A DNA stretch of 64,000 nucleotides, taken from assembly GCA_017465145.1 (NCBI GenBank), contig JAFTWU010000005.1, positions 83,394 to 147,393 of the forward strand. The letters run 5' to 3'. This DNA is from Clostridia bacterium (GTDB lineage: Bacteria; Bacillota; Clostridia; Christensenellales; Borkfalkiaceae). Position 1 is the stretch's first letter. Each line of letters begins with the position of its first letter. Shown piece by piece: positions 1 through 64,000 of this stretch. The translations under genes were made by a program, and so were the position numbers. A model generated the notes under the pieces. It made no database searches. It was given only the letters and a program-made list of their open reading frames with translations, and was not told where the DNA came from.

Positions 1-798
<798 letters not shown>

Positions 799-816
799 GG
801 CAGGGAGGTGTAGAAT

Positions 817-3800
817 ATGTTTGAACTTAACAATTTTGATTCAATCCAAATAGGTGTAGCATCACCCGAAAAAATCCGCGAATGGTCTTACGGCGAAGTT
901 ACTAAGCCCGAAACCATCAACTATAGAACTCAAAAACCCGAAATGGGCGGTCTTTTCTGCGAAAGAATTTTTGGACCGACTAAAGACTGGGAATGCCATT
1001 GTGGTAAGTATAAACGTCTTCGTTATAAAGGCGTTATCTGCGACAGATGTGGCGTAGAAGTTACTAAAAGCAAGGTTCGTCGTGACAGAATGGGTCACAT
1101 TGAACTTGCTGCTCCCGTTTCTCACATTTGGTATTTCAAGGGCGTACCTTCAAGAATAGGTCTTATGCTTGATATGAGCCCTAAGCACTTAGAACAAGTT
1201 CTTTATTTTGCTTGCCACGTAGTTGTGGACCCCGGTGTAACCCCCTTACAATATAAGCAAGTTATCACCGATAGGGAAAAGATGGAATTCGAAGAACAAT
1301 ACGGTGCAGGCTCTTTCAAAACGGGCATGGGCGCAGAAGCGATTAAAGAACTTTTAATGGCTATCGACCTTGAAAAAGAAAGTGCAGAAACTAAAAAGAT
1401 TATCGAAGAAAACGTATCTGGTCAAAAGAGAATTCGTGCGGTAAAACGTATTGAAATTATCGAATCGTTCCGTAAGAGCGGTAACCGTCCCGAATGGATG
1501 ATTTTGGACGTATTGCCCGTAATCCCACCGGAACTTCGCCCCATGGTACAATTAGACGGTGGCAGATTTGCTACTAGTGACCTTAACGACTTATACCGTC
1601 GTGTAATCAACCGTAACAACCGCTTAAAGAAATTAATGGAATTAGGCGCGCCCGAAATCATTATTAGAAACGAAAAGCGTATGTTACAAGAAGCCGTTGA
1701 CGCTCTTATCGACAACGGTCGTCGCGGTAAGGCTATATCCGGTGCAGGCAACAGAGAATTAAAGTCTTTGTCTGGTATGCTCCGTGGTAAACAAGGTCGT
1801 TTCCGTCAAAACTTATTAGGTAAGCGTGTTGACTACTCTGGCCGTTCAGTTATCGTAGTAGGTCCTGAACTTAAGTTGTATCAATGTGGTTTGCCTAAAG
1901 AAATGGCTATCGAACTCTTCAAGCCTTTCGTAATGAAAAAGCTTGTTGAAAACAACATTTGCCATAACATTAAAAACGCTAAACGTACGGTAGAACGTGC
2001 AAAGACGGTTGTTTGGGACGTATTGGAAGACGTTATTAAAGACCACCCCGTACTCCTTAACCGTGCACCTACCCTTCACAGACTATCAATTCAAGCGTTT
2101 GAACCCGTGCTTATCGAAGGCCGTGCAATTAAACTTCACCCCTTAGTATGTGGCGCGTTCAACGCCGACTTCGACGGTGACCAAATGGCAGTTCACGTTC
2201 CTTTGTCCGTTGAAGCACAAGCAGAAGCAAGATTCTTAATGCTTGCATCTAACAACATCTTAAAACTATCCGACGGTAAGCCGGTTATGAGTCCTTCTCA
2301 AGATATGGTTATGGGTTCTTACTATCTAACCATCATCCGTCGTCAAATTGGCGAAAAGTATAACGAAAAGGGCAAAAAGGATGAAAACGGCACCGTTTAC
2401 GGCGTTCCCGAATACACCGTATCTTACACTTCACCCGAAGAAGCTATTATGGCATATCAAACGGGTAAGGTTAAACTTCAAGACGAAATTATCGTTAGAC
2501 GTACCGTTACGGTTGACGGCGAAGAAGTTACCGGCAGGGTTAAAACCACCGTTGGTAAAATTATCTTCAACGACGCTATTCCCCAAACTCTTGGTTTCGT
2601 AGAAAGAAAGACTAAAGAAGACTATCTCAAATACGAAATTGACAAACGCGTTGGCAAGAAAGACTTGCAAAAAATCGTTGGCGCATGCTTTAAGCGTCAC
2701 GGTGCAAGTTGCGCTGCAGACGTTTTGGATAAGATTAAGGCTCTTGGCTTTAAGTATTCAACCGTTGGCGCAATTACTACCAGCGTATTCGATATGCATA
2801 TGCCTAAAGAAAAGCCTGCAATCTTAAAAGCGGCTGAAGAAAAGGTATTAAAAGTTGACCAACTTTACAAGAAAGGCTTTATCACCGACGACGAAAGATA
2901 TAAAAAGGTCGTTGGCGTATGGAAAAAGGCTACTGAAGACGTTGCTGAAAAGTTACAAGGCACTCTTGATGAATTCAACCCAATTCTTATGATGGCAAAT
3001 TCTGGTGCTCGTGGCTCTATTGACCAAATTAAGCAACTTGCAGGTATGCGTGGTCTTATGACCGATCCTAATGGTAAAACTATTGAAGTTCCCGTTAAGT
3101 CTTGCTTCCGTGAAGGTCTATCAGTTCTAGAATACTTTATTTCTTCACACGGTGGTCGTAAAGGTCTTGCCGATACGGCACTTAAGACGGCAGACTCTGG
3201 TTACTTAACCAGAAGGCTTGTTGACGTTTCACAAGAAGTTATCGTTAAAGAAGACGACTGTTTTGCAGAACTTGGCGAAGCCGTTAAGGGCATTAAAGTT
3301 AGCGCAATTAAGGGTAGCAAGGGCGAAGTAATCGAAGGCTTGCGCGATAGAATCGCAGGTAGATTCGTTGTATCAGACGTTATCCACCCCGCAACCGGCG
3401 AAGTTATGGTTAAGGCTAACGAAATGATTACCGAAGATATGGCTGATGAAATCGTTAAAGCCGGCATCGAAGAAGTTGAAATCCGTAGCGTATTTACCTG
3501 TCGTTCTAAGACAGGCGTATGCGCAAAATGTTACGGTAAGAATATGAGTAACAATAACCCCGTTCAAATTGGTGAAGCAGTTGGTATTATCGCTGCACAA
3601 TCAATCGGTGAACCGGGTACACAGCTTACCATGCGTACATTCCACACCGGTGGTATCGCATCAACGGGCGACATTACTCAAGGTCTTCCTAGGGTTGAAG
3701 AACTTTTCGAAGCACGTAAACCTAAGCACGCTGCAATCGTATGTGAACACAGCGGTTCAGTAACGATTGAAGAAAAAGATAAAATTATTCACGTTATCAT

Positions 3801-4422
3801 CAATACCGACGACGGCGAAGTTAAAGATATCCCCATTCCTTTCGGTACGGGCGTTATCGTTAAGACGGGCGACAGGGTAGAGCCGGGCTCAGTTTTAACT
3901 AGCGGTGCGGTATATCCTCAAGATATCTTAAAGACAAGGGGCATCAAGGGCGTTCAAGATTATATCTTGCGTGAAATTCAAAGCGTTTACCGTTCACAAG
4001 GCGTTGATATCAACGACAAACACGTTGAAATTATCGTTCGCCAAATGATGAAGAAGGTTCAAATCGAAAATCCTTATGGAACCGACCTTCTCCCCGGTGA
4101 AAAACTTGACCTTTGGAGATTTGAAGAAGAAACCAAGGCTGCACTTGAATCTGGTCAAAGACCTCCCGTTGGTAAGAGAATTCTTCTTGGTATTACCAAG
4201 GCGGCTCTCGCTAAGGAAAGTTTCTTATCAGCAGCATCCTTCCAAGAAACTGCAAGGGTACTTACCGAAGCGGCTATCAAGAACAAAATCGACCCGCTAC
4301 TCGGTCTTAAAGAAAACGTTATTATCGGTAAACTTATCCCCGCAGGTACGGGTATCAGAGATTACAAAAACGTATCTCCCCAACCTGTCGTTCAAAGAAC
4401 TATCGAAGAACCTAATCTTTAA
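817..4422 (+). CDS. rpoC: RNA polymerase beta-prime subunit
   Basis: 1201 aa. Zinc motif [23 protein letters not shown], catalytic [16 protein letters not shown] gggagg upstream. Confidence 0.98.
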
Positions 4423-4635
4423 TTAAACGTTTAATCTGTGCGACTAATTTGTGCGACGTCGCAAGGTTAAAAAATAATGAATTACTAGTGATTTTAATTG
4501 ACTAATCACGGTAAAAATGGTAAAATAATACCTTGCCGGACGCGTTTCGGCAAGGTAAAAAACAAGTTATCGTAAACGGATAATTCCGAACTCCGTTTTC
4601 CGAATAAACCGAAAATTTTTAAGGAGGTGCACTAA

Positions 4636-5007
4636 ATGCCTACAATTCAACAGTTAATCAGACAGGGCAGAAAGAAAAGCATTACCAAGTCTAAATCACC
4701 TATTCTTGACGAATGTCCTCAAAAGCGCGGTGTATGCTTATCAGTAACCACTACTACCCCTAAGAAACCTAACTCAGCTCTTCGTAAGATTGCCAGAGTA
4801 AGGCTTACCAACAAGGCTGAAGGTATCGTTTATATTCCTGGTGAAGGTCATAACTTACAGGAACACAGCTCGGTACTTATCCGTGGTGGCAGGGTAAAGG
4901 ATTTGCCTGGTGTTAGATACCACATCATCCGTGGCGCATTAGATACTGCCGGTGTTGCAAAACGTCGTCAATCTAGGTCTTTATACGGCGCAAAACGCCC
5001 CAAATAA
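4636..5007 (+). CDS. rpsL: 30S ribosomal protein S12
   Basis: 123 aa, MPTIQQLIR...[10 protein letters not shown]...[16 protein letters not shown] aaggagg. Confidence 0.98.
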
Positions 5008-5267
5008 GATAAACGCCTAAACATTATTTAATTTAAAGCAAAAATTAAAGAACGCAAGATAACGAAAAATCGTTAAATTGCAAACAACAAAAGACACCTA
5101 CTTAAAATCGGTATAGTTCGGAAAATAGGCCCGATTTGGTAGGCAGTATGTCGAAAGACAGAAGATTTGCTACCTGATTTTCAGGCAAGTAATAGCTGTA
5201 CTAAATTAAGGGTTTACCCTTAAAAAGCGCAAAAAAATGCGCAAATTATTAAAGGAGGATTATAATT

Positions 5268-5738
5268 ATGCCAAGACGTGGCAATATTGCAAAAAGAGAC
5301 GTTTTGCCAGATCCCGTTTACAACGATAAGGTTGTTACCAAACTTATCAACCAAGTTATGTTAGACGGTAAGAAAGGCGTAGCGCAAAGCATCGTTTACG
5401 AAGCTTTCACCGTTGCAGCTGAAAAAGTTGGTCAAGACGCAAAAGAAATGTTCAATCAGGCACTTGCAAACATTATGCCTGTTGTAGAAGTTAAGGCAAG
5501 GAGAGTTGGTGGTGCTAACTATCAAGTACCTATCGAAATCCGTGCTGAAAGAAGACAAACTCTCGCTATCCGCTGGTTGGTTATTGCAGCTAGAAAGAGA
5601 GGCGAAAGAGAAATGGCTGCTCGTTTAGCTGGTGAATTAGTTGATGCTTTCAACAACACCGGTAGTGCAGTTAAGAAGAAAGAAGACACGCATAGAATGG
5701 CAGAAGCTAACAAGGCTTTCGCACATTTTAGATTTTAA
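5268..5738 (+). CDS. rpsG: 30S ribosomal protein S7
   Basis: 156 aa, MPRRG...[15 protein letters not shown]...[12 protein letters not shown] aaggagg. Confidence 0.98.
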
Positions 5739-5752
5739 TTTGGAGAGAAGTT

Positions 5753-7822
5753 ATGCCTAGAGATTTAGATTTAAATGTCACCAGAAATATAGGTATAATG
5801 GCGCACATCGACGCAGGTAAAACTACTACCACCGAAAGAATTTTGTTCTATACCGGTAAGCTACACAAAATGGGTGAAACCCACGATGGTGGCGCTACTA
5901 TGGACTGGATGGTTCAAGAACAAGAACGTGGTATTACCATTACTAGTGCGGCAACTACTTGTTACTGGAAAGGTCATCGCTTAAACATTATCGATACCCC
6001 CGGACACGTAGACTTTACCGTAGAAGTTGAAAGATCGCTCCGCGTATTAGACGGTGCGGTTGCAACCTTCTGTGCAAAGGGTGGTGTAGAACCCCAATCT
6101 GAAACCGTTTGGAGACAAGCTGATAAACACCGCGTTCCCCGTATTGCATACGTTAACAAGATGGATATCAACGGCGCTAACTATTTTAACGCTATTGAAA
6201 TGATGCGCGACAGGTTAAAGACCAACGCTCTCCCCATTATATTACCTATCGGTAAAGAAGATACCTTCGTAGGTATCGTAGACGTTATCACCCGTGAAGC
6301 AACTTACTATCTAGACGATTTAGGTCAAAAGACTGAAATCAAAGAAGTTCCTGCTGATATGGTTGATATGGTAGAAGAATACCGCGCACAAGTTGTTGAA
6401 CTTGCTGCAGAACAAGACGACGCTTTAATGGAAAAATACTTTGAAGAAGGCGATCTTTCTATCGACGAAATCAAAGCAGGTCTCCGTAAAGCAACCCTCG
6501 CTATGAAGGTTACCCCCGTTCTTTGCGGTTCATCTTATAAAAACAAGGGTGTACAAAACCTTTTAGATGCTATCGTAGCATATCTTCCCAGCCCCGTAGA
6601 CGTTGGCGCAGTTAAAGGCACTAACGACCGTGGCGAAGAAGTATTACGTAACCCCAGCGACGAAGAAGCGTTCAGCGGTCTTGCTTTCAAGATTATGACT
6701 GACCCCTTCGTTGGTAAACTTGCGTTCTTCCGCTCTTACTCCGGCGTGCTTAAAACCGGCTCTTACGTTTATAACAGTACTAAGGGCAAGAGAGAAAGAA
6801 TCGGTCGTATCCTTCGTATGCACGCTAACCACCGTGAAGAAGTTGAAGAAGTATACGCTGGTGAAATCTGCGCTATCGTTGGCTTAAAGGACACCACTAC
6901 CGGTGATACCCTTTGTGAAGAAGCTAAGCCCGTTATCTTAGAACAAATGGAATTCCCCGATCCCGTTATTAAGGTTGCTATCGAACCTAAGACTAAAGCT
7001 GGTCAAGAAAAGATGGGTATCGCTCTTGCAAAACTTGCAGAAGAAGATCCCACGTTCAAAGCTTATACCGATAACGAAACGGGTCAAACCATTATCGCAG
7101 GTATGGGTGAACTTCACCTTGAAATTATCGTTGACAGATTGCTACGTGAATTCCGTGTAGAAGCAAACGTTGGTAAGCCAATGGTTGCTTATAAAGAAAC
7201 CATCCGTCAAGCAGTTGAAGCTGAAGGTTTATTCAAGCGTCAATCAGGTGGTCACGGTCAATACGGTCACTGTAAAATCCGTCTTGAACCCCAAGAACCT
7301 GGTAAGGGTTATGAATTCGTTGACGAAACGGTTGGCGGTTCAATTCCTAAGGAATTTATTCAACCGGTTAACAAGGGTATTCAAGAAGCAAGTAAGAACG
7401 GTATCTTAGCAGGCTACGAAGTAGTTGACTTCAAAGTAACCGTATACGACGGTAGCTACCACGACGTTGACTCGTCAGAAATGGCGTTTAAGATTGCAGG
7501 TAGCATGGCGTTAAAAGACGGTTTAGCAAAAGCTAAGAGCGTACTTTTAGAACCGATAATGAAAGTAGAAATTCTTACCCCAGACGCTTACTTTGGTGAC
7601 CTTATGGGTAACGTTACTGCTCGTCGTGGTATCATTCAAGGTACTGAAGACAGAAACGGCATCAAGGTTATCGACGCACATATTCCGCTTGCTGAAATGT
7701 TCGGCTATGCAACCGACTTAAGAAGTAGAACTCAATGTCGTGGTAACTACACTATGCAGTTTGACCACTACGCAGAAGTTCCCAAGTCAGTAGCTGAAAA
7801 GATTATCGGTAAAAAAGCGTAA
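5753..7822 (+). CDS. fusA: Elongation factor G
   Basis: 689 aa. GTPase motifs [27 protein letters not shown]. Canonical position after rpsG. Confidence 0.98.
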
Positions 7823-7828
7823 TAAATG

Positions 7829-7857
7829 TTGACAATAGCATAAAATTATTGTAAAAT
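7829..7857 (+). promoter_or_regulatory. sigma-70-type promoter in front of tuf (TTGACA-17-TAAAAT)
   Basis: ttgaca 7829-7834, 17-nt spacer, taaaat 7852-7857. Followed by a 5'-UTR hairpin gtgtttaagggg/cccctaaaacac (~7863-7896). Confidence 0.55.
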
Positions 7858-7964
7858 ATCATTGTGTTTAAGGGGTTTTTACCCCTAAAACACACAAAAA
7901 TCAAACAAATTTATAAAAATTTATAAAAAAATATAACAATCGATTTTTTTTGGAGGAAAATCAA

Positions 7965-9182
7965 ATGGCAAAGGCTAAATTTGACAGAACTAAACCGCAC
8001 ATTAACATCGGTACTATCGGTCACGTTGACCACGGCAAGACCACCCTTACCGCTGCTATCACTATGACGATGGCTGCTAAGGGTCAAGCTCAAAAAATGA
8101 AGTATGACGAAATCGATAAGGCACCCGAAGAAAAGGCACGTGGTATTACAATTAACACTGCACACGTTGAATACCAAACCGACGCACGCCACTACGCTCA
8201 CGTTGACTGCCCCGGACACGCTGACTATGTTAAAAACATGATCACCGGTGCTGCTCAAATGGACGGCGCTATCTTAGTAGTTGCTGCTACCGACGGTCCC
8301 ATGCCCCAAACTAGAGAACACATCCTTCTTGCTCGTCAAGTAGGCGTTCCCTACATCATCGTATTTATGAACAAATGCGACCAATTAGACGACCCCGAAC
8401 TTTTGGAACTCGTTGAAATGGAAATCCGTGAACTTCTTTCTGAATACGGCTTCCCTGGCGACGAAACCCCCATCATCAAGGGTTCTGCTCTTAAAGCTCT
8501 TGAATGCGCACAAGCAAACGAAGGCGACGCTGTTACCAACGCACCTGAAACTCAATGCATTAGAGAACTTATGGACGCTGTTGACAGCTACATTCCTACT
8601 CCCGAACGTGACGAAGCTAAACCCTTCCTTCTCCCTGTAGAAGACGTATTCACCATTTCTGGTCGTGGTACCGTTGCTACTGGTAGAGTAGAACGTGGTG
8701 TTGCTCACGTTAACGATCCCGCTGAAATCGTTGGTCTTTCTGACGAATCAAAGAACACCGTTATTACCGGTCTTGAAATGTTCCGTAAACTTCTTGACGA
8801 AGCTCAAGCAGGTGACAACGTTGGTGCTCTTCTCCGTGGTATCGACAAGAGAGATATCGAACGTGGTCAAGTTATTGCTAAACCCGGTTCAGTTAAACCC
8901 CACACCGAATTCGAAGGTCAAGTTTACGTATTGAACAAGGAAGAAGGTGGTCGTCACACCCCATTCTTCAACAACTATCGTCCTCAATTCTATTTCAGAA
9001 CTACCGACGTTACCGGTTCAATCACTCTTCCTGAAGGCGTAGAAATGGTTATGCCTGGTGATAACATCAGCATGAAAGTTCAACTTATCACTCCTATCGC
9101 TATGGAAGAAGGTCTCCGTTTCGCTATCCGTGAAGGTGGCAGAACCGTAGGTTCAGGCGTTGTTGCTAAAATCATTAAGTAA
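7965..9182 (+). CDS. tuf: Elongation factor Tu
   Basis: ATG at 7965 ([12 protein letters not shown]) preceded by ggagg. [21 protein letters not shown]. The TTG start at 7950 in the ORF track lies inside the SD. Confidence 0.98.
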
Positions 9183-9231
9183 TTTTAGTTAAACCGCTTG
9201 CACAGTTATAGTGCGAATTAAATAAAATATT

Positions 9232-9264
9232 AACCGCTATCAATTCGATAGCGGTTTATTTTTT
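9232..9264 (+). terminator. Rho-independent terminator after tuf
   Basis: Stem aaccgctatc/gatagcggtt, loop aattc, then tatttttt. Confidence 0.8.
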
Positions 9265-9352
9265 CAGAAAATTGCAAAGAATATTTTTAATACCGTATTG
9301 AAAAATGAAAATTTTTATGATAGACTAAATAAAAAAATTAAAGGAGATTTTT

Positions 9353-10570
9353 ATGGCACGTTTTACTTTACCACGTGATTTATACCACGGCAAAGGCTCT
9401 CTTGAAGCACTAAAGAACTTAAAAGGCACACGCGCAATGGTTTGTGTTGGCGGTGGCTCTATGAAACGCTTTGGCTTTTTAGATAGGGTTACTTCTTATC
9501 TTAAGGAAGCAGGCATGGAAGTAGAGGTATTTGAAGGAATTGAACCAGACCCTTCGGTTGATACCGTTATGCGCGGTGCTGAAGCAATGGCTAAATTTAA
9601 ACCCGACTGGATTGTTGCAATCGGCGGTGGTTCACCAATAGATGCTGCAAAGGCAATGTGGATTAAATATGAATACCCCGAAATAACCTTTGAAGAAATG
9701 TGCGTTGTTTTTGGTATTCCAGAACTTCGTAAAAAAGCACGTTTCTGTGCAATACCTTCAACTTCTGGCACAGCAACCGAAGTTACCGCTTTCTCAGTTA
9801 TTACCGACTATAAAAAAGGTATTAAATATCCGTTAGCAGACTTTGAAATAACCCCCGACGTTGCAATCGTTGACCCTGACCTTGCTGAAACAATGCCCAA
9901 GAAGCTTGTTGCACATACCGGTATGGACGCAATGACGCACGCTATTGAAGCATACGTTTCAACTGCTAATACCGAATTTACAGACCCACTTGCAATCTTT
10001 GCTATTAAGATGATTCAAAACGATTTAGTTGGCTCTTATAACGGCGATATGACCAAGCGCGCATCAATGCATAACGCACAATGCCTTGCGGGTATGGCTT
10101 TTTCTAACGCGCTTTTGGGTATAGTACACTCAATGGCACACAAAACGGGCGCTGTTTTTGAAGATTTAGGCGCGCATATTATTCACGGTGCGGCAAACGC
10201 TATGTATTTGCCAAAGGTTATCGCGTTTAACGCTAAAGATGAAACGGCTAAAAAACGTTATGGTGTTATCGCAGATTATATGGGGCTTGGCGGTGCAAAC
10301 GACGACGAAAAGGTTGCAAATCTAATTGCTTACTTACGCGGTATGAACGACGCCTTGAATATTCCACAATGCATTAAAAACTATGGCGCAGACAGTTATC
10401 CTTGTGCACAAGGTTTCGTACCTGAAGACGTATTCCTTGCAAGATTACCCGAAATTGCTAAAAATGCAGTTGCAGATGCTTGCACGGGCTCTAACCCCCG
10501 CAAGATTAACGTGGAAGAAATGGAAAAACTTCTTAAGTGTTGCTATTACGACACCGAAGTTGATTTCTAA
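9353..10570 (+). CDS. Iron-containing (group III) alcohol dehydrogenase
   Basis: 405 aa. GGGSPIDAAKAMW nucleotide motif and metal-site His blocks (HTGMDAMTHAIEAY, VHSMAHKTG, HIIHGAANA). Substrate not assignable by eye. Confidence 0.85.
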   Translation: MARFTLPRDLYHGKGSLEALKNLKGTRAMVCVGGGSMKRFGFLDRVTSYLKEAGMEVEVFEGIEPDPSVDTVMRGAEAMAKFKPDWIVAIGGGSPIDAAKAMWIKYEYPEITFEEMCVVFGIPELRKKARFCAIPSTSGTATEVTAFSVITDYKKGIKYPLADFEITPDVAIVDPDLAETMPKKLVAHTGMDAMTHAIEAYVSTANTEFTDPLAIFAIKMIQNDLVGSYNGDMTKRASMHNAQCLAGMAFSNALLGIVHSMAHKTGAVFEDLGAHIIHGAANAMYLPKVIAFNAKDETAKKRYGVIADYMGLGGANDDEKVANLIAYLRGMNDALNIPQCIKNYGADSYPCAQGFVPEDVFLARLPEIAKNAVADACTGSNPRKINVEEMEKLLKCCYYDTEVDF

Positions 10571-10607
10571 AACTAATAAAACAACGTTGATTTCTAAAAC
10601 TAATAAA
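10559..10607 (+). repeat. 22-nt perfect direct repeat (gttgatttctaaaactaataaa x2, 5-nt spacer) duplicating the 3' end and stop codon of the adh gene
   Basis: Copies at 10559-10580 and 10586-10607, read directly. Confidence 0.9.
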
Positions 10608-10614
10608 CAACGAA

Positions 10615-10644
10615 AACCGCTATCGAATCGATAGCGGTTTTTTT
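10615..10644 (+). terminator. Rho-independent terminator after adh, with the same stem as the tuf terminator
   Basis: Stem aaccgctatc/gatagcggtt, loop gaatc, then ttttt. Confidence 0.8.
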
Positions 10645-10705
10645 ATGATTGAGTAGGTGGCGCTAAACACAAGTAAAAGGTTGTTAACGCTTTGATTATT
10701 AAACT

Positions 10706-10733
10706 AAACCCGTTGCTAGTTAGCAACGGGTTT
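10706..10733. terminator. Hairpin between convergent genes (possible bidirectional terminator)
   Basis: aaacccgttgcta/tagcaacgggttt. Flanking T/A runs are weak. Confidence 0.5.
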
Positions 10734-10740
10734 TAATTTG

Positions 10741-13527
10741 TTATTTTCGCTTAAAAAAGTCAACGAATTTATCTTTTATTTCGCCATATTGCACGTTCTT
10801 AAAAAACCATTTAGTATCGTTAAACGCACCGTCTAAAGCGTTCTTCTTAGGTGTTAATTCAATATATCTAACGCCATTTTCTTCTTTAATAACTTTGTTA
10901 AAGCCTTTGGGTAGAGCGCCGGTTTCCACCACGCAACGATTTTTGTCAATATATATTCTTTGTAAATTAGTGCAACCCGTAAACGCCCCCTTAAATATAT
11001 GGCGCAAATTAGGCGCGTTAACTTCTTTTAACGAAGTACAGTTCTTAAACGCATCTTCATGAATTTGAAATACGCTCGGCAAGTCAATTTTTTCAAGACT
11101 AGTACAATTTTCAAAAGATGAACTAAAAACACGTTCTACCGTTATTGGCACAAGCACTTTGTTTAGGTTTGTTGCGCTATCAAATAAGTTACCGGACAAT
11201 GCATAATCTTTGGTTTTAGACATATCAACTTTTTTAAGTTTTTTAAAACCCTCAAAAATACTGCTTTCGATAGACGTAACGCTTGCAGGGAAGACAACTT
11301 CTTCAACAATTTCCTTTGCTGTATTAAAAGAATTTGTACAAACAATTTCAATGCCTTCTGGTATTATTATTTTTTTAGTAGGGGCAAGCACTTTTATTAA
11401 TTCTTTTTTGCCGTCATAAATTTTAACTTCTAAATTATGTTGCTTGCCAAATTCTTTTGCTTCTGCTTGTTTTATTTCTTCTTGTGTTTTCTTTTTTTCT
11501 TTGTCAATTTCAATTTGCCTAAAACGGCTTAGATTTTTTTCAACAAACTTTTCTACGGTATATTCCCTATTATAGCCTTTTGTACCGTGTTTTTCTTTAA
11601 TGATAAGGTTAGGGCAATTTGGAAATGGATTTTCGTGTCTAAGGTCTATCTCAGCATAAGCGCGCATGTATAAATATTTAAGGTTAGGGCAATCCTTAAA
11701 CGCGCCTTCCTGTATGGTAAGGCTATGCGCTTTAGAAACGTCAACTTCTTCAAGGCTACTACAGTTAACAAAAGTTTCTCTATTTAACTCTAAACCGTAA
11801 CCATTATAATTAAACTTAACCTTTTTTACCACGTCGTCATCGGTAAAAAGCCCGCACTTTACCCAACGAACAGTCGGGGGAAGGTCGTGTATTTCTTTTT
11901 TAACTTTTATCTTAGTTAACGTGCCCCTAACGGCAGCCCTACTATCAAATTCATACTCTTCTTTTAATTGAACTAAATTTTCGTTAGTTTGCTTAAACCA
12001 AGGGTCGTATGCGGGTTTTTCTTCTTTTTTTGCCTTTTTGTTTTTGGGGTTATTGCGCTCTCTTTCTTCTCTTTTGTTTTCTAGTTCTAATTTAATTCTG
12101 TCAAAAAAGCCTATTTTTTCGTAAGCGTCGCTAAATCTTTGTGGCTCTGGTTCGTTGGGGAAGATAGGTGAAGGCGCGCCATAGTTATTTTTAGCGCTAT
12201 CCATTTTATTAGTTCCTGCGCTATTTGTAGCATTTTGTTCCGCTATAATTTGCGCTTGGGTAAGGCTGGGGTTTAAATCGTCTATAACCAAGTCTGCGTA
12301 AGGGCCGGTGTAAACGTAATCTTCGGTATAGCCAACGTAATCGTCGTTAGCGCCTTTATTTGCGCTTGAATTATTCGCACTTGAATTATTTGAGCCAAAG
12401 TCGTTATTACCCGCGCTATTATCAGAACTTCCATAACTACTTGAACTATAAGAGTCGTATGAAGAACTACTAGAACCGTTATTTAACGTCCCTTGATAGG
12501 TTGAAAGATTAAGTTGCGTTTCTTTTTTAGCTGTGCCCATCGTTAGTGGGTCGAAACCGCTTTTTATAAGCCTGCCATCTTTGTATAATTCAATATACTC
12601 TGTTTTAGTCTTGCTAAATTTAACAACGGGGTCTGATACGCTGTTTATTCTTATCTTTTGGTCACTATCTGCTATTCTTATATGCACGTTTGGGCGTGGC
12701 ATATTGTAAGATTGTTCTTCGAAACAATAAATGCCCGTTCCTGAAATTTCGTTAAAACTATAGTTGCCCATATAGCAATCGCCGTTTTTGAAAATTTTAG
12801 AAAAGAAACCCCTTTTACTGTAAATTTCCGTGCCCCAATCTCCTTCTTCAACGGATTTTTCCCAATAGTACCCACTATAATTGAATATTTTAACGCCCTT
12901 AAAGTTGTTGCTTGGCACGTCGCCCTTAAGTTTATTATGAAAGCCTATTCTCCTTTCGGGGCAGGGACCAGACGCTATCCATTCGCCGTAACCCGTGTAA
13001 TAGTCTAGGTCGGGAACGGCGTGTCCGTAAAAGGTTTGACCGTTACCAAAGGTGGTACGCGCATAACTAGTATATTTACCGGAAAAATTTCCGTTAACAA
13101 AATTGCCTTCTGCAAAATAACCCCTATCAATGGTAGAGAAATAGGACAAGCACCCCTTTCCGTTAGGTTTATCGTTAGCAAAATTGCTTAGGTATGCATT
13201 GTGATTGTGGTCTACCAAAACGCCGTATCCACACTTGCGGTCGTTAGAAAATTCGCCGATATAGTAATCTTGGGCAACGCCCCAACCTGAAACGGATTTA
13301 TTTTCAACCGAACAGCATTTTCCTTGGCGTAAACCGTTTGAAAAATACCCCATAGTTCTATATGAAGAAGTTTTTTTCGCTCCACGCCCCGTTTGACAGT
13401 TATTTTGCCATTCACCAACGTACACATCTCCGTTATTGTAAACCATTGCGCCGTAGCCGTCTGCTTTTCCGTTTAATATAGTACCGATATAAATGCCTTC
13501 GCTAAATTCAACCTTACCAAATTCCAT
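10741..13527 (-). CDS. Large MORN-repeat / low-complexity / BspA-type LRR fusion protein
   Basis: 928 aa. N-terminal YxGxWxxGxxxGxG repeats (YVGEWQNNCQTGRG, YIGEFSNDRKCGYG), a central S/N-rich tract, and C-terminal LRR_5-like repeats (FKDCPNLKYLYM, FENCTSLEKIDLP, FKNCTSLKEVNAP). No signal peptide. Confidence 0.75.
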   Translation of the reverse strand: MEFGKVEFSEGIYIGTILNGKADGYGAMVYNNGDVYVGEWQNNCQTGRGAKKTSSYRTMGYFSNGLRQGKCCSVENKSVSGWGVAQDYYIGEFSNDRKCGYGVLVDHNHNAYLSNFANDKPNGKGCLSYFSTIDRGYFAEGNFVNGNFSGKYTSYARTTFGNGQTFYGHAVPDLDYYTGYGEWIASGPCPERRIGFHNKLKGDVPSNNFKGVKIFNYSGYYWEKSVEEGDWGTEIYSKRGFFSKIFKNGDCYMGNYSFNEISGTGIYCFEEQSYNMPRPNVHIRIADSDQKIRINSVSDPVVKFSKTKTEYIELYKDGRLIKSGFDPLTMGTAKKETQLNLSTYQGTLNNGSSSSSYDSYSSSSYGSSDNSAGNNDFGSNNSSANNSSANKGANDDYVGYTEDYVYTGPYADLVIDDLNPSLTQAQIIAEQNATNSAGTNKMDSAKNNYGAPSPIFPNEPEPQRFSDAYEKIGFFDRIKLELENKREERERNNPKNKKAKKEEKPAYDPWFKQTNENLVQLKEEYEFDSRAAVRGTLTKIKVKKEIHDLPPTVRWVKCGLFTDDDVVKKVKFNYNGYGLELNRETFVNCSSLEEVDVSKAHSLTIQEGAFKDCPNLKYLYMRAYAEIDLRHENPFPNCPNLIIKEKHGTKGYNREYTVEKFVEKNLSRFRQIEIDKEKKKTQEEIKQAEAKEFGKQHNLEVKIYDGKKELIKVLAPTKKIIIPEGIEIVCTNSFNTAKEIVEEVVFPASVTSIESSIFEGFKKLKKVDMSKTKDYALSGNLFDSATNLNKVLVPITVERVFSSSFENCTSLEKIDLPSVFQIHEDAFKNCTSLKEVNAPNLRHIFKGAFTGCTNLQRIYIDKNRCVVETGALPKGFNKVIKEENGVRYIELTPKKNALDGAFNDTKWFFKNVQYGEIKDKFVDFFKRK

Positions 13528-13630
13528 AAAATATATCCTTAAGAATCAGTTTTTATTAAAACTAATTATATTATATCATTTAAGTTAAAAAATTCAATAG
13601 ATAAAATTCATAGCCGTTAACTCCTTGCAA

Positions 13631-13666
13631 AAAATTTAAAACAAAAACGCACCCTTGCGGGTGCGC
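13631..13666 (-). terminator. Rho-independent terminator of hup
   Basis: On the minus strand, gcacccgcaagggtgc followed by gtttttgttttaaatttttt. Confidence 0.8.
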
Positions 13667-13683
13667 CTGCGTTTAGTTTTATC

Positions 13684-13956
13684 TTAGTTGAAAGAATCTT
13701 TATATGCTTTACCAAACTTGAATGCGGGGATTTTAGAAGCAGCGATGTTAATCTTTTCGCCGGTCTTGGGGTTGATACCTTCCCTAGCATCTTTTGATTT
13801 AAGTTCAAAAGTACCGAAACCAGAAATTTGAACTTTTTCGCCAGCGTTTAAGCCGTCGGTGATAGCGCCGATAACAGCGTCTAGTGCAGCGCCTGCATCC
13901 TTAATAGTGATACCTGCTTTGTTTGCAATAGCCCTTACCAAATCATTTTTGTTCAT
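13684..13956 (-). CDS. hup: DNA-binding protein HU
   Basis: 90 aa from ATG 13956 (MNKNDLVRAIA...GFGTFE...INPKTGEKI...FKFGKAYKD). SD ggagg upstream. The ORF-track N-terminal extension is rejected. Confidence 0.95.
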   Translation of the reverse strand: MNKNDLVRAIANKAGITIKDAGAALDAVIGAITDGLNAGEKVQISGFGTFELKSKDAREGINPKTGEKINIAASKIPAFKFGKAYKDSFN

Positions 13957-14093
13957 AAAAAACAAAACCTCCAAAGTTTTATGTATATATTGTACCATAT
14001 ATAAAAAATTTTTCAAGGGCTTTTTAAAATTTTTGTCAAAAAACGCGTGTTTTTTGTCAAAAAAACGCCATTTTGTTAAATTTTGCGTTTCGC

Positions 14094-14122
14094 TTGACTT
14101 TTTTAACTTTATAAATTACTAT
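14094..14122 (+). promoter_or_regulatory. Promoter TTGACT-17-TACTAT placed to start transcription at or next to the ATG of the next gene (leaderless candidate)
   Basis: ttgact 14094-14099, tactat 14117-14122, ATG at 14130 with no SD. Preceded by a tandem ttttgtcaaaaaacgc repeat (14031-14046, 14052-14068). Confidence 0.4.
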
Positions 14123-14129
14123 TAATATA

Positions 14130-15473
14130 ATGTTAGATAAATTAAGTATTACCCTTGAACTTAATAACCTAGCGGGCGCGCTTAGATATCCCCGTAAAAA
14201 CGAAGGCTGTGTTTTCTATCAAGGCAGTATAGAAGAGCAAGTCTCTATAATTGCTCAAAAAATCGTTCCTTACGGCAAAGTTGCGCTATTTTACACTAAA
14301 TCTACCTTTGAAAAAATAGGCAGAAAAGTTTCGGCATGCCTAAAAAAACAAAGTATAAAAATCGTTAACGTGCTTTTGCCAAAAAAGATTAAAAGTGTTG
14401 CCTCTTGCTTAGAAGTTTTTAATCTTCCAGAAGACGTGCGCATGGTTTTTGCTTTCGATAAAGAACTTTTCGACGTTGCAAAATATTTTTGTGCGATAAA
14501 CGGCTTGCAATGTGGGTTAGTTATTAAAAACCCGAACTTTTTCAACTCTCTTTCTAATAAAATTTTAGCAAACGTTGGCACTTCGCCAGAATACGTAGAC
14601 GCGTTCACTATAAAACACGTTATTCTTGCTGATGAACTTTTTGATAGTAACGATAGTTATAACGGCTATCTTTATGCAAGGCTAGTTAGCGGACTATCTT
14701 TTATAGTAGACTATAGAATATCTAGCACCCTAAAGCGTAAGCCTATAAATAAACGCGCCTTTAATCTTATTAAAAGCGGGGTAACGGGTGGGCTTTCCGT
14801 TATGAAATATAGTTTATCAGAGCGCAAAACCGCCCTTATTTACTTTAACTTAATTTTAGAAATTGCAAACGTTTTATCCCTTGGCGAAATTATTAACGGC
14901 GGGGCTATGTGTTATAGCGAAAGGCTTTTTAACGCGCTAAACGGTATCGACGACGGTATCGACGACGGAAATATCAACCACCTTGAAAACGGCTACGGCT
15001 ATATTTTACTAAAACTATGCAAAAAGATTCTTGGGGTATATGAAATCGTTTTGTCAAGCGATAATCTTACCGTTTACGAAACTTGCGACTATACTAGCCG
15101 TGTGGAATTTTTAACTTCTCTAACCGGTGGCGAAGAACTTAGCTATCTTAAAAACTTTAAGCAACAAATAGACTTAATAAGTTGCTCTCAAAAGGAAATT
15201 GATAAAATTAAAGCCCAACTTTACGGGCAAGTAAAGTCTTTTTACTTATATCTTAAGGCTAGCATAAACACCTATCACGCTATCGGCGGGAAAGATTTTA
15301 TCGGCGCTAAAACTCCTTGCGATAAAAGGGCAAAAAAAGCCGAAAATTCCGCTCCTAATCCGTTAAACAGCCCGCTTGCAATCAAATACGCGGGCGACGA
15401 AATCGGGGCGTTAAACGGCATGACTTTGGCGCGCGAACTTGGGGTTACCGACAACCCTGCCTTTTGCGATTAA
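14130..15473 (+). CDS. Hypothetical protein, possibly a degenerate DHQ-synthase/Fe-ADH-like fold
   Basis: 447-aa ORF. VFAFDKELFDVAKYF occupies the place of a GGGSxxDxAK motif. Weak recognition only. Confidence 0.5.
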   Translation: MLDKLSITLELNNLAGALRYPRKNEGCVFYQGSIEEQVSIIAQKIVPYGKVALFYTKSTFEKIGRKVSACLKKQSIKIVNVLLPKKIKSVASCLEVFNLPEDVRMVFAFDKELFDVAKYFCAINGLQCGLVIKNPNFFNSLSNKILANVGTSPEYVDAFTIKHVILADELFDSNDSYNGYLYARLVSGLSFIVDYRISSTLKRKPINKRAFNLIKSGVTGGLSVMKYSLSERKTALIYFNLILEIANVLSLGEIINGGAMCYSERLFNALNGIDDGIDDGNINHLENGYGYILLKLCKKILGVYEIVLSSDNLTVYETCDYTSRVEFLTSLTGGEELSYLKNFKQQIDLISCSQKEIDKIKAQLYGQVKSFYLYLKASINTYHAIGGKDFIGAKTPCDKRAKKAENSAPNPLNSPLAIKYAGDEIGALNGMTLARELGVTDNPAFCD

Positions 15474-15566
15474 CAAGCATAATTAATAGATTTATAATAG
15501 AAAATTAATAGGTATATAATATAAAATTTTCGTCAATACTCTCCGTAAAGAACGGGGAGTATTTTT

Positions 15567-15983
15567 ATGTTTAAAAAGATTGCGCTTGCCTTTTGTTTTA
15601 TAACTTGTTGCTTGCTTTTGTGGTGGGGGAATAACGCGCCCGTATTCAGCGCTTACGCGAAAGAGTTCGAAGTGTATAGAAAAAACAATTCTTCTTGCGC
15701 CGAAATTGTCAAAGCAAACGCCTTTTCCACAGCCTTTATAACCGATAAAACGGGGGAGAGTTGCATAGTTGATAGCGCCACTTTTAATACGGGCAAATTT
15801 TTAAGCGATTTTAACGCCAAAGTGGTGTTTAGTGAAAAGGTAGATAATATTACCAACCTTTACGCCTATTCTAATAAGATTAAATATTTCGTTACGATAG
15901 GGGGTAAAAAGGTAAATCTTCACGTCGTTTATCAAAAGGAAAATATAGTTCTTGGCACACCCATAGTGTTTGGGGGATATTAA
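15567..15983 (+). CDS. Small secreted/membrane-anchored hypothetical protein (possibly YwmB-like)
   Basis: 138 aa. N-terminal hydrophobic segment; C-terminus NLHVVYQKENIVLGTPIVFGGY resembles the YwmB/DUF1779 ending (recollection only). Confidence 0.5.
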   Translation: MFKKIALAFCFITCCLLLWWGNNAPVFSAYAKEFEVYRKNNSSCAEIVKANAFSTAFITDKTGESCIVDSATFNTGKFLSDFNAKVVFSEKVDNITNLYAYSNKIKYFVTIGGKKVNLHVVYQKENIVLGTPIVFGGY

Positions 15984-16089
15984 TAAAGCACGTTCATAAA
16001 GGCGCAACAAAAAATTAACCGCTATAGGTATAATAAAAATTTTTAGGGTAATAATTACCCCAAAGTCAGTTAAAAAAAGGAGATTTTAT

Positions 16090-16707
16090 ATGAAAAATAA
16101 CAAGGCGATTTTATTTTTTAGGAGAAACGCCGTTTATCTTATTTTGGCGTTTTGTATTCTTGCGATAGGGCTTTCTGCAATTTTAATGACGACTAACGGC
16201 AAAAATAACGTTGCGGACGTGCCCGTAATTACCCCAGACACCGAACAAGAAAACCCTAGCGACGACGACAATACCCCCACGGACACGGTTATCACTTTCG
16301 TAATGCCGGTATCTAACGCTACGGGGATAGACGAATATAGCGAAATTCCCGTGTTCAACCCCACTTTAAATAGATACGAAGCGCATTTAGGTTTAGATTT
16401 TTTTGCGCCCGAAGGCAGTTCCGTTTGCGCGGTATATGACGGCACTATTTTATCTGTGGAAAATACCCTTTTGCACGGCACTACCATCACTATAGACCAC
16501 GGCAACGGGCTTAAAACGGTTTATAATTCGTTAGAAGACGGCGATTTGGTTACCGTTGGAAGTAAGGTAAGTCAAGGCGAAGTTATCGGCGCGGTATCTA
16601 TTACCAACAAGCAAGAATATAAAGAAGGGGCACACCTTCACTTTGAAGTTTACGAAAACGACGTGAATATCGACCCTGCAAAATATCTTGTTTACGAAGA
16701 AAAGTAA
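16090..16707 (+). CDS. M23 (LytM-type) metallopeptidase with N-terminal TM anchor
   Basis: 205 aa. HLGLDF (HxxxD) and HLHFEV (HxH) motifs. TM segment VYLILAFCILAIGLSAILM. Confidence 0.85.
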   Translation: MKNNKAILFFRRNAVYLILAFCILAIGLSAILMTTNGKNNVADVPVITPDTEQENPSDDDNTPTDTVITFVMPVSNATGIDEYSEIPVFNPTLNRYEAHLGLDFFAPEGSSVCAVYDGTILSVENTLLHGTTITIDHGNGLKTVYNSLEDGDLVTVGSKVSQGEVIGAVSITNKQEYKEGAHLHFEVYENDVNIDPAKYLVYEEK

Positions 16708-16756
16708 AAGGAAGTTAGTAATCTGGGCTAGACGGCAACTCCACGTGCTAAACGAA

Positions 16757-16859
16757 TAAAAACGCGTAAAATAAGGCACAAACCCGCGTCTTATCTCACC
16801 TAAAGCACGTAAAATAAGGCACAAACCCGCGTCTTATCTTAACTAAAGCGCGTAAAATA
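16757..16859 (+). repeat. Tandem repeat with a 43-nt unit, about 2.4 copies
   Basis: cgtaaaataaggcacaaacccgcgtcttatct at 16765-16796 and 16808-16839; partial third copy at 16844-16859. Confidence 0.9.
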
Positions 16860-16920
16860 TCATTAAAAAAATAAACCCTGAATAAGATACAAAGAAAAGT
16901 ATTTTATTCGGGGTTTTTAT

Positions 16921-18393
16921 ATGAAGAAAAAAATTATCACTTATTTTTTAACGGTATCTATTTTAATTTCGGCAATATTTTTTGCGGGCGGATGCCAAAG
17001 TTCTTGCGCGAAAAATAAAAATTTAACTACTTACGATATAACCGCCACCCTTGACGGCAACACCTTAACCGCCACCCAAACGGTTGATTTTTACAACGGC
17101 TACGACACCACCTTTACCGAACTAAAATTTAACCTTTTTGGCAACGCGTTTAGAAAGGGGGCAAAGTATAATCCTATTGCGAACGAACATTTGTCGCAAG
17201 CCTATTACGACGGGCAAAACTTTGGCGGTATGGAAATTTTATCCGTTTCATCAAACGAAACGCCCTTAAATTTTAACGTTGGCGGGCAAGATTTAACCCT
17301 TCTTACCGTTGAACTTTCTAAAGAAGTTTTTCCTAACGAAAGGTATTTATTAACAATAAATTACACCCTTAATTTAGCAAAAGTCGTTGCAAGAACGGGG
17401 GTAAATAAAAGCACTATAAACCTTGGCAATTTCTATCCTATACTATGCGCCTACGATACGGGCGTTGGCTTTTACGAGTGCTTATACTACGCGATAGGCG
17501 ACCCCTTTTATAGCGACTGCGCCAACTATAACGTAACCCTTTCTGCCGATAGCGAATATGTGTTTGCGCATAGCGGTGCGCTATCTAAAGAAGAAATAAA
17601 CGGAAACGTTAAAACGGTAGAGTTTTCCTTACAAAACGCGCGTTCAGTTGCGGTGGTTTTATCTAAAAAATTCAACGTAGAAAAACGCCTTGTGGACGGC
17701 GTGGAAATCTCATATTACCACTATAACGACGCTAACCCAAAACTGTCTTTAGACACCGCGGAAAAAAGTATAAGATATTTTAACCAAACGTTTGGCGCGT
17801 ATCCATATTCTACGTATAGCGTGGTGGAAACGGCTTTCGTTCAAGGTGGTATGGAATACCCCGCACTAGTTATGATTAGCGATAATTTAGAAGAGAAGGC
17901 TTACCAAGAAGTTATCGTGCACGAAACGGCGCATCAATGGTGGCAAACGGCGGTTGGTAATAACGAAATTGAATACGGTTTTTTAGATGAAGGGCTAGCC
18001 GAATATTCGGTGGTGCTCTTTTACGAAAATCACCCTGAATACGGTTACACCCGCCAAACTCTTATAGACTCATCTAATAAAAGTTATAAAGTATTTTGCT
18101 CTGTATACGACCAAATTTTCGGCAACTTAAATACAAAAATGTTGCGCCCCTTAAACGAATTTTCGGGCGAATTTGAATACGTTAATATGGCGTATATAAA
18201 ACCGTGCATAATGTACGATACTTTGCGCACTACCGTTGGAGAGCAGACTTTTTTTAGTGCCCTTAAAAAATATTACGAAAAATATAAGTTTATAAACGCC
18301 ACCCCCTACGATTTAGTTGGAACGTTTGAAAAGGCGGGGGCAGACACCAACGGATATTTTGAAAGTTTTTTTAGTGGCAAGGCAATACTTTAA
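16921..18393 (+). CDS. M1-family (gluzincin) metallopeptidase, lipoprotein
   Basis: 490 aa. HETAHQWW-x18-EGLAEY zinc site. Lipobox FFAGGC. Confidence 0.8.
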   Translation: MKKKIITYFLTVSILISAIFFAGGCQSSCAKNKNLTTYDITATLDGNTLTATQTVDFYNGYDTTFTELKFNLFGNAFRKGAKYNPIANEHLSQAYYDGQNFGGMEILSVSSNETPLNFNVGGQDLTLLTVELSKEVFPNERYLLTINYTLNLAKVVARTGVNKSTINLGNFYPILCAYDTGVGFYECLYYAIGDPFYSDCANYNVTLSADSEYVFAHSGALSKEEINGNVKTVEFSLQNARSVAVVLSKKFNVEKRLVDGVEISYYHYNDANPKLSLDTAEKSIRYFNQTFGAYPYSTYSVVETAFVQGGMEYPALVMISDNLEEKAYQEVIVHETAHQWWQTAVGNNEIEYGFLDEGLAEYSVVLFYENHPEYGYTRQTLIDSSNKSYKVFCSVYDQIFGNLNTKMLRPLNEFSGEFEYVNMAYIKPCIMYDTLRTTVGEQTFFSALKKYYEKYKFINATPYDLVGTFEKAGADTNGYFESFFSGKAIL

Positions 18394-18537
18394 TTTTTTT
18401 GGTAAAAAAAGGTGAAAAATAGCCTTAAAAAATGGTTAAACACCCTTCTAAAATAATTGTTAATCATTGACAAAGAGTATAATAAATGGTATACTTACAA
18501 AGAATTATTTTATAAAACGATTTGTAAGGTAGTATTT

Positions 18538-19662
18538 ATGAAGAGATTAGTTAAACTTTTAACCGTTTGCTTGCTTGCAGTCGTTATGGTTTGTGGCTTA
18601 TTCGGTTGCACTCCAGACGGCACTCCTAGCGGTGAAAAAGGCTTAAAATTTGAAAAGAGACACAACGAAAACTTCTATACGGTAAGTGGCTTTGTAGACA
18701 ACGGCTCTACCACCCTTTCTATCCCTGCAGAAGTTGAAGGTGTTGCAGTTGGTAGAATTGGCACTAACGCGTTTAAGAATAACGGCACGCTCACTTCTAT
18801 CGTAGTTCCCACTTCCGTAACGGAAATTGAAGCAGGTGCATTTACCGGCGTTAAAGCGTTAAAAGAAATCACACTTCCCTTTATCGGCATGAACGCTAAT
18901 TCAGACGCTTATTACGGCGAAACCGCAGGTAGCGAAGGTGAAGAAAACGAAAAGGCAACCGATATCGAAAGACATTTTGCTTATATCTTCGGTACGGACG
19001 AATATACTTACGGTTCACAAATTACTGCAACTTATAGTGCAGGTGGCACCGCTAGTTACTATTTACCCCACGGCTTAAGCAAGGTTATCTTAAACAGCGA
19101 TTCTGCTTACAGTATTCCTATGTATGCTTTTGCAGGTGTAACCACCGTTAGAGAAATCGTTCTTCCCGCAACTATCGACGCTATCGGTGAAGGCGCGTTC
19201 TCAAACTGTGCTAACTTAAATAGGGTTAACGTTCCCGCAAACGTAGAAAAGATTTACGATTCAGCATTTTCAGGTTGCGCACGTTTGGTAAACGGCGGTA
19301 TCGTGTTTGACGATTTAACTTCAACTTGTGCACTTACCACTATCGGTAGCAAGGCGTTCTATGCAACTAAACTTACCGAAATCACCTTGCCTGCAAGCGT
19401 AACCACCATCGGCGAACAATGCTTTGCAACTTCATCTTTAAGGTCTATCGTGTTGCCCGCAAGCCTTACCGAAATCGGTTTCTATGCTTTCTATGAATGC
19501 AAATATTTAACTTCAGTTGATATCAGCGCCGTAACGGGTACGGTTATCGTTAAAAACGCAGCGTTTATGAACTGTGAAAGATTAGATGCAACTACCTTAA
19601 AGGCTAGCGCAAAACTTGACGTTACGGGTAGCGCAAACGTGTTTGAAGGCACTTTAGCTTAA
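18538..19662 (+). CDS. BspA-type leucine-rich-repeat lipoprotein
   Basis: ATG 18538 gives MKRLVKLLTVCLLAVVMVCGLFGC (lipobox). Repeats such as AFSNCANLNRVNVPANVEKIYDSAFSGC. Confidence 0.8.
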   Translation: MKRLVKLLTVCLLAVVMVCGLFGCTPDGTPSGEKGLKFEKRHNENFYTVSGFVDNGSTTLSIPAEVEGVAVGRIGTNAFKNNGTLTSIVVPTSVTEIEAGAFTGVKALKEITLPFIGMNANSDAYYGETAGSEGEENEKATDIERHFAYIFGTDEYTYGSQITATYSAGGTASYYLPHGLSKVILNSDSAYSIPMYAFAGVTTVREIVLPATIDAIGEGAFSNCANLNRVNVPANVEKIYDSAFSGCARLVNGGIVFDDLTSTCALTTIGSKAFYATKLTEITLPASVTTIGEQCFATSSLRSIVLPASLTEIGFYAFYECKYLTSVDISAVTGTVIVKNAAFMNCERLDATTLKASAKLDVTGSANVFEGTLA

Positions 19663-19752
19663 TAAATATTGCTGTAAAAAGGCGCGCGATTAAGCGCATA
19701 AAACAAAATTAAATCAGCAAAAATTAAATAGCAAAATTAAAACGACAAAATG

Positions 19753-19783
19753 AAAACTCCCACAAGACCGTGGGAGTTTTTTT
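19753..19783 (+). terminator. Rho-independent terminator
   Basis: aaaactcccac/gtgggagtttt followed by a T-run. Confidence 0.8.
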
Positions 19784-19883
19784 ATACTTTTAAGCGCGAA
19801 ATTTTAGCGACCTTATTTTAGCGACATTGAAAAGGGTTAATTCGCCTTTAATAGCGTCTTAGCGCTTTGTCAAAACAACAAAT

Positions 19884-20951
19884 TTAGGCAACTGATACGG
19901 AAGATAAGGTATAAACTAACGCGCCTGCAATGAAACCGCCTGCAAGGACTGGCTGAGCGTATCTTATTAAAAGTGAACGATGGGGCAAAGCTTCGGTTGC
20001 GGGTGTTGCGGTAGAGTTTTTATTTGTTGCAACGCTTTGAATCAATAGGTAATTGTTAATACCCGTGTTAAACTTTTCGCTTACGCAATAGGTGAAAGAA
20101 TTGTGCGTTACGGTAACGTTTTGACCGTTATAAGCAATCGGGCTAGCGCCGTTAAAATTAGCGTTTAGCGTGTAATTTTCGGCGTAATTACCTTTGTTGG
20201 TAATTTTAAGCGTGGGCACTTTCTTATAAGCGTGAGAGTTGGTTGGAATATAGCTTGAAGAATCAACGTCAATACTTACGTTTCTTAGGGCAAATAGTAG
20301 TTGGTTGTTATCTATAAGCGACCTAAAGGTATATTCATCTTCAATGGTTTGGGTTGCGGTAGGAGTGGTTGTTACGGTAACGTAACTTGCTTGATTATAT
20401 ACCGTAGAAGACGTATAAACAAGTCTGCCTATCTTAAGCGCGTTATTTTCTATAGTAAGGTTAGTGCAATCGTATTCCGTAGTGGTGTGAATAGGTGCGT
20501 AAGAAAAATCTTTGGGGCAAAAATAAGTTTTGGTAACTATCGTATCTTCATCGCAAGCAGTACCGTTAACGTTTATGGTAAATTTAAGTTCCGTTTCTAG
20601 ATAGAATAGTTCGTTAATGCCGTTTATATTACTTATGTCACTACCTTTCCATTGTTCCGCGCTACCAGACACGGCGGGGGTAACGCTAAGGCGGGTTACG
20701 TAACTGCCACTCATCACGGAAATATCGTTTACTATGCCGTTTAACTTATCCGCTTTTTTAAGTTCGTCGTTAAAGTTTTTGTCAACGGTTAAATCGTATA
20801 CACAAGTTTCGGTATAACCGGCGCTTAGCGAATATTCGGTATCGAAGGCGTTTGAAAAATAAAGTTCGCTATCTTTTTTACAACCCGTACCCGTAAGTAA
20901 CAGGGCGCACGCTGTAATCACCGAAAGCACGGCAATTCTAAATTTTTTCAT
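19884..20951 (-). CDS. Hypothetical lipoprotein
   Basis: ATG 20951 preceded by ggag. MKKFRIAVLSVITACALLLTGTGC lipobox. Confidence 0.7.
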   Translation of the reverse strand: MKKFRIAVLSVITACALLLTGTGCKKDSELYFSNAFDTEYSLSAGYTETCVYDLTVDKNFNDELKKADKLNGIVNDISVMSGSYVTRLSVTPAVSGSAEQWKGSDISNINGINELFYLETELKFTINVNGTACDEDTIVTKTYFCPKDFSYAPIHTTTEYDCTNLTIENNALKIGRLVYTSSTVYNQASYVTVTTTPTATQTIEDEYTFRSLIDNNQLLFALRNVSIDVDSSSYIPTNSHAYKKVPTLKITNKGNYAENYTLNANFNGASPIAYNGQNVTVTHNSFTYCVSEKFNTGINNYLLIQSVATNKNSTATPATEALPHRSLLIRYAQPVLAGGFIAGALVYTLSSVSVA

Positions 20952-21072
20952 ATAAATCTCCAAAAGGCTTTACCATTTAGGTAAAGATTTTTTCATTTAA
21001 TAAACTAATTATAACACACTAATAAAAAATTGTAAAACTTTGCAAGAAAAAACTTTAAATGTACCAAAAATA

Positions 21073-21081
21073 TGTTACAAT
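21073..21081 (+). promoter_or_regulatory. Extended -10 (TGtTACAAT) 6 nt before the addB ATG (leaderless candidate)
   Basis: tg 21073-21074, tacaat 21076-21081, ATG 21088, no SD. Confidence 0.35.
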
Positions 21082-21087
21082 ATAAAT

Positions 21088-24000
21088 ATGGCAAAACTTA
21101 TCGTTACCGACAGTTATTTTAATAACTTTGAAACGCTAGTTAGTGAACTTGCGGGTAAAACCCAAGGTTTAGACGGGTGCAACCTAGTTTTCTGCGAAGA
21201 AAAGGTTTCACTTATGGCAGAGCGTTTCATTTGTAACGCCTTTAACGGCAGTTTCAATACCGAAGTTTATTCTTTCGGTAACTTTTTGCGTGTAAATAAA
21301 CCTAGCTTTAACCTTTTGTCAAAAGAAGGCTCTAGCATGGTGGTTAAAAAAATATTGTCTAATGCTCCGCTATCGTGTTTCCGCGCGGGCAAACACCTTC
21401 TTGCGCCCACCCTTTTTGAACTTATCACTCAACTTAAAAGCGCAAAAATTACCCCACAAGATTTACAAGGCGCGCTAAACGAAGTTAAAGGCACGCTTAA
21501 AAATAAACTTACCGATATAGCAAACGTTTATTCTCTTTACGAACAATTTATAAAAGAAAACGGTTACGACGACCAAAACTCCGCACTATCCTATTTGCCG
21601 GAAATTATAAATGAGTTGCCAAAAATTAAAAACGCCAACGTGTATATAATGGGTTACACGGGCTTTACCGCGCAAACTAGAAGTATAATAGGCGCACTTC
21701 TTAAAAACGCACGTTCAGTAACGGCAATTTTAACGGGTGGGGAAAACCGCTTTGCATACCTTAACGAAACGGTGCAACAGTTTAGGGAAATGGTTAGTGA
21801 TGCAGGTCAAACTTTAACAGAAGTTAACGCAAACGGACTAGCCTTAAAAGAAGCGCGTTTGATAGCGCAAAAAACCTTTAATCCAACGTCCTTAGCAGAA
21901 GTAAAAACGCCCACCGATAGAATTTTTTATTCACCCGTTGCAAATATCTATGCTGAAACGGAGCAAGTTGCATCTTTAATTAAAGAAAAGGTGTTGTCCG
22001 GCACGGCAAGATACCGCGATTTTTCCGTAATTTTACCCGACGTTAATAAGTATAAAGAAGAAATTAAGCGTGCATTTTCTACCCTTGATATCCCTTATTT
22101 TATCGACGAAAAGAAAACGCCTGAAAACCACCCGCTTATATCGTTAATTTCTTCTTACGTGGAAATATTCCGCAGGGGCGCAGATAAAGAAACGCTTGCA
22201 ACCTTTTATAAAAACCCCATAATTTGTCCCGATAAAAAATTAGCGGACGAATTTGAAACCTATCTATTAAAACATAATATCAGTTACGGCAGAATTAACG
22301 ATGCTATCCCCGTTGATAACCCTGCCGATGAAACTCTTGTTAAAATAGAAAATTTGCGCAAAAAGGTAAGCGATTTAATCGCAAACTTTAACGTGCGCGA
22401 ACTTCTTAAAAAATCTAACGCGAAAGTTGTGTTAGAAGGCTTTTCCGCTACGTTACTAGACCTTAACGAAGAAGAGCAGGCGGCGGTTAACGACCAAGTT
22501 TACGATGCGGTAGAAGGTATCCTTAACGAAATGGATAAACTTATCGGCGACGTAAAAATTGATTATAACGAATTTAAAAATATTTTCTTTAGCGGTATTT
22601 CCGCGCTAGAACTTTCTATACTTCCACAATATAACGACGCGGTGTTCGTTGGCGACTTTAAACAAGTTTCGCTAGCGCAAGAAAAATTCGTGTTCGCTAT
22701 GGGGTTAACTTCTGCCGTTCCGGGCGTAAAAGAAGACGTTGCCTTGCTTGACGATAACGATATTAACGCCCTATCGGTAATTAAAATTAAGGTAGAGCCT
22801 AAAATTAAAATAGTAAATCAGCGTGAAAAGGAAAGCGTAGTTATGGCGCTATCCGCCTTTACCGATAAACTATACTTAACGTATCCTATTGCCGATATAC
22901 ACGGCGAGCCCACGGTTAAGAGTGAAGTTATAGGCTATTTAGAAAGCATATTCGACCTTAAACCTATGCCGGAACCTAAAGAATATCTTACCCAAAAACA
23001 AGCGCTTAAAACCTTTGCGCGCACTTGCGGTGATTTTGTTGAAGGCAATACTGCCAACATGAAAAAGGCAACGGCGTTCTATTCAACCATTGATAAAGAT
23101 TTAGCACAAAAAATTATCACCTACGGCAAAAAAGAAGTAAAAGTTATGCTAGATAGTGGCGCTAACCTATTGATAGGGGACGTATCTTCGCCAAGCACGA
23201 TAGAAAATTACCATAAATGCCCCTATAAAATGTTTGCAGAGCGCGGTTTAGGACTTAACGAAAGAAATACGGGTATGGTAGATAGCGCGTCAATGGGCAC
23301 CATTTCGCACGAAATTTTCAAAGGATACGCCTCTAAAGTTAGCGAAGTTAACGACAAACAGTCTTCCGACACCCTTTTTGAAAAGGTTAGCCAAGAAGTT
23401 TTATCGCGTGATGATTTTGCGCCTTTCTTAAAAGACTGCGCGGGTAACGCTAGCCTTAAATATCTGCTTAAAGAGTGCAAAGCCTATTGCTATAAAATTT
23501 ATACGGGCGTGCAAAATTCCCCCTTTAATATTGAAAAGGGTAACCAAGAAGTGCGCTTTGGCGATTACGAGGGGTGTAAATATCCCGCAATACCGCTACT
23601 TGACGGTAAGGTTAAACTTAAAGGAACTATCGACCGCTTAGACGTTTGCGGAGATTACGTTAACGTTTTAGATTATAAAACGGGCAAATACGATTGTAGC
23701 GAAAAAGGGCTATTTTCGGGCAAGAGTTTGCAACTATATCTTTACGGGGCGGCGGTTAACGATAAAAAGATTGCAGGGCTTTATTATTGCGGTGTAAGTG
23801 AAGAGTTTAAAGACCCCGACAAGAAAACCGCAAAGACTTACGACGGCAAAACGCTTAATGCAACGCTAGTTGACGGCGCGATAGTGGTTGATAACGACAA
23901 CCCCGCGGAAACGGTAAACGTTTACGGTGAAGAAATTAAAAAAACCTTAAGCGAAACGGCAATTAACGCCTACGTAGATTACGCCCTAAAGGTAAGCGAA

Positions 24001-24180
24001 ATGGCGGTTGAAAGAATTAGCCAAGGGGTAATCGTTCCCTATCCGCTTGAAAAAGAGTGCGAATTCTGTAAGTTTAAGTCAATGTGCAAAAACGCTGGCG
24101 AAGAAAGAAAGATAGGTAGCGTTTCAACGGGTACGATTCTTGACGCAGTTACCTTAAAAGAACAAAACGAAGAAAATTAA
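21088..24180 (+). CDS. addB: Helicase-nuclease AddAB, subunit B (RexB-like, no Walker A)
   Basis: Start MAKLIVTDSYF. C-terminal RecB-type nuclease GTIDRLDV...VLDYKTGK. Fe-S cysteines YHKCPYKMF and CEFCKFKSMC. Directly upstream of addA. Confidence 0.88.
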   Translation: MAKLIVTDSYFNNFETLVSELAGKTQGLDGCNLVFCEEKVSLMAERFICNAFNGSFNTEVYSFGNFLRVNKPSFNLLSKEGSSMVVKKILSNAPLSCFRAGKHLLAPTLFELITQLKSAKITPQDLQGALNEVKGTLKNKLTDIANVYSLYEQFIKENGYDDQNSALSYLPEIINELPKIKNANVYIMGYTGFTAQTRSIIGALLKNARSVTAILTGGENRFAYLNETVQQFREMVSDAGQTLTEVNANGLALKEARLIAQKTFNPTSLAEVKTPTDRIFYSPVANIYAETEQVASLIKEKVLSGTARYRDFSVILPDVNKYKEEIKRAFSTLDIPYFIDEKKTPENHPLISLISSYVEIFRRGADKETLATFYKNPIICPDKKLADEFETYLLKHNISYGRINDAIPVDNPADETLVKIENLRKKVSDLIANFNVRELLKKSNAKVVLEGFSATLLDLNEEEQAAVNDQVYDAVEGILNEMDKLIGDVKIDYNEFKNIFFSGISALELSILPQYNDAVFVGDFKQVSLAQEKFVFAMGLTSAVPGVKEDVALLDDNDINALSVIKIKVEPKIKIVNQREKESVVMALSAFTDKLYLTYPIADIHGEPTVKSEVIGYLESIFDLKPMPEPKEYLTQKQALKTFARTCGDFVEGNTANMKKATAFYSTIDKDLAQKIITYGKKEVKVMLDSGANLLIGDVSSPSTIENYHKCPYKMFAERGLGLNERNTGMVDSASMGTISHEIFKGYASKVSEVNDKQSSDTLFEKVSQEVLSRDDFAPFLKDCAGNASLKYLLKECKAYCYKIYTGVQNSPFNIEKGNQEVRFGDYEGCKYPAIPLLDGKVKLKGTIDRLDVCGDYVNVLDYKTGKYDCSEKGLFSGKSLQLYLYGAAVNDKKIAGLYYCGVSEEFKDPDKKTAKTYDGKTLNATLVDGAIVVDNDNPAETVNVYGEEIKKTLSETAINAYVDYALKVSEMAVERISQGVIVPYPLEKECEFCKFKSMCKNAGEERKIGSVSTGTILDAVTLKEQNEEN

Positions 24181-24222
24181 AAGAGCGTGGCAACGTAAAA
24201 GCCACTAAAATCAAAGGATAAA

Positions 24223-27200
24223 ATGGCAAAATTAACCTTAAAAAAAGAGCAAATTGATGCAATAAATCATAATAACGGCAATATTTTAGTTTCCGCGTCA
24301 GCAGGCAGCGGAAAGACTTTCGTTATGATTGAAAGGTTAATAAGGCTTATCGTAGAAAATCAAACGTCGGTAGAAAACGTGCTTGCTATGACGTTCACCG
24401 AATCTGCCGCCGCAGAGATGAAAGAAAAACTTAAAAAAGCACTTTGCGATAAAATTAACGAAGGGCAAAAGGAATTAACCGACCAACTTGCCTTAGTTCC
24501 TACGGCGGATATCAGCACGATACACTCTTTTTGCGGAAAATTAATTAGAAAATATTTCTACGTAACGGGCGTATCGCCAGATTTTTCTATTTGCGATGAA
24601 CAACAATCAAGTCTATTAAAAGCGCGCGCTATAAACGGCGTGTTCTCTAGCCTATACGAAAGTGGGGAGAGTTGGTTTTACGACCTTTTCGATAAATACG
24701 CGTCTAAGCGTTTCGATACCACCCTTAAAGAAGTGGTAGATACTGTCTACGATTTTATTATAAGTGAAGAAAATCCCAAAGAACTTTTATACAAGGGGCT
24801 AGAAACCTATACAGTAGACGGACATTTACAATTAAAACGTAAGTTTAAGGAAGAGATAATCGACCAAAAAGTTAAATCGTATATTTCGGCAACACAAAAG
24901 TTACAAGAAAAATGCGGTCAATATTCACTTGTTAAAGGCGTTGCTTTTTGCGATAAAATGCTTGATAAAATGCAAGACGCCTTATCTTGCGATATAAACG
25001 GGTTAACGAACGTTGCTTTAAGTCTACTACGCCTAAATTTCGACAAGGTTGAAGATATAGAACTTATCAAAATTAAAGAATCCGTTCAAACGGTTAACAA
25101 AAACTTTAACGCGCTTATTAAGGAAGGGGTAGAGTACTTAAAAGAAGACTTTAACTCTATCATAGATTGCAAACAAACGGCGGAAAATCTTGCAAAGCTT
25201 GTGCTTGCAGTTAAGGAAAGTTACGATAGTTTAAAGGGTGAAGAAAATCTTTTAGACTTTAACGACCTAGAACATTTTGCTCTTGCCACCTTGCAAGACG
25301 AAACGGTAAGAGATGACGTTGCTAGTAAATATAAATTCGTTTTCGTTGACGAATATCAAGACACCAACGGCGTTCAAGAAGCAATACTTAAACTTATCAA
25401 TAAAGACAACGTGTTTATGGTTGGCGATGAAAAACAATGCATTTACGCCTTCCGCGGTTGCCGACCAGAATTTTTCCGCACTAAATACGGCGTTATGAAA
25501 AAAGACGGGCAAGCCACCGTTGACCTTAACTATAACTTCCGTTCAGCCCCCAAAATTTTAGATGCCGTTAACGAAATTTTCAACTATTCAATGACGGAAA
25601 AAGAATACGGGCTAAACTATAAAAACACTCAGCAGTTAAAGGCGGGTGGCGTTTATCCAGAAGAAGCGGGCGGAAAGGTTAAACTTCATTTTTTCCGCGA
25701 AAAAGGTCGCACTAAAGCGGGCGAAGAACTTCCCCGTATCTACGACGTTTTAGAAGAATTTAACGCCCTTAAAGAAGACAAAAAGGTTGCCGACGTATCT
25801 TCGCTTATATCAAAAATTATTTACGACGAACTTGGCACTAAATATTATGATTTTAAGTCAAAAACCTATAAAACGGTTACCTTAAACGATATCGTAGTTT
25901 TAGACTATCACAAAAAGGGCTCTTACGTTGAAAAACTTGTAAAGGGGCTTGTTGCACACGGCATACCCGTAACTTCTGGGGTAAAACAAAACATATGCGA
26001 ATACCCCGAAATAGACGTGCTTATAAACGCCCTTAAACTTATAGATAGTTTTCAGCAAGATATCCCCTTAGCAATTACCCTTAAAAGCGTTATCGGTAAT
26101 TTTAGTGAAGAAGACCTTGCTCAGATTGCCCTAAAATATAAAGAAATAGGTGAGTACGACGGCTTTTCTAAGGCGTATGCGCACTATCTTGAAACTGAAA
26201 GTGGCGAACTTTACGACAGGCTTTTTGCCTTTAACGAATACTATAAAAAATTGCGCAGTCTAGCCGATTTTTACAGCGCGCAAGACGTGTTGTTCAAGTT
26301 GGTTAACGATAGCGATATGGAAACTTTCTGTTATGCAGAAAAGATGGGCTATTCAAAGGTAAGGCATATAAGACAGTTTATATCCCTTGCAGTATCGGGC
26401 ACTAAAAAATATTCGGTAAGGGAATTTTTATCCGTTATTGAAAACTCTCCCGAAGCCTTTGAAGTTTTCGAGCCTATTGAAGAAGACACCGTGCGCGTTA
26501 TGACGATACACGCGTCTAAAGGGCTAGAATTCCCCATAGTTATCCTTGCCGAAGCGGAAGGGGGAATAAGCACGCGCAATCTAAAATCAAACGTTATCTA
26601 CACGCGTGAAGACGGCTTTGCACTAAAGCGTTTCGACACGGAAAACCGCACTACTAACGAAACGTTGTTCCGTGCTTACGTAAGAAATAAAATTCACCAA
26701 AACAGCATAAAAGAAGCGTTAAGAACCTTTTACGTTGGCACTACGCGTGCAAAATACGGCATGCATATAGTCTTTTCTGGTACGGAAGACGTGCGCCAAT
26801 CCGCCTTTTGTGATGCTAAAGGCTACGCGGACTTTATTCCTTATACCTTGCCCGTTGAAGAACACGACGTAACCGACTTTGATTTTATCGACTTTAAACA
26901 AGACGTAAGGGAAGTGTTGTTTGCCGAAACTGACGAAGAGTTTGCAAAAGAACTTAAAACGCGCTTTGCGTTTAACTATCCATATCAAGAAGAAACAACT
27001 TTGCCCCTAAAGACAAGCGTAACGGGTGCGGTTAGCAGATTTAACGGCGAAACCGTTTATACTTATTTAGAAGACGACGGCTCTACGGGTGCAGAGCGCG
27101 GTATAATAGCGCACAAGGTTATGGAAAACCTTGACTTTAATAACGCAGATTTCAGCGCTCAAATTGAAAAGATAAAAAGCACGGGCATACTTACCGAAGA

Positions 27201-27567
27201 GCAACTATCTAGCATTAACCTAGAGCGTATTAAAAGGGTAGTATCTATGGGCGTGCTTAACGATTTTACAGGCACGCTATACCGCGAAAAGCAGTTTATA
27301 GCAAACTTTTCGGCAAGCGAAGTGTTTAACGTTAGCTCTAGCGAACCCGTTCTAATTCAAGGTGTTATCGACCTTCTTGCAATAGACGGGACTACCGCGA
27401 AAATTGCCGACTATAAATATTCGCTATTAGATAAAGATAGCCTTAAGAAAAAATATAATAAGCAACTTGACTTATACGCTAGCGCGGTGGAAAAATCTAC
27501 CGGAAAAAAGGTCGTTAAAAAGGTGCTTATCAATATCTATTCGGGCGACGTTATCACTCTTGATTAA
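24223..27567 (+). CDS. addA: Helicase-nuclease AddAB, subunit A (UvrD/PcrA-like helicase + nuclease)
   Basis: 1114 aa. Walker A SASAGSGKTF, FVDEYQDTN, C-terminal nuclease GVIDLLAIDG...IADYKYS. Confidence 0.92.
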   Translation: MAKLTLKKEQIDAINHNNGNILVSASAGSGKTFVMIERLIRLIVENQTSVENVLAMTFTESAAAEMKEKLKKALCDKINEGQKELTDQLALVPTADISTIHSFCGKLIRKYFYVTGVSPDFSICDEQQSSLLKARAINGVFSSLYESGESWFYDLFDKYASKRFDTTLKEVVDTVYDFIISEENPKELLYKGLETYTVDGHLQLKRKFKEEIIDQKVKSYISATQKLQEKCGQYSLVKGVAFCDKMLDKMQDALSCDINGLTNVALSLLRLNFDKVEDIELIKIKESVQTVNKNFNALIKEGVEYLKEDFNSIIDCKQTAENLAKLVLAVKESYDSLKGEENLLDFNDLEHFALATLQDETVRDDVASKYKFVFVDEYQDTNGVQEAILKLINKDNVFMVGDEKQCIYAFRGCRPEFFRTKYGVMKKDGQATVDLNYNFRSAPKILDAVNEIFNYSMTEKEYGLNYKNTQQLKAGGVYPEEAGGKVKLHFFREKGRTKAGEELPRIYDVLEEFNALKEDKKVADVSSLISKIIYDELGTKYYDFKSKTYKTVTLNDIVVLDYHKKGSYVEKLVKGLVAHGIPVTSGVKQNICEYPEIDVLINALKLIDSFQQDIPLAITLKSVIGNFSEEDLAQIALKYKEIGEYDGFSKAYAHYLETESGELYDRLFAFNEYYKKLRSLADFYSAQDVLFKLVNDSDMETFCYAEKMGYSKVRHIRQFISLAVSGTKKYSVREFLSVIENSPEAFEVFEPIEEDTVRVMTIHASKGLEFPIVILAEAEGGISTRNLKSNVIYTREDGFALKRFDTENRTTNETLFRAYVRNKIHQNSIKEALRTFYVGTTRAKYGMHIVFSGTEDVRQSAFCDAKGYADFIPYTLPVEEHDVTDFDFIDFKQDVREVLFAETDEEFAKELKTRFAFNYPYQEETTLPLKTSVTGAVSRFNGETVYTYLEDDGSTGAERGIIAHKVMENLDFNNADFSAQIEKIKSTGILTEEQLSSINLERIKRVVSMGVLNDFTGTLYREKQFIANFSASEVFNVSSSEPVLIQGVIDLLAIDGTTAKIADYKYSLLDKDSLKKKYNKQLDLYASAVEKSTGKKVVKKVLINIYSGDVITLD

Positions 27568-27688
27568 CGGGTATTGCCTAAAATTACTTAAAAAAATAAA
27601 AATTAAATAAAAAAAGACAAAAACGCCTATCATTTTTTATTTTGCGACAACGGTTAAAGTTTAGCATAAGGGAAAGGGGGCGTTTTTT

Positions 27689-28450
27689 ATGTCAAACTTT
27701 CTTTTAACGTTAAAAAATTTTTTCACCACGGAATCGGGCACTATCTTTTTAATTGAAAGCATAATTTTAACGGTGGCGTTTATTTTGTGCTTAGGTTTTA
27801 GTATTTTTCGTGTGGGATATTCAATAAAACATAGGGTATGGTTCTTTTTTACGGCGTCTGGGGTGGTGTGTGCGGAATTTGGCGCGTCTATTTTAGTCGG
27901 CAGATTCGGCACGGGCTTTATAATGCTTTTTATCGCCCTTGTTTATTTTTCTATCGTAATTTCCATAAGAACTTTGCCCGATAAAGCCACCGATAAACAA
28001 AAAGATTTCGTTAAATATCTTAACGAAAGTATATATCGTGCGGAAAAGCCTGTGGAAAGGGGTGCGCGTAAAGATGGTGATGCCGATAAAGAAAACAACG
28101 TGCTAAAATTTATAAAAAACGATGGGCGAAATAGTTTAGTCCCACCCCGAAATATAGAAAAGAAAAAATGCGAAATATCGCACGCTAGCGCGGGTGTACA
28201 AGGCGATAATGGACACTCTGACGCCCTTGACGAAACGCAAGAAATTAAAGACGTAGATTTTTCACACGTTAAAAACGTCATAGATAGACTTTCTTATTTT
28301 AACTTAACTTCAAACGATAGACGGCAAATTAAAGAATTAGAACTTAGTCTAATTGATGCGGAAACCAACGGATACACCATAGACGTAAAGGAAAAAATTA
28401 ACGCGGGGCTAGGCTCACTTCTCAAAATAATGTCAAAATACGGCGCGTAA
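27689..28450 (+). CDS. Hypothetical membrane protein
   Basis: 253 aa. About 3 N-terminal TM helices and a charged C-terminal half. SD aaggggg. Confidence 0.6.
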   Translation: MSNFLLTLKNFFTTESGTIFLIESIILTVAFILCLGFSIFRVGYSIKHRVWFFFTASGVVCAEFGASILVGRFGTGFIMLFIALVYFSIVISIRTLPDKATDKQKDFVKYLNESIYRAEKPVERGARKDGDADKENNVLKFIKNDGRNSLVPPRNIEKKKCEISHASAGVQGDNGHSDALDETQEIKDVDFSHVKNVIDRLSYFNLTSNDRRQIKELELSLIDAETNGYTIDVKEKINAGLGSLLKIMSKYGA

Positions 28451-28481
28451 AGGTTAAAAATACGCGCTTTTTAAATATCCG

Positions 28482-28510
28482 TTGACAGATTTTAGATGTT
28501 AGTATATAAT
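28482..28510 (+). promoter_or_regulatory. Promoter TTGACA-17-TATAAT
   Basis: ttgaca 28482-28487, tataat 28505-28510. Confidence 0.55.
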
Positions 28511-28555
28511 TAAACTAATAGTTATCACTTCGGTTAAATAATCGTCGGGGGTTAT

Positions 28556-29599
28556 ATGAGAAAAAAATTAATCGTTTTATCACTTGCCGTATTGATGTCG
28601 GCGCTATCGGTGTTTTCTGGTTGTGCAAAACCTTTCACCGTAACGTTTGACGGTAACGGCGGTGAATACGTATCTGGTCAACAAATACAAACGGTAACAA
28701 AATCTAGCGAACTTGTTCCGCCCGTCTATACTAGAACGGGGTACACTTTGGTTGCTTGGAGTGAAATTTTAAGCGAACTTAAAGCAGATGCAACCGCTAA
28801 AGCACTTTGGCGCGCAAATACTTATACGTTAACTTATCAGCAAGGTGCGGAATATACCCTTTCTGCAACTTCTAAACAAGTCGTTTACGATCAACTTGTG
28901 GGCGAATTGCCAGAACCCGTTTATACGGACGACACCCACTATTTTGATTGTTGGCGCATTGTAGCACCGGGCACTTCATACGACGGCTTAAAGGTGAGCG
29001 CAAGCGATACTTGGCAAATTGATAGCGACGTAACCCTTGTCCCCACTTTTACTTTTAGCCACTATAAAATTACCTATAAGGGTATGGATGGCGCTAAGTT
29101 AGACGGCGAAAACCCCAACCGCTATGATGAAACTACGGGTGATATAACCCTAATTAACCCCACTAAAGACGGCTATAAATTCCTTGGTTGGTCAGTTAGC
29201 GGTCAAACGGGACTTTTAGATACCGTGGTTATCCCTGCGGGCTCTACCGGAAATAAAACCTTTACGGCTAATTGGGAAAAATACGATTACACCGTTAACT
29301 TCGTGGTAAGCGACGTTGTTTACGGCAAAAAGATTACTATGCTTTATAACGGCTCTGCTGCAAACTTTACCCGTTGGATAGACGAAGGCGAAAGCTTTGG
29401 CGAAAACATGCCCACCCTAACTTTTAAGGAAGGCGACGAACTTGCTTATAGATTCGGTGGTTGGTACGTTTACGGCTTAAACAACGTTAAAGTTCCATTT
29501 AACGCTAGCACGGTGTTTAACGCAGACCTTATGGGTGTTAACGATTCTATAACCGTTTACGTAGACGTTGCACCTTTATACACCAAACCTTACGCTTAA
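28556..29599 (+). CDS. Listeria-Bacteroides-repeat lipoprotein
   Basis: 347 aa. Lipobox VFSGC. Repeats VTFDGNGGEYVSG...TRTGYTLVAWS and DGYKFLGWS. Confidence 0.8.
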   Translation: MRKKLIVLSLAVLMSALSVFSGCAKPFTVTFDGNGGEYVSGQQIQTVTKSSELVPPVYTRTGYTLVAWSEILSELKADATAKALWRANTYTLTYQQGAEYTLSATSKQVVYDQLVGELPEPVYTDDTHYFDCWRIVAPGTSYDGLKVSASDTWQIDSDVTLVPTFTFSHYKITYKGMDGAKLDGENPNRYDETTGDITLINPTKDGYKFLGWSVSGQTGLLDTVVIPAGSTGNKTFTANWEKYDYTVNFVVSDVVYGKKITMLYNGSAANFTRWIDEGESFGENMPTLTFKEGDELAYRFGGWYVYGLNNVKVPFNASTVFNADLMGVNDSITVYVDVAPLYTKPYA

Positions 29600-29682
29600 A
29601 AAATAACTTGATTTAAGTTATAAAATTAACTAATATTGCCACCGTAGAATATAATGCATAAAAGCATTTAAAGGAGACTGCG

Positions 29683-30225
29683 GTGGCAAATTTTTTATAC
29701 TGTGAAACTAGAAAAAAGGCAAAAACTTATCCGCTAGATAGCGACATTGTTGCTATTGCGCCACTATTTATTAGCGCGCGCGGAAAGGTTAATATAGCAA
29801 TTCACTATTTAAGTTATTACAACGCTTTACTAGAAGGAAAAAAAGAAGATTCCGCCCAACTTTTTCTTAAAATTTTAATTGATAAAATTAAGCAAGTTAA
29901 CCTATTAAACGCGCTATTTTTATCGCACGGAATAGACGCTAAAAGGTTGCTTAATTATCAACACTTTAGCGATAACGTTAAAATGGAAAGTATTAACGTA
30001 TCCCGTTTTAACAAAGAGCGTTTTGCAAAAAGAGAAGTTAAAAGCGCACTATTAGACGCCGTTACCTTAGAGATGGATTTTGTTTTATCTTGCGCAAAAA
30101 TACTTCCCGTTATAAAACGCAAAGAGATAAAAGAAACGCTTAAACAAATCGTACAAATTGACTGCGCGCACGCGATATTGATAGGTAGTGAACTAGAAAA
30201 ACTTTCCCCGTTAATACGTTATTAA
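29683..30225 (+). CDS. Hypothetical protein (helical)
   Basis: 180 aa. GTG start 6 nt after aggag. No motif recognised. Confidence 0.5.
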   Translation: MANFLYCETRKKAKTYPLDSDIVAIAPLFISARGKVNIAIHYLSYYNALLEGKKEDSAQLFLKILIDKIKQVNLLNALFLSHGIDAKRLLNYQHFSDNVKMESINVSRFNKERFAKREVKSALLDAVTLEMDFVLSCAKILPVIKRKEIKETLKQIVQIDCAHAILIGSELEKLSPLIRY

Positions 30226-30344
30226 CGCCATCAATAAATCTTTTGGTGTTAGCGCAAAAAGTCTTAAACCCGTAAAAAAAACAAGTATTATATAAAAAAA
30301 CTTGCAAAAAAGACTAATAATACTTTTAAAAAGTATTTTTTATA

Positions 30345-30373
30345 TTGATTTTACCCGTTTTTTGGTATATAAT
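30345..30373 (+). promoter_or_regulatory. Promoter TTGATT-17-TATAAT
   Basis: ttgatt 30345-30350, tataat 30368-30373. Confidence 0.5.
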
Positions 30374-30414
30374 AAACAAGTAAAAGTATATTTTGCATCA
30401 GTAAGGAGTAAGTT

Positions 30415-31215
30415 ATGTTCTTTAAAAAGAAAAAATTGAACACGACAGAACAAGGTAGAATAGTCGTTACCGAAAGTGGCAACGCTTGTGCAGACTATAA
30501 CCGTTTAAAAGATAATATTCTTTTTATGAACGCTAGTGGCGACAAAAAGGTTATTCAAATTGAATCTTCTTTGTCACACGAATGTAAAACCACCGTTGCT
30601 TGCAATTTAGCGGCAAGTTTAGGCTTTACCGAAAAGAAAGTTATCGTTGTTGACCTTGATTTCCGCAGACCTAGGGTACACAGGGCTTTTGGTATTTCAA
30701 AGGATAACGGTATTGCCGAATATATGCTTGGCAACTGCACTAAGGAACAAGTTATTAAAAAGGACGTTTGCAAAAATGTTGACGTTTTAACGCGCGGTGG
30801 CGATATCCACAACTCTTCTTTAGTTCTCGTTTCTGAAAAGTTCAAAAATCTTATTCAAGAACTCCGCGATGAATACGACTACGTTATTTTAGACTGCGCA
30901 CCCGTTCTTTTGGTGTCAGACTATATTCACGTTTCAAAGGTTTCTGATGCAGTTTTATTCTTGGTTGCTTACGGACAAACCACCAAGAGCCAAGTTGCCG
31001 ACGCTATTAAAGAACTCCGCAACAACGACGTTAATATTATGGGCACGGTATTTACTATGTACGATAGAAAAAAGGACAAGAACTACGGCCTATACTATTA
31101 CAAAAATAGATATTATAAATATTACGATACTTATAGTGGCAGTTACGTTGATAGTGAAAAAGAAAAACTAGAAGAAGAAAAATACGAAGAAAGTATCGCA
31201 TCTAAAAAAGACTAG
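30415..31215 (+). CDS. BY-kinase-like (CpsD/CapB/YwqD-type) tyrosine kinase with a non-canonical P-loop
   Basis: 266 aa. Walker A' VIVVDLDFRRP, Walker B DYVILDCAPV, C-terminal Tyr cluster YGLYYYKNRYYKYYDTYSGSY. The P-loop reads SSLSHECKTT instead of xxPGEGKST. Confidence 0.75.
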   Translation: MFFKKKKLNTTEQGRIVVTESGNACADYNRLKDNILFMNASGDKKVIQIESSLSHECKTTVACNLAASLGFTEKKVIVVDLDFRRPRVHRAFGISKDNGIAEYMLGNCTKEQVIKKDVCKNVDVLTRGGDIHNSSLVLVSEKFKNLIQELRDEYDYVILDCAPVLLVSDYIHVSKVSDAVLFLVAYGQTTKSQVADAIKELRNNDVNIMGTVFTMYDRKKDKNYGLYYYKNRYYKYYDTYSGSYVDSEKEKLEEEKYEESIASKKD

Positions 31216-31250
31216 TAAAACCAAAGTTAATTAGGTTTTAAGGGGAAAAT

Positions 31251-31940
31251 ATGATTGATATTCACGCACATATATTGCCGTTTGTGGACGATGGCAGTTC
31301 TTCTTTAGAAGAATCGCTAGATATGTTGCGTAGCGCGCACGAATCGGGCGTTACCGATATTATTTGCACCCCACACTTGCGCAACCAATTCAATAAAACT
31401 CCAAGCGAATTAAAGGTCGCTTTTGACGAGTTTAAGACAGCGGTTAAAAACGCCGAAATCCCCATAAACGTATATTTAGGACAAGAAATTTATCTTGGCT
31501 ACGGCTATAAAAAACTTTTTAGTGAAGATAAAATAGTAACGCTAAACGACACGAAATACGTGCTTGCAGAGTTTAATTATTTTGAGCGTAGGGATATTGC
31601 CGAAACGTTTTACGACCTTACTACGCTTGGCTATAAGCCGATAGTTGCCCACGTTGAAAGATACCGCTATTTGAGTTTAGAAGATATATACGAAATTAAA
31701 CAGGTTGGCGGGCTTATACAAGTTAATGCAGATTCTATCGTTGGCGAAGGAAAGAAGGTACATTTAAGGCTTGTTAAAAAGTTATTTAAGCACGGACTTG
31801 TAGATTTTGTGGCAAGCGACTCTCACGCGGAAAGACCTTTTAATATGAAAAACGCCTATAATTATATAGCGAAAAAATTCGGCATAGAAGTTGCCGAAGT
31901 TGTATTTAAGTTAAATGCACAAGAAATTATAAACGGGTAA
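31251..31940 (+). CDS. PHP-family protein-tyrosine phosphatase (CpsB/YwqE-type)
   Basis: 229 aa. MIDIHAHILPFVDDG, CTPH, SDSH motifs. Confidence 0.88.
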   Translation: MIDIHAHILPFVDDGSSSLEESLDMLRSAHESGVTDIICTPHLRNQFNKTPSELKVAFDEFKTAVKNAEIPINVYLGQEIYLGYGYKKLFSEDKIVTLNDTKYVLAEFNYFERRDIAETFYDLTTLGYKPIVAHVERYRYLSLEDIYEIKQVGGLIQVNADSIVGEGKKVHLRLVKKLFKHGLVDFVASDSHAERPFNMKNAYNYIAKKFGIEVAEVVFKLNAQEIING

Positions 31941-31958
31941 GCGGTGCTTACCCGTTTT
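31931..31958 (+). terminator. Terminator overlapping the stop codon
   Basis: aaacgggtaagc/gcttacccgttt followed by T. Confidence 0.65.
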
Positions 31959-32048
31959 GAAATAGACGATAGTAAATAAGGAAATTTTACCATTATTATC
32001 TAGATACTAGCCGTTAATACCCACTAAAACACATAAGGAATTTCTAAA

Positions 32049-32753
32049 ATGGACAAAAAGATTATTGCAATAGGCGGTGGCGAAATTAAAAATAAAACCA
32101 CCCTAGAAATTGATAGATACGTGGCGGAACTAGCCAAAGCGCACGCGGGCGAAAAGCGTGCAAACGCCTTGTTTATCGGCACGGCGTCCCACGATAGTAT
32201 GCCTTATTTTAACAGTTTTAGAAAGACTTATACGTCAGTTTTTGATATAAAAGCAGAAGTTGCGCTTATCGTTTACGGCGAAATGGATATAGAAAGAATT
32301 GCGGGCAAAATTGACAATGCCGACTGTATTTATATCGGCGGTGGCGATACCGTATATATGCTTGAAAAATGGCGTGAAGTTGGTTTAGATAAACTTATTA
32401 TTAATGCATATAATCAAGGCAAAATAATTTGCGGACTTTCCGCGGGCGCAATATGCTGGTTTACCGATATGTATACCGATTACGAAATTATGCGCGGACA
32501 AAGTGCCGACTACGTTCTTAAAAAGGGTTTAGGCGTGCTAGAAGGTACAATGTGCCCCCACTTTAACGAAAGGGAATCTGACTTTTTTAAGGCTATGCAA
32601 GATAACGGCATAAAAAGTGCGTATTGCATAGAAAACGACGCGGCAATAGAATTTACCAACGGCAATCCCACCAAAACGCTATCTAGCGGGGGAAAAGTTT
32701 ACACGGCAACCCTTTTAGATACGGGCGTTAAAAAAGAAGAATTTATTTTATAA
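32049..32753 (+). CDS. Peptidase S51 (dipeptidase E-like) family protein
   Basis: 234 aa. IYIGGGDT and nucleophile elbow GLSAGA. Confidence 0.75.
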   Translation: MDKKIIAIGGGEIKNKTTLEIDRYVAELAKAHAGEKRANALFIGTASHDSMPYFNSFRKTYTSVFDIKAEVALIVYGEMDIERIAGKIDNADCIYIGGGDTVYMLEKWREVGLDKLIINAYNQGKIICGLSAGAICWFTDMYTDYEIMRGQSADYVLKKGLGVLEGTMCPHFNERESDFFKAMQDNGIKSAYCIENDAAIEFTNGNPTKTLSSGGKVYTATLLDTGVKKEEFIL

Positions 32754-32766
32754 AAAATTGTGAATT

Positions 32767-33372
32767 ATGGCAGAAAATTATAATTTAGAAATGGAAAGGG
32801 TAATACGCGCTCTCCCCAAAGGGCAAAAACCCACCTTACTTTTACACAGTTGTTGCGCGCCCTGTTCTTCAGCGTGTATAGAAAGGCTTAAGGATATTTT
32901 TGATATTACCGTTTACTATTATAATCCCAACTTAGATAGCGAAAAAGAGTATCTACTTCGCTCTACCGAACAAGTGCGCCTTGCAAAAGAACTAGGCGTT
33001 AAGGTTATTATAGAAGACTATAACCAAGAAGAATTTTTAACGGCGGTAAAAGGGCACGAAAACTCTAAAGAAGGTGGAAGCCGTTGCGGAATTTGTTTTG
33101 CTTTGCGCCTTGATAAAACGGCAAAAAAGGCAAAGGAAGACGGCTACGATTTTTTTACCACAACCCTTACCATAAGCCCCTTAAAAAATGGGGATAGACT
33201 AAACGGAATAGGTTATTTGGCGGGTGAAAAACACGGCGCAAAATGGCTTGCTAGCGACTTTAAGAAAAAGGGCGGATACTTGCGCTCTATAGAGTTGTCT
33301 AAACAATACGACCTATACCGCCAAAACTATTGCGGCTGCATTTTTTCTAAAAACGCTCTTCCAAAAGATTAA
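32767..33372 (+). CDS. queH: Epoxyqueuosine reductase QueH (DUF208)
   Basis: 201 aa. LLLHSCCAPCSS, YYYNPN, and C-terminal CGC motifs. Confidence 0.85.
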   Translation: MAENYNLEMERVIRALPKGQKPTLLLHSCCAPCSSACIERLKDIFDITVYYYNPNLDSEKEYLLRSTEQVRLAKELGVKVIIEDYNQEEFLTAVKGHENSKEGGSRCGICFALRLDKTAKKAKEDGYDFFTTTLTISPLKNGDRLNGIGYLAGEKHGAKWLASDFKKKGGYLRSIELSKQYDLYRQNYCGCIFSKNALPKD

Positions 33373-33422
33373 AGTCGTTTACGCGCAAGGCGTATCTATT
33401 TAAAGGTATAAATTGATAAAAC

Positions 33423-33452
33423 AAAAAACCACCTACAACTAGGTGGTTTTTA
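33423..33452. terminator. Bidirectional terminator between queH and nagA
   Basis: aaaaaccaccta/taggtggttttt with A-run and T-run flanks. Confidence 0.8.
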
Positions 33453-33477
33453 TTATTGTTTTAAATACAAATATTTA

Positions 33478-34629
33478 TTATTTACTATAAACAACGTTAC
33501 CTTCTCTAACGGTAAGCATAACGTTGAATTCGCTATCTAAAACGGTAAAGTTAGCGTCTTTACCAACGGCAATAGAACCCATTTTATCTGCAAGGTTAAG
33601 ATTTTTAGCGGGGTTAATAGTTGCCGCGTCAATAGCGTAGGTGAAAGGTGCACCGCAAGATAAAACAAGGTTTTTAACCGCAACGTTCATCTTTAAGATA
33701 CTGCCTGCAAGCGCGCCGTTACGAAGCCTTGCTTCACCGTCTTTAACGATAACTTCTTGACCGCCAAGTTCACTTAAACCGTCGGGCAAATGTTTTGCGC
33801 GCATACTGTCGGTGATAAGGGTAAACTTATCAGCGGGTTTGTTTTTCATAATAATCTTAATTGCGGGTGCAGATAAGTGAACTAAATCGCAAATTGCTTC
33901 ACAGTTAAGTTCATCGAATAAAAGTGCGCTACCAACCGTGCCAACGTCTCTGTGGTGTAAACCCTTTTGAGCGTTATAGGTGTGGGTAACGTTTGATAAA
34001 CCGCTACCTACCGCCTTTTCCATATCCTTGTAACCAGCGTCGGTATGACCGCTACTTGCAACTACGCCCTTAGAAACCATATGTTTAATAAGTTCGTCGC
34101 TACCTTCAACTTCAGGTGCTAAACTTACAATTTTAATAGCGTTACCGCTAGCGTTATTGTATTTATCAAAAACTTCAATATCAGGGGTTGCAACGTATTC
34201 TAAAGGTTGCGCGCCTATGTGTTTAGTAGAGATAAACGGACCTTCAAGGTGAATGCCTAAAACTTTTGCGCCGTCTTTTTTATCGGCTGACATATATTCT
34301 TTAACCGCGCCCATGGCCTTTAATATATTTTCGGGGCTTTGCGTCATCGTGGTTGCCAAAAAGCCGGTAGTACCTTCACTTGCAACGGCGTTAGCAATTT
34401 TAGATAAATCTTCCACCGTGCCGTCCATAGCGTCGCTACCAGCCGCGCCGTGAATATGTTGGTCGATAAAACCGGGAACTACGACTTGACCTTCGCTATA
34501 ATTGAAAGGTGAAGTAATAACGCTTGCATCTTCGCCAATATATGCGATTTTGCCATTTTCAACGCCGATACTAACGGTTACAATGCCTTTATTTTCAACG
34601 TATGCTCTAACATTTTTAAATCCTAACAT
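33478..34629 (-). CDS. nagA: N-acetylglucosamine-6-phosphate deacetylase
   Basis: ATG 34629 follows aggtgg (the GTG at 34638 lies inside the SD). GFIDQHIHG metal motif, amidohydrolase fold blocks. Confidence 0.9.
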   Translation of the reverse strand: MLGFKNVRAYVENKGIVTVSIGVENGKIAYIGEDASVITSPFNYSEGQVVVPGFIDQHIHGAAGSDAMDGTVEDLSKIANAVASEGTTGFLATTMTQSPENILKAMGAVKEYMSADKKDGAKVLGIHLEGPFISTKHIGAQPLEYVATPDIEVFDKYNNASGNAIKIVSLAPEVEGSDELIKHMVSKGVVASSGHTDAGYKDMEKAVGSGLSNVTHTYNAQKGLHHRDVGTVGSALLFDELNCEAICDLVHLSAPAIKIIMKNKPADKFTLITDSMRAKHLPDGLSELGGQEVIVKDGEARLRNGALAGSILKMNVAVKNLVLSCGAPFTYAIDAATINPAKNLNLADKMGSIAVGKDANFTVLDSEFNVMLTVREGNVVYSK

Positions 34630-34758
34630 AATGTCCACCTGTGCTTAAATTTTAACATAAAAAGTTTAGCACTAAACGTGGTGAAAGTCAACGCTAAAAA
34701 CAAATAAAAAAGGCAAATTTTACTTAAACGCTTTGGCGCGCGTTTTTAATTAGTAAAT

Positions 34759-35136
34759 TTACAAAACGTTTTCCCAACTTATAATAAAAGTCTTTGGAAT
34801 TTGTTCGGTAAGTTCTTTAAGAACTTCTATTTTAGAAATGGCGTCTTCCCACTCTTTATCGCGCACAAGCGTTACAGACTCAGCAAGCCATAAATCAATT
34901 TCTTTAATTTCGGTGTGGGGGATAAAAGCGTGCAAATGTTTTTTCTTATTTAGCCAAAAATCTTGCACGGCGTAAACGTCAGATTCAACGGCAACTTCGT
35001 CGTCAACCTTTTCATAAAGAACGCAAAGCACTTGGTTAAAGTCGTCAAACTGTTTTCTTATATAGTTAGTTTCGGCAATAGCGCCCCCTATCAAAAGGGC
35101 TAAAACACACGCCGTTGAAATTATAGTCTTTACCAT
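34759..35136 (-). CDS. DUF4363-like small membrane-anchored protein
   Basis: 125 aa. N-terminal TM segment. Overlaps the upstream DUF421 gene by 7 nt, the usual pairing as I recall it. Confidence 0.6.
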   Translation of the reverse strand: MVKTIISTACVLALLIGGAIAETNYIRKQFDDFNQVLCVLYEKVDDEVAVESDVYAVQDFWLNKKKHLHAFIPHTEIKEIDLWLAESVTLVRDKEWEDAISKIEVLKELTEQIPKTFIISWENVL

Positions 35137-35882
35137 CTTAAACCCCCTTCTATCGTGGCGTTAAGTATGCGATACGGCTGTTTTTTAATCTTAAAATACA
35201 CCCTGCCGTTGCCGTCCATAGTCATAACTTCGGTATTTTTAATAGTTCCACCGTTAGACTTTACGTAATCGTTTAATTTGTCTTCATCAAAGCCTATTCG
35301 TTCAAGGTTAGTTTTTTGCGTTTTGCCGTCGCTAATAATCAAAAGGGGCATAGAAGAAGGGGTGTCTTTTTGGCGGTTGCTTTCCATAGGGGATAGTTTT
35401 CCGTTAGATTCAAATATGGCGTAATCTAAATCGTCAAGGGAAAAATACCCTAAGGCGCGCATAGATTCAATTAAATCTTCCACCCCCATATTGTTCTTTT
35501 TAAGTTCGACAAGGTCAATCCCGTCTTTATTGATAACAATGCTTGGCTTTCCAGAAATAATATTTTTGGGAATTCCCCCCGTTTGCTCTATCAACGATAA
35601 AAGTTGGTGCAAAAAGAACAAGGTTAAAATGGCAACTATGCCGTAAATTAACGGAATAGACACGTCTGCCATAGGAATACAAGCAAGGTCGGCAATAATA
35701 AGGGTTACTATAAACTCAAACGGTTGCATTTCACCGATTTGGCGCTTACCCATAAGGCGCATTACTACCATAAGCGTTAAAAAAATTATAAACGTTCTTA
35801 AAATTATAACTATCATATAAAAGTTATTGCCAAAACCTTTTAATTTTATCCGTATCCCTTGACCTTTATTGCCGTTTAACAT
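35130..35882 (-). CDS. DUF421 (YetF-like) membrane protein
   Basis: MRLMGKRQIGEMQPFEFIVTLIIADL signature. The true start may be the internal ATG at 35816 (MIVIILRTF...). Confidence 0.75.
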   Translation of the reverse strand: MLNGNKGQGIRIKLKGFGNNFYMIVIILRTFIIFLTLMVVMRLMGKRQIGEMQPFEFIVTLIIADLACIPMADVSIPLIYGIVAILTLFFLHQLLSLIEQTGGIPKNIISGKPSIVINKDGIDLVELKKNNMGVEDLIESMRALGYFSLDDLDYAIFESNGKLSPMESNRQKDTPSSMPLLIISDGKTQKTNLERIGFDEDKLNDYVKSNGGTIKNTEVMTMDGNGRVYFKIKKQPYRILNATIEGGLRW

Positions 35883-35945
35883 TAATTTTTTGCATATATA
35901 CTCTATTGCTTGACGGAAAGCGTGTTGCTATGGTAAAATAAAAAT

Positions 35946-36077
35946 ATAGAGTAGTAAAGGCGCGTAAAGTGTTGCAAAATGGGATGTCGTTTGCAAACGA
36001 AAGGTAAAGGTTAATGCGCAAAAGGGCGATAAAGCCCAGGCTAACCTTAATCTGCGGTGCTTTTACGCGTCCGCTAT
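35946..36077 (+). promoter_or_regulatory. THF (tetrahydrofolate, folT-motif) riboswitch with an expanded internal stem
   Basis: Block-by-block match to my recollection of the THF-I aptamer: AUAGAGUAG...CGCGUAAAGUG...AAUGGGAUGUCG...ACGAA...[~50-nt extra hairpin]...GCGGUG...CGUCCGCUAU. P1 pairs AUAGAG with CGCUAU. A hairpin tctctaaat/atttaggaga that sequesters the SD follows at ~36158-36180. Sits upstream of a folT-like gene. Confidence 0.8.
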
Positions 36078-36188
36078 TATTATCTTAAACCTTTTGCACG
36101 GCGCAATCGTACTTACGGCGAAAATGCCCCTTGCTAACGGTTTGGCAATTTTATCGGTCTCTCTAAATTTCATTTAGGAGATTTTTTT

Positions 36189-36857
36189 ATGCTTAATTTA
36201 CTTGTTGCCGCCTTTGATTTTGCCGGCATTTTCAAAACGGTGGTTACCAAATGGTACTATTACGTTATTGCGCTAGTGTTACTTGGCGGTGTAATTTGTT
36301 GTTTAGTTTTTTGCCGTCCTAAAAAGCGCAACAACCTTTCTAAAACGGAAAAACTTTGCTATATTGCCGTTCTATCCGCCCTTCACGCCGTCGTTAATAT
36401 TTTCGATATTAACATAGGGGATACTATCCAACTATCTTTCGTGGCGGCGGTCGGTTTTATCGCGGGTTACCTGCTTGGCGGTGGCTATGCCTTTTTAATT
36501 TGTTTCATAGGCGACTTGATAGGCGCAATTATCGCACCCCACGGGGCGTATAACCCTATAATCGCGTTTGGCACTTGTCTTTGGGGCTTTATTCCGGGCG
36601 TGTTATACAGTCATTTTAATGGCAATAAATACGTTAAGTTAATTATATCCTTTTTGATTTGTTCGGTTGTCGTTAGTGCGGGTTGTAACACCCTTGGCGT
36701 ATGGCTTATGTACGGGCTTGGAAAACACACCTTCCTTTTCTATCTTGCCGATATGCCCGTAAAACTTCTTTCAGTTTTAGTAAACGCTATAATTTGCGTT
36801 CCGCTCATTAAAATCTTGCCCAAAATCTTGCCAAAAAACAAATTTACGCTAGATTAA
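36189..36857 (+). CDS. folT: ECF-transporter S component, folate family (FolT-like)
   Basis: 222 aa, multi-TM. Preceded by the THF riboswitch. Has an extra N-terminal TM helix. Confidence 0.65.
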   Translation: MLNLLVAAFDFAGIFKTVVTKWYYYVIALVLLGGVICCLVFCRPKKRNNLSKTEKLCYIAVLSALHAVVNIFDINIGDTIQLSFVAAVGFIAGYLLGGGYAFLICFIGDLIGAIIAPHGAYNPIIAFGTCLWGFIPGVLYSHFNGNKYVKLIISFLICSVVVSAGCNTLGVWLMYGLGKHTFLFYLADMPVKLLSVLVNAIICVPLIKILPKILPKNKFTLD

Positions 36858-36895
36858 CGGTTTTATTAACTATTACAAAGGTTTAAATTGCATTT

Positions 36896-36929
36896 AAAAG
36901 GTTTGCTACGCGCAGACCTTTTTATTTTT
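36896..36929 (+). terminator. Rho-independent terminator
   Basis: aaaaggtttgc/gcagacctttt followed by a T-run. Confidence 0.7.
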
Positions 36930-37064
36930 ACACCCTTTTATTTTGTTGACACAAAAAAGTAAATAATGATATTATTAATAAGATTTAAAAATATACTTAA
37001 ACGAAATGTTTTACTAGCGAATGTATTATCGCTTTTTACTCACACTTAGATAAGGGAGAATTTT

Positions 37065-38630
37065 ATGAAGAAGAAAATTATATCCGCAATAATGCTTATG
37101 GTCATGGCACTATTTTGCGGTGTTATGGCCGCTTGCGGTTCAAAAGAACCGGAAGGTCCTGTTGACGACGGCAAAATCACTATAACCTTTATAGCGTCTG
37201 GCAACGTGCACGGCTCTTACGAAGGTTACCCCGTAAGCAGAATAACCATGCCCACAACCCCCAGCAAAACGGGTTACACTTTCGACGCGTGGTATACTGA
37301 AGAAAACGGCGGTGGTAAAAAGGTTACTGCGGTTTATCTTTACAACAATACGGTAACCGATGATTTTAACGTTTACGCAAACTTTGTGCCTACAAGTTAT
37401 TCTGTTTCTTATTTTGTAGACAGCGCGTTCGGTGTTGCAGGCGATAGCGCTCAAAACCCCACGACCTATAACGTAGAAACGGATTTCGCGTTAAAGAGCC
37501 CCACTCTTATAGACAATAACGCAAGATTTATCGGTTGGTATTCAGGCTCTACTAAAATCACTAACCTTAAGGGCAGAACAGGGGACTTGCAACTAATCGC
37601 AAGGTTTGCAACCGATGCTGAACAATGGTCTTACGATTCAAATGATAGTAACTACGTATTCTTCGGCTCTTATCCCCAAAGCGAAGTTAAAGATACAACC
37701 ATTTTAGACAGTCTTAACGGTATTATTGGTACGGCACGCCCCAACAACTCTAACTTCAATGGTTGGACGGCACAAGAAAACTACGCTAACGCGGAAAAAA
37801 CTAACATCATATTCCATAAAGACGTTATGTTTGAAGGCAACGAATACCGTGCGATTTACTTTAAAAAATATCGTCCTATGACGGCGGCATTACCTTCTAG
37901 CGACGTTTCTACAAGCAGTAGTTATCAAGATGATAACGGCTACTTAATCAACACGGTTTACTGGTTTAAATTTGAACCTATCCGTTGGCAAATTCTAGGC
38001 GAAGTTGATAACAAACTTACGTTATTTAGCGACGTTATACTTGACGCAAGAGAAAACACCCTTGGCTCTTGGCCAAGTGATAGAAGGCCCACCAACGCGT
38101 CGGACAGATTCTATCAAAATATCGACTCTGGCAACTGGGGTTGGCATTATTCAACGAGTAGATTGTGGTATGCAGATACCTTCCTTTACGAAGCGTTCAA
38201 CGTCTGCCAAAACGTTTATTATATGTTAAGCGTATCCGTTGTTGACGACGATGAAGCAAACGTTATTCCCAAACACTATGCTATCGCAGATATCGCAAGG
38301 GGGTGTAAAGTTTACCACCTAAGCCGTGAAGAACTTGACGGTAGCATTACTATGCGTAGCAGCCTTGCAACTTCTCATAAAACTAAGTTTACTGCAGAAA
38401 TGCGCAAAAAGGGTTACACCGATTACGCTAAGGCGATGGGTTTACACGTGGAAAAGGATAGTCTCACTGCATCTTATTGGACGCGTTCTCACGGTGAAGG
38501 CACCAACAGTAACCAACGCGTAGATGCTAACGGCGAATTCGTTTACGAAGCACAAAATACTTGGAATACTTCTATCGGTATTGCGCCAGCAATAGTTCTT
38601 TATAAATGCCCCAGCTTACCAAGGGGTTAA
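37065..38630 (+). CDS. Lipoprotein: Listeria-Bacteroides repeats + C-terminal YPQ/WF..EPI.W/YW.RS domain (DUF6273-like, recollection)
   Basis: 521 aa. Lipobox VMAACG. GYTFDAWYTEENGGG, FFGSYPQSEVKD, VYWFKFEPIRWQIL, SYWTRS. Confidence 0.75.
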   Translation: MKKKIISAIMLMVMALFCGVMAACGSKEPEGPVDDGKITITFIASGNVHGSYEGYPVSRITMPTTPSKTGYTFDAWYTEENGGGKKVTAVYLYNNTVTDDFNVYANFVPTSYSVSYFVDSAFGVAGDSAQNPTTYNVETDFALKSPTLIDNNARFIGWYSGSTKITNLKGRTGDLQLIARFATDAEQWSYDSNDSNYVFFGSYPQSEVKDTTILDSLNGIIGTARPNNSNFNGWTAQENYANAEKTNIIFHKDVMFEGNEYRAIYFKKYRPMTAALPSSDVSTSSSYQDDNGYLINTVYWFKFEPIRWQILGEVDNKLTLFSDVILDARENTLGSWPSDRRPTNASDRFYQNIDSGNWGWHYSTSRLWYADTFLYEAFNVCQNVYYMLSVSVVDDDEANVIPKHYAIADIARGCKVYHLSREELDGSITMRSSLATSHKTKFTAEMRKKGYTDYAKAMGLHVEKDSLTASYWTRSHGEGTNSNQRVDANGEFVYEAQNTWNTSIGIAPAIVLYKCPSLPRG

Positions 38631-38672
38631 AAGATACCTGTACTAACCTAAACGGCAACTAAAATTAAATCT

Positions 38673-38705
38673 AAGCGGACGGATTACCGTCCGCTTTGTG
38701 TTTTC
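38673..38705 (+). terminator. Rho-independent terminator
   Basis: aagcggacgg/ccgtccgctt followed by tgtgtttt. Confidence 0.75.
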
Positions 38706-38785
38706 AATTTAGATTGTAGAGCTGGCGATAGCAGAGTTATAGTTATCTTTATAACTATAGTATGTCTTTTATCTTTGCGCGCGCC

Positions 38786-38814
38786 TTGACGTAATGCTGT
38801 CCGTGTGTTATAAT
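38786..38814 (+). promoter_or_regulatory. Promoter TTGACG-17-TATAAT
   Basis: ttgacg 38786-38791, tataat 38809-38814. Confidence 0.55.
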
Positions 38815-38850
38815 TTTTAAGTAATATAATTAAAAAAAGGGAGATAAACG

Positions 38851-40380
38851 GTGAATAAACGGCTAAAAAAGATTATAACGGCAATTTGCCTTTCAATATG
38901 CACCTTGTTTTGCGGTTTAATTTTTGCTTGCAAGCCCGCTGAAACGGGCGACGATGACATCATCACCGTTAACTTTATGGTGGACGGCACCGTTTACCAT
39001 ACCGATAGCGGTTACGTGCGACGTTTAACCTTTCCAAAAGAGCCCGAACTTTACGGCTACTCCTTCGACGGTTGGTATGCGGACGACGGCGTTTGGGCTA
39101 AAAAGTTTACCCCTACGTCCCTATTTTCTTATCAATATTCGGGTACGGTAAGCGTCTACGCTAAGTTCAACTTAGAAACCTATAACGTTACGTATATGGT
39201 AGATACGACCTTTGCTAACCCACTTAACGACGGGGTAAATCCCGCTACTTATACCACCGAACAATCTTTTAATTTAGTTGCTCCCGAAGTAACCGATTCT
39301 AACGCTACCTTTATAGGTTGGTTTGACCAAAACGGCACTTTCGTCGATAATTTGCAAGGACTATCGGGTGATAAAGTTTTAACCGCACACTTTACCACTA
39401 GCGCCCTTCAATATGAAAGGGTTGCGGGGGAATCTGTTATTAAAATGGGTACTTACCCACAAAGTCAAGTAAAAGACGCTAGCCTTTTATCAAGCCTTAA
39501 CTCTATTCTAGGTACGGTGCGCCCAAATACGTCTAATCTTTACGGCTGGACGGCGGAAGACTGTTACGATAACGGTGTTCGTGCCAAAGTGCTTTATTAC
39601 AAAGACGTTACTATGTCGGGCGAAAAATACCGCGCCGTTTACTATACTAAATATCGTTCGGCAGACGTTAAACAACCTTCTAGTGTGGATACTAGTCCGC
39701 AAGATAATAACGGCTTTCCTATATGCTCTAACAATAGCGTTTATTGGTTTAAGTTTGAGCCTATTAGTTGGCGTATTGCTAAGGAAACGGACGGTACGGC
39801 TCTTCTTATTGCCGATAAAATTTTGGCGGCTAGAGAGCTTAATACGGGCTCTTGGTCAAGTTTTTACTACCCCGCACCCGTAGGTAATCCGCAAAATATA
39901 GACGGCTCTTATTGGGGTTGGTTTTATGCAACGCTACGCTTTTGGCTTAACGAAGATTTCTTTTTTGATGCTTTCAACGTTGTTCAACGCGAAAATTATC
40001 TATTCAACACGGTGATTCATAACGACGACCAAAGTTCACAATTACCCATGATAAGTTCGCAGTCAAGAAGAAAAGTTTATAACAAAGTGTTCCTTTTAAG
40101 CCGTGAAGAAATAGGTGATACTATTACGGATAGAAGTGTTAATACCACCACGGAAAATGTGTTTACAAAAGAAACAAGAAAGCGTGGCTATACCGATTAC
40201 GCCCTTATGCAAGGGTTGCTTATTGAAGATAATAGCGGGTTTGCGCGCTATTGGTTGCGCTCACCGGGTAACGCAAACGGTCAAACAGTTCAATACGTTA
40301 CTAAAACGGGCGAATTTTTAGAAGAAGTTGGCACTTGCACTACCTTTGGCGTCGTTCCATCTATTTGGATAAAATTGTAA
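38851..40380 (+). CDS. Paralog of the 37065-38630 lipoprotein
   Basis: 509 aa. GTG start after gggag. Lipobox LIFACK. GYSFDGWYADDG, MGTYPQSQVKD, VYWFKFEPISWRIA, RYWLRS. Confidence 0.75.
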   Translation: MNKRLKKIITAICLSICTLFCGLIFACKPAETGDDDIITVNFMVDGTVYHTDSGYVRRLTFPKEPELYGYSFDGWYADDGVWAKKFTPTSLFSYQYSGTVSVYAKFNLETYNVTYMVDTTFANPLNDGVNPATYTTEQSFNLVAPEVTDSNATFIGWFDQNGTFVDNLQGLSGDKVLTAHFTTSALQYERVAGESVIKMGTYPQSQVKDASLLSSLNSILGTVRPNTSNLYGWTAEDCYDNGVRAKVLYYKDVTMSGEKYRAVYYTKYRSADVKQPSSVDTSPQDNNGFPICSNNSVYWFKFEPISWRIAKETDGTALLIADKILAARELNTGSWSSFYYPAPVGNPQNIDGSYWGWFYATLRFWLNEDFFFDAFNVVQRENYLFNTVIHNDDQSSQLPMISSQSRRKVYNKVFLLSREEIGDTITDRSVNTTTENVFTKETRKRGYTDYALMQGLLIEDNSGFARYWLRSPGNANGQTVQYVTKTGEFLEEVGTCTTFGVVPSIWIKL

Positions 40381-40412
40381 AAGTTTAATAGTTCTATGAA
40401 ATTTAACGAAAG

Positions 40413-40440
40413 AAACGGAGCGTATAGTTCCGTTTTTTTT
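40413..40440 (+). terminator. Rho-independent terminator
   Basis: aaacgga/tccgttt followed by T8. Confidence 0.7.
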
Positions 40441-40553
40441 GTCGTTGTCTTTTGTCGCGCGGGTTTATAGCGCAAGACAGGTCAAAATTGATAGCCAGTA
40501 AAATATTTTTTTCACACTTTTAAAATTTTTTTGTCAAAAAGGTAAAAATATAA

Positions 40554-40582
40554 TTGACAAGGCTAAATATTTTGGATATAAT
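40554..40582 (+). promoter_or_regulatory. Promoter TTGACA-17-TATAAT for the tRNA pair
   Basis: ttgaca 40554-40559, tataat 40577-40582. Confidence 0.6.
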
Positions 40583-40625
40583 ACTTAAGCGTTTAACGAA
40601 AGAAACCTTTCGTTTAGCAATATAT

Positions 40626-40702
40626 GGCGGCGTAGCTTAGTTGGTTATAGCGGCCGGTTCATACCCGGCAGGTCGTTGGTTCGAATCCGACCGCCGCTAC
40701 CA
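40626..40702 (+). tRNA. tRNA-Met (anticodon CAT), elongator-like
   Basis: 77 nt folded by hand. Acceptor ggcggcg/cgccgct, anticodon arm gccgg-ttCATac-ccggc, T-arm gttgg-ttcgaat-ccgac, encoded CCA. G1 and the absence of a GGG/CCC anticodon stem argue against an initiator. A lysidine-modified Ile2 tRNA is not excluded. Confidence 0.85.
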
Positions 40703-40751
40703 AATCTTAAAAAACGGCAGCCAAACGGTATGCACCAAATAAATATTAACC

Positions 40752-40826
40752 GGCCCCTTGGTCAAGCGGTTAAGACACCACCCTTTCACGGTGGTAACAT
40801 GGGTTCGATTCCCGTAGGGGTCACCA
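40752..40826 (+). tRNA. tRNA-Glu (anticodon TTC)
   Basis: 75 nt. Acceptor ggcccct/aggggtc, anticodon arm ccacc-ctTTCac-ggtgg, T-loop ggttcgattcc, encoded CCA. Confidence 0.9.
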
Positions 40827-40827
40827 G

Positions 40828-40859
40828 AAAAACAGACGGTATGTTTACCGTCTGTTTTT
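40828..40859 (+). terminator. Terminator after tRNA-Glu
   Basis: aaaaacagacggt/accgtctgttttt. Confidence 0.8.
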
Positions 40860-40967
40860 ATGTTATCTAAGTATCGGGAATCGAATATGGAGAAAATTTG
40901 CTTGCAAATTTGTCCGTAGGACTAAACAGTGGTCACCCACTGTTTATCGGGTAGGTCGCACAGGCGA

Positions 40968-40987
40968 GATTCCCGTAGGGGTCACCA
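40968..40987 (+). repeat. att-like copy of the tRNA-Glu 3' end (20/20)
   Basis: gattcccgtaggggtcacca is identical to 40807-40826. Own terminator at 40994-41025. Confidence 0.9.
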
Positions 40988-41132
40988 AAAAGAGAAACAC
41001 ACTCAAGCGAGTGTGTTTTCTTTTTGCAATCCTAACAGATTGCCGAACCCACATGGGTTCGCTCGCTAGTCGCGGACGACTAAACCCCTCGCAAACTATC
41101 GTTTGCCTTCCCTTTATCAAGGGGCAAGAAAA

Positions 41133-41148
41133 CCCGTAGGGATCACCA
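41133..41148 (+). repeat. att-like copy of the tRNA-Glu 3' end (15/16)
   Basis: cccgtagggatcacca. The 11-nt acatgggttcg of the same tRNA lies at 41051-41061. Confidence 0.8.
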
Positions 41149-41220
41149 ATGAAAACCGAAAACGAACACAGTTTAGTGTAAGTTTTAGGTTTTTTCTTTT
41201 GTAAATGTTTTAGTTTTAGC

Positions 41221-41642
41221 CGAGCCGACTACACCCAAGCAATGGAAGATGCCAAACAAGGCAAGTTTGCTTTTACGAAAAATGGACTAAAAACCAAATC
41301 GTCGTATTGACTGCAGAAGTTAAACGTTTAGAGGATGTCGTTGACCGTCAACAAAAAGACAACGACCTGTTATACAAGGAACACCAAGAGCTCTCAAAAT
41401 ACAAGGAGAAGTTCAATAAGATGAGTCGTGCCTACACTCTTTTTAGAGAACTAGAACCCGAAGCGTTTACACGTGCATTTCACCGTGCGCCGTCTATCGT
41501 TGGAGCATTTATTCCTATAGATGAGCCTATCGCCAACTTGGGAAAAAGCCGTTTAAGGCAAATCGAAGCAGAAATCGCAGAAGAAAAACGCCAAAAACAA
41601 ATATCCCCTTTGTCTAAGAGAAACGATAAAGGTGGAAAGTAA
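41221..41642 (+). pseudogene. Decayed coiled-coil gene (frameshifted remnant)
   Basis: The 111-aa ORF starts only at a TTG (41307). A neighbouring frame reads ...ADYTQAMEDAKQGKFAFTKNGLKTKSSY and stops at 41308-41310, consistent with a frameshift. Function unknown; a mobilisation-protein remnant is only a guess. Confidence 0.3.
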
Positions 41643-41868
41643 AATTTTTATTTATTTTATTATTTTCACAGTTGGATAATGAAATAGAGACTTCCGTAAA
41701 TCGAGATTAGTTTGTAGGCAGCGACCTAATAAAAAGACCGTAGTAAAGTAGTAATGATGAGATAATGAAATCGTAAGTCGGAAGTAAAAATACCCACAGT
41801 AACGAGTGGCATAAAAAGGAGATTAAATTCTATGAAAAAATTAAAAGGATAAACAACGAGTAAATTAA

Positions 41869-42072
41869 AAAGAGGGAAAGAATACGAGACGTAGAACAAA
41901 CACAACAGGAATTTCTAAATATGAATTCGATGCGTTAGCAAGGGCAATATTGCCAGCTATAGTACAACTTTTTGAAACTAAAGAAGGACAAAAAGGCTTT
42001 GAAGAATGGAGGAAAAAACGTAGAAAACAAAAAGAAAGACAACTTAATAATGATAATTTAGCCCACATATAG
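41869..42072 (+). pseudogene. Open frame without a start codon (gene remnant)
   Basis: ...TGISKYEFDALARAILPAIVQLFETKEGQKGFEEWRKKRRKQKERQLNNDNLAHI*. No ATG/GTG before the conserved-looking part, and stops lie immediately upstream. Confidence 0.3.
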
Positions 42073-42400
42073 TTATTGGGTTCCCGATTAAAAGAAAAAT
42101 GTAATACCTAATCGGCAATGAGCAAACATTGAATTAAAGCAAAAAACCGAGAAATGGAATCCCATTTCTCGGTGTTTTATAGTTTAAGAATTTACAAACG
42201 ATTGTCATATAAGCTTGAAAACCTGTTTTTTAAATAGTAAATAAAGAAAAAACTATTAAACGAGAACTGCAAGTTATTTTGCAAGTTCTTTTTTGTCGTA
42301 CAAAAAATAAAAATATAGTATAAAAACATAAAACAGGTTAATAATTTAATTGTTCAAACTAAAAATCTAATAAAAAAACTTAAAATTTGATTTTGAATGC

Positions 42401-42429
42401 TTGATTTCTAATAATATTAATGATATAAT
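42401..42429 (+). promoter_or_regulatory. Promoter TTGATT-17-TATAAT
   Basis: ttgatt 42401-42406, tataat 42424-42429. SD ggagg downstream. Confidence 0.55.
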
Positions 42430-42446
42430 GGAGGTGCAAAGGAGAG

Positions 42447-43853
42447 ATGATTATGAAATGCAATGTAAGAATTTTAGATATTTCTGTAAAGAATTTAAAG
42501 AATTTAAACTCTGGAAATATTGAGTTTAATTCTAGAAAGCAAGTATTAAAAGGTAATTTTGGTTTTGAAAAATCTGATATAATTGGAATTTATGGACAAA
42601 ATGGAAGTTCTAAGTCTACAGTGATTAATGCTTTTTCAATTTTGAAAAAATTGTTTTCGGGTAAAGCATTATCTACAGAATTGTTGAATTATATATCAAA
42701 GACAGCTAATGAAAGTGGATTGTGCATTAGTTTTTTCATTGAAACAAATTCTAATAAATATATTGTGGATTATAATGTTGTTTTTACGATTGATGAACAA
42801 CGAGTAAAAGCAAGTATTAAAACAGAATCAATTTCTTATAAAAAATATAGTGACGGTGCATGGACAAAAATAGCTCCTATTTTTATTATAAATAACGAGG
42901 ATTTAGCTAATTTTATTACTCCTAAAATTAATTACGCTAAGTTAATTAAAGACAATAAAGAAATTTCATCTCAGCTTTTAGTTTTAAAAGGTGAAAAAAG
43001 TTCTGGGAATTTTAGCTTTATATTTTCTGAAGAATTCAAGAATATAATTGATAATATTGAGGAATTTAAGGAATGTGCAGGTTTTATAAATCACATAAAA
43101 ATTTATTCAGTACATTATATGCACTTGTATGACAATAGAGATATTAGCAAAATTACAGCTTTAGATACAATTCCTTTTTTCTACAAAACAGAAGATACAG
43201 ATACTGTTAATAGTACTGAGGGATATTTAACTTTATTCAATGATGGTAAAATAAGCATAAAGCATGAAGAAACCATAAAGGAATATATTAAAGAGATAAA
43301 TATTGTTTTAGAAAAATTAATACCAGGAGTCGTTGTTGGAATAGAAAATTTAGGCGAAACATTAGATAAAGATGGAGAGAAATGCTTTAAATATCAATTT
43401 ATTTCAATAAAAAATGGTTTTTCTATTCCTTTGCGATTAGAGTCGGATGGAATAAAAAAAATTGTTTCGCTTCTTTCATCGTTAGTAGATGCGTTTAATA
43501 ACCCTTATTCTATTTTAATAATTGATGAATTTGATTCGGGAATATTTGAGTATCTTTTAGGAGTTATATTAGATATATTTAAAACAAAAGGTGTAGGACA
43601 ATTATTATTTACATCACATAATTTGAGAGCGTTGGAAATTATTCAAGATGATATAATTTTTACAACTAATAATCCGGATGAGCGTTTTGTTAGAATTCCT
43701 TATGTTCAGTCTTCAAATAACCTTAGAAGAAAATATTTAAGAGATTTATTTTTGAACGAAACAGAATGCTTATCTAATAAAATTGATGGATACGATATTT
43801 ATAGAGCTTTTAAAGATGCAGGAGCCTTGTGTTTGTATGGCGAAAAAAAATAA
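42447..43853 (+). CDS. ABC-type (AAA_15/21-like) ATPase, PARIS AriA-like / AbiLi-like
   Basis: 468 aa. P-loop GQNGSSKST, signature-like ESDGIKK, Walker B ILIIDEFDSG, H-loop FTSHN. Confidence 0.75.
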   Translation: MIMKCNVRILDISVKNLKNLNSGNIEFNSRKQVLKGNFGFEKSDIIGIYGQNGSSKSTVINAFSILKKLFSGKALSTELLNYISKTANESGLCISFFIETNSNKYIVDYNVVFTIDEQRVKASIKTESISYKKYSDGAWTKIAPIFIINNEDLANFITPKINYAKLIKDNKEISSQLLVLKGEKSSGNFSFIFSEEFKNIIDNIEEFKECAGFINHIKIYSVHYMHLYDNRDISKITALDTIPFFYKTEDTDTVNSTEGYLTLFNDGKISIKHEETIKEYIKEINIVLEKLIPGVVVGIENLGETLDKDGEKCFKYQFISIKNGFSIPLRLESDGIKKIVSLLSSLVDAFNNPYSILIIDEFDSGIFEYLLGVILDIFKTKGVGQLLFTSHNLRALEIIQDDIIFTTNNPDERFVRIPYVQSSNNLRRKYLRDLFLNETECLSNKIDGYDIYRAFKDAGALCLYGEKK

Positions 43854-44547
43854 GAAAAAAGTCTTACTCGTTATATGTGAAGGGCTAAGTGATGATGTTA
43901 CTATACATAAAGCTCTTAATAACTTTGCTCAAAAACAACTTGACCGTATACAGGTTGAAATAACTGATGGAGATATAGCATATAAAGAAGATATAGATGA
44001 AACTAATTGTGTAGAAAAAGTTGCCAAAATAGTAAAAGATTTTAAAATGAAGAATTTTCTATATGCTTCGGATCTTTTTGCAGTAGTCCACATTATTGAT
44101 ACGGATGGAGCTTTTATAAAAGATTCTTCAATTGTGGAAAATAGGAGCTTAAACGACCTTGTTTTTACAGAGAATCAACTTTTGACACCAAATAAAAATA
44201 TAACATTAGAGAGATTTCACAAAAAACAAAAAATATATAAAAAATTATTAGAAGAAGAATATATCGATAATGTTAAGTATTTTAAGTTTTACTTTTCTAG
44301 AAATTTAGAGCACGCTTTATACGATAAGCCTAATGCAGCCAAGCCTGAGAAAATTGCATTATCAGATGAGTTCGAAAAAACATATAAAGAGGATGCGGAA
44401 GGTTTTTATAATATAATGAATTCTATATTGTTTGCGGTCCCTAACGATTATAATAAAAGTTGGGATTATATTTTAGCAAATAATAATTCCATTAATAGGT
44501 GTAGTAATTTTATTATCTTATTAGATATGATAAAGAATAATAATTAA
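43837..44547 (+). CDS. Toprim-domain partner (DUF4435/RloB-like; AriB-like / AbiLii-like)
   Basis: ATG 43837 (MAKKNKKKVLLVICEGLSDD). Toprim Glu in ICEG and DxD in HIIDTDG. Overlaps the ATPase gene by 17 nt across an A8 tract. Confidence 0.7.
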   Translation: MAKKNKKKVLLVICEGLSDDVTIHKALNNFAQKQLDRIQVEITDGDIAYKEDIDETNCVEKVAKIVKDFKMKNFLYASDLFAVVHIIDTDGAFIKDSSIVENRSLNDLVFTENQLLTPNKNITLERFHKKQKIYKKLLEEEYIDNVKYFKFYFSRNLEHALYDKPNAAKPEKIALSDEFEKTYKEDAEGFYNIMNSILFAVPNDYNKSWDYILANNNSINRCSNFIILLDMIKNNN

Positions 44548-44692
44548 TGCTTTTAATATACTTGAAGTTAAAAAATATTTAAGCCATACATATAGCAAAA
44601 TCTATTGTATGGCTTTTTAATTGAATCACAAATAAACTACAAACCCGAAGCCATTTTTGAAGACGGCGAAAGTGTTCGGATAATTAACGATT

Positions 44693-44701
44693 GGGTCACC
44701 A
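44693..44701 (+). repeat. Short att-like remnant (gggtcacca) with its own terminator
   Basis: 9-nt match to the tRNA-Glu end. Terminator aaaagaacaac/gttgttctttt at 44706-44734. A 9-mer alone is weak evidence. Confidence 0.45.
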
Positions 44702-44872
44702 ATAAAAAAGAACAACCTCGGTTGTTCTTTTTTATTGCGTAAAGAATAATCGGGATTAGAACGGGTGGGAATCGGCAACTGAAAAGATTATATTTTTACG
44801 TATAGTTGCCGACAAACAGTAGGTGGCTACTGTTTGCCACACAGGCGTGATAGTAAACAAAGTTTACGGAGC

Positions 44873-44892
44873 GAATCCCGTAGGGGTCGTCA
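44873..44892 (+). repeat. att-like copy of the tRNA-Glu 3' end (17/20)
   Basis: gaatcccgtaggggtcgtca. Imperfect terminator hairpin at 44904-44946. Confidence 0.75.
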
Positions 44893-45035
44893 AACAAAGT
44901 AAAGACAAACCCGTTTCCTTTAGGAGACGGGTTCGCCTTTGTTTTTAGCTTAAAAAATAATTTTTAATATGTAAAACAGTGAGGATTTTCCTTGCTGTTT
45001 TGCTATTTTTAAAACCTTTCATTTGTCAGTAAACC

Positions 45036-45064
45036 TTGATTATAGGATTTTTGCGTGATATAAC
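45036..45064 (+). promoter_or_regulatory. Promoter TTGATT-17-TATAAC
   Basis: ttgatt 45036-45041, tataac 45059-45064. Confidence 0.45.
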
Positions 45065-45094
45065 CAAAGTAAAACCATATTCAAGGAGAATCAC

Positions 45095-45697
45095 ATGAAA
45101 AAATTTTATATTGGCGAAAATAAATATTTAGAGCAGAAGGTTTTGGCGTTTTATAATTGCGATTACGTTGGCTATCAAAAACAAGGCAACCCTGACTTTA
45201 TAAATCACCTTAAAAATATGACATATCAATACAATGAGTTAGATTTAGTTGAAGATTTTTTTCAGGTTTCTGAAAGGCTTGTTAAAGATATGGAAAGTAT
45301 TTTTAATAAAAGCGATTTTAAGAATTTTACAGTTTGCGTTATGCCTCGTTCTAAAAGGGAAAGCAAGTATAAACAAAGTCAACTAATGTACAAAAAAGCA
45401 ATTTCAAGTTGTGCTAATAAATTAGGTTTTATTAATGGCACGGATGCAATTATAAGAGTTAAAGACACTAAAACAACGCATAATTGGAGGCTTGAAAATG
45501 ATACGGGCGACAATCCATATAAAGGTATTACGAAAGACACTTGCAGGGTTTATTTAAGTAAAATTAAAGATAAAAATATTATTTTAGTTGACGATATCTA
45601 TACGGAAGGTGTTAACGTAATTGAAGATTGTATTCAATATCTATTTGATCTAGGCACAAAAAGTGTTATACTATACGTAACGGCAAAAACAAGGTAA
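45095..45697 (+). CDS. Phosphoribosyltransferase-domain protein (ShosT-like)
   Basis: 200 aa. PRPP-binding loop KNIILVDDIYTEGVNV near the C-terminus. SD aaggag. Confidence 0.65.
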   Translation: MKKFYIGENKYLEQKVLAFYNCDYVGYQKQGNPDFINHLKNMTYQYNELDLVEDFFQVSERLVKDMESIFNKSDFKNFTVCVMPRSKRESKYKQSQLMYKKAISSCANKLGFINGTDAIIRVKDTKTTHNWRLENDTGDNPYKGITKDTCRVYLSKIKDKNIILVDDIYTEGVNVIEDCIQYLFDLGTKSVILYVTAKTR

Positions 45698-45702
45698 AGA
45701 TT

Positions 45703-46530
45703 ATGAACTCAAATATTTCATTAAAACTTTTTGGTTTAATAAAAACGGGCGTTATAAAAACTAACGCTCACTTTTGGAAATCGTTTTATAATGAAGATTA
45801 TATAAACACTTTTCCTTGCGACTTACAAGCAATAAAACAAGAACTTGAAGCAAAAGGCATAAACGTCATAAGTGTTTTTGATAAAAACTTTCCTATTACA
45901 AACGCTAAACTTAAAAATAGTGAAAAGCCGTTTTTCTTTGCATATAAAGGCGATATAACGCTACTTAATAACGCTGATAAAAACGTTGCGGTTATAGGTG
46001 TTTTAACGCCAACTAACGAAACAGTAGAAAGAGAACAAAAAGTCATAAAAAGTTTAACTAAAAAGGGCTACAATATAGTTAGTGGGCTTGCAAAAGGTTG
46101 CGATACGGTTGCACATAGCGAAAGTATTAAAAACAATGCAAAAACTATTGTTTTTCTTCCGTCAACAATAGAAAATATTTATCCTAAAGAAAATGTAGGC
46201 TTAGCAAACAAAATCGTAGAAAATGGTGGACTTATAATAACCGAATACGTAAACGAGTCTAAAAACAAATACGAAACGGTTAAACGATTTATCGAACGTG
46301 ATAGGTTGCAAGCATTGTATTCAAAGGCCGTAATTTTAATTGCAAGTTATCGCAAAAATGAAGGCGATAGTGGTTCTCGCCACGCTTTTGAAAAGGCAAA
46401 ACAATACGGCAAAAAAAGGCTTGTTATGTATAGAGAAAGCGACTCTAACGATTTAACGTTTGGGTTAAATAAAGACTACGTTATGCAGGGTGAAAAAGTC
46501 GTATCGCAAAAAGAAATTGAGGGACTATAA
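45703..46530 (+). CDS. DprA/Smf-like (SLOG/Rossmann) protein (ShosA-like)
   Basis: 275 aa. NVAVIGVLTPT...IVSGLAKGCDTVAHSESIKNNAKTIVFLPSTIENIYPKEN...GGLIITEY matches the DprA core pattern. Confidence 0.7.
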   Translation: MNSNISLKLFGLIKTGVIKTNAHFWKSFYNEDYINTFPCDLQAIKQELEAKGINVISVFDKNFPITNAKLKNSEKPFFFAYKGDITLLNNADKNVAVIGVLTPTNETVEREQKVIKSLTKKGYNIVSGLAKGCDTVAHSESIKNNAKTIVFLPSTIENIYPKENVGLANKIVENGGLIITEYVNESKNKYETVKRFIERDRLQALYSKAVILIASYRKNEGDSGSRHAFEKAKQYGKKRLVMYRESDSNDLTFGLNKDYVMQGEKVVSQKEIEGL

Positions 46531-47004
46531 TTGGTTTACGTTGTAGATTTAGACGATACGTTAGTTTTGACAAAACACTTAAATAACGACGCCTACAATT
46601 TTGCTTTAGAGAAAAATGGTAAAAGTCGGATTAAAACTAATAAACGTCTAACACGAGAGAACTTTGGCGAAACGGCTAGCAAGAAATTAATAACCGACAA
46701 GCAAAATTATTTTGCTCAAAAGTGGCTTAAATATAGAGTGGTTGTTAACGAAGAAATATTAAAGATATTGCAAGAACAAGATAAAGAAAATTGCTATCTT
46801 TGGACAAGTGCAGATAAAAACCGAGCCGATTTTATATTAAAAGAACTTGATTTGTATAAGTACTTTAATAAAGTTATTTATGATGATAAAAAAGATTTGA
46901 ATAGTTCATTAAAAAGATTAAAAGACATTACCAAAAGTAACGTCTTTTTAATTTTTGAAGATGTTCAATCTAGTACTAAGAGTCTATGCTATACTAATAG
47001 GTGA
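46531..47004 (+). CDS. Small HAD-superfamily hydrolase
   Basis: 157 aa. TTG start directly after the preceding stop, with gaggga 7 nt upstream. Motif I VVDLDDTLV, motif II-like LWTSA, acidic motif YDDKKD. Confidence 0.6.
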   Translation: MVYVVDLDDTLVLTKHLNNDAYNFALEKNGKSRIKTNKRLTRENFGETASKKLITDKQNYFAQKWLKYRVVVNEEILKILQEQDKENCYLWTSADKNRADFILKELDLYKYFNKVIYDDKKDLNSSLKRLKDITKSNVFLIFEDVQSSTKSLCYTNR

Positions 47005-47036
47005 ATTGTTTTTGTTTAGCTATAAACAAAAATATA

Positions 47037-47065
47037 TTGAGATATTTCCTTAGTCATGTTATAAT
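47037..47065 (+). promoter_or_regulatory. Promoter TTGAGA-17-TATAAT
   Basis: ttgaga 47037-47042, tataat 47060-47065. Confidence 0.5.
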
Positions 47066-47188
47066 AAAAAAAATTAGTTTATGTAGATTATTCTATTAGG
47101 TTAAAGCGTAACAAGTAAAAAAATTAACATTTGCTATAACTATAATGCTTACGATGTAATTAAAAAACTGTGAAGGAATAAAGAGATA

Positions 47189-47800
47189 ATGACTAAAAAG
47201 AAAGTTTATACAATAGGTTATACAACCTTTGACATTGACAACTTTATAAAAGAATTAAAAGAGAATAAGATAACTTGTGTTGTTGACGTAAGAAGTTCTC
47301 CTAAGTCTAGTTATTATAAAGATTTTGATTCAGACGTTTTCGAAAGTCGTTTAAAAAACGAAGGAATTTTATATAGAAATTATGCTTTTGAATTTGGGGC
47401 AAGGCAGGAAGATAAGTCTTTGTATCCTAATGGTTATTTGGATTTTGAAATGTTTTCTAAGACTGCAAATTTTAAGCAAGGCGTAAAAAAATTAGAGTCC
47501 GGTATTAATTTAAATCAAACTTTTGCTCTGATGTGTGCGGAAAAAGATCCATATAATTGTCACAGATGTATAATGGTTGCAAGATTTTTGCAAGACTATG
47601 GCTTTGAGATTATTCATATCGTAGGGCATAACGAATTTGTTTCTCAAAAGGAAATTGAAGAAAGACTCATGAACGAATATTACCCTAAGCGCAACCAATT
47701 TTCGTTATTTCCAGAGGAGAATTTGAGCGATGAAGAGTGTTTATTATGCGCGTATCGAAAAAGAAATAAGGATATTGGGTTTAGGATAGAGGAGGAATAA
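47189..47800 (+). CDS. DUF488-family protein (long paralog)
   Basis: 203 aa. VYTIGYT, VVDVRSSPKS, MCAEKDPYNCHRC, EIIHI. Confidence 0.75.
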   Translation: MTKKKVYTIGYTTFDIDNFIKELKENKITCVVDVRSSPKSSYYKDFDSDVFESRLKNEGILYRNYAFEFGARQEDKSLYPNGYLDFEMFSKTANFKQGVKKLESGINLNQTFALMCAEKDPYNCHRCIMVARFLQDYGFEIIHIVGHNEFVSQKEIEERLMNEYYPKRNQFSLFPEENLSDEECLLCAYRKRNKDIGFRIEEE

Positions 47801-47801
47801 A

Positions 47802-48242
47802 ATGAAGTTATACACGATTGGGTTTACACAAAAATCGGCAAGAGAATTCTTTGAGCTCATAAAGAAAAACGAAATAGAATTGTTAATAGATATTAGATTA
47901 AACAACGTTTCTCAACTTGCGGGTTTTGCTAAAGGTAAGGATTTAGAATATTTTTTAACTGAAATTTGCAATTGCAAATACGTGCATGATGATTTGTTTG
48001 CTCCAACAAAAGAACTTTTGGAAGATTATCGTGCAAAAAAAACATCTTGGGATAAATATGAAGAAATCTTCTCTAATATAATCAAAGGTCGCAATCTTGT
48101 AGAAAGATTTAAAAAGCTTTATACAAAGAGTGAAAAAGTTTGTTTGTTATGTACAGAACCTACGGCGAAGCAATGTCATAGAAGACTTGTTGCAGAGTAC
48201 TTAAAAGATAATATGGAAGGAGTTGAAATAATCCACATCTAA
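47802..48242 (+). CDS. DUF488-family protein (short paralog)
   Basis: 146 aa. LYTIGFT, LIDIRLNN, LCTEPTAKQCHRR, EIIHI. Starts 1 nt after the preceding stop. Confidence 0.75.
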   Translation: MKLYTIGFTQKSAREFFELIKKNEIELLIDIRLNNVSQLAGFAKGKDLEYFLTEICNCKYVHDDLFAPTKELLEDYRAKKTSWDKYEEIFSNIIKGRNLVERFKKLYTKSEKVCLLCTEPTAKQCHRRLVAEYLKDNMEGVEIIHI

Positions 48243-48256
48243 TTGAGGGAAAACAA

Positions 48257-50110
48257 ATGAAGAAGCAAATATGTATTTTAACTAAATCATATAAACATGG
48301 CGGGTATTGTGTTGCAGGTGTAGACATCGAAACTAAAGAGTGGATTCGTTTAGTTAATAGCGATAATCCTAGTACCGATGAAATTAGAAAAGAGCAAATG
48401 ATTCTAAATGGGAAAGTAATAGACTGTTTAGATGCTTTAGAATATGATTTTATTAAAAACATTCCTAATTCTTGTCAAACAGAGAATTGGCTGTTAAATA
48501 ATACAATATCTCCTAGATTCATTAAGAGTATATCGCTTGAAGAACTTGCTGACATTGTAGAACTTGAAAAAGAAGAGGTTTTTATTCGCAATACTTCTAA
48601 TTTGTTGAATGAAGAAGAGGTGTCGGGAGTGAAACGCTCTTTATACATATTCCATGTGCAGAATTTAAAAATAGAAGCAACATCATACGAGCGCTTTGGA
48701 GAAATTAGATTTAGATATAAATGCGCTTTTGATTACAATGGTAATAAATATACAAACATTTCACTCACAGACCCAATATATAGAGACATTTCTCAAGATG
48801 GGCTTAATTTGGAGGATGCCTTAATAATAGCAAGTTTGCCATGTGTACCATATAGCGATGGCTCTTTCTATAAATTTGTAGCTAAAATTATTCCAGTTGA
48901 TAAGAACCTTGCATCATATATGGAAAAAAAGAACGAGGAAAGAGTAGAAACAATTGATGCTCATAAAACTCAATTGTTGCCTTCACCATTTGTTAAATAT
49001 GATTTAGTTGTTCAAGCACAACAAACGCCAGGTGTCGTTAGGTTTGAGAATTATGAGCAACTTAAGAGCAGTATAAGTAATGGAGTATCATATTATTCTA
49101 ATTTTGAATACACATTAGATAATTATCAATTAGCCTTAAAACACCATAATGAATTAAAACATGTAAAAAGCGCTTTAGAGAAGACCAAGAGAGAAATTGT
49201 AAAAAGTTATAATGCTCCACTTGAAACGGTAGAAAAGAGGATAGAAGAACTAATTAATCTAATAAAAGTTCCGTTCAAGAAACTTGACACATTCATAAAA
49301 CAAAACGAAAAAGAATCTAAGAAATATGAAATTTTAAAGTTTGCAAGAACATGTGCGACATCAAATGGCTTATGCGAACATTTGGATAACATAATAAATA
49401 GTCCAGCATTTTTTGATAGCAAATGGCTTAATGCATCTTGTGTAAGGTCGACTTGGAGGTCTGCAGTATTATTAAAAATAGGAAATGCAGTTAAAGACAT
49501 CGAATATATATTGTCTTTACAAAATGATAATGTTGCTAGTATTTTGGCTCATTATTATCAAACTTTATCTATTGACATGGTGAAAGAGTTTATTGATTCA
49601 CTACAACGTGCATCTCAATTTACAACTAAACATGAAAAAGAAGATAAAGTTAACAATACTGTAGTTAGTGAAACGCAACCTGCTTCTAAAGAAAAACTAG
49701 CAATTGGTGAAAATATAGAAGAAACTCAATCAAATTCAAATAGCGATATAAACTATTCGGATTATGAAATTTTAAGCTATGTTGCAAGCTCTATTAATCC
49801 ATACACAGGAGAGGTTATAACGGGTATCGATGACTATTTGAAAAATAAAATAATTGAAATAGCCAATAAATTTGAAAATGCATTGAGGGGAGTGAGTGCG
49901 CCATCAATAGAGAAAAAAAGTGAGTTAAAAACAAAACAACAAAGAGATGAGAAATTTCCAATGGCGTGGGAAAAATGGACAGAGGAAGAAGAATCAAGAT
50001 TAGTAAAAGAATTTAATCAAGGACTTTCAGTAGATGAAATTGCTTCTATGCATAATAGAAAAGAGGGAGGCATCCGTGCGAGGTTGAAGAAATTGGGGTT
50101 GATTGAATAA
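48257..50110 (+). CDS. 617-aa mosaic protein: unassigned N-terminal domain, DUF1351-like helical middle, C-terminal HTH
   Basis: SD gaggga. N-terminus ICILTKSYKHGGYCVAGVDIETKEWIRLV. Middle VRFENYEQLKSSI...KREIVKSYNAPLETVEKRIEELINLIK. C-terminus WEKWTEEEESRLVKEFNQGLSVDEIASMHNRKEGGIRARLKKLGL. Confidence 0.7.
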   Translation: MKKQICILTKSYKHGGYCVAGVDIETKEWIRLVNSDNPSTDEIRKEQMILNGKVIDCLDALEYDFIKNIPNSCQTENWLLNNTISPRFIKSISLEELADIVELEKEEVFIRNTSNLLNEEEVSGVKRSLYIFHVQNLKIEATSYERFGEIRFRYKCAFDYNGNKYTNISLTDPIYRDISQDGLNLEDALIIASLPCVPYSDGSFYKFVAKIIPVDKNLASYMEKKNEERVETIDAHKTQLLPSPFVKYDLVVQAQQTPGVVRFENYEQLKSSISNGVSYYSNFEYTLDNYQLALKHHNELKHVKSALEKTKREIVKSYNAPLETVEKRIEELINLIKVPFKKLDTFIKQNEKESKKYEILKFARTCATSNGLCEHLDNIINSPAFFDSKWLNASCVRSTWRSAVLLKIGNAVKDIEYILSLQNDNVASILAHYYQTLSIDMVKEFIDSLQRASQFTTKHEKEDKVNNTVVSETQPASKEKLAIGENIEETQSNSNSDINYSDYEILSYVASSINPYTGEVITGIDDYLKNKIIEIANKFENALRGVSAPSIEKKSELKTKQQRDEKFPMAWEKWTEEEESRLVKEFNQGLSVDEIASMHNRKEGGIRARLKKLGLIE

Positions 50111-50385
50111 TTAATCTGGTGCTATCAATGCCTTATTCTATTAAAAAATGGAATAGTGGGCGGTTTAATACGAGATTGAGTTCTCGAGAGAGAAAAATGG
50201 AAGGTCTAATGGAGATACATTAGGCCTTTGTTATTGTCGTTTTTTACGAAAGTGAAAGATTAAACGTAACCGTACCCTTTATCGTAGGCTACCGTATAGA
50301 CAACTAAAACGACGGTTTTATCCTTATTTTACAATTAATTAAACAACGGATAGCTTATAACAATACATTAGAGAATAAAAAGAGT

Positions 50386-50421
50386 AAAAAGCGTTAGCAC
50401 TAAATCGTGCTAACGCTTTTT
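50386..50421. terminator. Bidirectional terminator
   Basis: aaaaagcgttagcac/gtgctaacgcttttt. Confidence 0.8.
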
Positions 50422-50423
50422 AG

Positions 50424-51920
50424 TTATTTGCTTAGTTCAACTAATTTTTGCCAAATTTTTACGGTTGCGAACGTGTCCAGTTCGCAGTATTTTAACAAAT
50501 TTTTTCTAACTTGTTCTTGTTCTTCTTTTGGCATATCTTTTATCTTTGGGAAAATAGACATTGCTTCGCCACCGTTGTGTACGCCTTCTAAATTATGATA
50601 ATCAAGTTTAGGGTCGTTAGGGAACATTGCCGGTAGAATACTTTTAATAGAAAAAGAGTTCCCAATCGCTTTATTATAATAATATCCTTTACGGAAAGGA
50701 ATCAACAAGTCTTTTATGTTGTTTTTAATTTTCAAAAGTTTATCTGATAAATCAGGGAAGATTTCTGCCAATTCAGCTATTCTTGATTTTTCAAAGGTTT
50801 GATTAAACACCATAACGCAAGCGTTTTCAGGGATGTCGCTTACTAATTGTTCAGCGAGAGCACGTCTTGTATCCGTTCCACTTTCGCCCAAAAATTCTCT
50901 GTGTTGTAGTTCTCCACCTTCACTTTCAATATAATGAAGTGAATATTGGAATAGCAAGTGTTGATAAGGTCTAATTTTTGGAAACTCTGGAACAACCACT
51001 TGCATGCTTTCAAAATCTAAAAAGTAAAGTGGATAAGAGAGAGTGTCTAAAAAGGACTTTATTCCCTCTTTATCAATATGTTCGTCTATTCCTTTAAGAA
51101 CAAAATCAAGTTGGCGCTTTTGAATTTCGTTAAGTTTCATAAGCTGTCTAACGTCGCCAATTTCGAAATAGCCGTCGCGATACGCCTTAATCTTTTTATC
51201 AAAACTTAACCTATAAACATCGAAAACGTTGGGCTTTGGTAGGTGGCGAGAGCAGTAGTCCCAATATCCGCAAGAATATGGTTCACGACACTTCATTGAA
51301 AGGTCAATATCGGGCTCGTTTTCAGAGTCGCAAATTTTCGTTGCTTCTATTAAGTCGAATTCAATATCGTGTTTTTTAGATTCTTCTTCAACTAGAGCAG
51401 AAACATCCTTAATAGTGAAAAGTTGTTGCAAGTCAAGTTTGCCGTCAAAAACGTATTGGTTGTTTATATGAACGATATAAGTACCCGTAACGTTAATTCC
51501 GCACTTTTCTAAAACGTATTTTTGATAGGTAATATCGGTTATGTAAACAGCGGAAACGTGGGTTGAGCTTTTTACTTCGTAAATAGCATAGCCGTCTTTT
51601 TCCTTGCGTAAAATGTCGCAAGAGCAAAATAGTCCGCCACTACTAAAAGATGCTTCGCAAATATTATCTGTGCCGTTTTTTAAGCACTCGGAAGTCTTCT
51701 CTATCATTTTAGATAAATCTAACTTGCCGTCTTTATTATAAGCTGTAACTTCGGTATAATCGCCAAACAACCCCATAGCAAGATCGCCAATTTCGTTGCC
51801 TGTTTCAAAACGTTCTTCAGCAGACGGGTCTTGCGTAAACACTTCGGGTTTATATTTGTTCAGCCACAAAATTTTAGGGCATTGACAGTATAAACAATAT
51901 TTAGATTTAGAAAAGTTCAT
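50424..51920 (-). CDS. Cas4/RecB-like nuclease fused to a DUF2779 domain
   Basis: ATG 51920 follows ggggga (the GTG at 51932 lies inside the SD). N-terminus SKSKYCLYCQCPKILWL, nuclease core CDIL...IYEVKSS, Cys cluster CREPYSCGYWDYC. C-terminus YFLDFES...PYQHLLFQYSLH...VFNQTFEKSRIAEL (DUF2779, DEDD-like). Confidence 0.75.
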   Translation of the reverse strand: MNFSKSKYCLYCQCPKILWLNKYKPEVFTQDPSAEERFETGNEIGDLAMGLFGDYTEVTAYNKDGKLDLSKMIEKTSECLKNGTDNICEASFSSGGLFCSCDILRKEKDGYAIYEVKSSTHVSAVYITDITYQKYVLEKCGINVTGTYIVHINNQYVFDGKLDLQQLFTIKDVSALVEEESKKHDIEFDLIEATKICDSENEPDIDLSMKCREPYSCGYWDYCSRHLPKPNVFDVYRLSFDKKIKAYRDGYFEIGDVRQLMKLNEIQKRQLDFVLKGIDEHIDKEGIKSFLDTLSYPLYFLDFESMQVVVPEFPKIRPYQHLLFQYSLHYIESEGGELQHREFLGESGTDTRRALAEQLVSDIPENACVMVFNQTFEKSRIAELAEIFPDLSDKLLKIKNNIKDLLIPFRKGYYYNKAIGNSFSIKSILPAMFPNDPKLDYHNLEGVHNGGEAMSIFPKIKDMPKEEQEQVRKNLLKYCELDTFATVKIWQKLVELSK

Positions 51921-52027
51921 AAATTCCCCCACGAGATTATTGAAAGCATGCAGTTATTATATACTTTAGGATTAAAAATGTCAATGGATGCCGTTGTAAG
52001 CTATAGTAGGCTATTTTAAGATAGTAG

Positions 52028-52056
52028 TTGAATATGTAAAAAATTAGTGATATAAT
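52028..52056 (+). promoter_or_regulatory. Promoter TTGAAT-17-TATAAT for mcrBC
   Basis: ttgaat 52028-52033, tataat 52051-52056. Confidence 0.5.
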
Positions 52057-52093
52057 AAAATCAATTTTACAAGTGAAGGAGAAACTCAGAAGC

Positions 52094-53869
52094 ATGTATG
52101 ACACTAGTTGGTTTTTAAGGAAGTCTAAAGATACGAAATATCGTGATATTGCGGAGAACGCTAAACAATTTAGAGATAAATATGTTGGAAAATACAATTC
52201 GCAAGCATTAGAAAGACTTTTGCGAATGGATGACACTATTTCTGCATTAATACCCTATAAGGGGAATGCAAATTATTTTGATACTATAACTAGGAGACAA
52301 AAGGAATCAAATTTTTATTATGGTGCAGCAGACCAACAGTCAAATAAAGTTGGTATAGTTTTGTATTGGACAAAGAATGGTGATGAGTTTGAATACGGCT
52401 TAGAAAAGTTGGATTTAGCAGGTGCTGAGAAGCGCTGTAAGTCTATTATTAAAGGCTTAATCAAAATACAAGATTTGGCAAAGGAAATTGATGCTAAAGA
52501 TTTTGAAAGTTATAGAAAATTTTTCAGTGACATAAAGAACTATTTTACAGTGGATAATACACAGTGCAGACAAAGTTTTGTAACAAAAGACGCAGGGATA
52601 TTAAAATCGTGGGTATTTAAGTATTTAAACATTTTATTTCCAGATAAATTTTGTTCCTTTTATAGTTATGCTTGGTTTGAAAAAGTGGAAAAAGCATTAG
52701 GCTTAGTAAGTGTCTCTAGTTATTATGAAAGATTTTTTAATATCAATAATGCATTGAATCAAATAGTTACAAACACAAAGTTAGATAAGTCAGTCGTTTA
52801 TCGTATATTCTGTGAGGAATTAGAGAATGGAAGCGAAGGAACAAATGAAAGTGGGGGTTTGATAAATAATACATCCAAAACAATAGAAGAAAATACACTT
52901 GTAGCTTTGGTTAAAAACTATCCACTAAATCAAATCCTTTACGGGCCTCCTGGAACGGGTAAAACTTATAACTCAATAATTTATGCTGTTGCTATTTGCG
53001 AAAACAAGAAAATAGAAGAGATTAAAAAGGAAAAATATCAAGAGGTGCTTGAAAGGTTTAATCTTTATAAAGTCGAGGGACGTATAGAATTTGCAACTTT
53101 CCACCAGTCTTATGGCTATGAAGAGTTCATTCAAGGTATAAAACCCTATACAAACAATGGACAAATTGGATACAGAGTGGAAAGTGGGGTTTTTAAGGAG
53201 TTTTGTGATAAGGCAAAAGATAAACAAGAGAATTTTGTTTTTATAATAGACGAAATAAACCGTGGTAATGTTTCTAAAATTCTTGGCGAATTAATCACTC
53301 TTATCGAAGAAAGTAAGCGTGTTGGCAATTCTGAGGGAATGACGGTTAGATTGCCTTATAAAGATAACAATGGCAAAGACGTTTATTTCGGCGTTCCGAA
53401 CAACGTTTACATACTTGGAACAATGAACACGGCAGATAGGTCGCTTGTTCAACTTGATGCAGCACTTCGTAGAAGATTCCGTTTTATCGAAATGATGCCT
53501 GATTATAACGTACTAAACGATAAAACCAACGTTGACGGCGTTGATTTAAAAACGTTATTAACAAGCATTAACGATAGAATTACTCAGCTTATTGATAGAG
53601 AGCATCAAATAGGGCATTCTTATTTTACAAAGGTAAATAGTTTAGCTGATTTAGCTGACGCCTTTAACTATGAAATAATTCCACTACTACAAGAATATTT
53701 TTATGAAGACTATGATGGCATAAGTGAAGTTTTAAACGGACAATTTATTCAGGTCTCTGAAGATAAGAAGTCTTACGATGTAAACGTTTCTATCGATAAA
53801 GATATTTTTAAGAATATTTACAATGGTACAGATGAAGAACACAACGATTCAGTAAGCGCAGATGAATAA
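52094..53869 (+). CDS. mcrB: McrB-like AAA+ GTPase with an unassigned ~290-aa N-terminal domain
   Basis: LYGPPGTGKTY, FHQSYGYEEFIQG, FIIDEINRGNVSKILGELITLIE, GTMNTADRS, ALRRRFRF. Start ATG 52094 (alternative GTG 52073). Confidence 0.88.
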   Translation: MYDTSWFLRKSKDTKYRDIAENAKQFRDKYVGKYNSQALERLLRMDDTISALIPYKGNANYFDTITRRQKESNFYYGAADQQSNKVGIVLYWTKNGDEFEYGLEKLDLAGAEKRCKSIIKGLIKIQDLAKEIDAKDFESYRKFFSDIKNYFTVDNTQCRQSFVTKDAGILKSWVFKYLNILFPDKFCSFYSYAWFEKVEKALGLVSVSSYYERFFNINNALNQIVTNTKLDKSVVYRIFCEELENGSEGTNESGGLINNTSKTIEENTLVALVKNYPLNQILYGPPGTGKTYNSIIYAVAICENKKIEEIKKEKYQEVLERFNLYKVEGRIEFATFHQSYGYEEFIQGIKPYTNNGQIGYRVESGVFKEFCDKAKDKQENFVFIIDEINRGNVSKILGELITLIEESKRVGNSEGMTVRLPYKDNNGKDVYFGVPNNVYILGTMNTADRSLVQLDAALRRRFRFIEMMPDYNVLNDKTNVDGVDLKTLLTSINDRITQLIDREHQIGHSYFTKVNSLADLADAFNYEIIPLLQEYFYEDYDGISEVLNGQFIQVSEDKKSYDVNVSIDKDIFKNIYNGTDEEHNDSVSADE

Positions 53870-55214
53870 GAAATATCACATTTTTTACGAATATAAAAAA
53901 ATAACATCATCCGACATCGGCGAAAAAGATTTTAACGAGCTAAAATCCTTTATACTAAGGCAAGAAGAAGACGGCGTTAATGAAAGCGTTCCGTTCGACG
54001 AATTAAAAATTGAAGAGACGTCAGCTTGCATGAAATTGAGTGCTGATAAGCATGGTAGAGAAATTCTTACCATAAAAAATTACGTAGGAACAATAATGCT
54101 TTCGTCAGGTACTACCATTGAAATTTTGCCTAAAATCTATAATGAGCAAAATAGCGATAATATCAGAAATGCAAGAGCATTAATTGTAAGAATGTTGCAA
54201 GCGTGCGGGTTGATGAAGTATAAAAGTTTTCAAAGGGCAGACTTAGCTCTTGAAAAAATGACTATTTTTGAAATCTATATTCGCATTTTTCTTGATGAGG
54301 TTTATAAATTATATCAACGTGGATTAAAATTTGGATACGTACAAAAGCAAGAAAACGAAAGGTTCTTTAAGGGTAAGCTTTTGTTTTCTCAACACGTAAA
54401 AAACAACTTTGCTCATGCTGAAAGATTTTTTATCGAGTATGATGAATTCAACGTAAATAGACCGGAAAATAAACTGATAAAAACAACACTTGAGTGTTTG
54501 CGAAAAAAAACGAAGATAGAAGAAAATAAACGCGATTTGCGAAGACTTTCTTTGGTTTTTGATGACGTTGAAAGGTCTTATACCATAGATACCGATTTCC
54601 AAAAATGTACCGGCGGTCGAAACATGAAGGAATATGAAGGTATTCTTGATATGTGCAAAATATTCTTAAAGGGATGTAGCTTTTCTTCATATTCGGGCAA
54701 ACATAATACTACGGCGTTACTATTCCCAATGGAAAAGCTTTTTGAAAGTTACGTTGCAAAAACGTTGCAAAAGAAGTTAAAAGGATATGTAGTTAGTTCA
54801 CAAAAGAGAGGCAAGTATTTGTTTGATAAATTTATTAACGTTTCAAGAAATATGTTCTCTTTAAGACCTGATATTTACGTTGAAAAGAACGGTGAAGTAG
54901 TTCTTTTAGATACGAAATGGAAAATAATAAATGATAACATAAAAGAGAATTTTGGTATTTCTCAAGCAGATATGTATCAAATGCATGCCTATTATACAAG
55001 GTTTAATGATAATAAAACAGTTAAAACAGTCGTGCTCTTATATCCAGCTGTAAGCATACAAGAAGAAAATTTCGTTTGGGAATATGAAAGCAAAAAGGAA
55101 AAGATTTTTGCTAAAACTCTAAAGATTAATATCGCAGATAAAATTAAAGGCATAGAAGACGAATGTATGTCGTTTGACAGCGTGGTTGAATTAATTGCAG
55201 AACAATTACGGTAG
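53862..55214 (+). CDS. mcrC: McrC-like nuclease subunit
   Basis: 450 aa. 8-nt overlap with mcrB (ATGAATAA). C-terminal PD-(D/E)xK RPDIYVEKNGEVVLLDTKWK. Confidence 0.85.
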   Translation: MNKKYHIFYEYKKITSSDIGEKDFNELKSFILRQEEDGVNESVPFDELKIEETSACMKLSADKHGREILTIKNYVGTIMLSSGTTIEILPKIYNEQNSDNIRNARALIVRMLQACGLMKYKSFQRADLALEKMTIFEIYIRIFLDEVYKLYQRGLKFGYVQKQENERFFKGKLLFSQHVKNNFAHAERFFIEYDEFNVNRPENKLIKTTLECLRKKTKIEENKRDLRRLSLVFDDVERSYTIDTDFQKCTGGRNMKEYEGILDMCKIFLKGCSFSSYSGKHNTTALLFPMEKLFESYVAKTLQKKLKGYVVSSQKRGKYLFDKFINVSRNMFSLRPDIYVEKNGEVVLLDTKWKIINDNIKENFGISQADMYQMHAYYTRFNDNKTVKTVVLLYPAVSIQEENFVWEYESKKEKIFAKTLKINIADKIKGIEDECMSFDSVVELIAEQLR

Positions 55215-55248
55215 ATACTTGATATAAAGAACGTTTTAATTATAAATA

Positions 55249-55281
55249 AAAGTTGCAAGTTTTATACTTGCAACTTTTTTA
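55249..55281 (+). terminator. Rho-independent terminator after mcrC
   Basis: agttgcaagt/acttgcaact followed by T6. Confidence 0.8.
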
Positions 55282-55313
55282 TGTAATAACGTATTGCAAG
55301 TTTTTGCAACACT

Positions 55314-56525
55314 TTATTCAAAATAGCCTTTATATTTTAGTTCTAAGTTACTTTTTGGGAACAAATATTTATGTAGTTCTATAAAGTAATCGTCGGTCAT
55401 AGACGCGATATAGTCAACCACGATTTGATTTTTTTCCGTTTCTTCATAGGCAATATCACGTTTATAGTAAGGCTTATTTATATATTCTATATGATGTTTA
55501 TAAACGGGGGAAGATAGGTTGCCGTTAATCAAATCGCAAAGTAACTTGTTATAAATTTCTTCCATCATTTGTTTAATGATGATATTGCTTTCATTATGCG
55601 CCTTATCAAGATAGATAATTTCGTAGTTATCGCGTTTTGCCTTGTTAAGCGCATCAAAACACTCTTTATCCATTTTGATATAAGGCTTATTATAACTATT
55701 TTCAATAATGTTAACCATAAGGTTATTTACTATTTCCGAATTTATAACGCCGATACCGCTGTCGTTAAATGAGAGATTTTCTAAAAGACGGCTCTTTTCG
55801 GCATCTTGTCTATCTTTTCCTAGATAAGCAATAATATCCGAAATTCGCATGACTGCGCCTTCTAAGGTAGACGGAATCATTTTTAGAACGTTTTCAGAGT
55901 CGATATAGCAATCTTCAATTTTTTTATCAAATTTATCAAAATTTGAAAGAACGGCAGGGCGATATTCGTTTAGTTCTATTTCACCGTTATGGCAAGCAAT
56001 ACCGTCAAGCGTTTGAAGTGAAAGGTTAAGCGGGAAAATTTTATCTAACACCCTAACGGAATGGATATTGTGGTTAAAACGCCTGTCTGTGTGGTTGCGG
56101 TATAATTCATCTAAAAACTTTTCGCCCGCGTGTCCAAACGGAGTATGGCCCATATCGTGCCCTAAAGAAATTGCCTCAATTAAATCAAGGTTAAGGTTTA
56201 ACGCTTTGCCGATAGTTCTTGCCGTTCTAGAAACTAATTGAACGTGAAGTGCCCGTCTAGAGATATCGTCGTTTTTATATAGTGAAAAAACTTGCGTTTT
56301 ATCCGTGTAACGATTATAAAAGGGGCAATTCAAAATTTTATCAATATCCCTAATAAACGCCGTACGCCAAACGTTAGCGTTATCATGTTCGTTGTCTTTT
56401 CGCCTTATAACGCTATTATCGGAGCAAAAGAATCTTGGCATAGTGCCGTTAAGCTTATCATTTTCTATTAAGTTTTCTAATTTCTTTGAAAGATTTTTAT
56501 AATTTGCCATACGCTTATTATACAT
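55314..56525 (-). CDS. HD-domain dNTP triphosphohydrolase (dGTPase-like)
   Basis: 403 aa. RRALHVQLVS...SLGHDMGHTPFGHAGEKFL...HN..S. Confidence 0.8.
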   Translation of the reverse strand: MYNKRMANYKNLSKKLENLIENDKLNGTMPRFFCSDNSVIRRKDNEHDNANVWRTAFIRDIDKILNCPFYNRYTDKTQVFSLYKNDDISRRALHVQLVSRTARTIGKALNLNLDLIEAISLGHDMGHTPFGHAGEKFLDELYRNHTDRRFNHNIHSVRVLDKIFPLNLSLQTLDGIACHNGEIELNEYRPAVLSNFDKFDKKIEDCYIDSENVLKMIPSTLEGAVMRISDIIAYLGKDRQDAEKSRLLENLSFNDSGIGVINSEIVNNLMVNIIENSYNKPYIKMDKECFDALNKAKRDNYEIIYLDKAHNESNIIIKQMMEEIYNKLLCDLINGNLSSPVYKHHIEYINKPYYKRDIAYEETEKNQIVVDYIASMTDDYFIELHKYLFPKSNLELKYKGYFE

Positions 56526-56610
56526 TATTTAAATAAAAAAATAAAGAGTTTTATTTATACGCGAAGTTTTTGAAAACGAAGGCGAAGAAAACAAAGGTGA
56601 TAAAAAATAG

Positions 56611-56628
56611 CACACGATTTTTGGTGTG
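56611..56628 (+). repeat. Motif copy 1 (cacacgatttttggtgtg)
   Basis: Member of the GCAC(T)ATTTTTGGTG family. Confidence 0.6.
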
Positions 56629-56794
56629 TTAAATTAAAACTAGACGTTGCAAATAAAGGTTTGCAACTTTTTTTATTTTGCATTGAAAATTAGTCATTTT
56701 TTCTATATGCCGTGTGATATAATCCGTTTGCGTGTGAGGGGGAAAGAATTAAAAAATTTATCAAAAAAATAATAACGAATTAAAAAATGATTTT

Positions 56795-56814
56795 ACTGTG
56801 CTATTTTTGGCGCT
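56795..56814 (+). repeat. Motif copy 2 (actgtgctatttttggcgct)
   Basis: Member of the same family. Confidence 0.6.
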
Positions 56815-56900
56815 AAACATTTTATAAAATAAAAATATAAAGTAAAGATTGGCAAGTAAAAAATGTTATAAAAAATGAAAAAATATAAAATAAGTTAATT

Positions 56901-56920
56901 AGTGCACTATTTTTGGTGTA
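56901..56920 (+). repeat. Motif copy 3 (agtgcactatttttggtgta)
   Basis: 48 nt upstream of the FtsH-like gene. Similarity to copy 5 extends ~25 nt further upstream. Confidence 0.7.
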
Positions 56921-56967
56921 TTGAATATATTAAGATAAAGGCATAAAAACAAAAGAGGTATAAATAT

Positions 56968-58275
56968 ATGGTAGAAAAAGAACAAGTATCAGTTGTAGAA
57001 ATTGAAAAAACGTTTGAACCTGTTATCGGCTATAAGTCGATAAAAAATGAAATGATTAAGATTTGCGATATAATGAGAAATAGCGAATTTTATTCTAAGC
57101 TTGGCGTAAGTGTTCCTAACGGATTATTGCTTTCGGGTGAACCAGGCCTTGGCAAAACGCTTATGGCAAACTGCTTTATAAAAGCAAGTGGTAGAACGGC
57201 TTTTGTTTGCAGAAAAGATAAACCAGATGGCGACTTTGTAAACCACATTAAAAGCACTTTTGATGAAGCCGTTAAAAATGCTCCGTCAATAGTTTTTCTT
57301 GATGATATGGATAAGTTTGCTAATGGCGACGAGTATCATAAAAATAGTGAAGAATTCGTGACCGTGCAGTCTTGCATAGATGATTCAAAAAATAAAGAAG
57401 TTTTTGTTTTAGCAACAATAAATGATGAAGACGCTATTCCTATTTCTTTGCTTAGAGCAGGCAGATTCGATAATAGAATCGAAGTAAATTCTCCTAAAGG
57501 CGAAGACGCTGAAAAAATCGTTGAACATTATATAAAGAAAAAGAACTTCGTTTCGGACGTTGACGTTAAAACTATAACGAAACTTCTAAACGGGGCAAGT
57601 TGTGCAGAACTTGAAACCGTTATAAATCAAGCGGGCGTATATGCGGGTTTTAACAGAAAAGAAAAAATTGAAATGGACGATATCGTTAGGGCTTGCTTAA
57701 GAATTATTCATAATGCACCCGAAAGAGAACAAGCGCATTCGCCAGAAGTATTAAAGGCCGTTGCTTATCACGAAGCAGGGCACGCCGTTATTGCAGAAGT
57801 ATTAGAACCTGGTTCTGTTAACTTTGTTTCCGTTCGCTCTCACGGTGGAAGTACGGGTGGGTTTACCAACTACTATCAACCAGAAGAATATTGGATTAAA
57901 GAACAGTATATGGAAAATAGAGTTACCGTTATTCTTGGCGGTAAGGCTGCAACTGAAACGGTTTTTGGCGAAACTGACGTTGGTGCAAACAAGGATTTGC
58001 ATCGTGCATTTGATATTGTTGAACGCTTCGTTGATGATTATTGCTCTAATGGGTTTGATAGATGGCTTCAAGGCAGAGAATATTCTAATGGAGCTGTTGA
58101 GCGTCGTGATATGCAAATGGCAATTGAAATGGAAAACTTTTATAAAAAAGCCAAAAAGATTTTGATTGATAACCGTGAGTTCTTAGATAAACTTGCAACT
58201 GCGCTTATAAATAAAGACGTTTTAACAAGCGTGGAAATTGAAGCAATAAAGGCTACCTGCAAAATGGTAGCCTAA
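56968..58275 (+). CDS. Soluble FtsH-like protein: AAA+ ATPase + M41 zinc metalloprotease, no TM region
   Basis: 435 aa. Walker A GEPGLGKT, Walker B VFLDDMD, SRH LLRAGRFD, zinc site HEAGHAV, M41 block GGKAATETVFGETDVGANKDL. Starts directly with the ATPase domain. Confidence 0.85.
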   Translation: MVEKEQVSVVEIEKTFEPVIGYKSIKNEMIKICDIMRNSEFYSKLGVSVPNGLLLSGEPGLGKTLMANCFIKASGRTAFVCRKDKPDGDFVNHIKSTFDEAVKNAPSIVFLDDMDKFANGDEYHKNSEEFVTVQSCIDDSKNKEVFVLATINDEDAIPISLLRAGRFDNRIEVNSPKGEDAEKIVEHYIKKKNFVSDVDVKTITKLLNGASCAELETVINQAGVYAGFNRKEKIEMDDIVRACLRIIHNAPEREQAHSPEVLKAVAYHEAGHAVIAEVLEPGSVNFVSVRSHGGSTGGFTNYYQPEEYWIKEQYMENRVTVILGGKAATETVFGETDVGANKDLHRAFDIVERFVDDYCSNGFDRWLQGREYSNGAVERRDMQMAIEMENFYKKAKKILIDNREFLDKLATALINKDVLTSVEIEAIKATCKMVA

Positions 58276-58349
58276 AAACGCATTGCCCTTGACTTTTTAT
58301 AGGTGAAGAGTAAAATAGTAATATAAACGTTAAAAGGAGAAAAGATATT

Positions 58350-58568
58350 ATGGGAAAATTACCCGTTATTCAATGTGGAAAACTTTGCGCAAATTGTGTT
58401 TATTGGGGTGGGGAAAGGACTATAAATGGCTTTTTTGGTCGTGCAGAAGTTGATATTAATTGTCAAACAAAGGGTGTTTGCAGTAATTTGAAAGGATTTT
58501 ATAACCAACAAATGATTTGGCAAGCAACTTGCCCCGGATTTACTCGTCACCCTGCAATTAAAGGTTAA
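58350..58568 (+). CDS. 72-aa cysteine-rich protein
   Basis: Strong SD aaaaggag. 7 Cys, including CGKLCANC (C-x3-C-x2-C). Preferred over the antisense 58359-58577 ORF. Confidence 0.6.
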   Translation: MGKLPVIQCGKLCANCVYWGGERTINGFFGRAEVDINCQTKGVCSNLKGFYNQQMIWQATCPGFTRHPAIKG

Positions 58569-58605
58569 GTTGCGCATTAAAAGCTAATTTAAGGAGACTT
58601 AACTT

Positions 58606-58935
58606 GTGAAGAGAATTGAATTTAAATATAGCAATCACGCTTGGGGCTTTAATAAAGAAGAACTTTACGTAATTGACTTTGAAAAGAAACTATATGCACA
58701 TTTTGATAAAGGGCAATTAGATGATCAATTGTCCTTGCCTGATGACATATTAAAACTAATGGAAGAATATTTTGAAAAAATCTATATTGAATTTCCTAAA
58801 GACGTCTTTGCGTATGACGCGCCTATGTGGACGTTGACGATAGATGATAAAACTTGTACTAGAACTGCCGTCAAAGATATGGATGCACAGTATAAAACTT
58901 TATCTGAGTTATTTGAAAAGATAAAAAATGCGTAA
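58606..58935 (+). CDS. Hypothetical 109-aa protein
   Basis: GTG start 9 nt after aaggag. No motif recognised. Confidence 0.55.
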   Translation: MKRIEFKYSNHAWGFNKEELYVIDFEKKLYAHFDKGQLDDQLSLPDDILKLMEEYFEKIYIEFPKDVFAYDAPMWTLTIDDKTCTRTAVKDMDAQYKTLSELFEKIKNA

Positions 58936-59008
58936 CAGTGAGAGCGTTATTTAGTGATACTAGGTGCCGCCTTGTGCTATAATAGATTTGCAAATTTAGG
59001 GGTAAAAA

Positions 59009-59371
59009 ATGACAATAGATAACGTAACCTTATTTGAAGAAGATTTTTCTAAGGTGGAAGATTTTAATTCGTTTATTGAAAAAAGGTATCCTAATTTTAA
59101 GGTTGATGCCGATATTTTTGATAGTGCATATTATAAAACGATTAAAAATACGCACGGACTAAGCGAGCACGAATATATTTATAGAGCATTGAAAGGCTTT
59201 TTAGAAAAAATTCTAAAAGATGAAACGAAATGTGAAAAACCTATTGTTATTTACGATGCGTTTTTCCTTTTTGATGAAGGCAAAAACGTTAGCGAACTTT
59301 ATGAATATATGTCTAAAACGGATAGACCTATATTTATTCACGTTCCTAAAGGAATAAATTTAACTTTTTGA
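59009..59371 (+). CDS. Hypothetical 120-aa protein
   Basis: SD agggg. No motif recognised. Confidence 0.55.
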   Translation: MTIDNVTLFEEDFSKVEDFNSFIEKRYPNFKVDADIFDSAYYKTIKNTHGLSEHEYIYRALKGFLEKILKDETKCEKPIVIYDAFFLFDEGKNVSELYEYMSKTDRPIFIHVPKGINLTF

Positions 59372-59388
59372 AATGGAGCAAACAGAAG

Positions 59389-60120
59389 ATGATTGGAAAA
59401 CATATAGAGGATTTTTTAAGGAAGTGGGCAAAAACAGGGAGGCCTGAAATTTATAATGAATTTAGTTTTCAATTTGAGCTAGGTGGATATTTAAGAAAAA
59501 AATTACCGAAATATAAAGTTCAATTTGAAAGAAATATTTCAGACTTTTTTATTGATGAGAAGAATTATCAAAATAGAAACAATTTAGTTAAAGATAATGA
59601 GACTATTAAATATAAATTTTACAAAAAAGAGATAGATATAGTTGTTTTTGAAGGAGATAACCCATGGGGTGCAACGGAAAAATATGCTATCGAATTAAAG
59701 TATATTATGCCGTCGGACCCTACTACTGATAAAATGCACGAAATGCTAGAAGACGTAGCCTTTACCGCACAACTAAGGGATCAAAATAATTTTGAAAATG
59801 TTAGTATTGTAGGAAATGATCAAAAAATAAAATCAATAACAAAACAAAGTTTTTGCCATACATATGCCGTTACATTAACGAATAGAAACGATTTTTATGA
59901 ATGTCGGAAAGGTTGGAAAGGTGATAAGCAAGATCTTGAAAGCACGGGTGCCGAATCGAGATATTATGTTTTTAGAACGGAAGGTACAGGAAAAAATGGT
60001 ATTAGTTGTGCAGGGGGAAAGTATGAAAAAGGTGGTAAATTAGCCAGGGATGTACCTAGTTTTACAAGCAAGTGGCAAGACTTACAAAATGATTTTAGGT
60101 ATTATATGGTAGAGTGGTAA
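59389..60120 (+). CDS. PD-(D/E)xK (restriction-endonuclease-like) nuclease candidate
   Basis: ATG 59389 lies 10 nt after ggag (the TTG at 59368 overlaps the previous stop). EFSFQFELGGY...KKEIDIVVFEG-x12-YAIELKY. Confidence 0.6.
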   Translation: MIGKHIEDFLRKWAKTGRPEIYNEFSFQFELGGYLRKKLPKYKVQFERNISDFFIDEKNYQNRNNLVKDNETIKYKFYKKEIDIVVFEGDNPWGATEKYAIELKYIMPSDPTTDKMHEMLEDVAFTAQLRDQNNFENVSIVGNDQKIKSITKQSFCHTYAVTLTNRNDFYECRKGWKGDKQDLESTGAESRYYVFRTEGTGKNGISCAGGKYEKGGKLARDVPSFTSKWQDLQNDFRYYMVEW

Positions 60121-60195
60121 TAGGAATAATTAAAACAGGTATTAGAAAAATAAGTTTAAGCTATTTGTTTTTGAAATGGATAATAAAAACCCATT

Positions 60196-60215
60196 ACACC
60201 CCAAAAATAGTACAA
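60196..60215 (-). repeat. Motif copy 4, inverted (reverse complement ttgtactatttttggggtgt)
   Basis: Just after the stop of the nuclease gene. Confidence 0.55.
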
Positions 60216-60230
60216 TAAATATAATATAAT

Positions 60231-60264
60231 GACACTATAGTGAAATCTATGGCGTCATTTTTTT
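60231..60264 (+). terminator. Terminator of the FtsH-like cluster
   Basis: gacactatag/ctatggcgtc (8 of 10 paired) followed by attttttt. Confidence 0.6.
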
Positions 60265-60433
60265 ATGATTAAAAACGTTTGTAATTTTATAAATATGACG
60301 TGCGTATGTCTTTTGTATACAGTATTATATAATTAGTAAAAATTGCACCACTATCAATTTTTAATTAGGGGTAAATTGTAAAATTCATGTTTTAGACTTA
60401 AATATTGCTATCATAAAATATATTTAAGTGAAT

Positions 60434-60453
60434 AGCGCACTATTTTTAGTGCC
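60434..60453 (+). repeat. Motif copy 5 (agcgcactatttttagtgcc; palindromic CACTA-tttt-TAGTG)
   Basis: Upstream of the LRR/WYL operon. Confidence 0.7.
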
Positions 60454-60612
60454 TTAACACAATATCATGTGGTTTAAAAAATTTTTTCAACTATTTTTCA
60501 AATCGCTTAATTTTTTAGCCGTTTTTTAAGGAGCGGTGTGTTATAATGGCCGTACAAACAAAAGCCCCACCTTTATTTTAAATTTATAAAAATCTTTTAG
60601 AGGTATAAATAT

Positions 60613-61434
60613 ATGATTATTGTTGTTGAAAAGGGTGTATTAAAAGAAGTAAACGTTGATTATGAAAAGGATATTGGCGTTAAAGAATTTGCTATTCCTG
60701 ACGGGGTAGCTATTCTCGCAGATGAAAGCCTAGCTCATTTGCCTTTAGAAGTAGAAATGCTTTATATCCCTAAGTCAGTTAAAAAAATTCACGAAGGGGC
60801 GTTTTTTGGCGAAGGCAGTAACTGGGAAAACCTTAAAAACATTATTGTAGAAGAAGGCAACAAAAACTATAAAAGCCAAACGGGTTGTTTAATTGATATC
60901 AACTCTAACACCGTAATACTTGGTACGGAAAACGCTATTATTCCTAACGGAATTGAAAAAATTGGCGTTTACGCTTTCCGTCAAAGAGCTGGTCTAACAG
61001 AGATTACAATTCCCGAAAGCGTTAAAGAAGTTGACTTGCAAGCCTTTGCATGTTGTAATAATCTTAAAAAGGTAACCGTTTTAGGCGAGAAAACAAATCT
61101 TGATTATCTTTGCTTTATTTTAGATACGGCGATAGAAGAATTTAATCTTCCCGAAAAAGCTGATTACGAATTTATAGACGGCTGTTTAGTTAAAAAGTCT
61201 TGTGAAACGCTTTTAATGCTTACTGAAAAGGGCGAAATTCCCAAAAACATCGTAACGATATGGACTTGGGCGTGTGCTAGATACTGTAAGGACGTAGTCG
61301 TTCCTGAAACGGTTGTTAGTTTTGCTGAAAACGCGTTTTTGTTGCTTGGCGGTGGAAAGCTTAAAGTTAAAAAAGATAGCCCCGCGCATAAGTATGCAGT
61401 AGAAAACGAACTGAATTACGAAATTATTAGATAA
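60613..61434 (+). CDS. Cytoplasmic BspA-type LRR protein
   Basis: 273 aa, no signal peptide. LRR_5-like repeats (IPKSVKKIHEGAFFG, IPNGIEKIGVYAFRQRAGLTEITIPESVKEVDLQAFACCNNLKKV). Confidence 0.75.
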   Translation: MIIVVEKGVLKEVNVDYEKDIGVKEFAIPDGVAILADESLAHLPLEVEMLYIPKSVKKIHEGAFFGEGSNWENLKNIIVEEGNKNYKSQTGCLIDINSNTVILGTENAIIPNGIEKIGVYAFRQRAGLTEITIPESVKEVDLQAFACCNNLKKVTVLGEKTNLDYLCFILDTAIEEFNLPEKADYEFIDGCLVKKSCETLLMLTEKGEIPKNIVTIWTWACARYCKDVVVPETVVSFAENAFLLLGGGKLKVKKDSPAHKYAVENELNYEIIR

Positions 61435-61446
61435 TGGTGGAACAAT

Positions 61447-63423
61447 ATGAGAAAGATTAACCGCGAATTTACAGAAGAACAAGGATATAAAAAGGCGCAA
61501 ATATTATACGTTTTGCACGTTTTAGAAAGAGATACGGATAGAAATAATACTTTAACGCAGGCAGAGATTGCCGATAGAGTTAAAGAACTTCGTGGTGAAG
61601 TTTACGATGACGAACCGCAAGATAAAGACAAAAGGACGGATATTCGTTCTACGGGCAGAGCACTTAGAATACTTAAGGACGTTGGATATAATATTCACGG
61701 TGTAAATATGACCGGTGAAGATGGCGTAGTTCATCAAAAAACGCGCAAAGGCATTTGGCTTGAAAAAGAAATTAGTGATGAAAAATTGCAAATACTTATA
61801 GATACGATTTTATTTGCTAACTATATTGGCAAAGCAGAAGCAAAAGAACTTATAGACAGTTTAATTTCGCTTGGGGGACCAACCATTAGAGAAAAAAAGA
61901 GTGCAAGCGCAAGGGTAGACGGGGGAAAAGTTTACCATAGAGAAGACAACGACTTTTTTACCGAGCTTAGAAAAATAAACGAGGCTATGGAATTAAAAGA
62001 GCCAAAGCGAATTGCCTTTAAGTATGCAAGATATAAGTTTGATAAGGCTAATGATAAATTCGTATTAGAAAAAGCGCACGAACACGAAGTTAGCCCCTAT
62101 CACTTTATAGTACAAAAAGGACATTATTACCTTGTGGGGTATAATCATAAAAGGGAAAACTTGTGGCACTATCGCCTTGATTACATAAAAGACGTAGAAA
62201 TTTTAAAAGAATATATCAAGCCGAGAAATGAAACGGAATTAAAGGGTAAGGACATAGGTAAATACGCCTTAGAACGTCCCTATATGTTTGCTGGAAAGGC
62301 TGAAGGTATAGAAGTTAGAATAAGTGCCGATAGAATTGGAATTTTGTTCGATACTTTTGGTGAATCGTTTAGGCGAATCAAAGATAACGGCAACACGATA
62401 GACTTTATGCTATATTGCACCGAAGAAAATGCGTTCCATTGGGCAATGCAATACGGCTCACACGTAGAAGTATTAAAGCCACAGTCTTTAAGAAACAGAA
62501 TTCGCTATCACGTTGAAAATATGATGTTTAATTATTTGCGTGACGACGGGGATAGATACACCGAAGCAATCAGACTTGCAAGAAGCAGGAAGATACTTAA
62601 CCTTGAAGGAATAGACCTTGCGGGCAAGACTAAACACCTTAATCTTAAAAACGTTCGCACGATTCTTTTATCTAACAATAAAATAGACAACGTTGATTTT
62701 ATTAAGAATATGCCTTCACTAAGGCACGTTTCTATCAAAAATAACCCTATTACCGATTTAAGCCCGTTAAAAGAGTGTAAGTTGTTAACAAAATTAGAAC
62801 TTGCAAACTTAAACGTAAAGGATATAGAGCCTATTGCGGATTTGCCGATAGAAATACTTTATTTAGGCTTTGGAAAAACTGAAGACCTTTCCGCCGTTTA
62901 TAAACTAAAGAATTTAAGGTGGCTAAGGGCAAGTGAAACGTGTGCAGATTATAATAAAACGCTTTCAACTAATTGGGAAGAATTTGAAAAACGTGGCGTA
63001 AGTACTTGGATTAGCGAAAGAGAATGCAATAACGTGAACACCAACAACGGCACATATATTAACGCATATTATCCCTATAACTTGTTAAAGAGCGTGTTTG
63101 GCAGAGATAACGTTTGGGTTGGTAGCCACGAAGAAATTTCTTTAGCGGTAGATAAGGTCGTTGAAAAATTCACCGACAGGGAAAAAGCCTATTTAGATTT
63201 AATTTATAAGCAAAGGGTTTCTAATAGAGATGCAAGAAAAACGCTTACTTTAAGTGAAAGTGAATTTAGAAGTTTGCAAAACGACATTTTAAGAAAATTT
63301 AGAAATCCACTATTTACCGATTCTCTTGAAAAATTCGTTGAGGAAGAAGACCCTCAAAAAAATTATAGTTTAGCTGATGTTATAGAAAGAAAAAAAGAAA
63401 TAGAAAAAAATTCTAAAAACTAA
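61447..63423 (+). CDS. wHTH-WYL-WCX regulator fused to internalin-type LRRs and a C-terminal sigma-r4/LuxR-like HTH
   Basis: 658 aa. N-terminal HTH (LTQAEIADRV...GRALRILKDVGYNI). WYL core VSPYHFIVQKGHYYLVGYNHKRENLWHYRLDYIKDVEIL. LRRs LSNNKIDNVDFIKNMPSLRHVSIKNNPITDLSPLKECKLLTKLELANLNVKDIEPI. C-terminus FTDREKAYLDLIYKQRVSNRDARKTLTLSESEFRSLQNDILRKFRN. Confidence 0.75.
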   Translation: MRKINREFTEEQGYKKAQILYVLHVLERDTDRNNTLTQAEIADRVKELRGEVYDDEPQDKDKRTDIRSTGRALRILKDVGYNIHGVNMTGEDGVVHQKTRKGIWLEKEISDEKLQILIDTILFANYIGKAEAKELIDSLISLGGPTIREKKSASARVDGGKVYHREDNDFFTELRKINEAMELKEPKRIAFKYARYKFDKANDKFVLEKAHEHEVSPYHFIVQKGHYYLVGYNHKRENLWHYRLDYIKDVEILKEYIKPRNETELKGKDIGKYALERPYMFAGKAEGIEVRISADRIGILFDTFGESFRRIKDNGNTIDFMLYCTEENAFHWAMQYGSHVEVLKPQSLRNRIRYHVENMMFNYLRDDGDRYTEAIRLARSRKILNLEGIDLAGKTKHLNLKNVRTILLSNNKIDNVDFIKNMPSLRHVSIKNNPITDLSPLKECKLLTKLELANLNVKDIEPIADLPIEILYLGFGKTEDLSAVYKLKNLRWLRASETCADYNKTLSTNWEEFEKRGVSTWISERECNNVNTNNGTYINAYYPYNLLKSVFGRDNVWVGSHEEISLAVDKVVEKFTDREKAYLDLIYKQRVSNRDARKTLTLSESEFRSLQNDILRKFRNPLFTDSLEKFVEEEDPQKNYSLADVIERKKEIEKNSKN

Positions 63424-63441
63424 ACAAAAAACCAAAAAAAG

Positions 63442-63490
63442 TACACTCCTTTTTATAAAATGATAGTAGAAAAGGAGTGTATTTTTATTT
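63442..63490 (+). terminator. Hairpin + T-run abutting the next ATG (terminator and/or SD-sequestering)
   Basis: tacactcctttt/aaaaggagtgta (12 bp) followed by tttttattt. The 3' arm contains aaggag. Confidence 0.6.
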
Positions 63491-64000
63491 ATGGATGAAA
63501 GAATTTTAGAACAATTGGAAAACGTGCCATATCAAAAGAAGGAAGGAGAAACGGCTTTAGAAATTATCAAACGATTGCTAGAAGAGAAGGATGAATTATA
63601 CGGTTGGAATTATTCAAAAGAAGAGTGGGAGAGAATAAACTATGAACTTGATAGAATTAAAGAGTTAGGTTTAGAAAAGTTAATACTTTTTTGTTACACC
63701 TTATCTAAAATTGCAGATGGATGCGTAAGGTATGCTTTTACAGGAACAGAGGGCTGTTCGTTTGTTTTGAGTGAGCTAATATCAGCTACTTTTAGCAAGG
63801 CTAAGTTTAACCTGCCTTTTGAAAGGTTTTTTAATGAATATAGAAAGAGTGCGCCTACGTTGAGCATATACGTTGAGCAAGGTGGTAAAGGCAAAATATT
63901 AAAAAGTCTTTATGAAACATACGGAAAAAGCCTGTTTATAAAAGGAAAAGATAGCGACGACTTTTATTTTGCGTCTTCTAAGCCATTTGATACTGAAATT
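63491..64000 (+). CDS. DnaE (Pol III alpha)-like protein lacking the PHP domain and the catalytic Asp residues (partial, runs off the window)
   Basis: Open for 170 codons to the window end. WERINYELDRIKELGLEKLILF...GTEGCSFV...NLPFERFFNEYRKSAPTLSIYVEQG...LYETYG aligns with DnaE RLxYELxVI..GFxxYFLIV...GRGSAAGS...LLFERFLNPERxSMPDxDxDF...YG. Confidence 0.6.
   Translation, partial: MDERILEQLENVPYQKKEGETALEIIKRLLEEKDELYGWNYSKEEWERINYELDRIKELGLEKLILFCYTLSKIADGCVRYAFTGTEGCSFVLSELISATFSKAKFNLPFERFFNEYRKSAPTLSIYVEQGGKGKILKSLYETYGKSLFIKGKDSDDFYFASSKPFDTEI

What the first reader, a model, noticed from the sequence alone, without database searches (positions are those of the whole stretch)
47189..50110. 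Compact operon of two DUF488 paralogs plus a 617-aa mosaic DNA-binding protein inside the defence island
Seen: three genes with 1-nt and 14-nt gaps behind their own TTGAGA-17-TATAAT promoter, wedged between a ShosTA-like module and a Cas4-like/DUF2779 nuclease plus McrBC. Genes 1 and 2 (203 and 146 aa) both show what I recognise as the DUF488 signature: (V/L)YTIG(Y/F)T, a (V/I)D(V/I)R strand, C-x-E-x5-6-CHR (MCAEKDPYNCHRC, LCTEPTAKQCHRR), and an ending EIIHI. Gene 3 combines three parts. The first is an unassigned Cys/aromatic N-terminal ~210 aa (ICILTKSYKHGGYCVAGVDIETKEWIRLV). The second is a long helical middle resembling phage DUF1351-type proteins. The third is a C-terminal Myb/sigma-r4-like HTH (WEKWTEEEESRLVKEFNQGLSVDEIASMHNRKEGGIRARLKKLGL). 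Established: DUF488 has no assigned biochemical function that I know of, and I know of no named defence system containing it. Inference: a candidate uncharacterised defence or DNA-transaction system.
Basis: partly seen in the sequence, partly recalled or inferred. Interest (0 to 1): 0.8.

Follow-up and report, generated by a model that had tools for sequence, protein, structure and literature searches.

The report
DuOB–DUF488 candidate defence operon (PDC-M45)
This is a real, widely conserved three-gene operon: two DUF488 enzymes plus a DNA-binding protein with an RPA-like pair of OB folds. It is already catalogued as the untested anti-phage candidate "PDC-M45", so it is not a new kind of system, but nobody yet knows its chemistry.

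Summary
Three co-directional genes (47189-50110) have 1-nt and 14-nt gaps, Shine-Dalgarno sites, an 11/12 extended -10 promoter and downstream terminators.

Genes 1 and 2 are DUF488 paralogs (27% identical). Both keep the same 11 invariant residues, including C-x-E-x5-CHR.

The "unassigned" N-terminus of gene 3 is in fact the Pfam DuOB domain (tandem OB folds; the model's best PDB matches are RPA70, RPA32 and SSB). It is followed by DUF1351, a conserved helix-loop-helix module and a small HTH.

The three proteins match PADLOC's PDC-M45 A, B and C. PDC-M45 is one of 145 untested candidates found embedded in BREX, DISARM and type I RM systems.

In 37 species-level genomes with a DuOB gene, 33 have DUF488 genes directly adjacent on the same strand. 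Three of the four exceptions lie at contig edges.

Most DuOB proteins are standalone at about 210 aa. The 617-aa fusion here is a minority variant.

The cassette also occurs on an ICE beside Shedu, next to type I RM, and on small proteobacterial plasmids where DUF4326 replaces the long DUF488.

The likely role is an anti-mobile-element system in which the OB subunit binds ssDNA or DNA ends and Cys-dependent DUF488 enzymes act on terminal phosphate or sugar groups. That mechanism is inferred, not shown.

Verdict: a new member of a known but uncharacterised candidate family.

The parts
47037..47065 (+). Sigma-70-type promoter TTGAGA-17-TATAAT with extended -10 TG, about 120 nt upstream of gene 1
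   Evidence: Only 11/12 match in 46400-50600; sequence read
47189..47800 (+). Gene 1: long DUF488 paralog (203 aa, PDC-M45B). DUF488 core aa 1-145 plus a conserved C-terminal extension ending AYRKRNKDIGFRIEEE
   Evidence: Pfam DUF488 1.3e-17; PADLOC PDC-M45B 6e-51 over 1-201; 292 homologs; invariant catalytic-type residues retained
47802..48242 (+). Gene 2: short DUF488 paralog (146 aa, PDC-M45C, DUF488-N3a 'active' subclade)
   Evidence: Pfam DUF488 1.7e-21 and DUF488-N3a 43.3 bits against a cut-off of 27; PDC-M45C 6e-57; AF2 model pLDDT 93.5, Rossmann-like alpha/beta fold
48257..48901 (+). Gene 3, domain 1: DuOB (dual OB-fold) domain, aa 1-215. This is the conserved core partner of the DUF488 genes
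   Evidence: Pfam DuOB 1.8e-40, full profile; PDC-M45A 2.7e-28; pLDDT >90; Foldseek best matches RPA70 4gop_C, RPA32, HIN2, Stn1, LEF-3, SSB
48989..49633 (+). Gene 3, domain 2: DUF1351-like helical domain (aa about 245-460), homologous to a phage recombination-module protein (phrog_674)
   Evidence: Pfam DUF1351 9e-18; phrog_674 2.6e-19; BFVD matches to phage DUF1351 proteins; in Dorea phage DO134P1 the homolog lies between a RecE-like exonuclease and RecT
49751..49882 (+). Gene 3, module 3: conserved helix-loop-helix motif 'DYEILSYVASSINPYTGEVITGIDDYLKNKIIEIA' (aa about 499-542). Shared by all the long architectures aligned here (C-terminally extended DuOB proteins and standalone DUF1351 proteins); absent from minimal DuOB
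   Evidence: Nearly invariant L506 A510 N514 P515 T517 G518 E519 I524 D525 L532 I535 in 40 sequences of different architecture; detected in 15 loci with my own HMM; no Pfam match
49952..50107 (+). Gene 3, domain 4: small three-helix HTH-like domain (aa about 566-617)
   Evidence: PHROG 323 1e-7; sub-threshold GcrA and Sigma70_r4_2; helices 576-587, 592-599, 603-612 at pLDDT about 89. Replaced by HRDC in relatives
50200..50229 (+). Terminator-like hairpin 90 nt after the gene-3 stop
50385..50422 (.). 16-bp bidirectional terminator hairpin shared with the convergent DUF2779/Cas4-like gene

Best explanation
The locus is a member of the DuOB-DUF488 cassette, PADLOC candidate PDC-M45. This is a horizontally mobile three-gene operon that most likely acts against invading DNA (phage, plasmid or ICE).

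**Shown**
- The three genes form one transcription and translation unit.
- The DuOB subunit is a tandem OB-fold protein whose closest structural matches are RPA- and SSB-type ssDNA binders.
- It is almost never found without one or two adjacent DUF488-clade genes.
- Both DUF488 paralogs keep the same invariant set T, G, D, R, S, Y, C-x-E, C-H-R, so both look catalytically competent.
- DUF488 folds as a Rossmann-like alpha/beta domain. Cys117 sits at the end of a strand and His126-Arg127 open the next helix.
- The C-terminus of the DuOB protein is a swappable module: absent, DUF1351+HTH, HRDC, or other.

**Inferred**
- DuOB recognises single-stranded DNA or DNA ends produced by replication, recombination or entry of the invader.
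- It positions the two DUF488 enzymes, probably as a heteromer.
- Those enzymes use a Cys/Arg phosphate-binding loop, as in the rhodanese-phosphatase superfamily, to remove, transfer or modify a terminal phosphate or sugar on the nucleic acid. That would block ligation, priming, recombination or packaging.
- In this window the OB subunit carries a domain borrowed from phage RecE/RecT-type recombination modules (DUF1351) plus two small DNA-binding modules. These would bias it towards recombination intermediates or tether it to duplex DNA.
For: - **Operon anatomy:**
- **Family membership:** PDC-M45 A, B and C; DuOB, DUF488 and DUF488-N3a all above cut-offs.
- **Linkage in genomes:** of 37 species-level loci with DuOB, 18 have both DUF488 types adjacent, 13 have one, and 2 have the short type only. 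The 4 with none are 3 contig edges and 1 N-truncated DuOB.
- **Linkage elsewhere:** the same trio appears in seven distinct metagenomic contexts.
- **Rosetta-stone fusion:** the long DUF488 is fused to an OB half in one ORF in a Selenomonas MAG.
- **Plasmid version:** DuOB, then a short-type DUF488, then DUF4326. DUF4326 is described as a rhodanese-phosphatase clade proposed to process terminal ribose phosphates (PMC9503650).
- **Mobile and defence context:**
  - This window is a low-GC island next to tRNA genes, between a ShosTA-like module and McrBC.
  - Type I RM, KAP NTPase and AAA_23 neighbours.
  - An ICE with Shedu and ImmA/IrrE.
  - SLFN-type helicase, SRA and NUDIX neighbours.
  - RM-type Pfam families are the commonest among neighbours of the trio subtype.
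  - PDC candidates were defined by embedding in BREX, DISARM or type I RM systems.
- **Structure:** the DuOB part of the model best matches RPA70 bound to ssDNA, RPA32, Stn1, LEF-3 and SSB. The DUF488 model's weak best matches are diphthine-synthase-like methylases and protein tyrosine phosphatases.
- **Arms-race signature:** domain swapping at the DuOB C-terminus. Identities are discordant along the operon: 88%, 55% and 33% for gene 1, gene 2 and DuOB against L048.
Against: - No experiment exists. PDC systems are explicitly untested, and no paper in the searchable library mentions PDC-M45 or links DUF488 to defence.
- The defence neighbourhood is not universal. One trio sits between HU, Dus, PGK and TIM genes. 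Neighbours of the single-DUF488 subtype are mostly ordinary metabolic genes.
- The link of DUF488 to the rhodanese-phosphatase fold is weak here: Foldseek TM <= 0.46 with no E < 1e-3. No PDB relative was found by sequence or profile. hhalign against one DUF4326 sequence gave only a 15-column match.
- The Cys-to-Arg spacing is C-x9-R, not the classical C-x5-R.
- The substrate is unknown. RNA or a small molecule cannot be excluded.
- Complex formation was not modelled.
Confidence: 0.55

Rival explanations
1. Same cassette and same defence role, but the DUF488 enzymes act on a small molecule rather than on DNA ends. Candidate substrates are ADP-ribose-derived phosphates, NAD+ products or nucleotides. 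DuOB would serve only as the ssDNA-triggered sensor (abortive-infection logic).
For: - DUF4326, which replaces the long DUF488 on plasmids, was proposed to process terminal phosphates on the ribose of ADPr (PMC9503650).
- A NUDIX gene lies directly upstream, or two genes upstream, of the trio in two unrelated contexts.
- Nucleotide-targeting neighbours occur here: a ShosT-like PRTase and a dGTPase.
Against: - Tight coupling, and even fusion, of DUF488 to an OB fold suggests the enzyme is brought to the nucleic acid itself.
- No cyclase or signal-generating gene is present in the cassette.
Confidence: 0.15
2. An accessory DNA-repair or DNA-end-processing module for the host's own DNA, not an immune system.
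For: - Some copies have housekeeping flanks: HU, Dus, PGK, TIM, DnaX, RecR.
- Neighbours of the single-DUF488 subtype are mostly ordinary metabolic genes.
- The RPA-like OB, HRDC and RQC partners are typical repair domains.
Against: - Distribution is patchy. Only 37 loci were recovered by the pattern scan of one genome for each of 185,579 species, and there are 1,176 clusters among 1.84 billion representatives.
- The cassette is carried on an ICE, on small plasmids and in low-GC islands.
- There is modular shuffling and discordant divergence along the operon.
- The cassette was picked up as embedded in RM, BREX or DISARM systems.
Confidence: 0.14
3. A module that serves the mobile element itself: protection or processing of transferred ssDNA during conjugative entry, or anti-defence, like leading-region SSB/PsiB/Ard genes.
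For: - It is found on mobilizable and small plasmids next to mob, par and TA genes.
- It is found on an ICE between the recombinase/Shedu/ImmA region and the TraG T4SS genes.
- DuOB is SSB/RPA-like.
Against: - Most copies show no conjugation genes nearby: in the window and in the other contexts.
- On the ICE it sits with cargo defence genes (Shedu).
- DuOB gave no match in 50,697 phage records.
Confidence: 0.12
4. Chance juxtaposition of unrelated genes.
For: None beyond the AT-rich background, which yields many promoter-like sites.
Against: DUF488 is adjacent on the same strand in 33 of 37 DuOB loci across several phyla, and the two are fused in one case.
Confidence: 0.01

Closest known systems
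PADLOC phage defence candidate PDC-M45 (Payne et al. 2024, bioRxiv 10.1101/2024.01.29.577857)
   Same: All three proteins match the A, B and C models with near-full coverage. It is a three-family cassette (CAS_00153, suppl. file 8).
   Different: The PDC-M45A models cover only the DuOB part (profiles of 188-318 positions). Here the A subunit carries about 400 extra residues (DUF1351, helix-loop-helix, HTH). The gene order here is B-C-A. PDC-M45 is untested, so there is no function to compare.
Pfam DuOB (PF22557) with DUF488-N3a/N3i (PF22751/PF22752). [quoted passage not shown] That paper is not held here and could not be checked.
   Same: DuOB matches end to end. Gene 2 passes the N3a ('active') cut-off. 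DuOB is obligately linked to DUF488.
   Different: Gene 1 does not reach the N3a or N3i cut-offs, yet it keeps every invariant residue. So this operon pairs two apparently active enzymes rather than an active plus an inactive one.
Proteobacterial plasmid trio DuOB-DUF488-DUF4326 (e.g. A. baumannii pB8300, C. freundii pCF1807-5)
   Same: Same logic: one DuOB plus a short-type DUF488 plus a second enzyme in one operon on accessory DNA.
   Different: The order is DuOB first. The second enzyme is DUF4326 instead of the long DUF488. DuOB is only 26-29% identical and standalone.
RPA70/RPA32, SSB and baculovirus LEF-3 (OB-fold ssDNA binders)
   Same: They are the best structural matches to the DuOB part of the model.
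   Different: Similarity is at fold level only (E about 1e-3, 10-14% identity). No oligomerisation or C-terminal tail features of SSB are present. DuOB has its own invariant motifs (TKSYKxGGxCxAG, CQxEN, SxTDPxxR, YKFxAK).
Phage DUF1351 / phrog_674 proteins of RecE/RecT-type recombination modules
   Same: The middle of gene 3 matches them. In Dorea phage DO134P1 the homolog lies between a RecE-like exonuclease and RecT.
   Different: Only 24-27% identity to phage copies. Here it is fused to DuOB and sits in a chromosomal island. The phage context rests on a single genome.
E. coli YeaO and generic DUF488 proteins
   Same: Same Pfam family.
   Different: They are single-gene and not linked to DuOB in any way I know of (from memory; not examined here). 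Their function is also unknown.

Membership tests
PADLOC PDC-M45 | Protein matching the PDC-M45A model | tested here: met
   Gene 3 aa 2-213 against PDLC04653, 2.7e-28; also the three other A models
PADLOC PDC-M45 | Protein matching the PDC-M45B model | tested here: met
   Gene 1 aa 1-201 against profile 1-194 of 204, 6e-51
PADLOC PDC-M45 | Protein matching the PDC-M45C model | tested here: met
   Gene 2 aa 1-145 against profile 1-143 of 145, 6e-57
PADLOC PDC-M45 | The three genes adjacent on one strand | tested here: met
   Gaps of 1 and 14 nt; same arrangement in related loci
PADLOC PDC-M45 | Anti-phage activity | not testable with these tools
   The source paper calls the 145 PDC systems untested
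Pfam DUF488 (PF04343) | Score above the gathering cut-off of 22.2 bits | tested here: met
   Gene 1 scores 65 bits; gene 2 scores 77.5 bits
Pfam DUF488-N3a 'active subclade' (PF22751) | Score above 27 bits | tested here: met
   Gene 2 scores 43.3 bits. Gene 1 scores only 17.5 bits, so it is not a member of N3a by this test
Pfam DuOB (PF22557) | Full-length match above 27 bits; two OB folds | tested here: met
   139.7 bits, profile 1-210 of 210. The AF2 model has two beta-barrel-like strand blocks at pLDDT >90, with RPA and SSB as best matches
Pfam DUF1351 (PF07083) | Score above 27.8 bits | tested here: met
   65.2 bits, but it covers only profile positions 4-149 of 210
Rhodanese-phosphatase superfamily (for DUF488) | Rossmannoid fold with a catalytic Cys at the end of a strand, a phosphate-binding loop, and Arg at the start of the next helix | tested here: inconclusive
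   The model has strand 112-117 ending at invariant C117, loop 118-125, and a helix from H126-R127. Foldseek lists PTPs (8dhi, 1fpz, 1zcl) and diphthine-synthase-like methylases only at TM 0.37-0.46 and E >= 2e-3. The spacing is C-x9-R. hhalign to DUF4326 is not significant
Sigma-70 region 4 / Myb / GcrA-type HTH (C-terminus of gene 3) | Pfam score above the family cut-off | tested here: not met
   GcrA 15.2 against 26.9; Sigma70_r4_2 14.2 against 25.7. A three-helix model and PHROG 323 at 1e-7 support a generic HTH only
ssDNA-binding protein (functional class, for DuOB) | Binds single-stranded nucleic acid | not testable with these tools
   Only fold resemblance to RPA and SSB is available

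The most novel reading that the evidence does not exclude
DuOB-DUF488 is a working immune system with new chemistry. An RPA-like tandem-OB sensor captures phage or plasmid ssDNA or recombination intermediates. It hands their termini to a heteromeric pair of Cys-dependent rhodanese-phosphatase-fold enzymes, which install or remove a terminal phosphate or sugar group and so make the invader's DNA ends unusable. The swappable C-terminal modules (the phage-recombination-like DUF1351, HRDC, HTH) would set which intermediates are recognised. This would also give the first biochemical function for the large DUF488 family, which includes E. coli YeaO.
Probability: 0.2. Interest if true: 0.8.

Novelty: new member of a known kind. 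Interest (0 to 1): 0.45.

Why it matters
DUF488 is a very large family with no solved structure found here and no biochemical function that I know of or found in the searchable papers. DuOB is obligately coupled to it.

This locus offers a compact test case: a native promoter and three genes in about 3.1 kb. It could be used to ask two questions. Is PDC-M45 a real defence system? What does the C-x-E-x5-CHR site do?

The comparative results narrow the experiments:
- The minimal system is a DuOB of about 210 aa plus one or two DUF488 or DUF4326 enzymes.
- The C-terminal module of DuOB is swappable.
- There is a natural DUF488-OB fusion.
- Plasmid and ICE versions exist.

The finding itself is not a discovery of a new kind of system, because PADLOC and Pfam already catalogue it.

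Tried and rejected
- **Solved structures.** Sequence and profile searches of the PDB for all three proteins found nothing usable.
- **DUF488 fold search.** Foldseek of the DUF488 model against the PDB gave no match with E < 1e-3. The best TM was 0.46, so no fold family could be assigned with confidence.
- **DUF488 versus DUF4326.** hhalign of the DUF488 profile against one plasmid DUF4326 sequence gave only a 15-column match around 'P..CH' (probability 2%), which is not evidence.
- **Literature.** 'PDC-M45' is in no main text. 'DuOB' returns only noise. 'DUF488' appears in 32 papers, and none of those I listed or opened links it to defence or assigns it a biochemical function. The Burroughs & Aravind 2023 paper that I recall as the source of the DuOB and DUF488-N3 families is not held, so what I say about it is from memory.
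- **NCBIfam.** It has no model for any of the three proteins.
- **RNA elements.** Rfam finds no RNA element in or next to the operon.
- **Acidic-tail idea, dropped.** I considered that the acidic C-terminal tail of gene 1 (IEEE) might mimic ssDNA on the OB fold. The single-DUF488 subtype lacks the tail.
- **Neighbour statistic.** The Pfam tally of 214 flanking ORFs is descriptive only. I ran no matched background control, and my ORF calling was heuristic.
- **The 194-aa gene in L008.** The gene upstream of the standalone DUF1351 protein has no Pfam or PHROG hit.


Full report
**1. What is in the sequence**

The gaps are 1 nt and 14 nt.

An AGGAGG sits 7 nt before the gene-2 start, inside the last codons of gene 1. 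A GAGGG precedes gene 3. The genes are therefore translationally coupled.

The 184-bp gap upstream holds TTGAGA-17-TATAAT with an extended -10 TG at 47037-47065. It is the only 11/12 promoter match in 46400-50600. The count of weaker promoter-like sites there is no higher than in shuffled sequence.

Two terminator-like hairpins follow gene 3, at 50200-50229 and 50385-50422. The second is bidirectional and shared with the convergent DUF2779/Cas4-like gene. Rfam finds no RNA element in the operon.

The operon lies in a low-GC stretch (0.26-0.35, against about 0.40 before it). That stretch starts just after tRNA-Met and tRNA-Glu at 40626-40826. Its other genes are:
- an AbiL-like ATPase;
- a ShosTA-like pair with an abutting HAD/NIF-type phosphatase;
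- the DUF2779/Cas4-like gene;
- McrBC;
- a dGTPase-like HD protein.

**2. What the proteins are**

*Genes 1 and 2.* Both pass the Pfam DUF488 cut-off. Gene 2 also passes the 'active DUF488-N3' subclade model. They are 27% identical to each other.

In a 48-sequence alignment of both families, 11 columns are invariant: T5, G7, D30, R32, S37, Y76, C117, E119, C125, H126 and R127. Both paralogs therefore look catalytically intact.

Gene 1 has an extra conserved C-terminal extension of about 60 residues.

The AlphaFold model of gene 2 is confident (pLDDT 93.5). It is a Rossmann-like alpha/beta domain in which C117 ends a strand and H126-R127 open the next helix.

No solved structure is related by sequence or profile. 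Foldseek gives only weak matches (TM <= 0.46) to diphthine-synthase-like methylase domains and to protein tyrosine phosphatases.

*Gene 3.* It has four parts:
- **DuOB (aa 3-211).** An end-to-end match to Pfam DuOB, the 'dual OB-containing domain'.
- **DUF1351 (aa 254-412).**
- **Helix-loop-helix module (aa about 499-542).** Strongly conserved, and present in all the long architectures I aligned (C-terminally extended DuOB proteins and standalone DUF1351 proteins).
- **Three-helix HTH-like end.** It is sub-threshold in Pfam but hits PHROG 323.

The model's DuOB part best matches RPA70 bound to ssDNA, RPA32, HIN, Stn1, LEF-3 and SSB. Its middle part matches phage DUF1351 proteins.

**3. It is an already catalogued candidate**

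All three proteins match PADLOC's PDC-M45 A, B and C models at 3e-28, 6e-51 and 6e-57.

PDC systems are 145 single- and multi-gene candidates. They were derived by 'guilt-by-embedding' within BREX, DISARM and type I RM loci, and the authors describe them as untested (bioRxiv 10.1101/2024.01.29.577857).

PDC-M45 is listed as a three-family cassette in that paper's supplementary file 8.

I found no paper that tests it or that links DUF488 to defence.

From memory only: the DuOB and DUF488-N3 Pfam models come from Burroughs & Aravind 2023. That work placed DUF488 with RapZ-C and DUF4326 in the rhodanese-phosphatase superfamily and predicted DNA-end processing in conflict systems. The paper is not held here.

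A held paper from the same group does describe DUF4326 as a rhodanese-phosphatase clade. It proposes that DUF4326 processes terminal phosphates on the ribose of ADPr (PMC9503650).

**4. Conservation as a unit**

A scan of one genome for each of 185,579 species, using a DuOB alignment, returned 37 loci. Most are gut Clostridia MAGs. Others are Elusimicrobia, Synergistaceae, Selenomonas, a Proteobacteria MAG and Roseburia hominis.

I searched these loci with HMMs built from my own alignments:

| Arrangement next to DuOB | Loci |
|---|---|
| Both DUF488 types adjacent, same strand | 18 |
| A single long-type DUF488 adjacent | 13 |
| Short type only (one at a contig edge; one with two tandem DuOB genes) | 2 |
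| No DUF488 nearby | 4 |

Three of the four loci with none lie at contig edges. The fourth has an N-terminally truncated DuOB.

Gene order is usually long DUF488, short DUF488, DuOB. In three loci DuOB comes first.

In a Selenomonas ruminantium MAG the long DUF488 is fused in one ORF to the second OB half.

Fifteen small gammaproteobacterial plasmids carry DuOB, then a short-type DUF488, then DUF4326, beside toxin-antitoxin and mobilisation genes.

DuOB gave no match in 50,697 phage records.

The DuOB family is modest in size: 1,176 clusters at 50% identity among 1.84 billion representatives. Most members are standalone proteins of 200-225 aa.

**5. The 617-aa protein is a minority fusion**

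Among 59 relatives of gene 3, the architectures are:
- DuOB + DUF1351 + HTH, about 605 aa, as here;
- DuOB + DUF1351 + HRDC;
- DuOB + HRDC, 382 aa;
- DuOB + another module;
- DUF1351 + HTH alone, 383 aa;
- RQC + HRDC + DUF1351.

The standalone DUF1351-HTH gene sits in a different defence island, after a type I RM system and before a SLFN-type helicase.

In Dorea phage DO134P1 the DUF1351/phrog_674 gene lies between a RecE-like exonuclease and a RecT-like annealase. A RusA-like resolvase and a replication initiator follow. This is a single phage, so it is only a lead.

The operon is also mosaic as a whole. Against the L048 operon, gene 1 is 88% identical, gene 2 is 55% and DuOB is 33%. Against L001, gene 1 is 54% identical while the whole of gene 3 is 64% and its DuOB part 73%.

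**6. Contexts**

- **Defence or mobile contexts:**
  - this window;
  - KAP NTPase, type I RM, NUDIX and AAA_23 followed by the trio;
  - an ICE with a serine recombinase, Shedu, ImmA/IrrE, the trio, then TraG;
  - SLFN-type helicase, SRA and NUDIX followed by the trio, then Fic.
- **Neutral contexts:**
  - HU, Dus, PGK and TIM;
  - a Bacilli locus with unknown genes.

I tallied Pfam families in 214 flanking ORFs. In the half dominated by the trio subtype, RM-type families are the commonest: ResIII x4, Eco57I x3, SNF2 x3, plus N6_Mtase and PLD/NgoFVII. In the half dominated by the single-DUF488 subtype, neighbours are mostly ordinary genes plus a few integrases and resolvases. I had no matched control, so this tally is descriptive only.

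**7. Mechanism**

Shown:
- the three genes form one operon;
- DuOB and DUF488 are obligately linked, and fused in one case;
- DuOB has an RPA/SSB-like tandem OB fold;
- both DUF488 enzymes keep a full conserved Cys, His, Arg, Asp and Glu set on a Rossmann-like fold;
- the C-terminus of DuOB is a swappable set of nucleic-acid-related modules;
- the cassette is carried on mobile DNA.

Inferred:
- DuOB binds ssDNA or DNA ends of an invader;
- it presents them to the DUF488 pair;
- the pair uses a Cys/Arg phosphate-binding loop to alter a terminal phosphate or sugar.

Three rivals remain:
- the same system acting on ADPr-derived or nucleotide small molecules;
- an accessory repair module;
- a function that serves plasmids or ICEs during DNA entry.

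Chance juxtaposition is excluded.

**8. Verdict**

The locus is a new member, with a less common DuOB-DUF1351-HTH fusion, of a known but experimentally uncharacterised candidate family (PDC-M45, the DuOB-DUF488 cassette).

Interest is moderate. It is not a new kind of system, but it is a clean and compact entry point to the unknown chemistry of DUF488.

Noticed in passing
window 46531-47004 (+): A 157-aa HAD/NIF-type phosphatase gene starts immediately after the ShosA-like gene (0-nt gap) and before the PDC-M45 promoter. It looks like a third gene of the ShosTA-like operon (45095-46530). It has no PADLOC model.
   Followed up: partly
window 42447-44547 (+): An AbiL-like AAA_21 ATPase (468 aa; PADLOC AbiLi 1.7e-26) overlaps a 254-aa partner ORF that matches no Pfam, NCBIfam or meaningful PADLOC family.
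   Followed up: partly
window 35945-36078 (+): THF (tetrahydrofolate) riboswitch, 65.9 bits against a gathering score of 36. It lies in the higher-GC part of the window.
   Followed up: no
window 40626-40826 and 42000-64000: tRNA-Met and tRNA-Glu mark the point where GC drops from about 0.40 to 0.26-0.35. The low-GC stretch runs to the end of the window and is packed with defence-type genes. No integrase was seen in 40-58 kb.
   Followed up: partly
window 56968-58275 (+): A 435-aa FtsH-like protein (AAA + peptidase M41). It is much shorter than a typical FtsH as I recall it, and the AAA domain starts at residue 53, leaving little room for an N-terminal membrane anchor. It sits inside the island after the dGTPase-like gene.
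   Followed up: no
window 60613-63423 (+): A BspA-type LRR protein is followed by a 658-aa WYL-WCX-LRR protein, an unusual pairing of a defence-regulator-type WYL domain with leucine-rich repeats.
   Followed up: no
L008 6947-9152 (also L009, L010): A standalone DUF1351 + helix-loop-helix + HTH protein (383 aa, 62% identical to the C-terminal part of gene 3). It sits between a type I RM system and a SLFN-type helicase. A 194-aa gene with no Pfam or PHROG match precedes it. This may be a separate candidate module.
   Followed up: partly
L005 6554-6931; L048 7105-7485: A NUDIX_4 (MutT-like) gene lies directly upstream of the trio in L005-7, and two genes upstream in L048-52. The two genomic contexts are otherwise unrelated.
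   Followed up: no
L045 849-1844; L039 10001-11286: L045 is a natural fusion of the long DUF488 to the second OB half of DuOB, in a Selenomonas ruminantium MAG. L039 has two tandem DuOB genes after a short DUF488, in a Synergistaceae MAG.
   Followed up: partly
window 47189-48901 versus L048 10001-11684 and L001 2911-4617: Identities are discordant along the operon. Against L048: gene 1 88%, gene 2 55%, DuOB 33%. Against L001: gene 1 54%, DuOB about 73%. This points to recombination between system variants, or to very unequal evolutionary rates.
   Followed up: partly
L062 5001-6689; L063 4989-6652: Small plasmids of Acinetobacter, Citrobacter, Salmonella, Klebsiella, Leclercia and Moraxella carry DuOB (annotated 'hypothetical'). 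In the two plasmids inspected it is followed by DUF488 and DUF4326 as an operon, next to RelE/ParE, CcdAB or BrnTA modules.
   Followed up: partly

Follow-up and report, generated by a model that had tools for sequence, protein, structure and literature searches.

A candidate two-gene conflict module in gut Firmicutes pairs a soluble FtsH-like AAA+/M41 protease with a WYL-domain protein

We analysed a 64,000-nt stretch of the genome of a Clostridia bacterium (contig JAFTWU010000005.1, positions 83,394 to 147,393; hereafter the window) and found a gene for a cytosolic FtsH-like protease whose conserved partner is a WYL-domain protein encoded further downstream. We tentatively favour the reading that these two genes are the unit: a WYL-controlled module in which a cytosolic ATP-dependent Zn-protease of the hexamer type is paired with a DNA-binding protein that has a WYL domain, and which would be accessory, horizontally moving and of the conflict or defence type in gut Firmicutes. 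The suggested defence role comes from the genomic neighbourhood. On our best reading, such a protease-WYL module is not described in the libraries and papers that we searched, and the four genes that are co-transcribed with the protease are interchangeable cargo, functionally independent of it.

The protease opens a cluster of five co-directional ORFs on the forward strand (56968-60120). All five were confirmed as initially annotated, with a Shine-Dalgarno sequence of the GGAG/AGGAG type 7–10 nt ahead of each and with intergenic gaps, from gene 1 to gene 5, of 74, 37, 73 and 17 nt. Gene 1 (56968..58275) encodes the soluble FtsH-like AAA+/M41 Zn-protease of 435 aa and is the conserved backbone gene. 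The putative cargo comprises gene 2 (58350..58568), encoding a basic protein of 72 aa with 6 Cys residues (CX3CX2C and three more) and not the 7 first counted; gene 3 (58606..58935), encoding an acidic near-orphan of 109 aa; gene 4 (59009..59371), encoding an acidic protein of 120 aa; and gene 5 (59389..60120), encoding a predicted PD-(D/E)xK-type nuclease of 243 aa from a family without annotation. The start of gene 5 was placed at ATG 59389, where the ORF list has TTG 59368 instead. Genes 2–4 had no match in Pfam, PADLOC, NCBIfam or PHROGs, in line with the earlier view of genes 3 and 4 as free of assignable motifs. A terminator had been proposed at 60231-60264, and a hairpin at 60229..60264 (+ strand) indeed folds with −15.6 kcal/mol (z = −5.2), with a U7 tail behind it; it ends the transcription unit of genes 1–5, and no internal terminator was found between genes 1 and 5.

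The initial annotation of gene 1 as an AAA+/M41 fusion without a transmembrane N-terminus was borne out. The protein matched PF00004 AAA (1e-18) and PF01434 Peptidase_M41 (7e-25), contained no hydrophobic or transmembrane segment (maximum KD19 hydropathy 1.01) and had only about 15 residues ahead of the AAA module, with the alignment beginning at FtsH position ~156. Only the cytosolic part of FtsH was covered in TIGR01241 (positions 156-597; 226 bits, cut-off 600), NF008004 scored 130 bits (cut-off 1008), and the best PDB matches were FtsH cytosolic regions at about 1e-60 (2dhr, 9e-61). Canonical FtsH/HflB (MEROPS M41, TIGR01241) is a universal, essential, membrane-anchored quality-control protease. 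Gene 1 shares with it Walker A, the sensor-1 Asn, the two SRH arginines, the AAA lid and an M41 domain that includes HEAGH and the Asp third ligand, at 27–31% identity across the cytosolic part, but has neither its N-terminal TM helices nor its periplasmic domain. Walker A, an L-D-D Walker B, N152, R163/R166, HExxH, D343 and F90 were invariant in 76 of 76 family members (48–100% identity), and H268, E269, H272 and D343 align to the FtsH HEXXH and third Zn ligand Asp, so the M41 active site is intact. In all 76 members, Walker B has DD where canonical FtsH has DE, an Asp replacing the catalytic Glu. The pore-1 loop is also about 5 residues shorter: F90-V91 align to the Phe-Val of FtsH MFVG, and the subsequent GVGA is deleted, with loss of the Gly. 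Because of this Asp and the shortened loop, the unfoldase activity may be atypical. The low identity to FtsH, with a score far under the FtsH equivalog cut-off, would also be expected of a decaying or redundant housekeeping paralogue, left without its membrane anchor and performing no particular function, but we give this explanation almost no credence because the conservation pattern contradicts it: the length is kept at 417–468 aa in nearly all members, the catalytic residues are invariant among the 76 members, which span several Firmicutes families, and the family forms hundreds of clusters in metagenomes.

In contrast to the universal FtsH, the gene 1 family is accessory and patchy, with up to 227 matches among 185,579 species-representative genomes, mostly Clostridia. 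It was nearly absent from phage records, where only canonical FtsH was found at about 27%, while IMG/VR contained one contig (48%) and PLSDB one plasmid (43%). An identical protease was present on 8 contigs, 6 of which were collapsed as similar places to a contig with the full cluster (L001); another, L002 (3.2 kb), stops inside gene 4.

The WYL-WCX protein (61447..63423, + strand; 658 aa) contains the WYL domain followed by WCX (PF13280, 3e-10; PF25583, 7.7e-7; PADLOC WYL, 1.2e-25), an internalin-like LRR, a weak sigma-70 region-4-like C-terminus and a presumed N-terminal HTH. Its gene falls outside the coordinates of the initial annotation. Only 12 nt upstream of it lies the gene for a BspA-type LRR_5 protein (60613..61434, + strand; 273 aa), a backbone gene of this island clade that is 76–83% identical in L176, L182, L185, L187 and L189. 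Of the 46 loci flanked by 5 kb or more on both sides, 32 had a WYL gene at most 10 kb from the protease; the other 14 had none within that distance. Twenty-nine of 47 WYL genes were within 2 kb of the protease, against 24.5% expected (p = 7e-8), and 13 were directly adjacent to it, of which 12 were co-directional, with gaps of 26–192 nt, and 9 were downstream of the protease. The two proteins are co-inherited: their identities co-vary (Mantel r = 0.24; 0/500 permutations), and where the protease is 77–98% identical the WYL protein is 70–95% identical, even across differing gene order. The WYL protein is the conserved partner of the protease and likely a sensor or regulator. Between islands whose protease is 73–90% identical it is only 34–61% identical, and such fast divergence of the WYL-LRR partner is a typical trait of genes involved in conflict. 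As WYL regulators are found with many defence islands, the linkage may partly be indirect. In L050 the pair lies between a nucleotidyltransferase-family (CTP_transf_like) gene and an FBPase gene, from which a small ORF without annotation separates it. It has a GGGtGRT gene downstream in L031, a MatE/cytidylate-kinase gene downstream in L037 and a P-type ATPase gene upstream in L065; in several genomes it had few or no other accessory genes and stood beside housekeeping genes. The partner proteins, of about 330–350 aa in most loci, resemble BrxR/CapW-type regulators (Picton 2022; Blankenchip 2022) in their WYL and WCX domains, in their place directly beside the accompanied gene and in their occurrence in defence islands. 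They differ from these in lying downstream of the protease in most of the adjacent pairs and, in this clade, in the added internalin-like LRR and sigma-r4-like tail; a protease partner is not mentioned in those two WYL papers.

The protease and LRR_5/WYL operons also have a promoter-proximal motif in common. Counting GCACTATTTTTGGTG with up to 3 mismatches, we obtained 11 matches against 2.6 expected, a number reached by 0 of 100 shuffles used as control; six of the 11 flank the two operons, which upholds the bracketing first described. One copy, a quasi-palindrome of the GCACTA-N4-TAGTGC type (56904..56918, + strand), is 64 nt upstream of the protease ATG, with weaker copies at 56612-56626 and 56798-56812. 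An inverted copy (60199..60213, − strand) marks the 3' end of the cargo block, and the best palindromic copy (60437..60451, + strand; GCACTATTTTTAGTGC reaches 60452) lies 176 nt upstream of the LRR_5/WYL operon. The leader said to be common to both operons was recovered as a 17-nt RBS/start region, identical at 56954 and 60599. Related islands have the motif at the matching position, 12–13 nt before a -10-like hexamer (L006, L008, L176), the copy ahead of the LRR_5/WYL operon (L176, L182) and the element of reverse motif plus terminator (L182, L176, L008). The exact motif was absent outside the close clade. Regulators of the BrxR/CapW type bind an inverted-repeat operator, through which the system beside them is repressed; the candidate counterpart here is the quasi-palindromic motif ahead of both operons.

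We propose that, in the clade of the window, the protease and WYL genes have been drawn apart and now bracket a recombination-prone stretch with strain-specific cargo. The WYL(-LRR) protein may bind the quasi-palindromic motif before both operons and keep both of them controlled, until a ligand or invader cue, sensed via the WYL/LRR domains, would alter that control. The protease would then unfold and degrade one or more specific cytosolic proteins, either of the invader or of the host and its regulation, with a presumably protective outcome. A bolder form of this proposal, which we consider possible but doubtful, holds that gut Firmicutes have, in the protease and the WYL(-LRR) protein, an immune module of two genes that has not been described before. 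The WYL/LRR protein, which evolves fast, would sense the invader and, via the promoter motif, unleash the AAA-M41 protease to destroy an invader or host protein, while further defence genes, such as the gene 5 family, would be captured in the space between the two genes. Protease-based conflict modules are a short list (IetAS, BrxL, Lit, CapP). If the proposal is true, a conserved version of FtsH, anchor-less, mobile, located in defence islands and tied to a ligand-sensing WYL regulator, would add an ATP-dependent metalloprotease to them and would offer an experimental handle both on what WYL/LRR sensors recognise and on how regulated proteolysis stops an invader.

The neighbourhood in the window is a defence island. 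The McrBC and dNTPase first noticed there were found again, together with ShosT/ShosA, PDC-M45A/B/C and a Cas4-like DUF2779 protein. The dNTPase corresponds to a dGTPase-like HD protein (55314..56525, − strand; PADLOC dGTPase, 9e-43), the upstream backbone neighbour in the clade; its counterparts in L179, L185, L187 and L189 are 72–88% identical and occupy the corresponding position. GmrSD, KAP NTPase and PDDEXK_4 genes were found in other protease loci. One of these, L096, is an integrative element that has two serine recombinases and carries the protease together with GmrSD, an HD protein, WYL and a KAP NTPase. The initial annotation knew of no named system of this kind, and we found none: PADLOC gave only AAA-level matches to IetA in the cluster, and the literature search returned no described system matching a soluble FtsH-like protease module. 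In IetAS (Gao et al. 2020), IetA is an FtsH-related AAA ATPase and IetS a subtilisin-like protease; the pair is described as a plasmid-stabilising toxin-antitoxin pair, with its anti-phage mechanism given as not known (PMC13069673). Common to IetAS and the gene 1 module are a classical-clade AAA ATPase working with a protease and an accessory plasmid or defence context, and the AAA part alone of gene 1 matched the IetA models (PADLOC, 1.8e-22; NCBIfam IteA, 3.7e-18). Gene 1 joins ATPase and protease in one chain, whereas IetAS has separate proteins; its protease is a Zn-metalloprotease (M41) and IetS a serine protease. No S8 or other protease match indicative of an IetS-like gene was found in genes 2–5 or the flanking genes. 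Gene 1 was rejected as an IetA itself (NF042959, 65.8 bits; equivalog cut-off 510). The FtsH-containing vWA-MoxR ternary systems likewise place an FtsH-clade AAA+ protein in a predicted conflict system, but their FtsH proteins carry a second AAA domain behind an inactive first one and act with MoxR and vWA proteins (Kaur, Burroughs, Iyer, Aravind 2020, PMC7159879). The bacteria that have these systems are multicellular Actinobacteria, Deltaproteobacteria and Planctomycetes; none of these traits applies to the gene 1 module.

The recurrent neighbours of the protease also include replication, repair and nucleotide-processing genes (PolIII-alpha fragment, PolC, DnaX, LigA, SNF2, Macro, SprT-like, phosphatases), which fit a role in mobile-element establishment or counter-defence equally well. 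The protease could accordingly be a backbone gene of a mobile-element family, derived from a megaplasmid or integrative element, that serves establishment, replication control or counter-defence, e.g. by degrading host defence or regulatory proteins, and the cargo would be anti-defence. This is rather unlikely in our judgement, though several loci speak for it. On pCY186, the protease forms a co-directional array together with Rep, DnaX, PolIII-alpha-like, DnaA/Hda, PolC and DnaB genes; the PolIII-alpha fragment recurs in 10 protease loci; LigA, SNF2, MoxR/VWA and ClpP stand beside the protease in one subfamily; and the L096 element has a D5-type primase besides its recombinases. The cargo of protease loci includes Macro, YAcAr, SprT-like, metallophosphatase and RNase T genes, classes known from counter-defence. 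Yet those neighbours in the window that could be identified belong to defence systems and are not anti-defence genes, no integrase, relaxase or Rep gene was seen among the Pfam-annotated genes of its island (several small ORFs have no match), and collections of plasmids and viruses contain almost no members of the family. The protease-WYL pairs that stand beside housekeeping genes in several genomes, with no mobility gene among the annotated ones, also argue against it. Those same chromosomal surroundings would suit a stress or DNA-damage regulatory module, in which a PafBC/DriD-type WYL factor controls, or is controlled by, a dedicated cytosolic protease, the island location being incidental; in Actinobacteria, PafBC-type WYL factors have a genetic link with an AAA+ proteolytic machine. 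We regard such a module as improbable in view of the very patchy distribution, the hypervariable neighbourhoods that repeatedly hold McrBC, GmrSD, dGTPase or KAP, and the conflict-type divergence of the WYL-LRR protein.

The initial annotation had instead seen one five-gene system. It gave the protease the role of sensor or activator, took the small proteins for inhibitors, substrates or adaptors, and saw the effector in the PD-(D/E)xK nuclease. The apparent single transcription unit with its short gaps and one terminator after gene 5, the stability of the cluster within the species (8 contigs with an identical protease) and the small size and acidity of the gene 3 and 4 proteins agree with this model. 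Across about 100 related loci, however, the five genes were never together elsewhere, and the full set was confined to contigs of the same strain or species; because the genes do not co-occur elsewhere, a five-gene system is not supported, and neither is an action of the protease on the nuclease through the small proteins. With tblastn against 85 protease-centred loci, genes 2 and 4 were each recovered in one other locus and genes 3 and 5 in none. Eight lineages carry a protease 82–92% identical to gene 1, and in seven of them the downstream genes differ; genes 2–3 follow the protease in the remaining one (L185/L186), which favours the five-gene model, but gene 5 is present in none of the eight and accompanied no other close homologue of the protease. 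Relatives of gene 2 (79–88% in L185/L186 and L182/L183, 51% in L031) occupy differing positions, and gene 3 has only 9 relatives among 1.84 billion representatives, one of them, at 55%, behind gene 2 in L185/L186 only. Gene 4 has 33 relatives, every one at least 69% identical. Its constant partner is neither protease nor nuclease but a calcineurin-like metallophosphatase gene, which gene 4 follows as a fixed neighbour in other loci; three of the eight lineages have gene 4 at another place, always directly behind that gene. Its AF2 model (pLDDT 88) weakly resembles P-loop/RecA-like alpha/beta domains. Together with the separate occurrence of gene 5 relatives in other islands, these patterns make the five-gene model very improbable.

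The cargo genes turn over between lineages, and they are probably exchanged by homologous recombination in the conserved flanks. As in defence operons and hotspots with embedded cargo (Hma-embedded candidates, PADLOC), conserved outer genes enclose an unrelated, strain-variable set; here these are the protease on one side and LRR_5, WYL and the PolIII-alpha fragment on the other, and, unlike those around Hma-type embedded cargo, they are not a recognised defence system. The locus shows clearly how unrelated cargo gathers inside a defence-type module, and it is a caution for genome scanning that an operon, however tidy in a single genome, does not count as a system before co-occurrence has been checked. 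Its cargo region can be used for finding candidate genes, such as the gene 5 nuclease family and the metallophosphatase/gene 4 pair.

Finally, the restriction-endonuclease-like core first read in gene 5 was retained at the level of its catalytic residues, and the fold search gave no match at E ≤ 1e-3. Across 39 homologues, E24, D83, E102 and K104 do not vary. A confident AF2 model (pLDDT 92) has D83 in strand 81–88 and E102/K104 in the adjacent strand 98–105, consistent with the D...(D/E)xK catalytic pattern on central strands plus a Glu in the N-terminal helix. No Pfam or PDB sequence match was obtained. The Foldseek top lists consisted mostly of PD-(D/E)xK proteins (EcoRI, EcoRV, Avs3, Cas4-like), with a best PDB E of 0.054 and TM-scores of only 0.2–0.3, and with viral 'PD-(D/E)XK nuclease' entries at E ~3e-3 to 3.7e-3 (prob 0.95–0.98). 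Gene 5 is therefore plausibly a PD-(D/E)xK nuclease, and our best reading is that of a predicted stand-alone family, whose other members were found on their own, beside type I R-M/AbiGi genes or a rolling-circle Rep gene.

We located five co-directional ORFs on the + strand: gene 1, encoding the FtsH-like protease (56968-58275, 435 aa), gene 2 (58350-58568, 72 aa), gene 3 (58606-58935, 109 aa, with a GTG start), gene 4 (59009-59371, 120 aa) and gene 5 (59389-60120, 243 aa counted from the ATG; the ORF list starts it instead at an upstream TTG, 59368). As the initial annotation had stated, each ORF has a Shine-Dalgarno sequence, in all cases a GGAG-type ribosome-binding site, and the cluster is followed by a + strand terminator, a hairpin at 60229-60264 (-15.6 kcal/mol, z = -5.2 against shuffles) with seven U behind it. 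The 72-aa product of gene 2 carries six cysteines rather than the seven counted there. The intergenic gaps measure 74, 37, 73 and 17 nt from gene 1 to gene 5, and no terminator-like site was found on the + strand within the cluster. Based on the ribosome-binding sites, the gaps, the lack of an internal terminator and the hairpin at the end, the five genes look like a single transcription unit. Another hairpin, which resembles a bidirectional terminator (GTTGCAAA...TTTGCAAC, flanked by T-runs), was found at 56646-56667, between the dGTPase-like gene and the promoter region of the protease.

The product of gene 1 matched PF00004 (AAA, 1e-18), AAA_lid_3 (weakly) and PF01434 (Peptidase_M41, 7e-25). 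It scored 226 bits against the FtsH equivalog cut-off of 600, aligned to FtsH only from FtsH position ~156 onwards and contained no hydrophobic segment. Its earlier description as a soluble AAA-M41 protease without a transmembrane part holds. Hundreds of homologues of 417-468 aa were present in gut metagenomes, and a scan of one genome per species recovered a relative in 227 genomes. The best 80 of these 227 (48-92% identity) came mostly from Clostridia (Christensenellaceae, Oscillospiraceae, Acutalibacteraceae and Lachnospiraceae), with others from Erysipelotrichaceae and from Selenomonadaceae, the latter with the isolate Schwartzia succinivorans DSM 10502 among them. Among 76 family members the Walker A motif G-x-P-G-x-G-K-T/S was kept with one P-to-Q exception, while sensor-1 N152, the SRH arginines R163/R166, the pore-loop Phe F90, the HExxH residues H268/E269/H272 and the third Zn ligand D343 were invariant. 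From this conservation we infer an active ATP-dependent Zn-protease, and the same pattern excludes a decaying FtsH paralogue. Walker B reads L-D-D throughout the 76 members, with Asp at the position of the catalytic Glu, and the pore-1 loop is ~5 residues shorter than in canonical FtsH, with Phe-Val kept and Gly lost; ATP turnover is possibly slow or switch-like.

The co-occurrence of the five genes was examined by tblastn of the window proteins against 85 protease-centred loci, with the window's own contigs (L001 and L002) included in the counts. The WYL protein was found in 45 of the 85 loci, DUF2779 in 18 and LRR_5 in 10. The cargo genes were recovered far less often: genes 2 and 4 in three loci each (one besides L001/L002), gene 3 in two (L001 and L002 only) and gene 5 in L001 only. 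Gene-order maps showed that the downstream genes differ even among loci whose proteases are 82-92% identical. The closest lineages were then examined directly (percentages for loci give the identity of the protease to that of the window). In L185/L186 (90%) the protease is followed by gene 2 (79%), gene 3 (55%), an unrelated 120-aa gene, a SprT-like gene, a metallophosphatase, gene 4 (79%) and genes of 276 and 101 aa, and in L176 (86%) and L008 (83%) gene 4 is present alone, five genes downstream and immediately after a metallophosphatase. Genes 2-5 were all absent from L189/L190 (90%) and absent 3' of the protease in L187/L188 (89%), where the only trace was a 27% gene-2-like ORF ~5 kb upstream; they were equally absent from the readable downstream flanks of L006 (92%; 0.7 kb), L007 (89%; 2.2 kb) and L010 (82%). 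Gene 5 was not found beside a close protease homologue in any lineage sampled. The proposal that genes 1-5 form one system thus fails the initial annotation's own refutation test, since the five genes do not recur together in these loci.

The recurrent partner of the protease was a WYL gene. Where the protease had 5 kb or more of sequence to either side (46 loci), a WYL gene lay within 10 kb in 32 and within two ORFs in 20; it was directly adjacent in 13 (nine downstream co-directional, three upstream co-directional and one divergent), with gaps of 26-192 nt. WYL genes were concentrated close to the protease, 29 of 47 lying no more than 2 kb away where the flank length at hand predicts 24.5% (binomial p = 7e-8), and the identities of the two proteins co-vary (Spearman 0.24; 0/500 permutations). 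In the group L004/L019/L020/L021/L022/L023 (protease 77-92%, WYL 70-89% identical), the WYL gene lies upstream in some loci and downstream in others, with differing genes between. In several genomes the pair adjoins housekeeping genes and has hardly any further accessory genes around it, or none, which identifies protease and WYL gene as the minimal module. In particular, the pair stands in L050 between FBPase, with one small unannotated reverse ORF, and a nucleotidyltransferase-family (CTP_transf_like) gene; it is followed by a GGGtGRT gene in L031 and by a MatE/cytidylate-kinase gene in L037, and in L065 it is preceded by a P-type ATPase and a NUDIX gene.

Other neighbours also recurred. A family of ~270 aa (c3; range ~220-310 aa) abuts the protease in 17 loci (e.g. 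L078 11336-12154) and had no match in Pfam or PADLOC; by eye it has an ABC-type N-terminal strand, an LSxxE signature-like motif and a Walker-B-like hhhhDE and lacks the P-loop, so it looks like an ABC-type ATPase without a P-loop. A ~190-aa HD protein was found near the protease in L056, L057 and L096; GmrSD, PDDEXK_4 and KAP NTPase genes recurred as well. When 111 clusters of recurrent neighbours were screened with PADLOC, many defence-like matches came up (SspE/GmrSD, GajB-like, DRT-like, HEC-06), which we use only qualitatively as the screen has no background. Replication and repair genes comprised a PolIII-alpha fragment (10 loci), PolC-like, LigA and SNF2/MoxR/VWA genes. The fragment is free-standing, ~340 aa long with only the DNA_pol3_alpha and finger domains (L001 16524-17555, just past the window end), and is a constant island member directly 3' of the WYL gene in L001, L003, L004, L176, L182, L185, L187 and L189.

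Islands related to that of the window share a common order: DUF2779 and a dGTPase-like HD gene (both on the - strand), protease, variable cassettes, LRR_5, WYL-LRR, PolIII-alpha fragment and a small ABC-type ATPase. The cassettes include Macro, YAcAr, SprT-like, metallophosphatase with gene 4, RNase T, FtsK-like, DUF1810 and genes 2, 3 and 5; such a mosaic would follow if cargo were exchanged by homologous recombination in the conserved flanks. The WYL protein of the window (61447-63423) is a long form, in which a WYL-WCX core is joined to an internalin-like LRR and a C-terminus with weak likeness to sigma-70 region 4. Its identity from island to island is only 34-61%, whereas the protease (73-90%), LRR_5 (76-83%) and HD protein (72-88%) are much closer, which suggests that WYL-LRR either evolves fast or is swapped between islands.

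The repeated motif noticed in the initial annotation is a quasi-palindrome, with its best copy, GCACTATTTTTAGTGC, at 60437. Copies lie in the window at 56612-56626, 56798-56812, 56904-56918, 60199-60213 (-) and 60437-60451, in L176 at 2954, 8982 (-), 10102 and 14979, and in L008 at 896 and 6472 (-). The motif stands 12-13 nt 5' of a -10-like hexamer and ~65 nt 5' of the protease ATG (window, L006, L008, L176), and ~177 nt 5' of the LRR_5 ATG (window, L176, L182); the cargo block is closed at its 3' end by a reverse copy together with the terminator, a conserved arrangement. Its degenerate form occurs 12 times in twelve close-clade loci (~120 kb), against ~0.05 expected by chance as estimated from base composition, and the exact motif was absent outside the close clade. 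Owing to the fixed promoter distance before both operons and the quasi-palindromy, the motif is probably a shared operator or promoter element, and an integron-attC-like or other recombination site bracketing the cassettes was rejected on the same grounds. The simplest candidate binder would be the island's own WYL-LRR protein.

Regarding the cargo, gene 5 belongs to a family of 360 relatives without annotation, in which E24, Q28, E30, E47, K79, D83, E102, K104 and D122 are invariant in 39 homologues. Its confident AF2 model (pLDDT 92, pTM 0.90) places, by helix and strand order, D83 on a strand beside that of E102-x-K104, as would be expected for a restriction-endonuclease fold. Foldseek returned no match at E<=1e-3; its top lists consisted nearly entirely of PD-(D/E)xK proteins (among them Avs3, EcoRI, Bse634I, EcoRV, DrdV, CinB, Card1, Exo5 and Dna2, and from the viral library a haloviral 'PD-(D/E)XK nuclease', prob 0.98, and Cas4-like proteins). 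We regard the nuclease assignment made initially as likely, and gene 5 as a predicted PD-(D/E)xK nuclease. Relatives occur in a long array at a distance of nine genes from a 61%-type protease, beside a rolling-circle Rep gene and a Fic gene, or flanked by a type I R-M system and AbiGi. In L041 a profile search found only a distant family member, close to the WYL gene. For gene 4 there are 33 relatives, every one at least 69% identical, and its model (pLDDT 88) gave no significant match that would assign a function, with weak resemblance only to P-loop/RecA-like alpha/beta domains. A calcineurin-like metallophosphatase is always directly upstream of its homologues in L008, L176-L180, L182, L183 and L185 (e.g. 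L176 7284-8363), and this constant adjacency suggests a two-gene unit of enzyme and partner or inhibitor; in the window gene 4 is present without it. Gene 3 had nine relatives among 1.84 billion representatives, and the only PDB match of gene 2 was an insignificant one to HiPIP (E = 0.2).

Searches of PADLOC, NCBIfam, PHROGs and Pfam gave only AAA-level IetA matches for gene 1 and none for genes 2-5; a described defence system was therefore rejected, in agreement with the initial annotation. A phage gene or prophage module was likewise rejected, as the phage database returned only canonical FtsH at ~27%. The sole match above 40% in a viral collection was one IMG/VR contig with a relative at 48% (L096; IMGVR_UViG_2558860139_000002, 52-16320). 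This is an integrative element that encodes a D5-type primase along with two large serine recombinases. The cargo runs GmrSD, FtsH-like protease, HD protein, two unknown genes, WYL and KAP NTPase, and no virion hallmark was seen among its 10 annotated genes, although IMG/VR lists it as viral. An origin as a plasmid gene was rejected too, the sole plasmid match (43% identity) being on the Butyrivibrio proteoclasticus megaplasmid pCY186. The homologue is there part of a co-directional array that also contains McrBC, two WYL genes, Rep genes, DnaX, a PolIII-alpha-like gene, DnaA/Hda, PolC and DnaB, and a 481-aa PolIII-alpha relative (L086 13427-14869) lies directly upstream of it.

We tentatively favour, with somewhat less than even confidence, a module of two genes, of conflict or defence type, in which a cytosolic AAA-M41 protease is under WYL control; genes 2-5 would be independent cargo that happens to be co-transcribed with it here. 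The main rival, in which the protease serves a mobile element in establishment or counter-defence, fits its replication-gene neighbours and the Macro/SprT/phosphatase cargo; we consider it unlikely, since protease-WYL pairs adjoin housekeeping genes and the protease is nearly absent from plasmid and phage collections. A stress-regulatory role apart from conflict seems quite improbable, and a five-gene system of protease, small proteins and nuclease highly improbable. Of the original interpretation, the protease, the fold of the nuclease and the island setting stand, and the five-gene system falls away; the object of interest becomes the proposed protease-WYL module and its cargo-collecting interior.

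Judged by sequence, this module draws on known kinds, namely the FtsH family and WYL-regulated accessory modules. The protease can be likened to FtsH in its working and fails FtsH membership on anchor and curated score. The WYL partner has the WYL-WCX domain core in common with BrxR/CapW-type regulators. A resemblance to IetAS lies in the combination of an AAA ATPase of the classical clade and a protease in an accessory setting, but the gene 1 protein qualifies neither as IetA nor as IetS. For IetAS itself, a description as a toxin-antitoxin pair that stabilises plasmids, its mechanism of defence being unknown, has been published (PMC13069673). The Aravind-type FtsH/vWA-MoxR ternary systems, those of Kaur et al. 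(PMC7159879), were rejected because their architecture is unrelated and their partners and taxa differ too. In the literature searched we found no account of this protease family and no soluble FtsH-like protease linked to WYL genes.

Finally, the surroundings of the cluster form a low-GC island (0.26-0.35 against ~0.40). GC falls from ~41-42 kb, just past tRNA-Met/tRNA-Glu (40626-40826), and this is likely the left edge of an island of some 25 kb; the annotated island genes, in the window and in the next 10 kb on L001, included no integrase. The defence setting proposed initially is real, given an AbiLi/AriA-like ABC ATPase (AAA_21; PADLOC AbiLi 1.7e-26), a Shosta-like pair (45095-47004) of a 200-aa ShosT-like protein (PADLOC 1.2e-10) and a DprA-like ShosA (4e-54), the complete PADLOC candidate system PDC-M45 (47189-50110), a Cas4-like DUF2779 protein, McrBC and a dGTPase-like HD protein (9e-43). 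PDC-M45 comprises two DUF488 proteins (M45C 6e-57), the second presumably M45B, and a DuOB-DUF1351 fusion (M45A 2.7e-28). The AbiLi/AriA-like ATPase overlaps a 254-aa ORF without a family match (together 42447-44547), with which it may form a two-gene Abi-type system. Next after the Shosta-like pair lies a NIF/HAD-type phosphatase, which to our knowledge is no component of the described Shosta.

What the first reader, a model, noticed from the sequence alone, without database searches (positions are those of the whole stretch)
60613..63423. Signal-less LRR protein plus a WYL regulator fused to LRRs and a second HTH
Seen: a 273-aa BspA-type LRR protein without a signal peptide. Twelve nt later comes a 658-aa protein combining wHTH + WYL (LWHYRLDYIKDV) + a WCX-like region. 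That protein then has about 5 internalin-type LRRs and a C-terminal sigma-r4/LuxR-like HTH. Established: WYL-domain regulators control several defence systems (for example the BrxR and CapW types and CRISPR-associated WYL proteins). LRRs are classic ligand and protein sensors in innate-immune receptors. Inference: this would be an LRR-based sensor coupled to transcriptional output. I do not recall this architecture among described bacterial defence regulators.
Basis: partly seen in the sequence, partly recalled or inferred. Interest (0 to 1): 0.65.

Follow-up and report, generated by a model that had tools for sequence, protein, structure and literature searches.

The report
WYL regulator fused to LRR and sigma-4
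A gut Clostridia (Christensenellaceae) defence island encodes a real, conserved regulator that joins a nucleic-acid-sensing WYL transcription factor to a leucine-rich-repeat arm and a copy of sigma factor region 4, always followed by a catalytically dead DNA polymerase III fragment, an arrangement that I could not find described anywhere.

Summary
ORF 60613-61434 is a signal-less BspA-type LRR_5 protein. Twelve nt later, ORF 61447-63423 encodes wHTH-WYL-WCX, then 5-6 internalin-type LRRs, then sigma-70 region 4. The fusion is not an artefact: 19 full-length homologues and further remote clusters keep the architecture on independent contigs, mostly Christensenellaceae MAGs.

New findings:
- The gene directly downstream is conserved in 9 of 9 loci. 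In 8 it is a 330-365 aa Pol III alpha palm/fingers core without the catalytic DxD. In one it is an RNase E/G-like domain. All carry the same ~13-residue N-terminal tag.
- A 16-bp palindrome (GyACyA-TTTT-yGGTrC) occurs five times in the window, only in island intergenic DNA. It sits over the -35 position of a soluble FtsH-like protease promoter in four species.
- The surroundings are a defence island (AbiL-like, Shosta, PDC-M45, McrBC, dGTPase).

Best reading: a PafBC/DriD-like WYL transcription factor is the island's resident regulator. It binds the palindromes and uses LRR plus sigma-4 for partner and RNA polymerase contacts. Function is inferred, not shown. Verdict: a new variant of a known kind, of moderate to high interest.

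The parts
60613..61434 (+). 273-aa cytoplasmic BspA-type LRR_5 protein, first gene of the operon
   Evidence: Pfam LRR_5 E 9e-19. No signal peptide in the sequence. Orthologues at 75-82% identity lie directly upstream of the WYL gene in L003, L005 and L010, and remoter LRR_5 paralogues lie nearby in L007, L009, L041 and L043.
61447..63423 (+). 658-aa wHTH-WYL-WCX-LRR-sigma4 protein (whole gene)
61486..61764 (+). N-terminal winged helix-turn-helix (residues ~14-106)
   Evidence: Foldseek alignments to PafBC, DriD, CapW and BrxR span the N-terminus. PADLOC WYL model PDLC01457 covers residues 33-348. Pfam HTH_11 is found in the remote member P0055.
62005..62202 (+). WYL domain (residues 187-252; invariant Y228, L229, H241, R243, D245)
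   Evidence: Pfam PF13280 E 3e-10. Invariant columns in alignment A1.
62311..62523 (+). WCX domain (residues 289-359)
   Evidence: Pfam PF25583 E 8e-7.
62578..63012 (+). Internalin-type LRR module, 5-6 repeats plus cap (residues ~378-522)
   Evidence: Pfam LRR_4. PDB sequence hits to Roco LRR and InlA/InlB. AF2 pLDDT ~90 with 22-residue strand spacing. Foldseek InlB match, rmsd 2-3 A.
63127..63336 (+). Sigma-70 region 4 domain (residues ~561-630)
   Evidence: NCBIfam FliA/WhiG region, E 3e-3. Family profile against PDB hits SigA 8h3v E 1e-7, FliA 1rp3 E 3e-7 and RpoD E 2e-5. Pfam Sigma70_r4 in 7 of 15 members.
60433..60453 (+). Palindromic motif copy (TAGCGCACTATTTTTAGTGCC) about 100 nt upstream of the operon promoter
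   Evidence: Conserved position in L003, L005 and L007.
60539..60547 (+). Extended -10 promoter element TGTTATAAT of the LRR_5/WYL operon, with no recognisable -35
   Evidence: Read from the sequence. Conserved as TGATATAAT or TGTTATAAT in 6 loci in alignment A4.
60197..60217 (-). Palindromic motif copy on the minus strand, just after the upstream gene
   Evidence: Equivalent minus-strand copies are in L003, L005 and L007.
56900..56920 (+). Palindromic motif copy over the -35 position of the FtsH-like gene promoter (65 nt before the ATG)
   Evidence: Same 65-66 nt spacing in L001, L003, L005 and L007, with a -10-like hexamer 9-10 nt after the 21-mer.
56794..56814 (+). Palindromic motif copy (degenerate)
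   Evidence: 22.5 bits. An equivalent copy is in L011 at 139.
56608..56628 (+). Palindromic motif copy
56968..58275 (+). Soluble FtsH-like AAA+/M41 protease (435 aa, no transmembrane part), likely regulon member
   Evidence: Pfam AAA + Peptidase_M41. NCBIfam FtsH_fam E 1e-66, below the family cut-off. PADLOC IetA E 2e-22. Conserved upstream of the WYL gene in L001, L003, L005, L007, L009 and L011.
63437..63486 (+). Conserved hairpin plus U-run between the WYL stop and the next start codon; its 3' arm holds the GGAG ribosome-binding site
   Evidence: Folding energy -21.2 kcal/mol, z -5.1. Conserved in 7 of 8 loci, with compensatory stem changes in L041.
63491..64000 (+). Start of the conserved partner gene, a catalytically dead Pol III alpha palm/fingers core (343 aa in L001; cut by the window end)
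   Evidence: Pfam DNA_pol3_alpha + finger. DxD is replaced in 23 of 23 members. AF2 pLDDT 81 with Foldseek matches to Pol III alpha at TM 0.62-0.68. The N-terminal tag MDERILEQLENVP is conserved.

Best explanation
The 658-aa protein is a transcription factor of the wHTH-WYL-WCX class, the same class as PafBC, DriD, CapW and BrxR. It has acquired a C-terminal arm of 5-6 internalin-type LRRs ending in a copy of sigma-70 region 4. I propose it is the resident regulator of a conserved island module in Christensenellaceae.

Proposed mechanism:
1. As a dimer it binds, through its winged helices, the 16-bp palindromes GyACyA-TTTT-yGGTrC. One palindrome replaces the -35 hexamer of the promoter of a soluble FtsH-like AAA+ protease operon. 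Others lie upstream of its own LRR_5/WYL operon and between cargo genes.
2. The WYL/WCX core senses a nucleic-acid cue, ssDNA by analogy.
3. The sigma-4 domain supplies or competes for the contact that the housekeeping sigma's region 4 normally makes (beta-flap and/or promoter DNA). This would be a built-in version of the 'sigma adaptation' used by PafBC at promoters that lack a -35.
4. The LRR arm holds a protein partner. The best candidate is the product of the gene directly downstream, which carries a conserved 13-residue N-terminal tag on either a dead Pol III alpha core or an RNase E/G-like domain. The recurrent LRR_5 protein is a second candidate.

Shown: the domain architecture, family conservation, synteny, loss of the polymerase catalytic residues, and motif distribution and geometry.
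Inferred: DNA binding to the motif, the ligand, the partner, the direction of regulation (activation favoured over repression), and the defence role.
For: - Domains.
- The best structural matches of the N-terminal half are the ssDNA-activated activators PafBC (9fnd, E 1.5e-11) and DriD (8tp8), ahead of the repressors CapW and BrxR (E ~1e-6).
- Family conservation: 19 full-length members, and remote clusters with the same order of domains.
- Downstream partner: 9 of 9 loci with downstream sequence have the tagged gene behind the same hairpin.
- Motif distribution: 5 sites of at least 22.5 bits, all in island intergenic DNA, with the next best site in 64 kb at 14.8 bits. Three strict matches against 0.08 expected.
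- Motif geometry: fixed at 65-66 nt before the FtsH-like ATG, with a -10-like hexamer 9-10 nt after the 21-mer, in four species. This places the palindrome centre near -31.
- Independent association: a similar site lies next to a stand-alone WYL paralogue with a near-identical recognition helix (L016) and upstream of an AAA gene in the remote locus L041.
- PafBC precedent for hybrid promoters that lack a -35 and for a contact with SigA domain 4: PMC8635444.
- Defence-island setting.
- The same LRR module, including its post-LRR 'YYP(Y/F)' cap, is fused to a PolC-like protein that also lacks DxD (P0033). This links the LRR type to dead C-family polymerases.
Against: - No experiment or expression data exist, so binding of this protein to the palindrome is only an association.
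- In the LRR_5/WYL operon the palindrome is ~100 nt upstream of the extended -10 promoter, not at -35.
- No strong site was found in L009, L010 or L043.
- The weight matrix was built from the same sites it scores.
- In the recognition helix of the sigma-4 domain, the residues that read the -35 in RpoD are replaced (SESEFRS against TRERIRQ). DNA reading by this domain is therefore uncertain.
- Interdomain geometry in the AF2 model is unreliable (pTM 0.34).
- A palindrome centred near -31 fits a repressor as well as an activator.
- The LRR-partner pairing is untested, and P0033 is a single contig.
Confidence: 0.55

Rival explanations
1. Integrated-decoy (guard) system. The sigma-4 domain, the dead Pol III alpha core, the RNase E/G-like domain and the soluble FtsH-like protein are baits. 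They mimic host machines that phage inhibitors attack. Capture of a phage protein, for instance an AsiA-like anti-sigma on the sigma-4 domain held on the LRR scaffold, switches the WYL regulator and releases the island's effectors. This would parallel plant NLRs with integrated decoy domains.
For: - The sigma-4 domain keeps the primary-sigma fold and C-terminal tail but not the -35-reading residues.
- The polymerase core has lost DxD in 23 of 23 members yet is well conserved.
- The partner can be swapped for an RNase E/G-like domain while the N-terminal tag is kept.
- The FtsH-like protein has no membrane part.
- A Spo0A_C-only protein lies next to the gene in L043.
- The setting is a defence island.
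- Phage AsiA is known to bind sigma-70 region 4 (PMC6755090, listed).
Against: - This is pattern-based only. No phage ligand is known.
- Truncated housekeeping paralogues are also common in mobile elements for ordinary reasons.
- No effector with a clear toxic activity is tied to the module.
- The WYL domain already provides a sensor.
Confidence: 0.13
2. Not defence. The protein is a PafBC/DriD-like regulator of a DNA-damage or replication-stress response, or of the maintenance genes of a decayed mobile element. The Pol III-derived protein, the RNase_T/DnaQ-like exonuclease and the FtsK-like ATPase would be the regulated DNA-metabolism genes, and the LRR and sigma-4 would be accessory.
For: - The closest structures are DNA-damage activators.
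- Neighbours derive from replication and repair proteins: a Pol III alpha core, an RNase_T exonuclease and FtsK-like ATPases.
- Flanks differ between genomes, as for a mobile or variable island.
- A stand-alone paralogue lies in an element with FtsK-like and large helicase-like genes.
Against: - The polymerase core cannot polymerise (no DxD, no PHP, no thumb or clamp-binding parts).
- No integrase or att repeats were found.
- The family is absent from IMG/VR and from the phage and plasmid collections.
- The variable cargo between the conserved genes is typical defence material: reverse transcriptase, PD-(D/E)XK, GIY-YIG, YAcAr, McrBC.
Confidence: 0.2
3. The palindromes are bound by a different factor, or act as RNA hairpins. 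On this reading the WYL-LRR-sigma4 protein regulates only its own operon or nothing nearby.
For: - G-T 'wobble' positions in several copies would pair in RNA.
- Several small conserved ORFs of unknown function lie in the island.
Against: - The stems are only 5-6 bp, AT-rich and followed by no U-run.
- Copies occur on both strands, and upstream of the mapped -10 elements.
- No Rfam family matches in the island.
- No other DNA-binding domain is conserved in the module.
- A similar site accompanies the stand-alone WYL paralogue in L016.
Confidence: 0.1

Closest known systems
PafBC (mycobacteria) and DriD (Caulobacter): ssDNA-activated wHTH-WYL-WCX transcription activators
   Same: - Same N-terminal three-domain core. 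These are the best Foldseek matches (E ~1e-11 over ~360 columns).
- The conserved WYL signature is present.
- Target promoters have a good -10 but no -35, with the regulator's site in the -35/-26 region (PMC8635444).
   Different: - PafBC and DriD end after WCX and contact the host sigma's domain 4 in trans.
- This protein carries its own sigma region 4 on an LRR arm.
- Sequence identity is only 12-17%.
- The host is a Firmicute, and the setting is a defence island rather than a DNA-repair regulon.
BrxR and CapW: WYL repressors of BREX and CBASS defence operons
   Same: - Same wHTH-WYL-WCX fold (Foldseek E ~1e-6).
- Located in defence-gene neighbourhoods.
- Palindromic operators are expected.
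   Different: - No BREX or CBASS genes are adjacent.
- The extra LRR and sigma-4 domains are absent from BrxR and CapW.
- The direction of regulation here is unknown.
Sigma-70 family region 4 (SigA/RpoD, FliA)
   Same: The C-terminal ~70 residues match region 4.1-4.2, including the primary-sigma tail 'HPS....L..F'.
   Different: - Regions 1-3 are missing, so it is not a sigma factor.
- The -35-reading residues of the recognition helix are replaced.
- It lacks the 4-residue insert of group 1 sigmas.
Internalin / Roco-type LRR domains
   Same: 22-residue LRR_4 repeats with an Asn ladder. PDB hits to InlA, InlB and Roco LRR.
   Different: - Cytoplasmic, with no signal peptide or wall anchor.
- Only 5-6 repeats.
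- Embedded between a transcription-factor core and a sigma-4 domain.
- No STAND or NTPase domain, so it is not NLR-like.
DNA polymerase III alpha (DnaE/PolC), for the partner gene
   Same: Palm and fingers fold (TM 0.62-0.68 to 4iqj, 7pu7 and 5fkv). The fingers motifs YQEQ and AD..RR are retained.
   Different: - 330-365 aa instead of >900.
- No PHP, thumb, clamp-binding or OB parts.
- The catalytic DxD is replaced in all 23 members examined.
- It has a conserved N-terminal tag that a full polymerase lacks.

Membership tests
wHTH-WYL-WCX transcription factors (PafBC/DriD/CapW/BrxR class) | N-terminal winged HTH | tested here: met
   Foldseek alignments to PafBC, DriD, CapW and BrxR include the N-terminus. 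PADLOC WYL model covers residues 33-348. No direct Pfam HTH hit in the window protein itself; HTH_11 is found in the remote member P0055.
wHTH-WYL-WCX transcription factors (PafBC/DriD/CapW/BrxR class) | WYL domain with conserved ligand-pocket residues | tested here: met
   Pfam PF13280, 40.4 bits against a cut-off of 21.8. Y228, L229, H241, R243 and D245 are invariant in 19 members.
wHTH-WYL-WCX transcription factors (PafBC/DriD/CapW/BrxR class) | WCX C-terminal extension domain | tested here: met
   Pfam PF25583, 29.8 bits against a cut-off of 23.9.
wHTH-WYL-WCX transcription factors (PafBC/DriD/CapW/BrxR class) | Binds a specific (usually palindromic) site in promoters of nearby genes | tested here: inconclusive
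   Candidate 16-bp palindromes are enriched in island promoters and conserved in position. Binding is not testable in silico.
wHTH-WYL-WCX transcription factors (PafBC/DriD/CapW/BrxR class) | WYL domain binds ssDNA or another nucleic-acid ligand that switches activity | not testable with these tools
   Only the conservation of pocket residues can be stated.
BrxR / CapW defence-operon repressors | Encoded directly beside, and regulating, a BREX or CBASS operon | tested here: not met
   PADLOC finds no BREX or CBASS components in the window island or in related loci (loci).
Sigma-70 family sigma factors | Region 2 (core binding, -10 recognition) together with region 4 | tested here: not met
   Only region 4 is detected. 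The remainder of the protein is WYL-TF and LRR.
NLR/STAND-type LRR immune receptors | Central STAND NTPase (NACHT/NB-ARC) linked to the LRR sensor | tested here: not met
   No NTPase domain in Pfam, PADLOC or NCBIfam scans.
Internalins (class 1) | Signal peptide, N-cap, LRR and surface anchoring | tested here: not met
   The LRR type matches, but NCBIfam internalin scores of 32-47 bits are far below cut-offs of at least 1050. There is no signal peptide and the LRR is internal to a cytoplasmic protein.
BspA-type LRR_5 proteins (the 273-aa ORF) | LRR_5 repeats | tested here: met
   Pfam PF13306, 68 bits against a cut-off of 27.7.
DNA polymerase III alpha (the partner gene) | Catalytic Asp pair (DxD) in the palm, plus PHP domain | tested here: not met
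   DxD is replaced in 23 of 23 members and the PHP domain is absent. The fold is retained.

The most novel reading that the evidence does not exclude
The module is a bacterial 'integrated decoy' immune sensor. On this reading a WYL transcription factor carries, on an LRR scaffold, a bait copy of sigma region 4. It works together with tagged bait copies of other phage-targeted host machines: a dead Pol III alpha core, an RNase E/G-like domain and a soluble FtsH-like protein. Attack by phage inhibitors on these baits is then converted directly into transcription of defence genes.
Probability: 0.12. Interest if true: 0.9.

Novelty: new variant of a known kind. Interest (0 to 1): 0.62.

Why it matters
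WYL regulators are emerging as the common switch of bacterial DNA-damage and anti-phage responses. The known ones are three-domain proteins that reach RNA polymerase through the host sigma factor.

A conserved version that carries its own sigma region 4 and a protein-binding LRR arm would be a new way of wiring a sensor to RNA polymerase. So would its locking to a catalytically dead polymerase core that bears a portable N-terminal tag.

It also gives a concrete, testable case for two open questions. The first is what cytoplasmic LRR proteins, very common in gut Firmicutes, are for. The second is whether bacteria use inactive copies of essential enzymes as sensors or decoys.

The family comes from Christensenellaceae, a health-associated and poorly studied gut lineage in which almost nothing is known about gene regulation or phage defence.

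Tried and rejected
- Frameshift or assembly artefact: rejected. The ORF is continuous in 19 or more homologues on independent assemblies.
- LuxR-type HTH at the C-terminus: replaced by sigma-70 region 4. A single-sequence PDB search was inconclusive; the family profile was decisive.
- Prophage, satellite or ICE origin: no integrase, no att-like repeats at the tRNA-proximal edge, no member in IMG/VR, and only N-terminal-half matches in phage and plasmid records.
- Known RNA element in the leaders: none at Rfam gathering thresholds in the island.
- Palindrome as RNA hairpin: weak short stems, present on both strands, so judged less likely.
- BrxR/CapW membership: no BREX or CBASS nearby.
- Searching with the window's truncated DnaE-like fragment returned only 5 fragments.
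This was solved by a full-length search and alignment A8.
- An attempt to recover the full RNase E/G-like partner from metagenome contigs found only an ordinary RNase G.
- I looked for co-variation between recognition-helix residues and palindrome arms across loci by eye and saw no clear pattern.
- A -35-like hexamer after each palindrome (TTGAAT/TTAACA) is not conserved in the other species.
Full report
**Observation**

The window holds the two ORFs exactly as described: 60613-61434 (273 aa) and 61447-63423 (658 aa). They are separated by 12 nt containing a GGTGGA ribosome-binding site.

The first ORF is a BspA-type LRR_5 protein (Pfam E 9e-19). Its N-terminus has no signal-peptide features.

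The second ORF has Pfam WYL, WCX and LRR_4 above their gathering scores. PADLOC WYL models span residues 33-359. There is a weak sigma-70 region 4 signal at 561-621.

An AlphaFold2 model built on 19 family members has a mean pLDDT of 72, with ~90 in the LRR. It was compared with the PDB:
- Residues ~1-365 align over ~360 columns with PafBC (9fnd, E 1.5e-11), DriD (8tp8), CapW and BrxR. This confirms the wHTH-WYL-WCX core.
- The LRR part matches InlA/InlB at 2-3 A rmsd.

A profile of the C-terminal ~89 residues of the family hits region 4 of SigA (E 1e-7), FliA and RpoD. The match includes the primary-sigma tail HPS....L..F. Pfam Sigma70_r4 or r4_2 is found in 7 of 15 members.

**The fusion is real and conserved**

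A search of 5.8 billion proteins gave 19 full-length homologues at 33-100% identity with the same Pfam content.

An exhaustive search of 1.84 billion representatives with only the post-LRR/sigma-4 part found 23 clusters. All of the 628-748 aa members I scanned (P0040, P0046, P0047, P0051, P0054, P0055, P0056) again carry WYL and LRR_4. WCX passed the scan threshold in six of the seven (not P0051), and Sigma70_r4 only in P0046 and P0055. The C-terminal sigma-4 module in the others rests on the match that found them.

Named genomes are Christensenellaceae MAGs. Phage and plasmid records, and IMG/VR, contain only ordinary ~330-aa WYL proteins that match the N-terminal half.

**Neighbourhood**

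Window positions 42-64 kb, continued in L001 to the equivalent of ~66 kb, form a low-GC island: about 32% against about 40%. It is full of defence genes:
- an AbiL-like ATPase
- Shosta (ShosT/ShosA)
- PDC-M45 A/B/C
- a Cas4-like DUF2779 protein
- McrBC
- a dGTPase

Nine independent loci carrying family members were fetched. A backbone recurs, with variable defence-like cargo inserted between the conserved genes (reverse transcriptase, PD-(D/E)XK, GIY-YIG, YAcAr, SprT-like, Metallophos):
- a divergent HD/dGTPase-like gene
- a soluble FtsH-like AAA+/M41 protease without a membrane part (6 loci)
- small ORFs
- an LRR_5 protein, directly upstream in 4 loci and within a few kb in 4 more
- the WYL-LRR-sigma4 gene
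- a conserved gene directly downstream
- often an RNase_T/DnaQ-like exonuclease

Flanking genes differ between genomes. No integrase or att repeats were found.

**The obligate partner**

In 8 of 9 loci with downstream sequence, the next gene encodes a 330-365 aa protein with Pfam DNA_pol3_alpha and finger hits. It belongs to a coherent family of 41 proteins whose contigs coincide with those of the WYL family.

- Its AF2 model (pLDDT 81, pTM 0.72) matches the Pol III alpha palm/fingers of Taq, M. tuberculosis and E. coli at TM 0.62-0.68.
- In the viral structure library it matches only full-length phage DnaE proteins.
- The catalytic DxD (PDIDIDF in M. tuberculosis DnaE1) aligns to PTLSIYV here. 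It is replaced in 23 of 23 members.
- The PHP, thumb and clamp-binding parts are missing. The fingers motifs YQEQ and AD..RR are kept.
- It is therefore a non-catalytic polymerase core.
- Its first 13 residues, MDERILEQLENVP, are nearly invariant even at 37% overall identity.

In the ninth locus (L005/L006) the downstream gene begins with the same tag (MDEKVLEQLEIIP) behind the same hairpin. It then continues as an RNase_E_G domain (Pfam E 9e-20) before the contig ends. The partner is thus swappable while the tag is retained.

A conserved hairpin lies between the WYL stop codon and this start codon (window ~63437-63486). Its folding energy is -21 kcal/mol with z -5.1. It shows compensatory stem changes in the remote locus L041, and its 3' arm holds the GGAG ribosome-binding site.

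A further hint links this LRR type with dead C-family polymerases. P0033 (1122 aa) fuses the same LRR module, including the post-LRR YYP(Y/F) cap, to a PolC-like body that also lacks DxD. This rests on one short contig.

**Candidate operator**

A motif TAG(Y)RCAC.ATTTTTRGTG was found. Its core is the palindrome GyACyA-TTTT-yGGTrC.

- It occurs at 56608, 56900 and 60433 in the window: 3 matches against 0.08 expected.
- A weight matrix finds five sites of at least 22.5 bits, adding 56794 and 60217 on the minus strand. All are in island intergenic DNA, and the next best site in 64 kb scores 14.8. The matrix was built from these and the orthologous sites, so the scores are partly circular.
- The positional conservation is independent evidence. 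In L001, L003, L005 and L007 a copy lies 65-66 nt before the FtsH-like ATG, with a -10-like hexamer 9-10 nt after the 21-mer. This places the palindrome centre near -31, where the -35 hexamer should be.
- Arm changes are symmetric in some copies, for example CAC/GTG changing to CCC/GGG in L007.
- The LRR_5/WYL operon has a conserved extended -10 (TGTTATAAT, 60539-60547) without a -35. Its palindrome is ~100 nt further upstream.
- Similar sites lie next to a stand-alone WYL paralogue with an almost identical recognition helix (L016) and upstream of an AAA gene in the remote locus L041.
- No strong site was found in L009, L010 or L043.
- No Rfam family matches in the island.

**Interpretation**

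The best-supported reading is that this protein is a PafBC/DriD-type WYL transcription factor acting as the island's resident regulator. It binds the palindromes as a dimer.

PafBC activates hybrid promoters that have a -10 but no -35. It does so by inserting between the DNA and SigA domain 4, a mechanism called 'sigma adaptation' (PMC8635444). The FtsH-like promoter here has that geometry, and this protein carries its own region 4.

I therefore favour activation in which the fused sigma-4 supplies or competes for the beta-flap/-35 contact. A repressor mode is not excluded.

WYL domains are the established nucleic-acid sensors in this class (PMC10693628). The LRR is therefore more likely a partner-binding arm than the primary sensor. 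The tagged downstream protein is the prime candidate ligand.

All functional steps are inferred.

**Rivals**

- An integrated-decoy system, in which sigma-4, the dead polymerase, the RNase E/G-like domain and the soluble FtsH-like protein are baits for phage inhibitors. This is attractive but purely pattern-based.
- A DNA-damage or mobile-element maintenance regulon rather than defence.
- The palindromes belong to another factor or act as RNA.

**Comparison and novelty**

The protein meets the structural criteria of the wHTH-WYL-WCX class. It fails those of BrxR/CapW (no BREX or CBASS), of sigma factors (no region 2), of NLR-like receptors (no NTPase) and of internalins (not secreted).

The 2014 survey of WYL fusions lists nucleases, helicases, BRCT and TerB, but no LRR or sigma domains (PMC4012209). 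Full-text searches for WYL with LRR or sigma found nothing relevant.

I rate it a new variant of a known kind: a real, conserved and apparently undescribed architecture with an unusual obligate partner. It is restricted, so far, to an uncultured gut Clostridia lineage.

Noticed in passing
L005:9991-10185 and L006:7760-8209: The gene downstream of the WYL-LRR-sigma4 orthologue keeps the 13-residue N-terminal tag of the dead-DnaE-like proteins but encodes an RNase_E_G family domain. Both contigs end inside the gene.
   Followed up: partly
window 63437-63486: A strong conserved hairpin plus U-run sits between the WYL stop and the next ATG, sequestering the GGAG ribosome-binding site. It may be a terminator/attenuator or a translational control element. 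The stem shows compensatory changes in L041.
   Followed up: partly
window 42447-51932: The upstream part of the same low-GC island holds an AbiL-like ATPase with a 254-aa partner, Shosta (ShosT 45095-45697, ShosA 45703-46530), a HAD/NIF phosphatase, PDC-M45 B/C/A (47189-50110, DUF488 x2 plus DuOB-DUF1351) and a Cas4-like DUF2779 protein on the minus strand.
   Followed up: partly
window 52073-56525: McrB (598 aa) and McrC (450 aa) are inserted between the DUF2779 gene and a minus-strand dGTPase-like HD protein. In L005 the DUF2779 and HD genes are adjacent, so McrBC looks like inserted cargo.
   Followed up: no
window 56968-58275: A soluble FtsH-like protein (AAA+ plus M41 peptidase, no transmembrane segment) resembles IetA/IteA anti-phage ATPases below the family cut-offs. 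It is conserved in six related loci and carries the palindrome over its -35 position.
   Followed up: partly
P0052 (398 aa) and P0058 (543 aa): These proteins are built from two or three tandem sigma-70 region 4 domains fused to an RNA polymerase alpha C-terminal domain. This is an odd architecture made only of RNA polymerase DNA-binding modules. Their context was not examined.
   Followed up: no
L089:1096-4464 (P0033): A 1122-aa protein has an N-terminal LRR module homologous to the one studied here, fused to a PolC-like PHP/palm/fingers body that also lacks the catalytic DxD. A Zn_peptidase_2 gene follows it.
   Followed up: partly
L016:7704-8744 and 8766-8786: A stand-alone 346-aa WYL paralogue (37% identity, same recognition helix as some family members) has a similar palindrome just downstream. 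It is followed by an FtsK-like ATPase and lies near a 1155-aa helicase-like gene, so it may be in a conjugative element.
   Followed up: no
L043:3565-3930: A 121-aa protein consisting only of the Spo0A C-terminal DNA-binding domain lies directly upstream of a remote WYL-LRR-sigma4 gene. Two LRR_5 genes lie further upstream.
   Followed up: no
window 35945-36078 and 40626-40826: A THF riboswitch (Rfam 65.9 bits), and tRNA-Met plus tRNA-Glu, lie just before the low-GC island begins. No repeat of the tRNA 3' end was found at the far side of the island.
   Followed up: partly
window 58350-58568: A conserved 72-aa Cys-rich ORF (also 72 aa in L003 and L007) follows the FtsH-like gene. It has no family match in Pfam, NCBIfam, PADLOC or PHROGs.
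   Followed up: no
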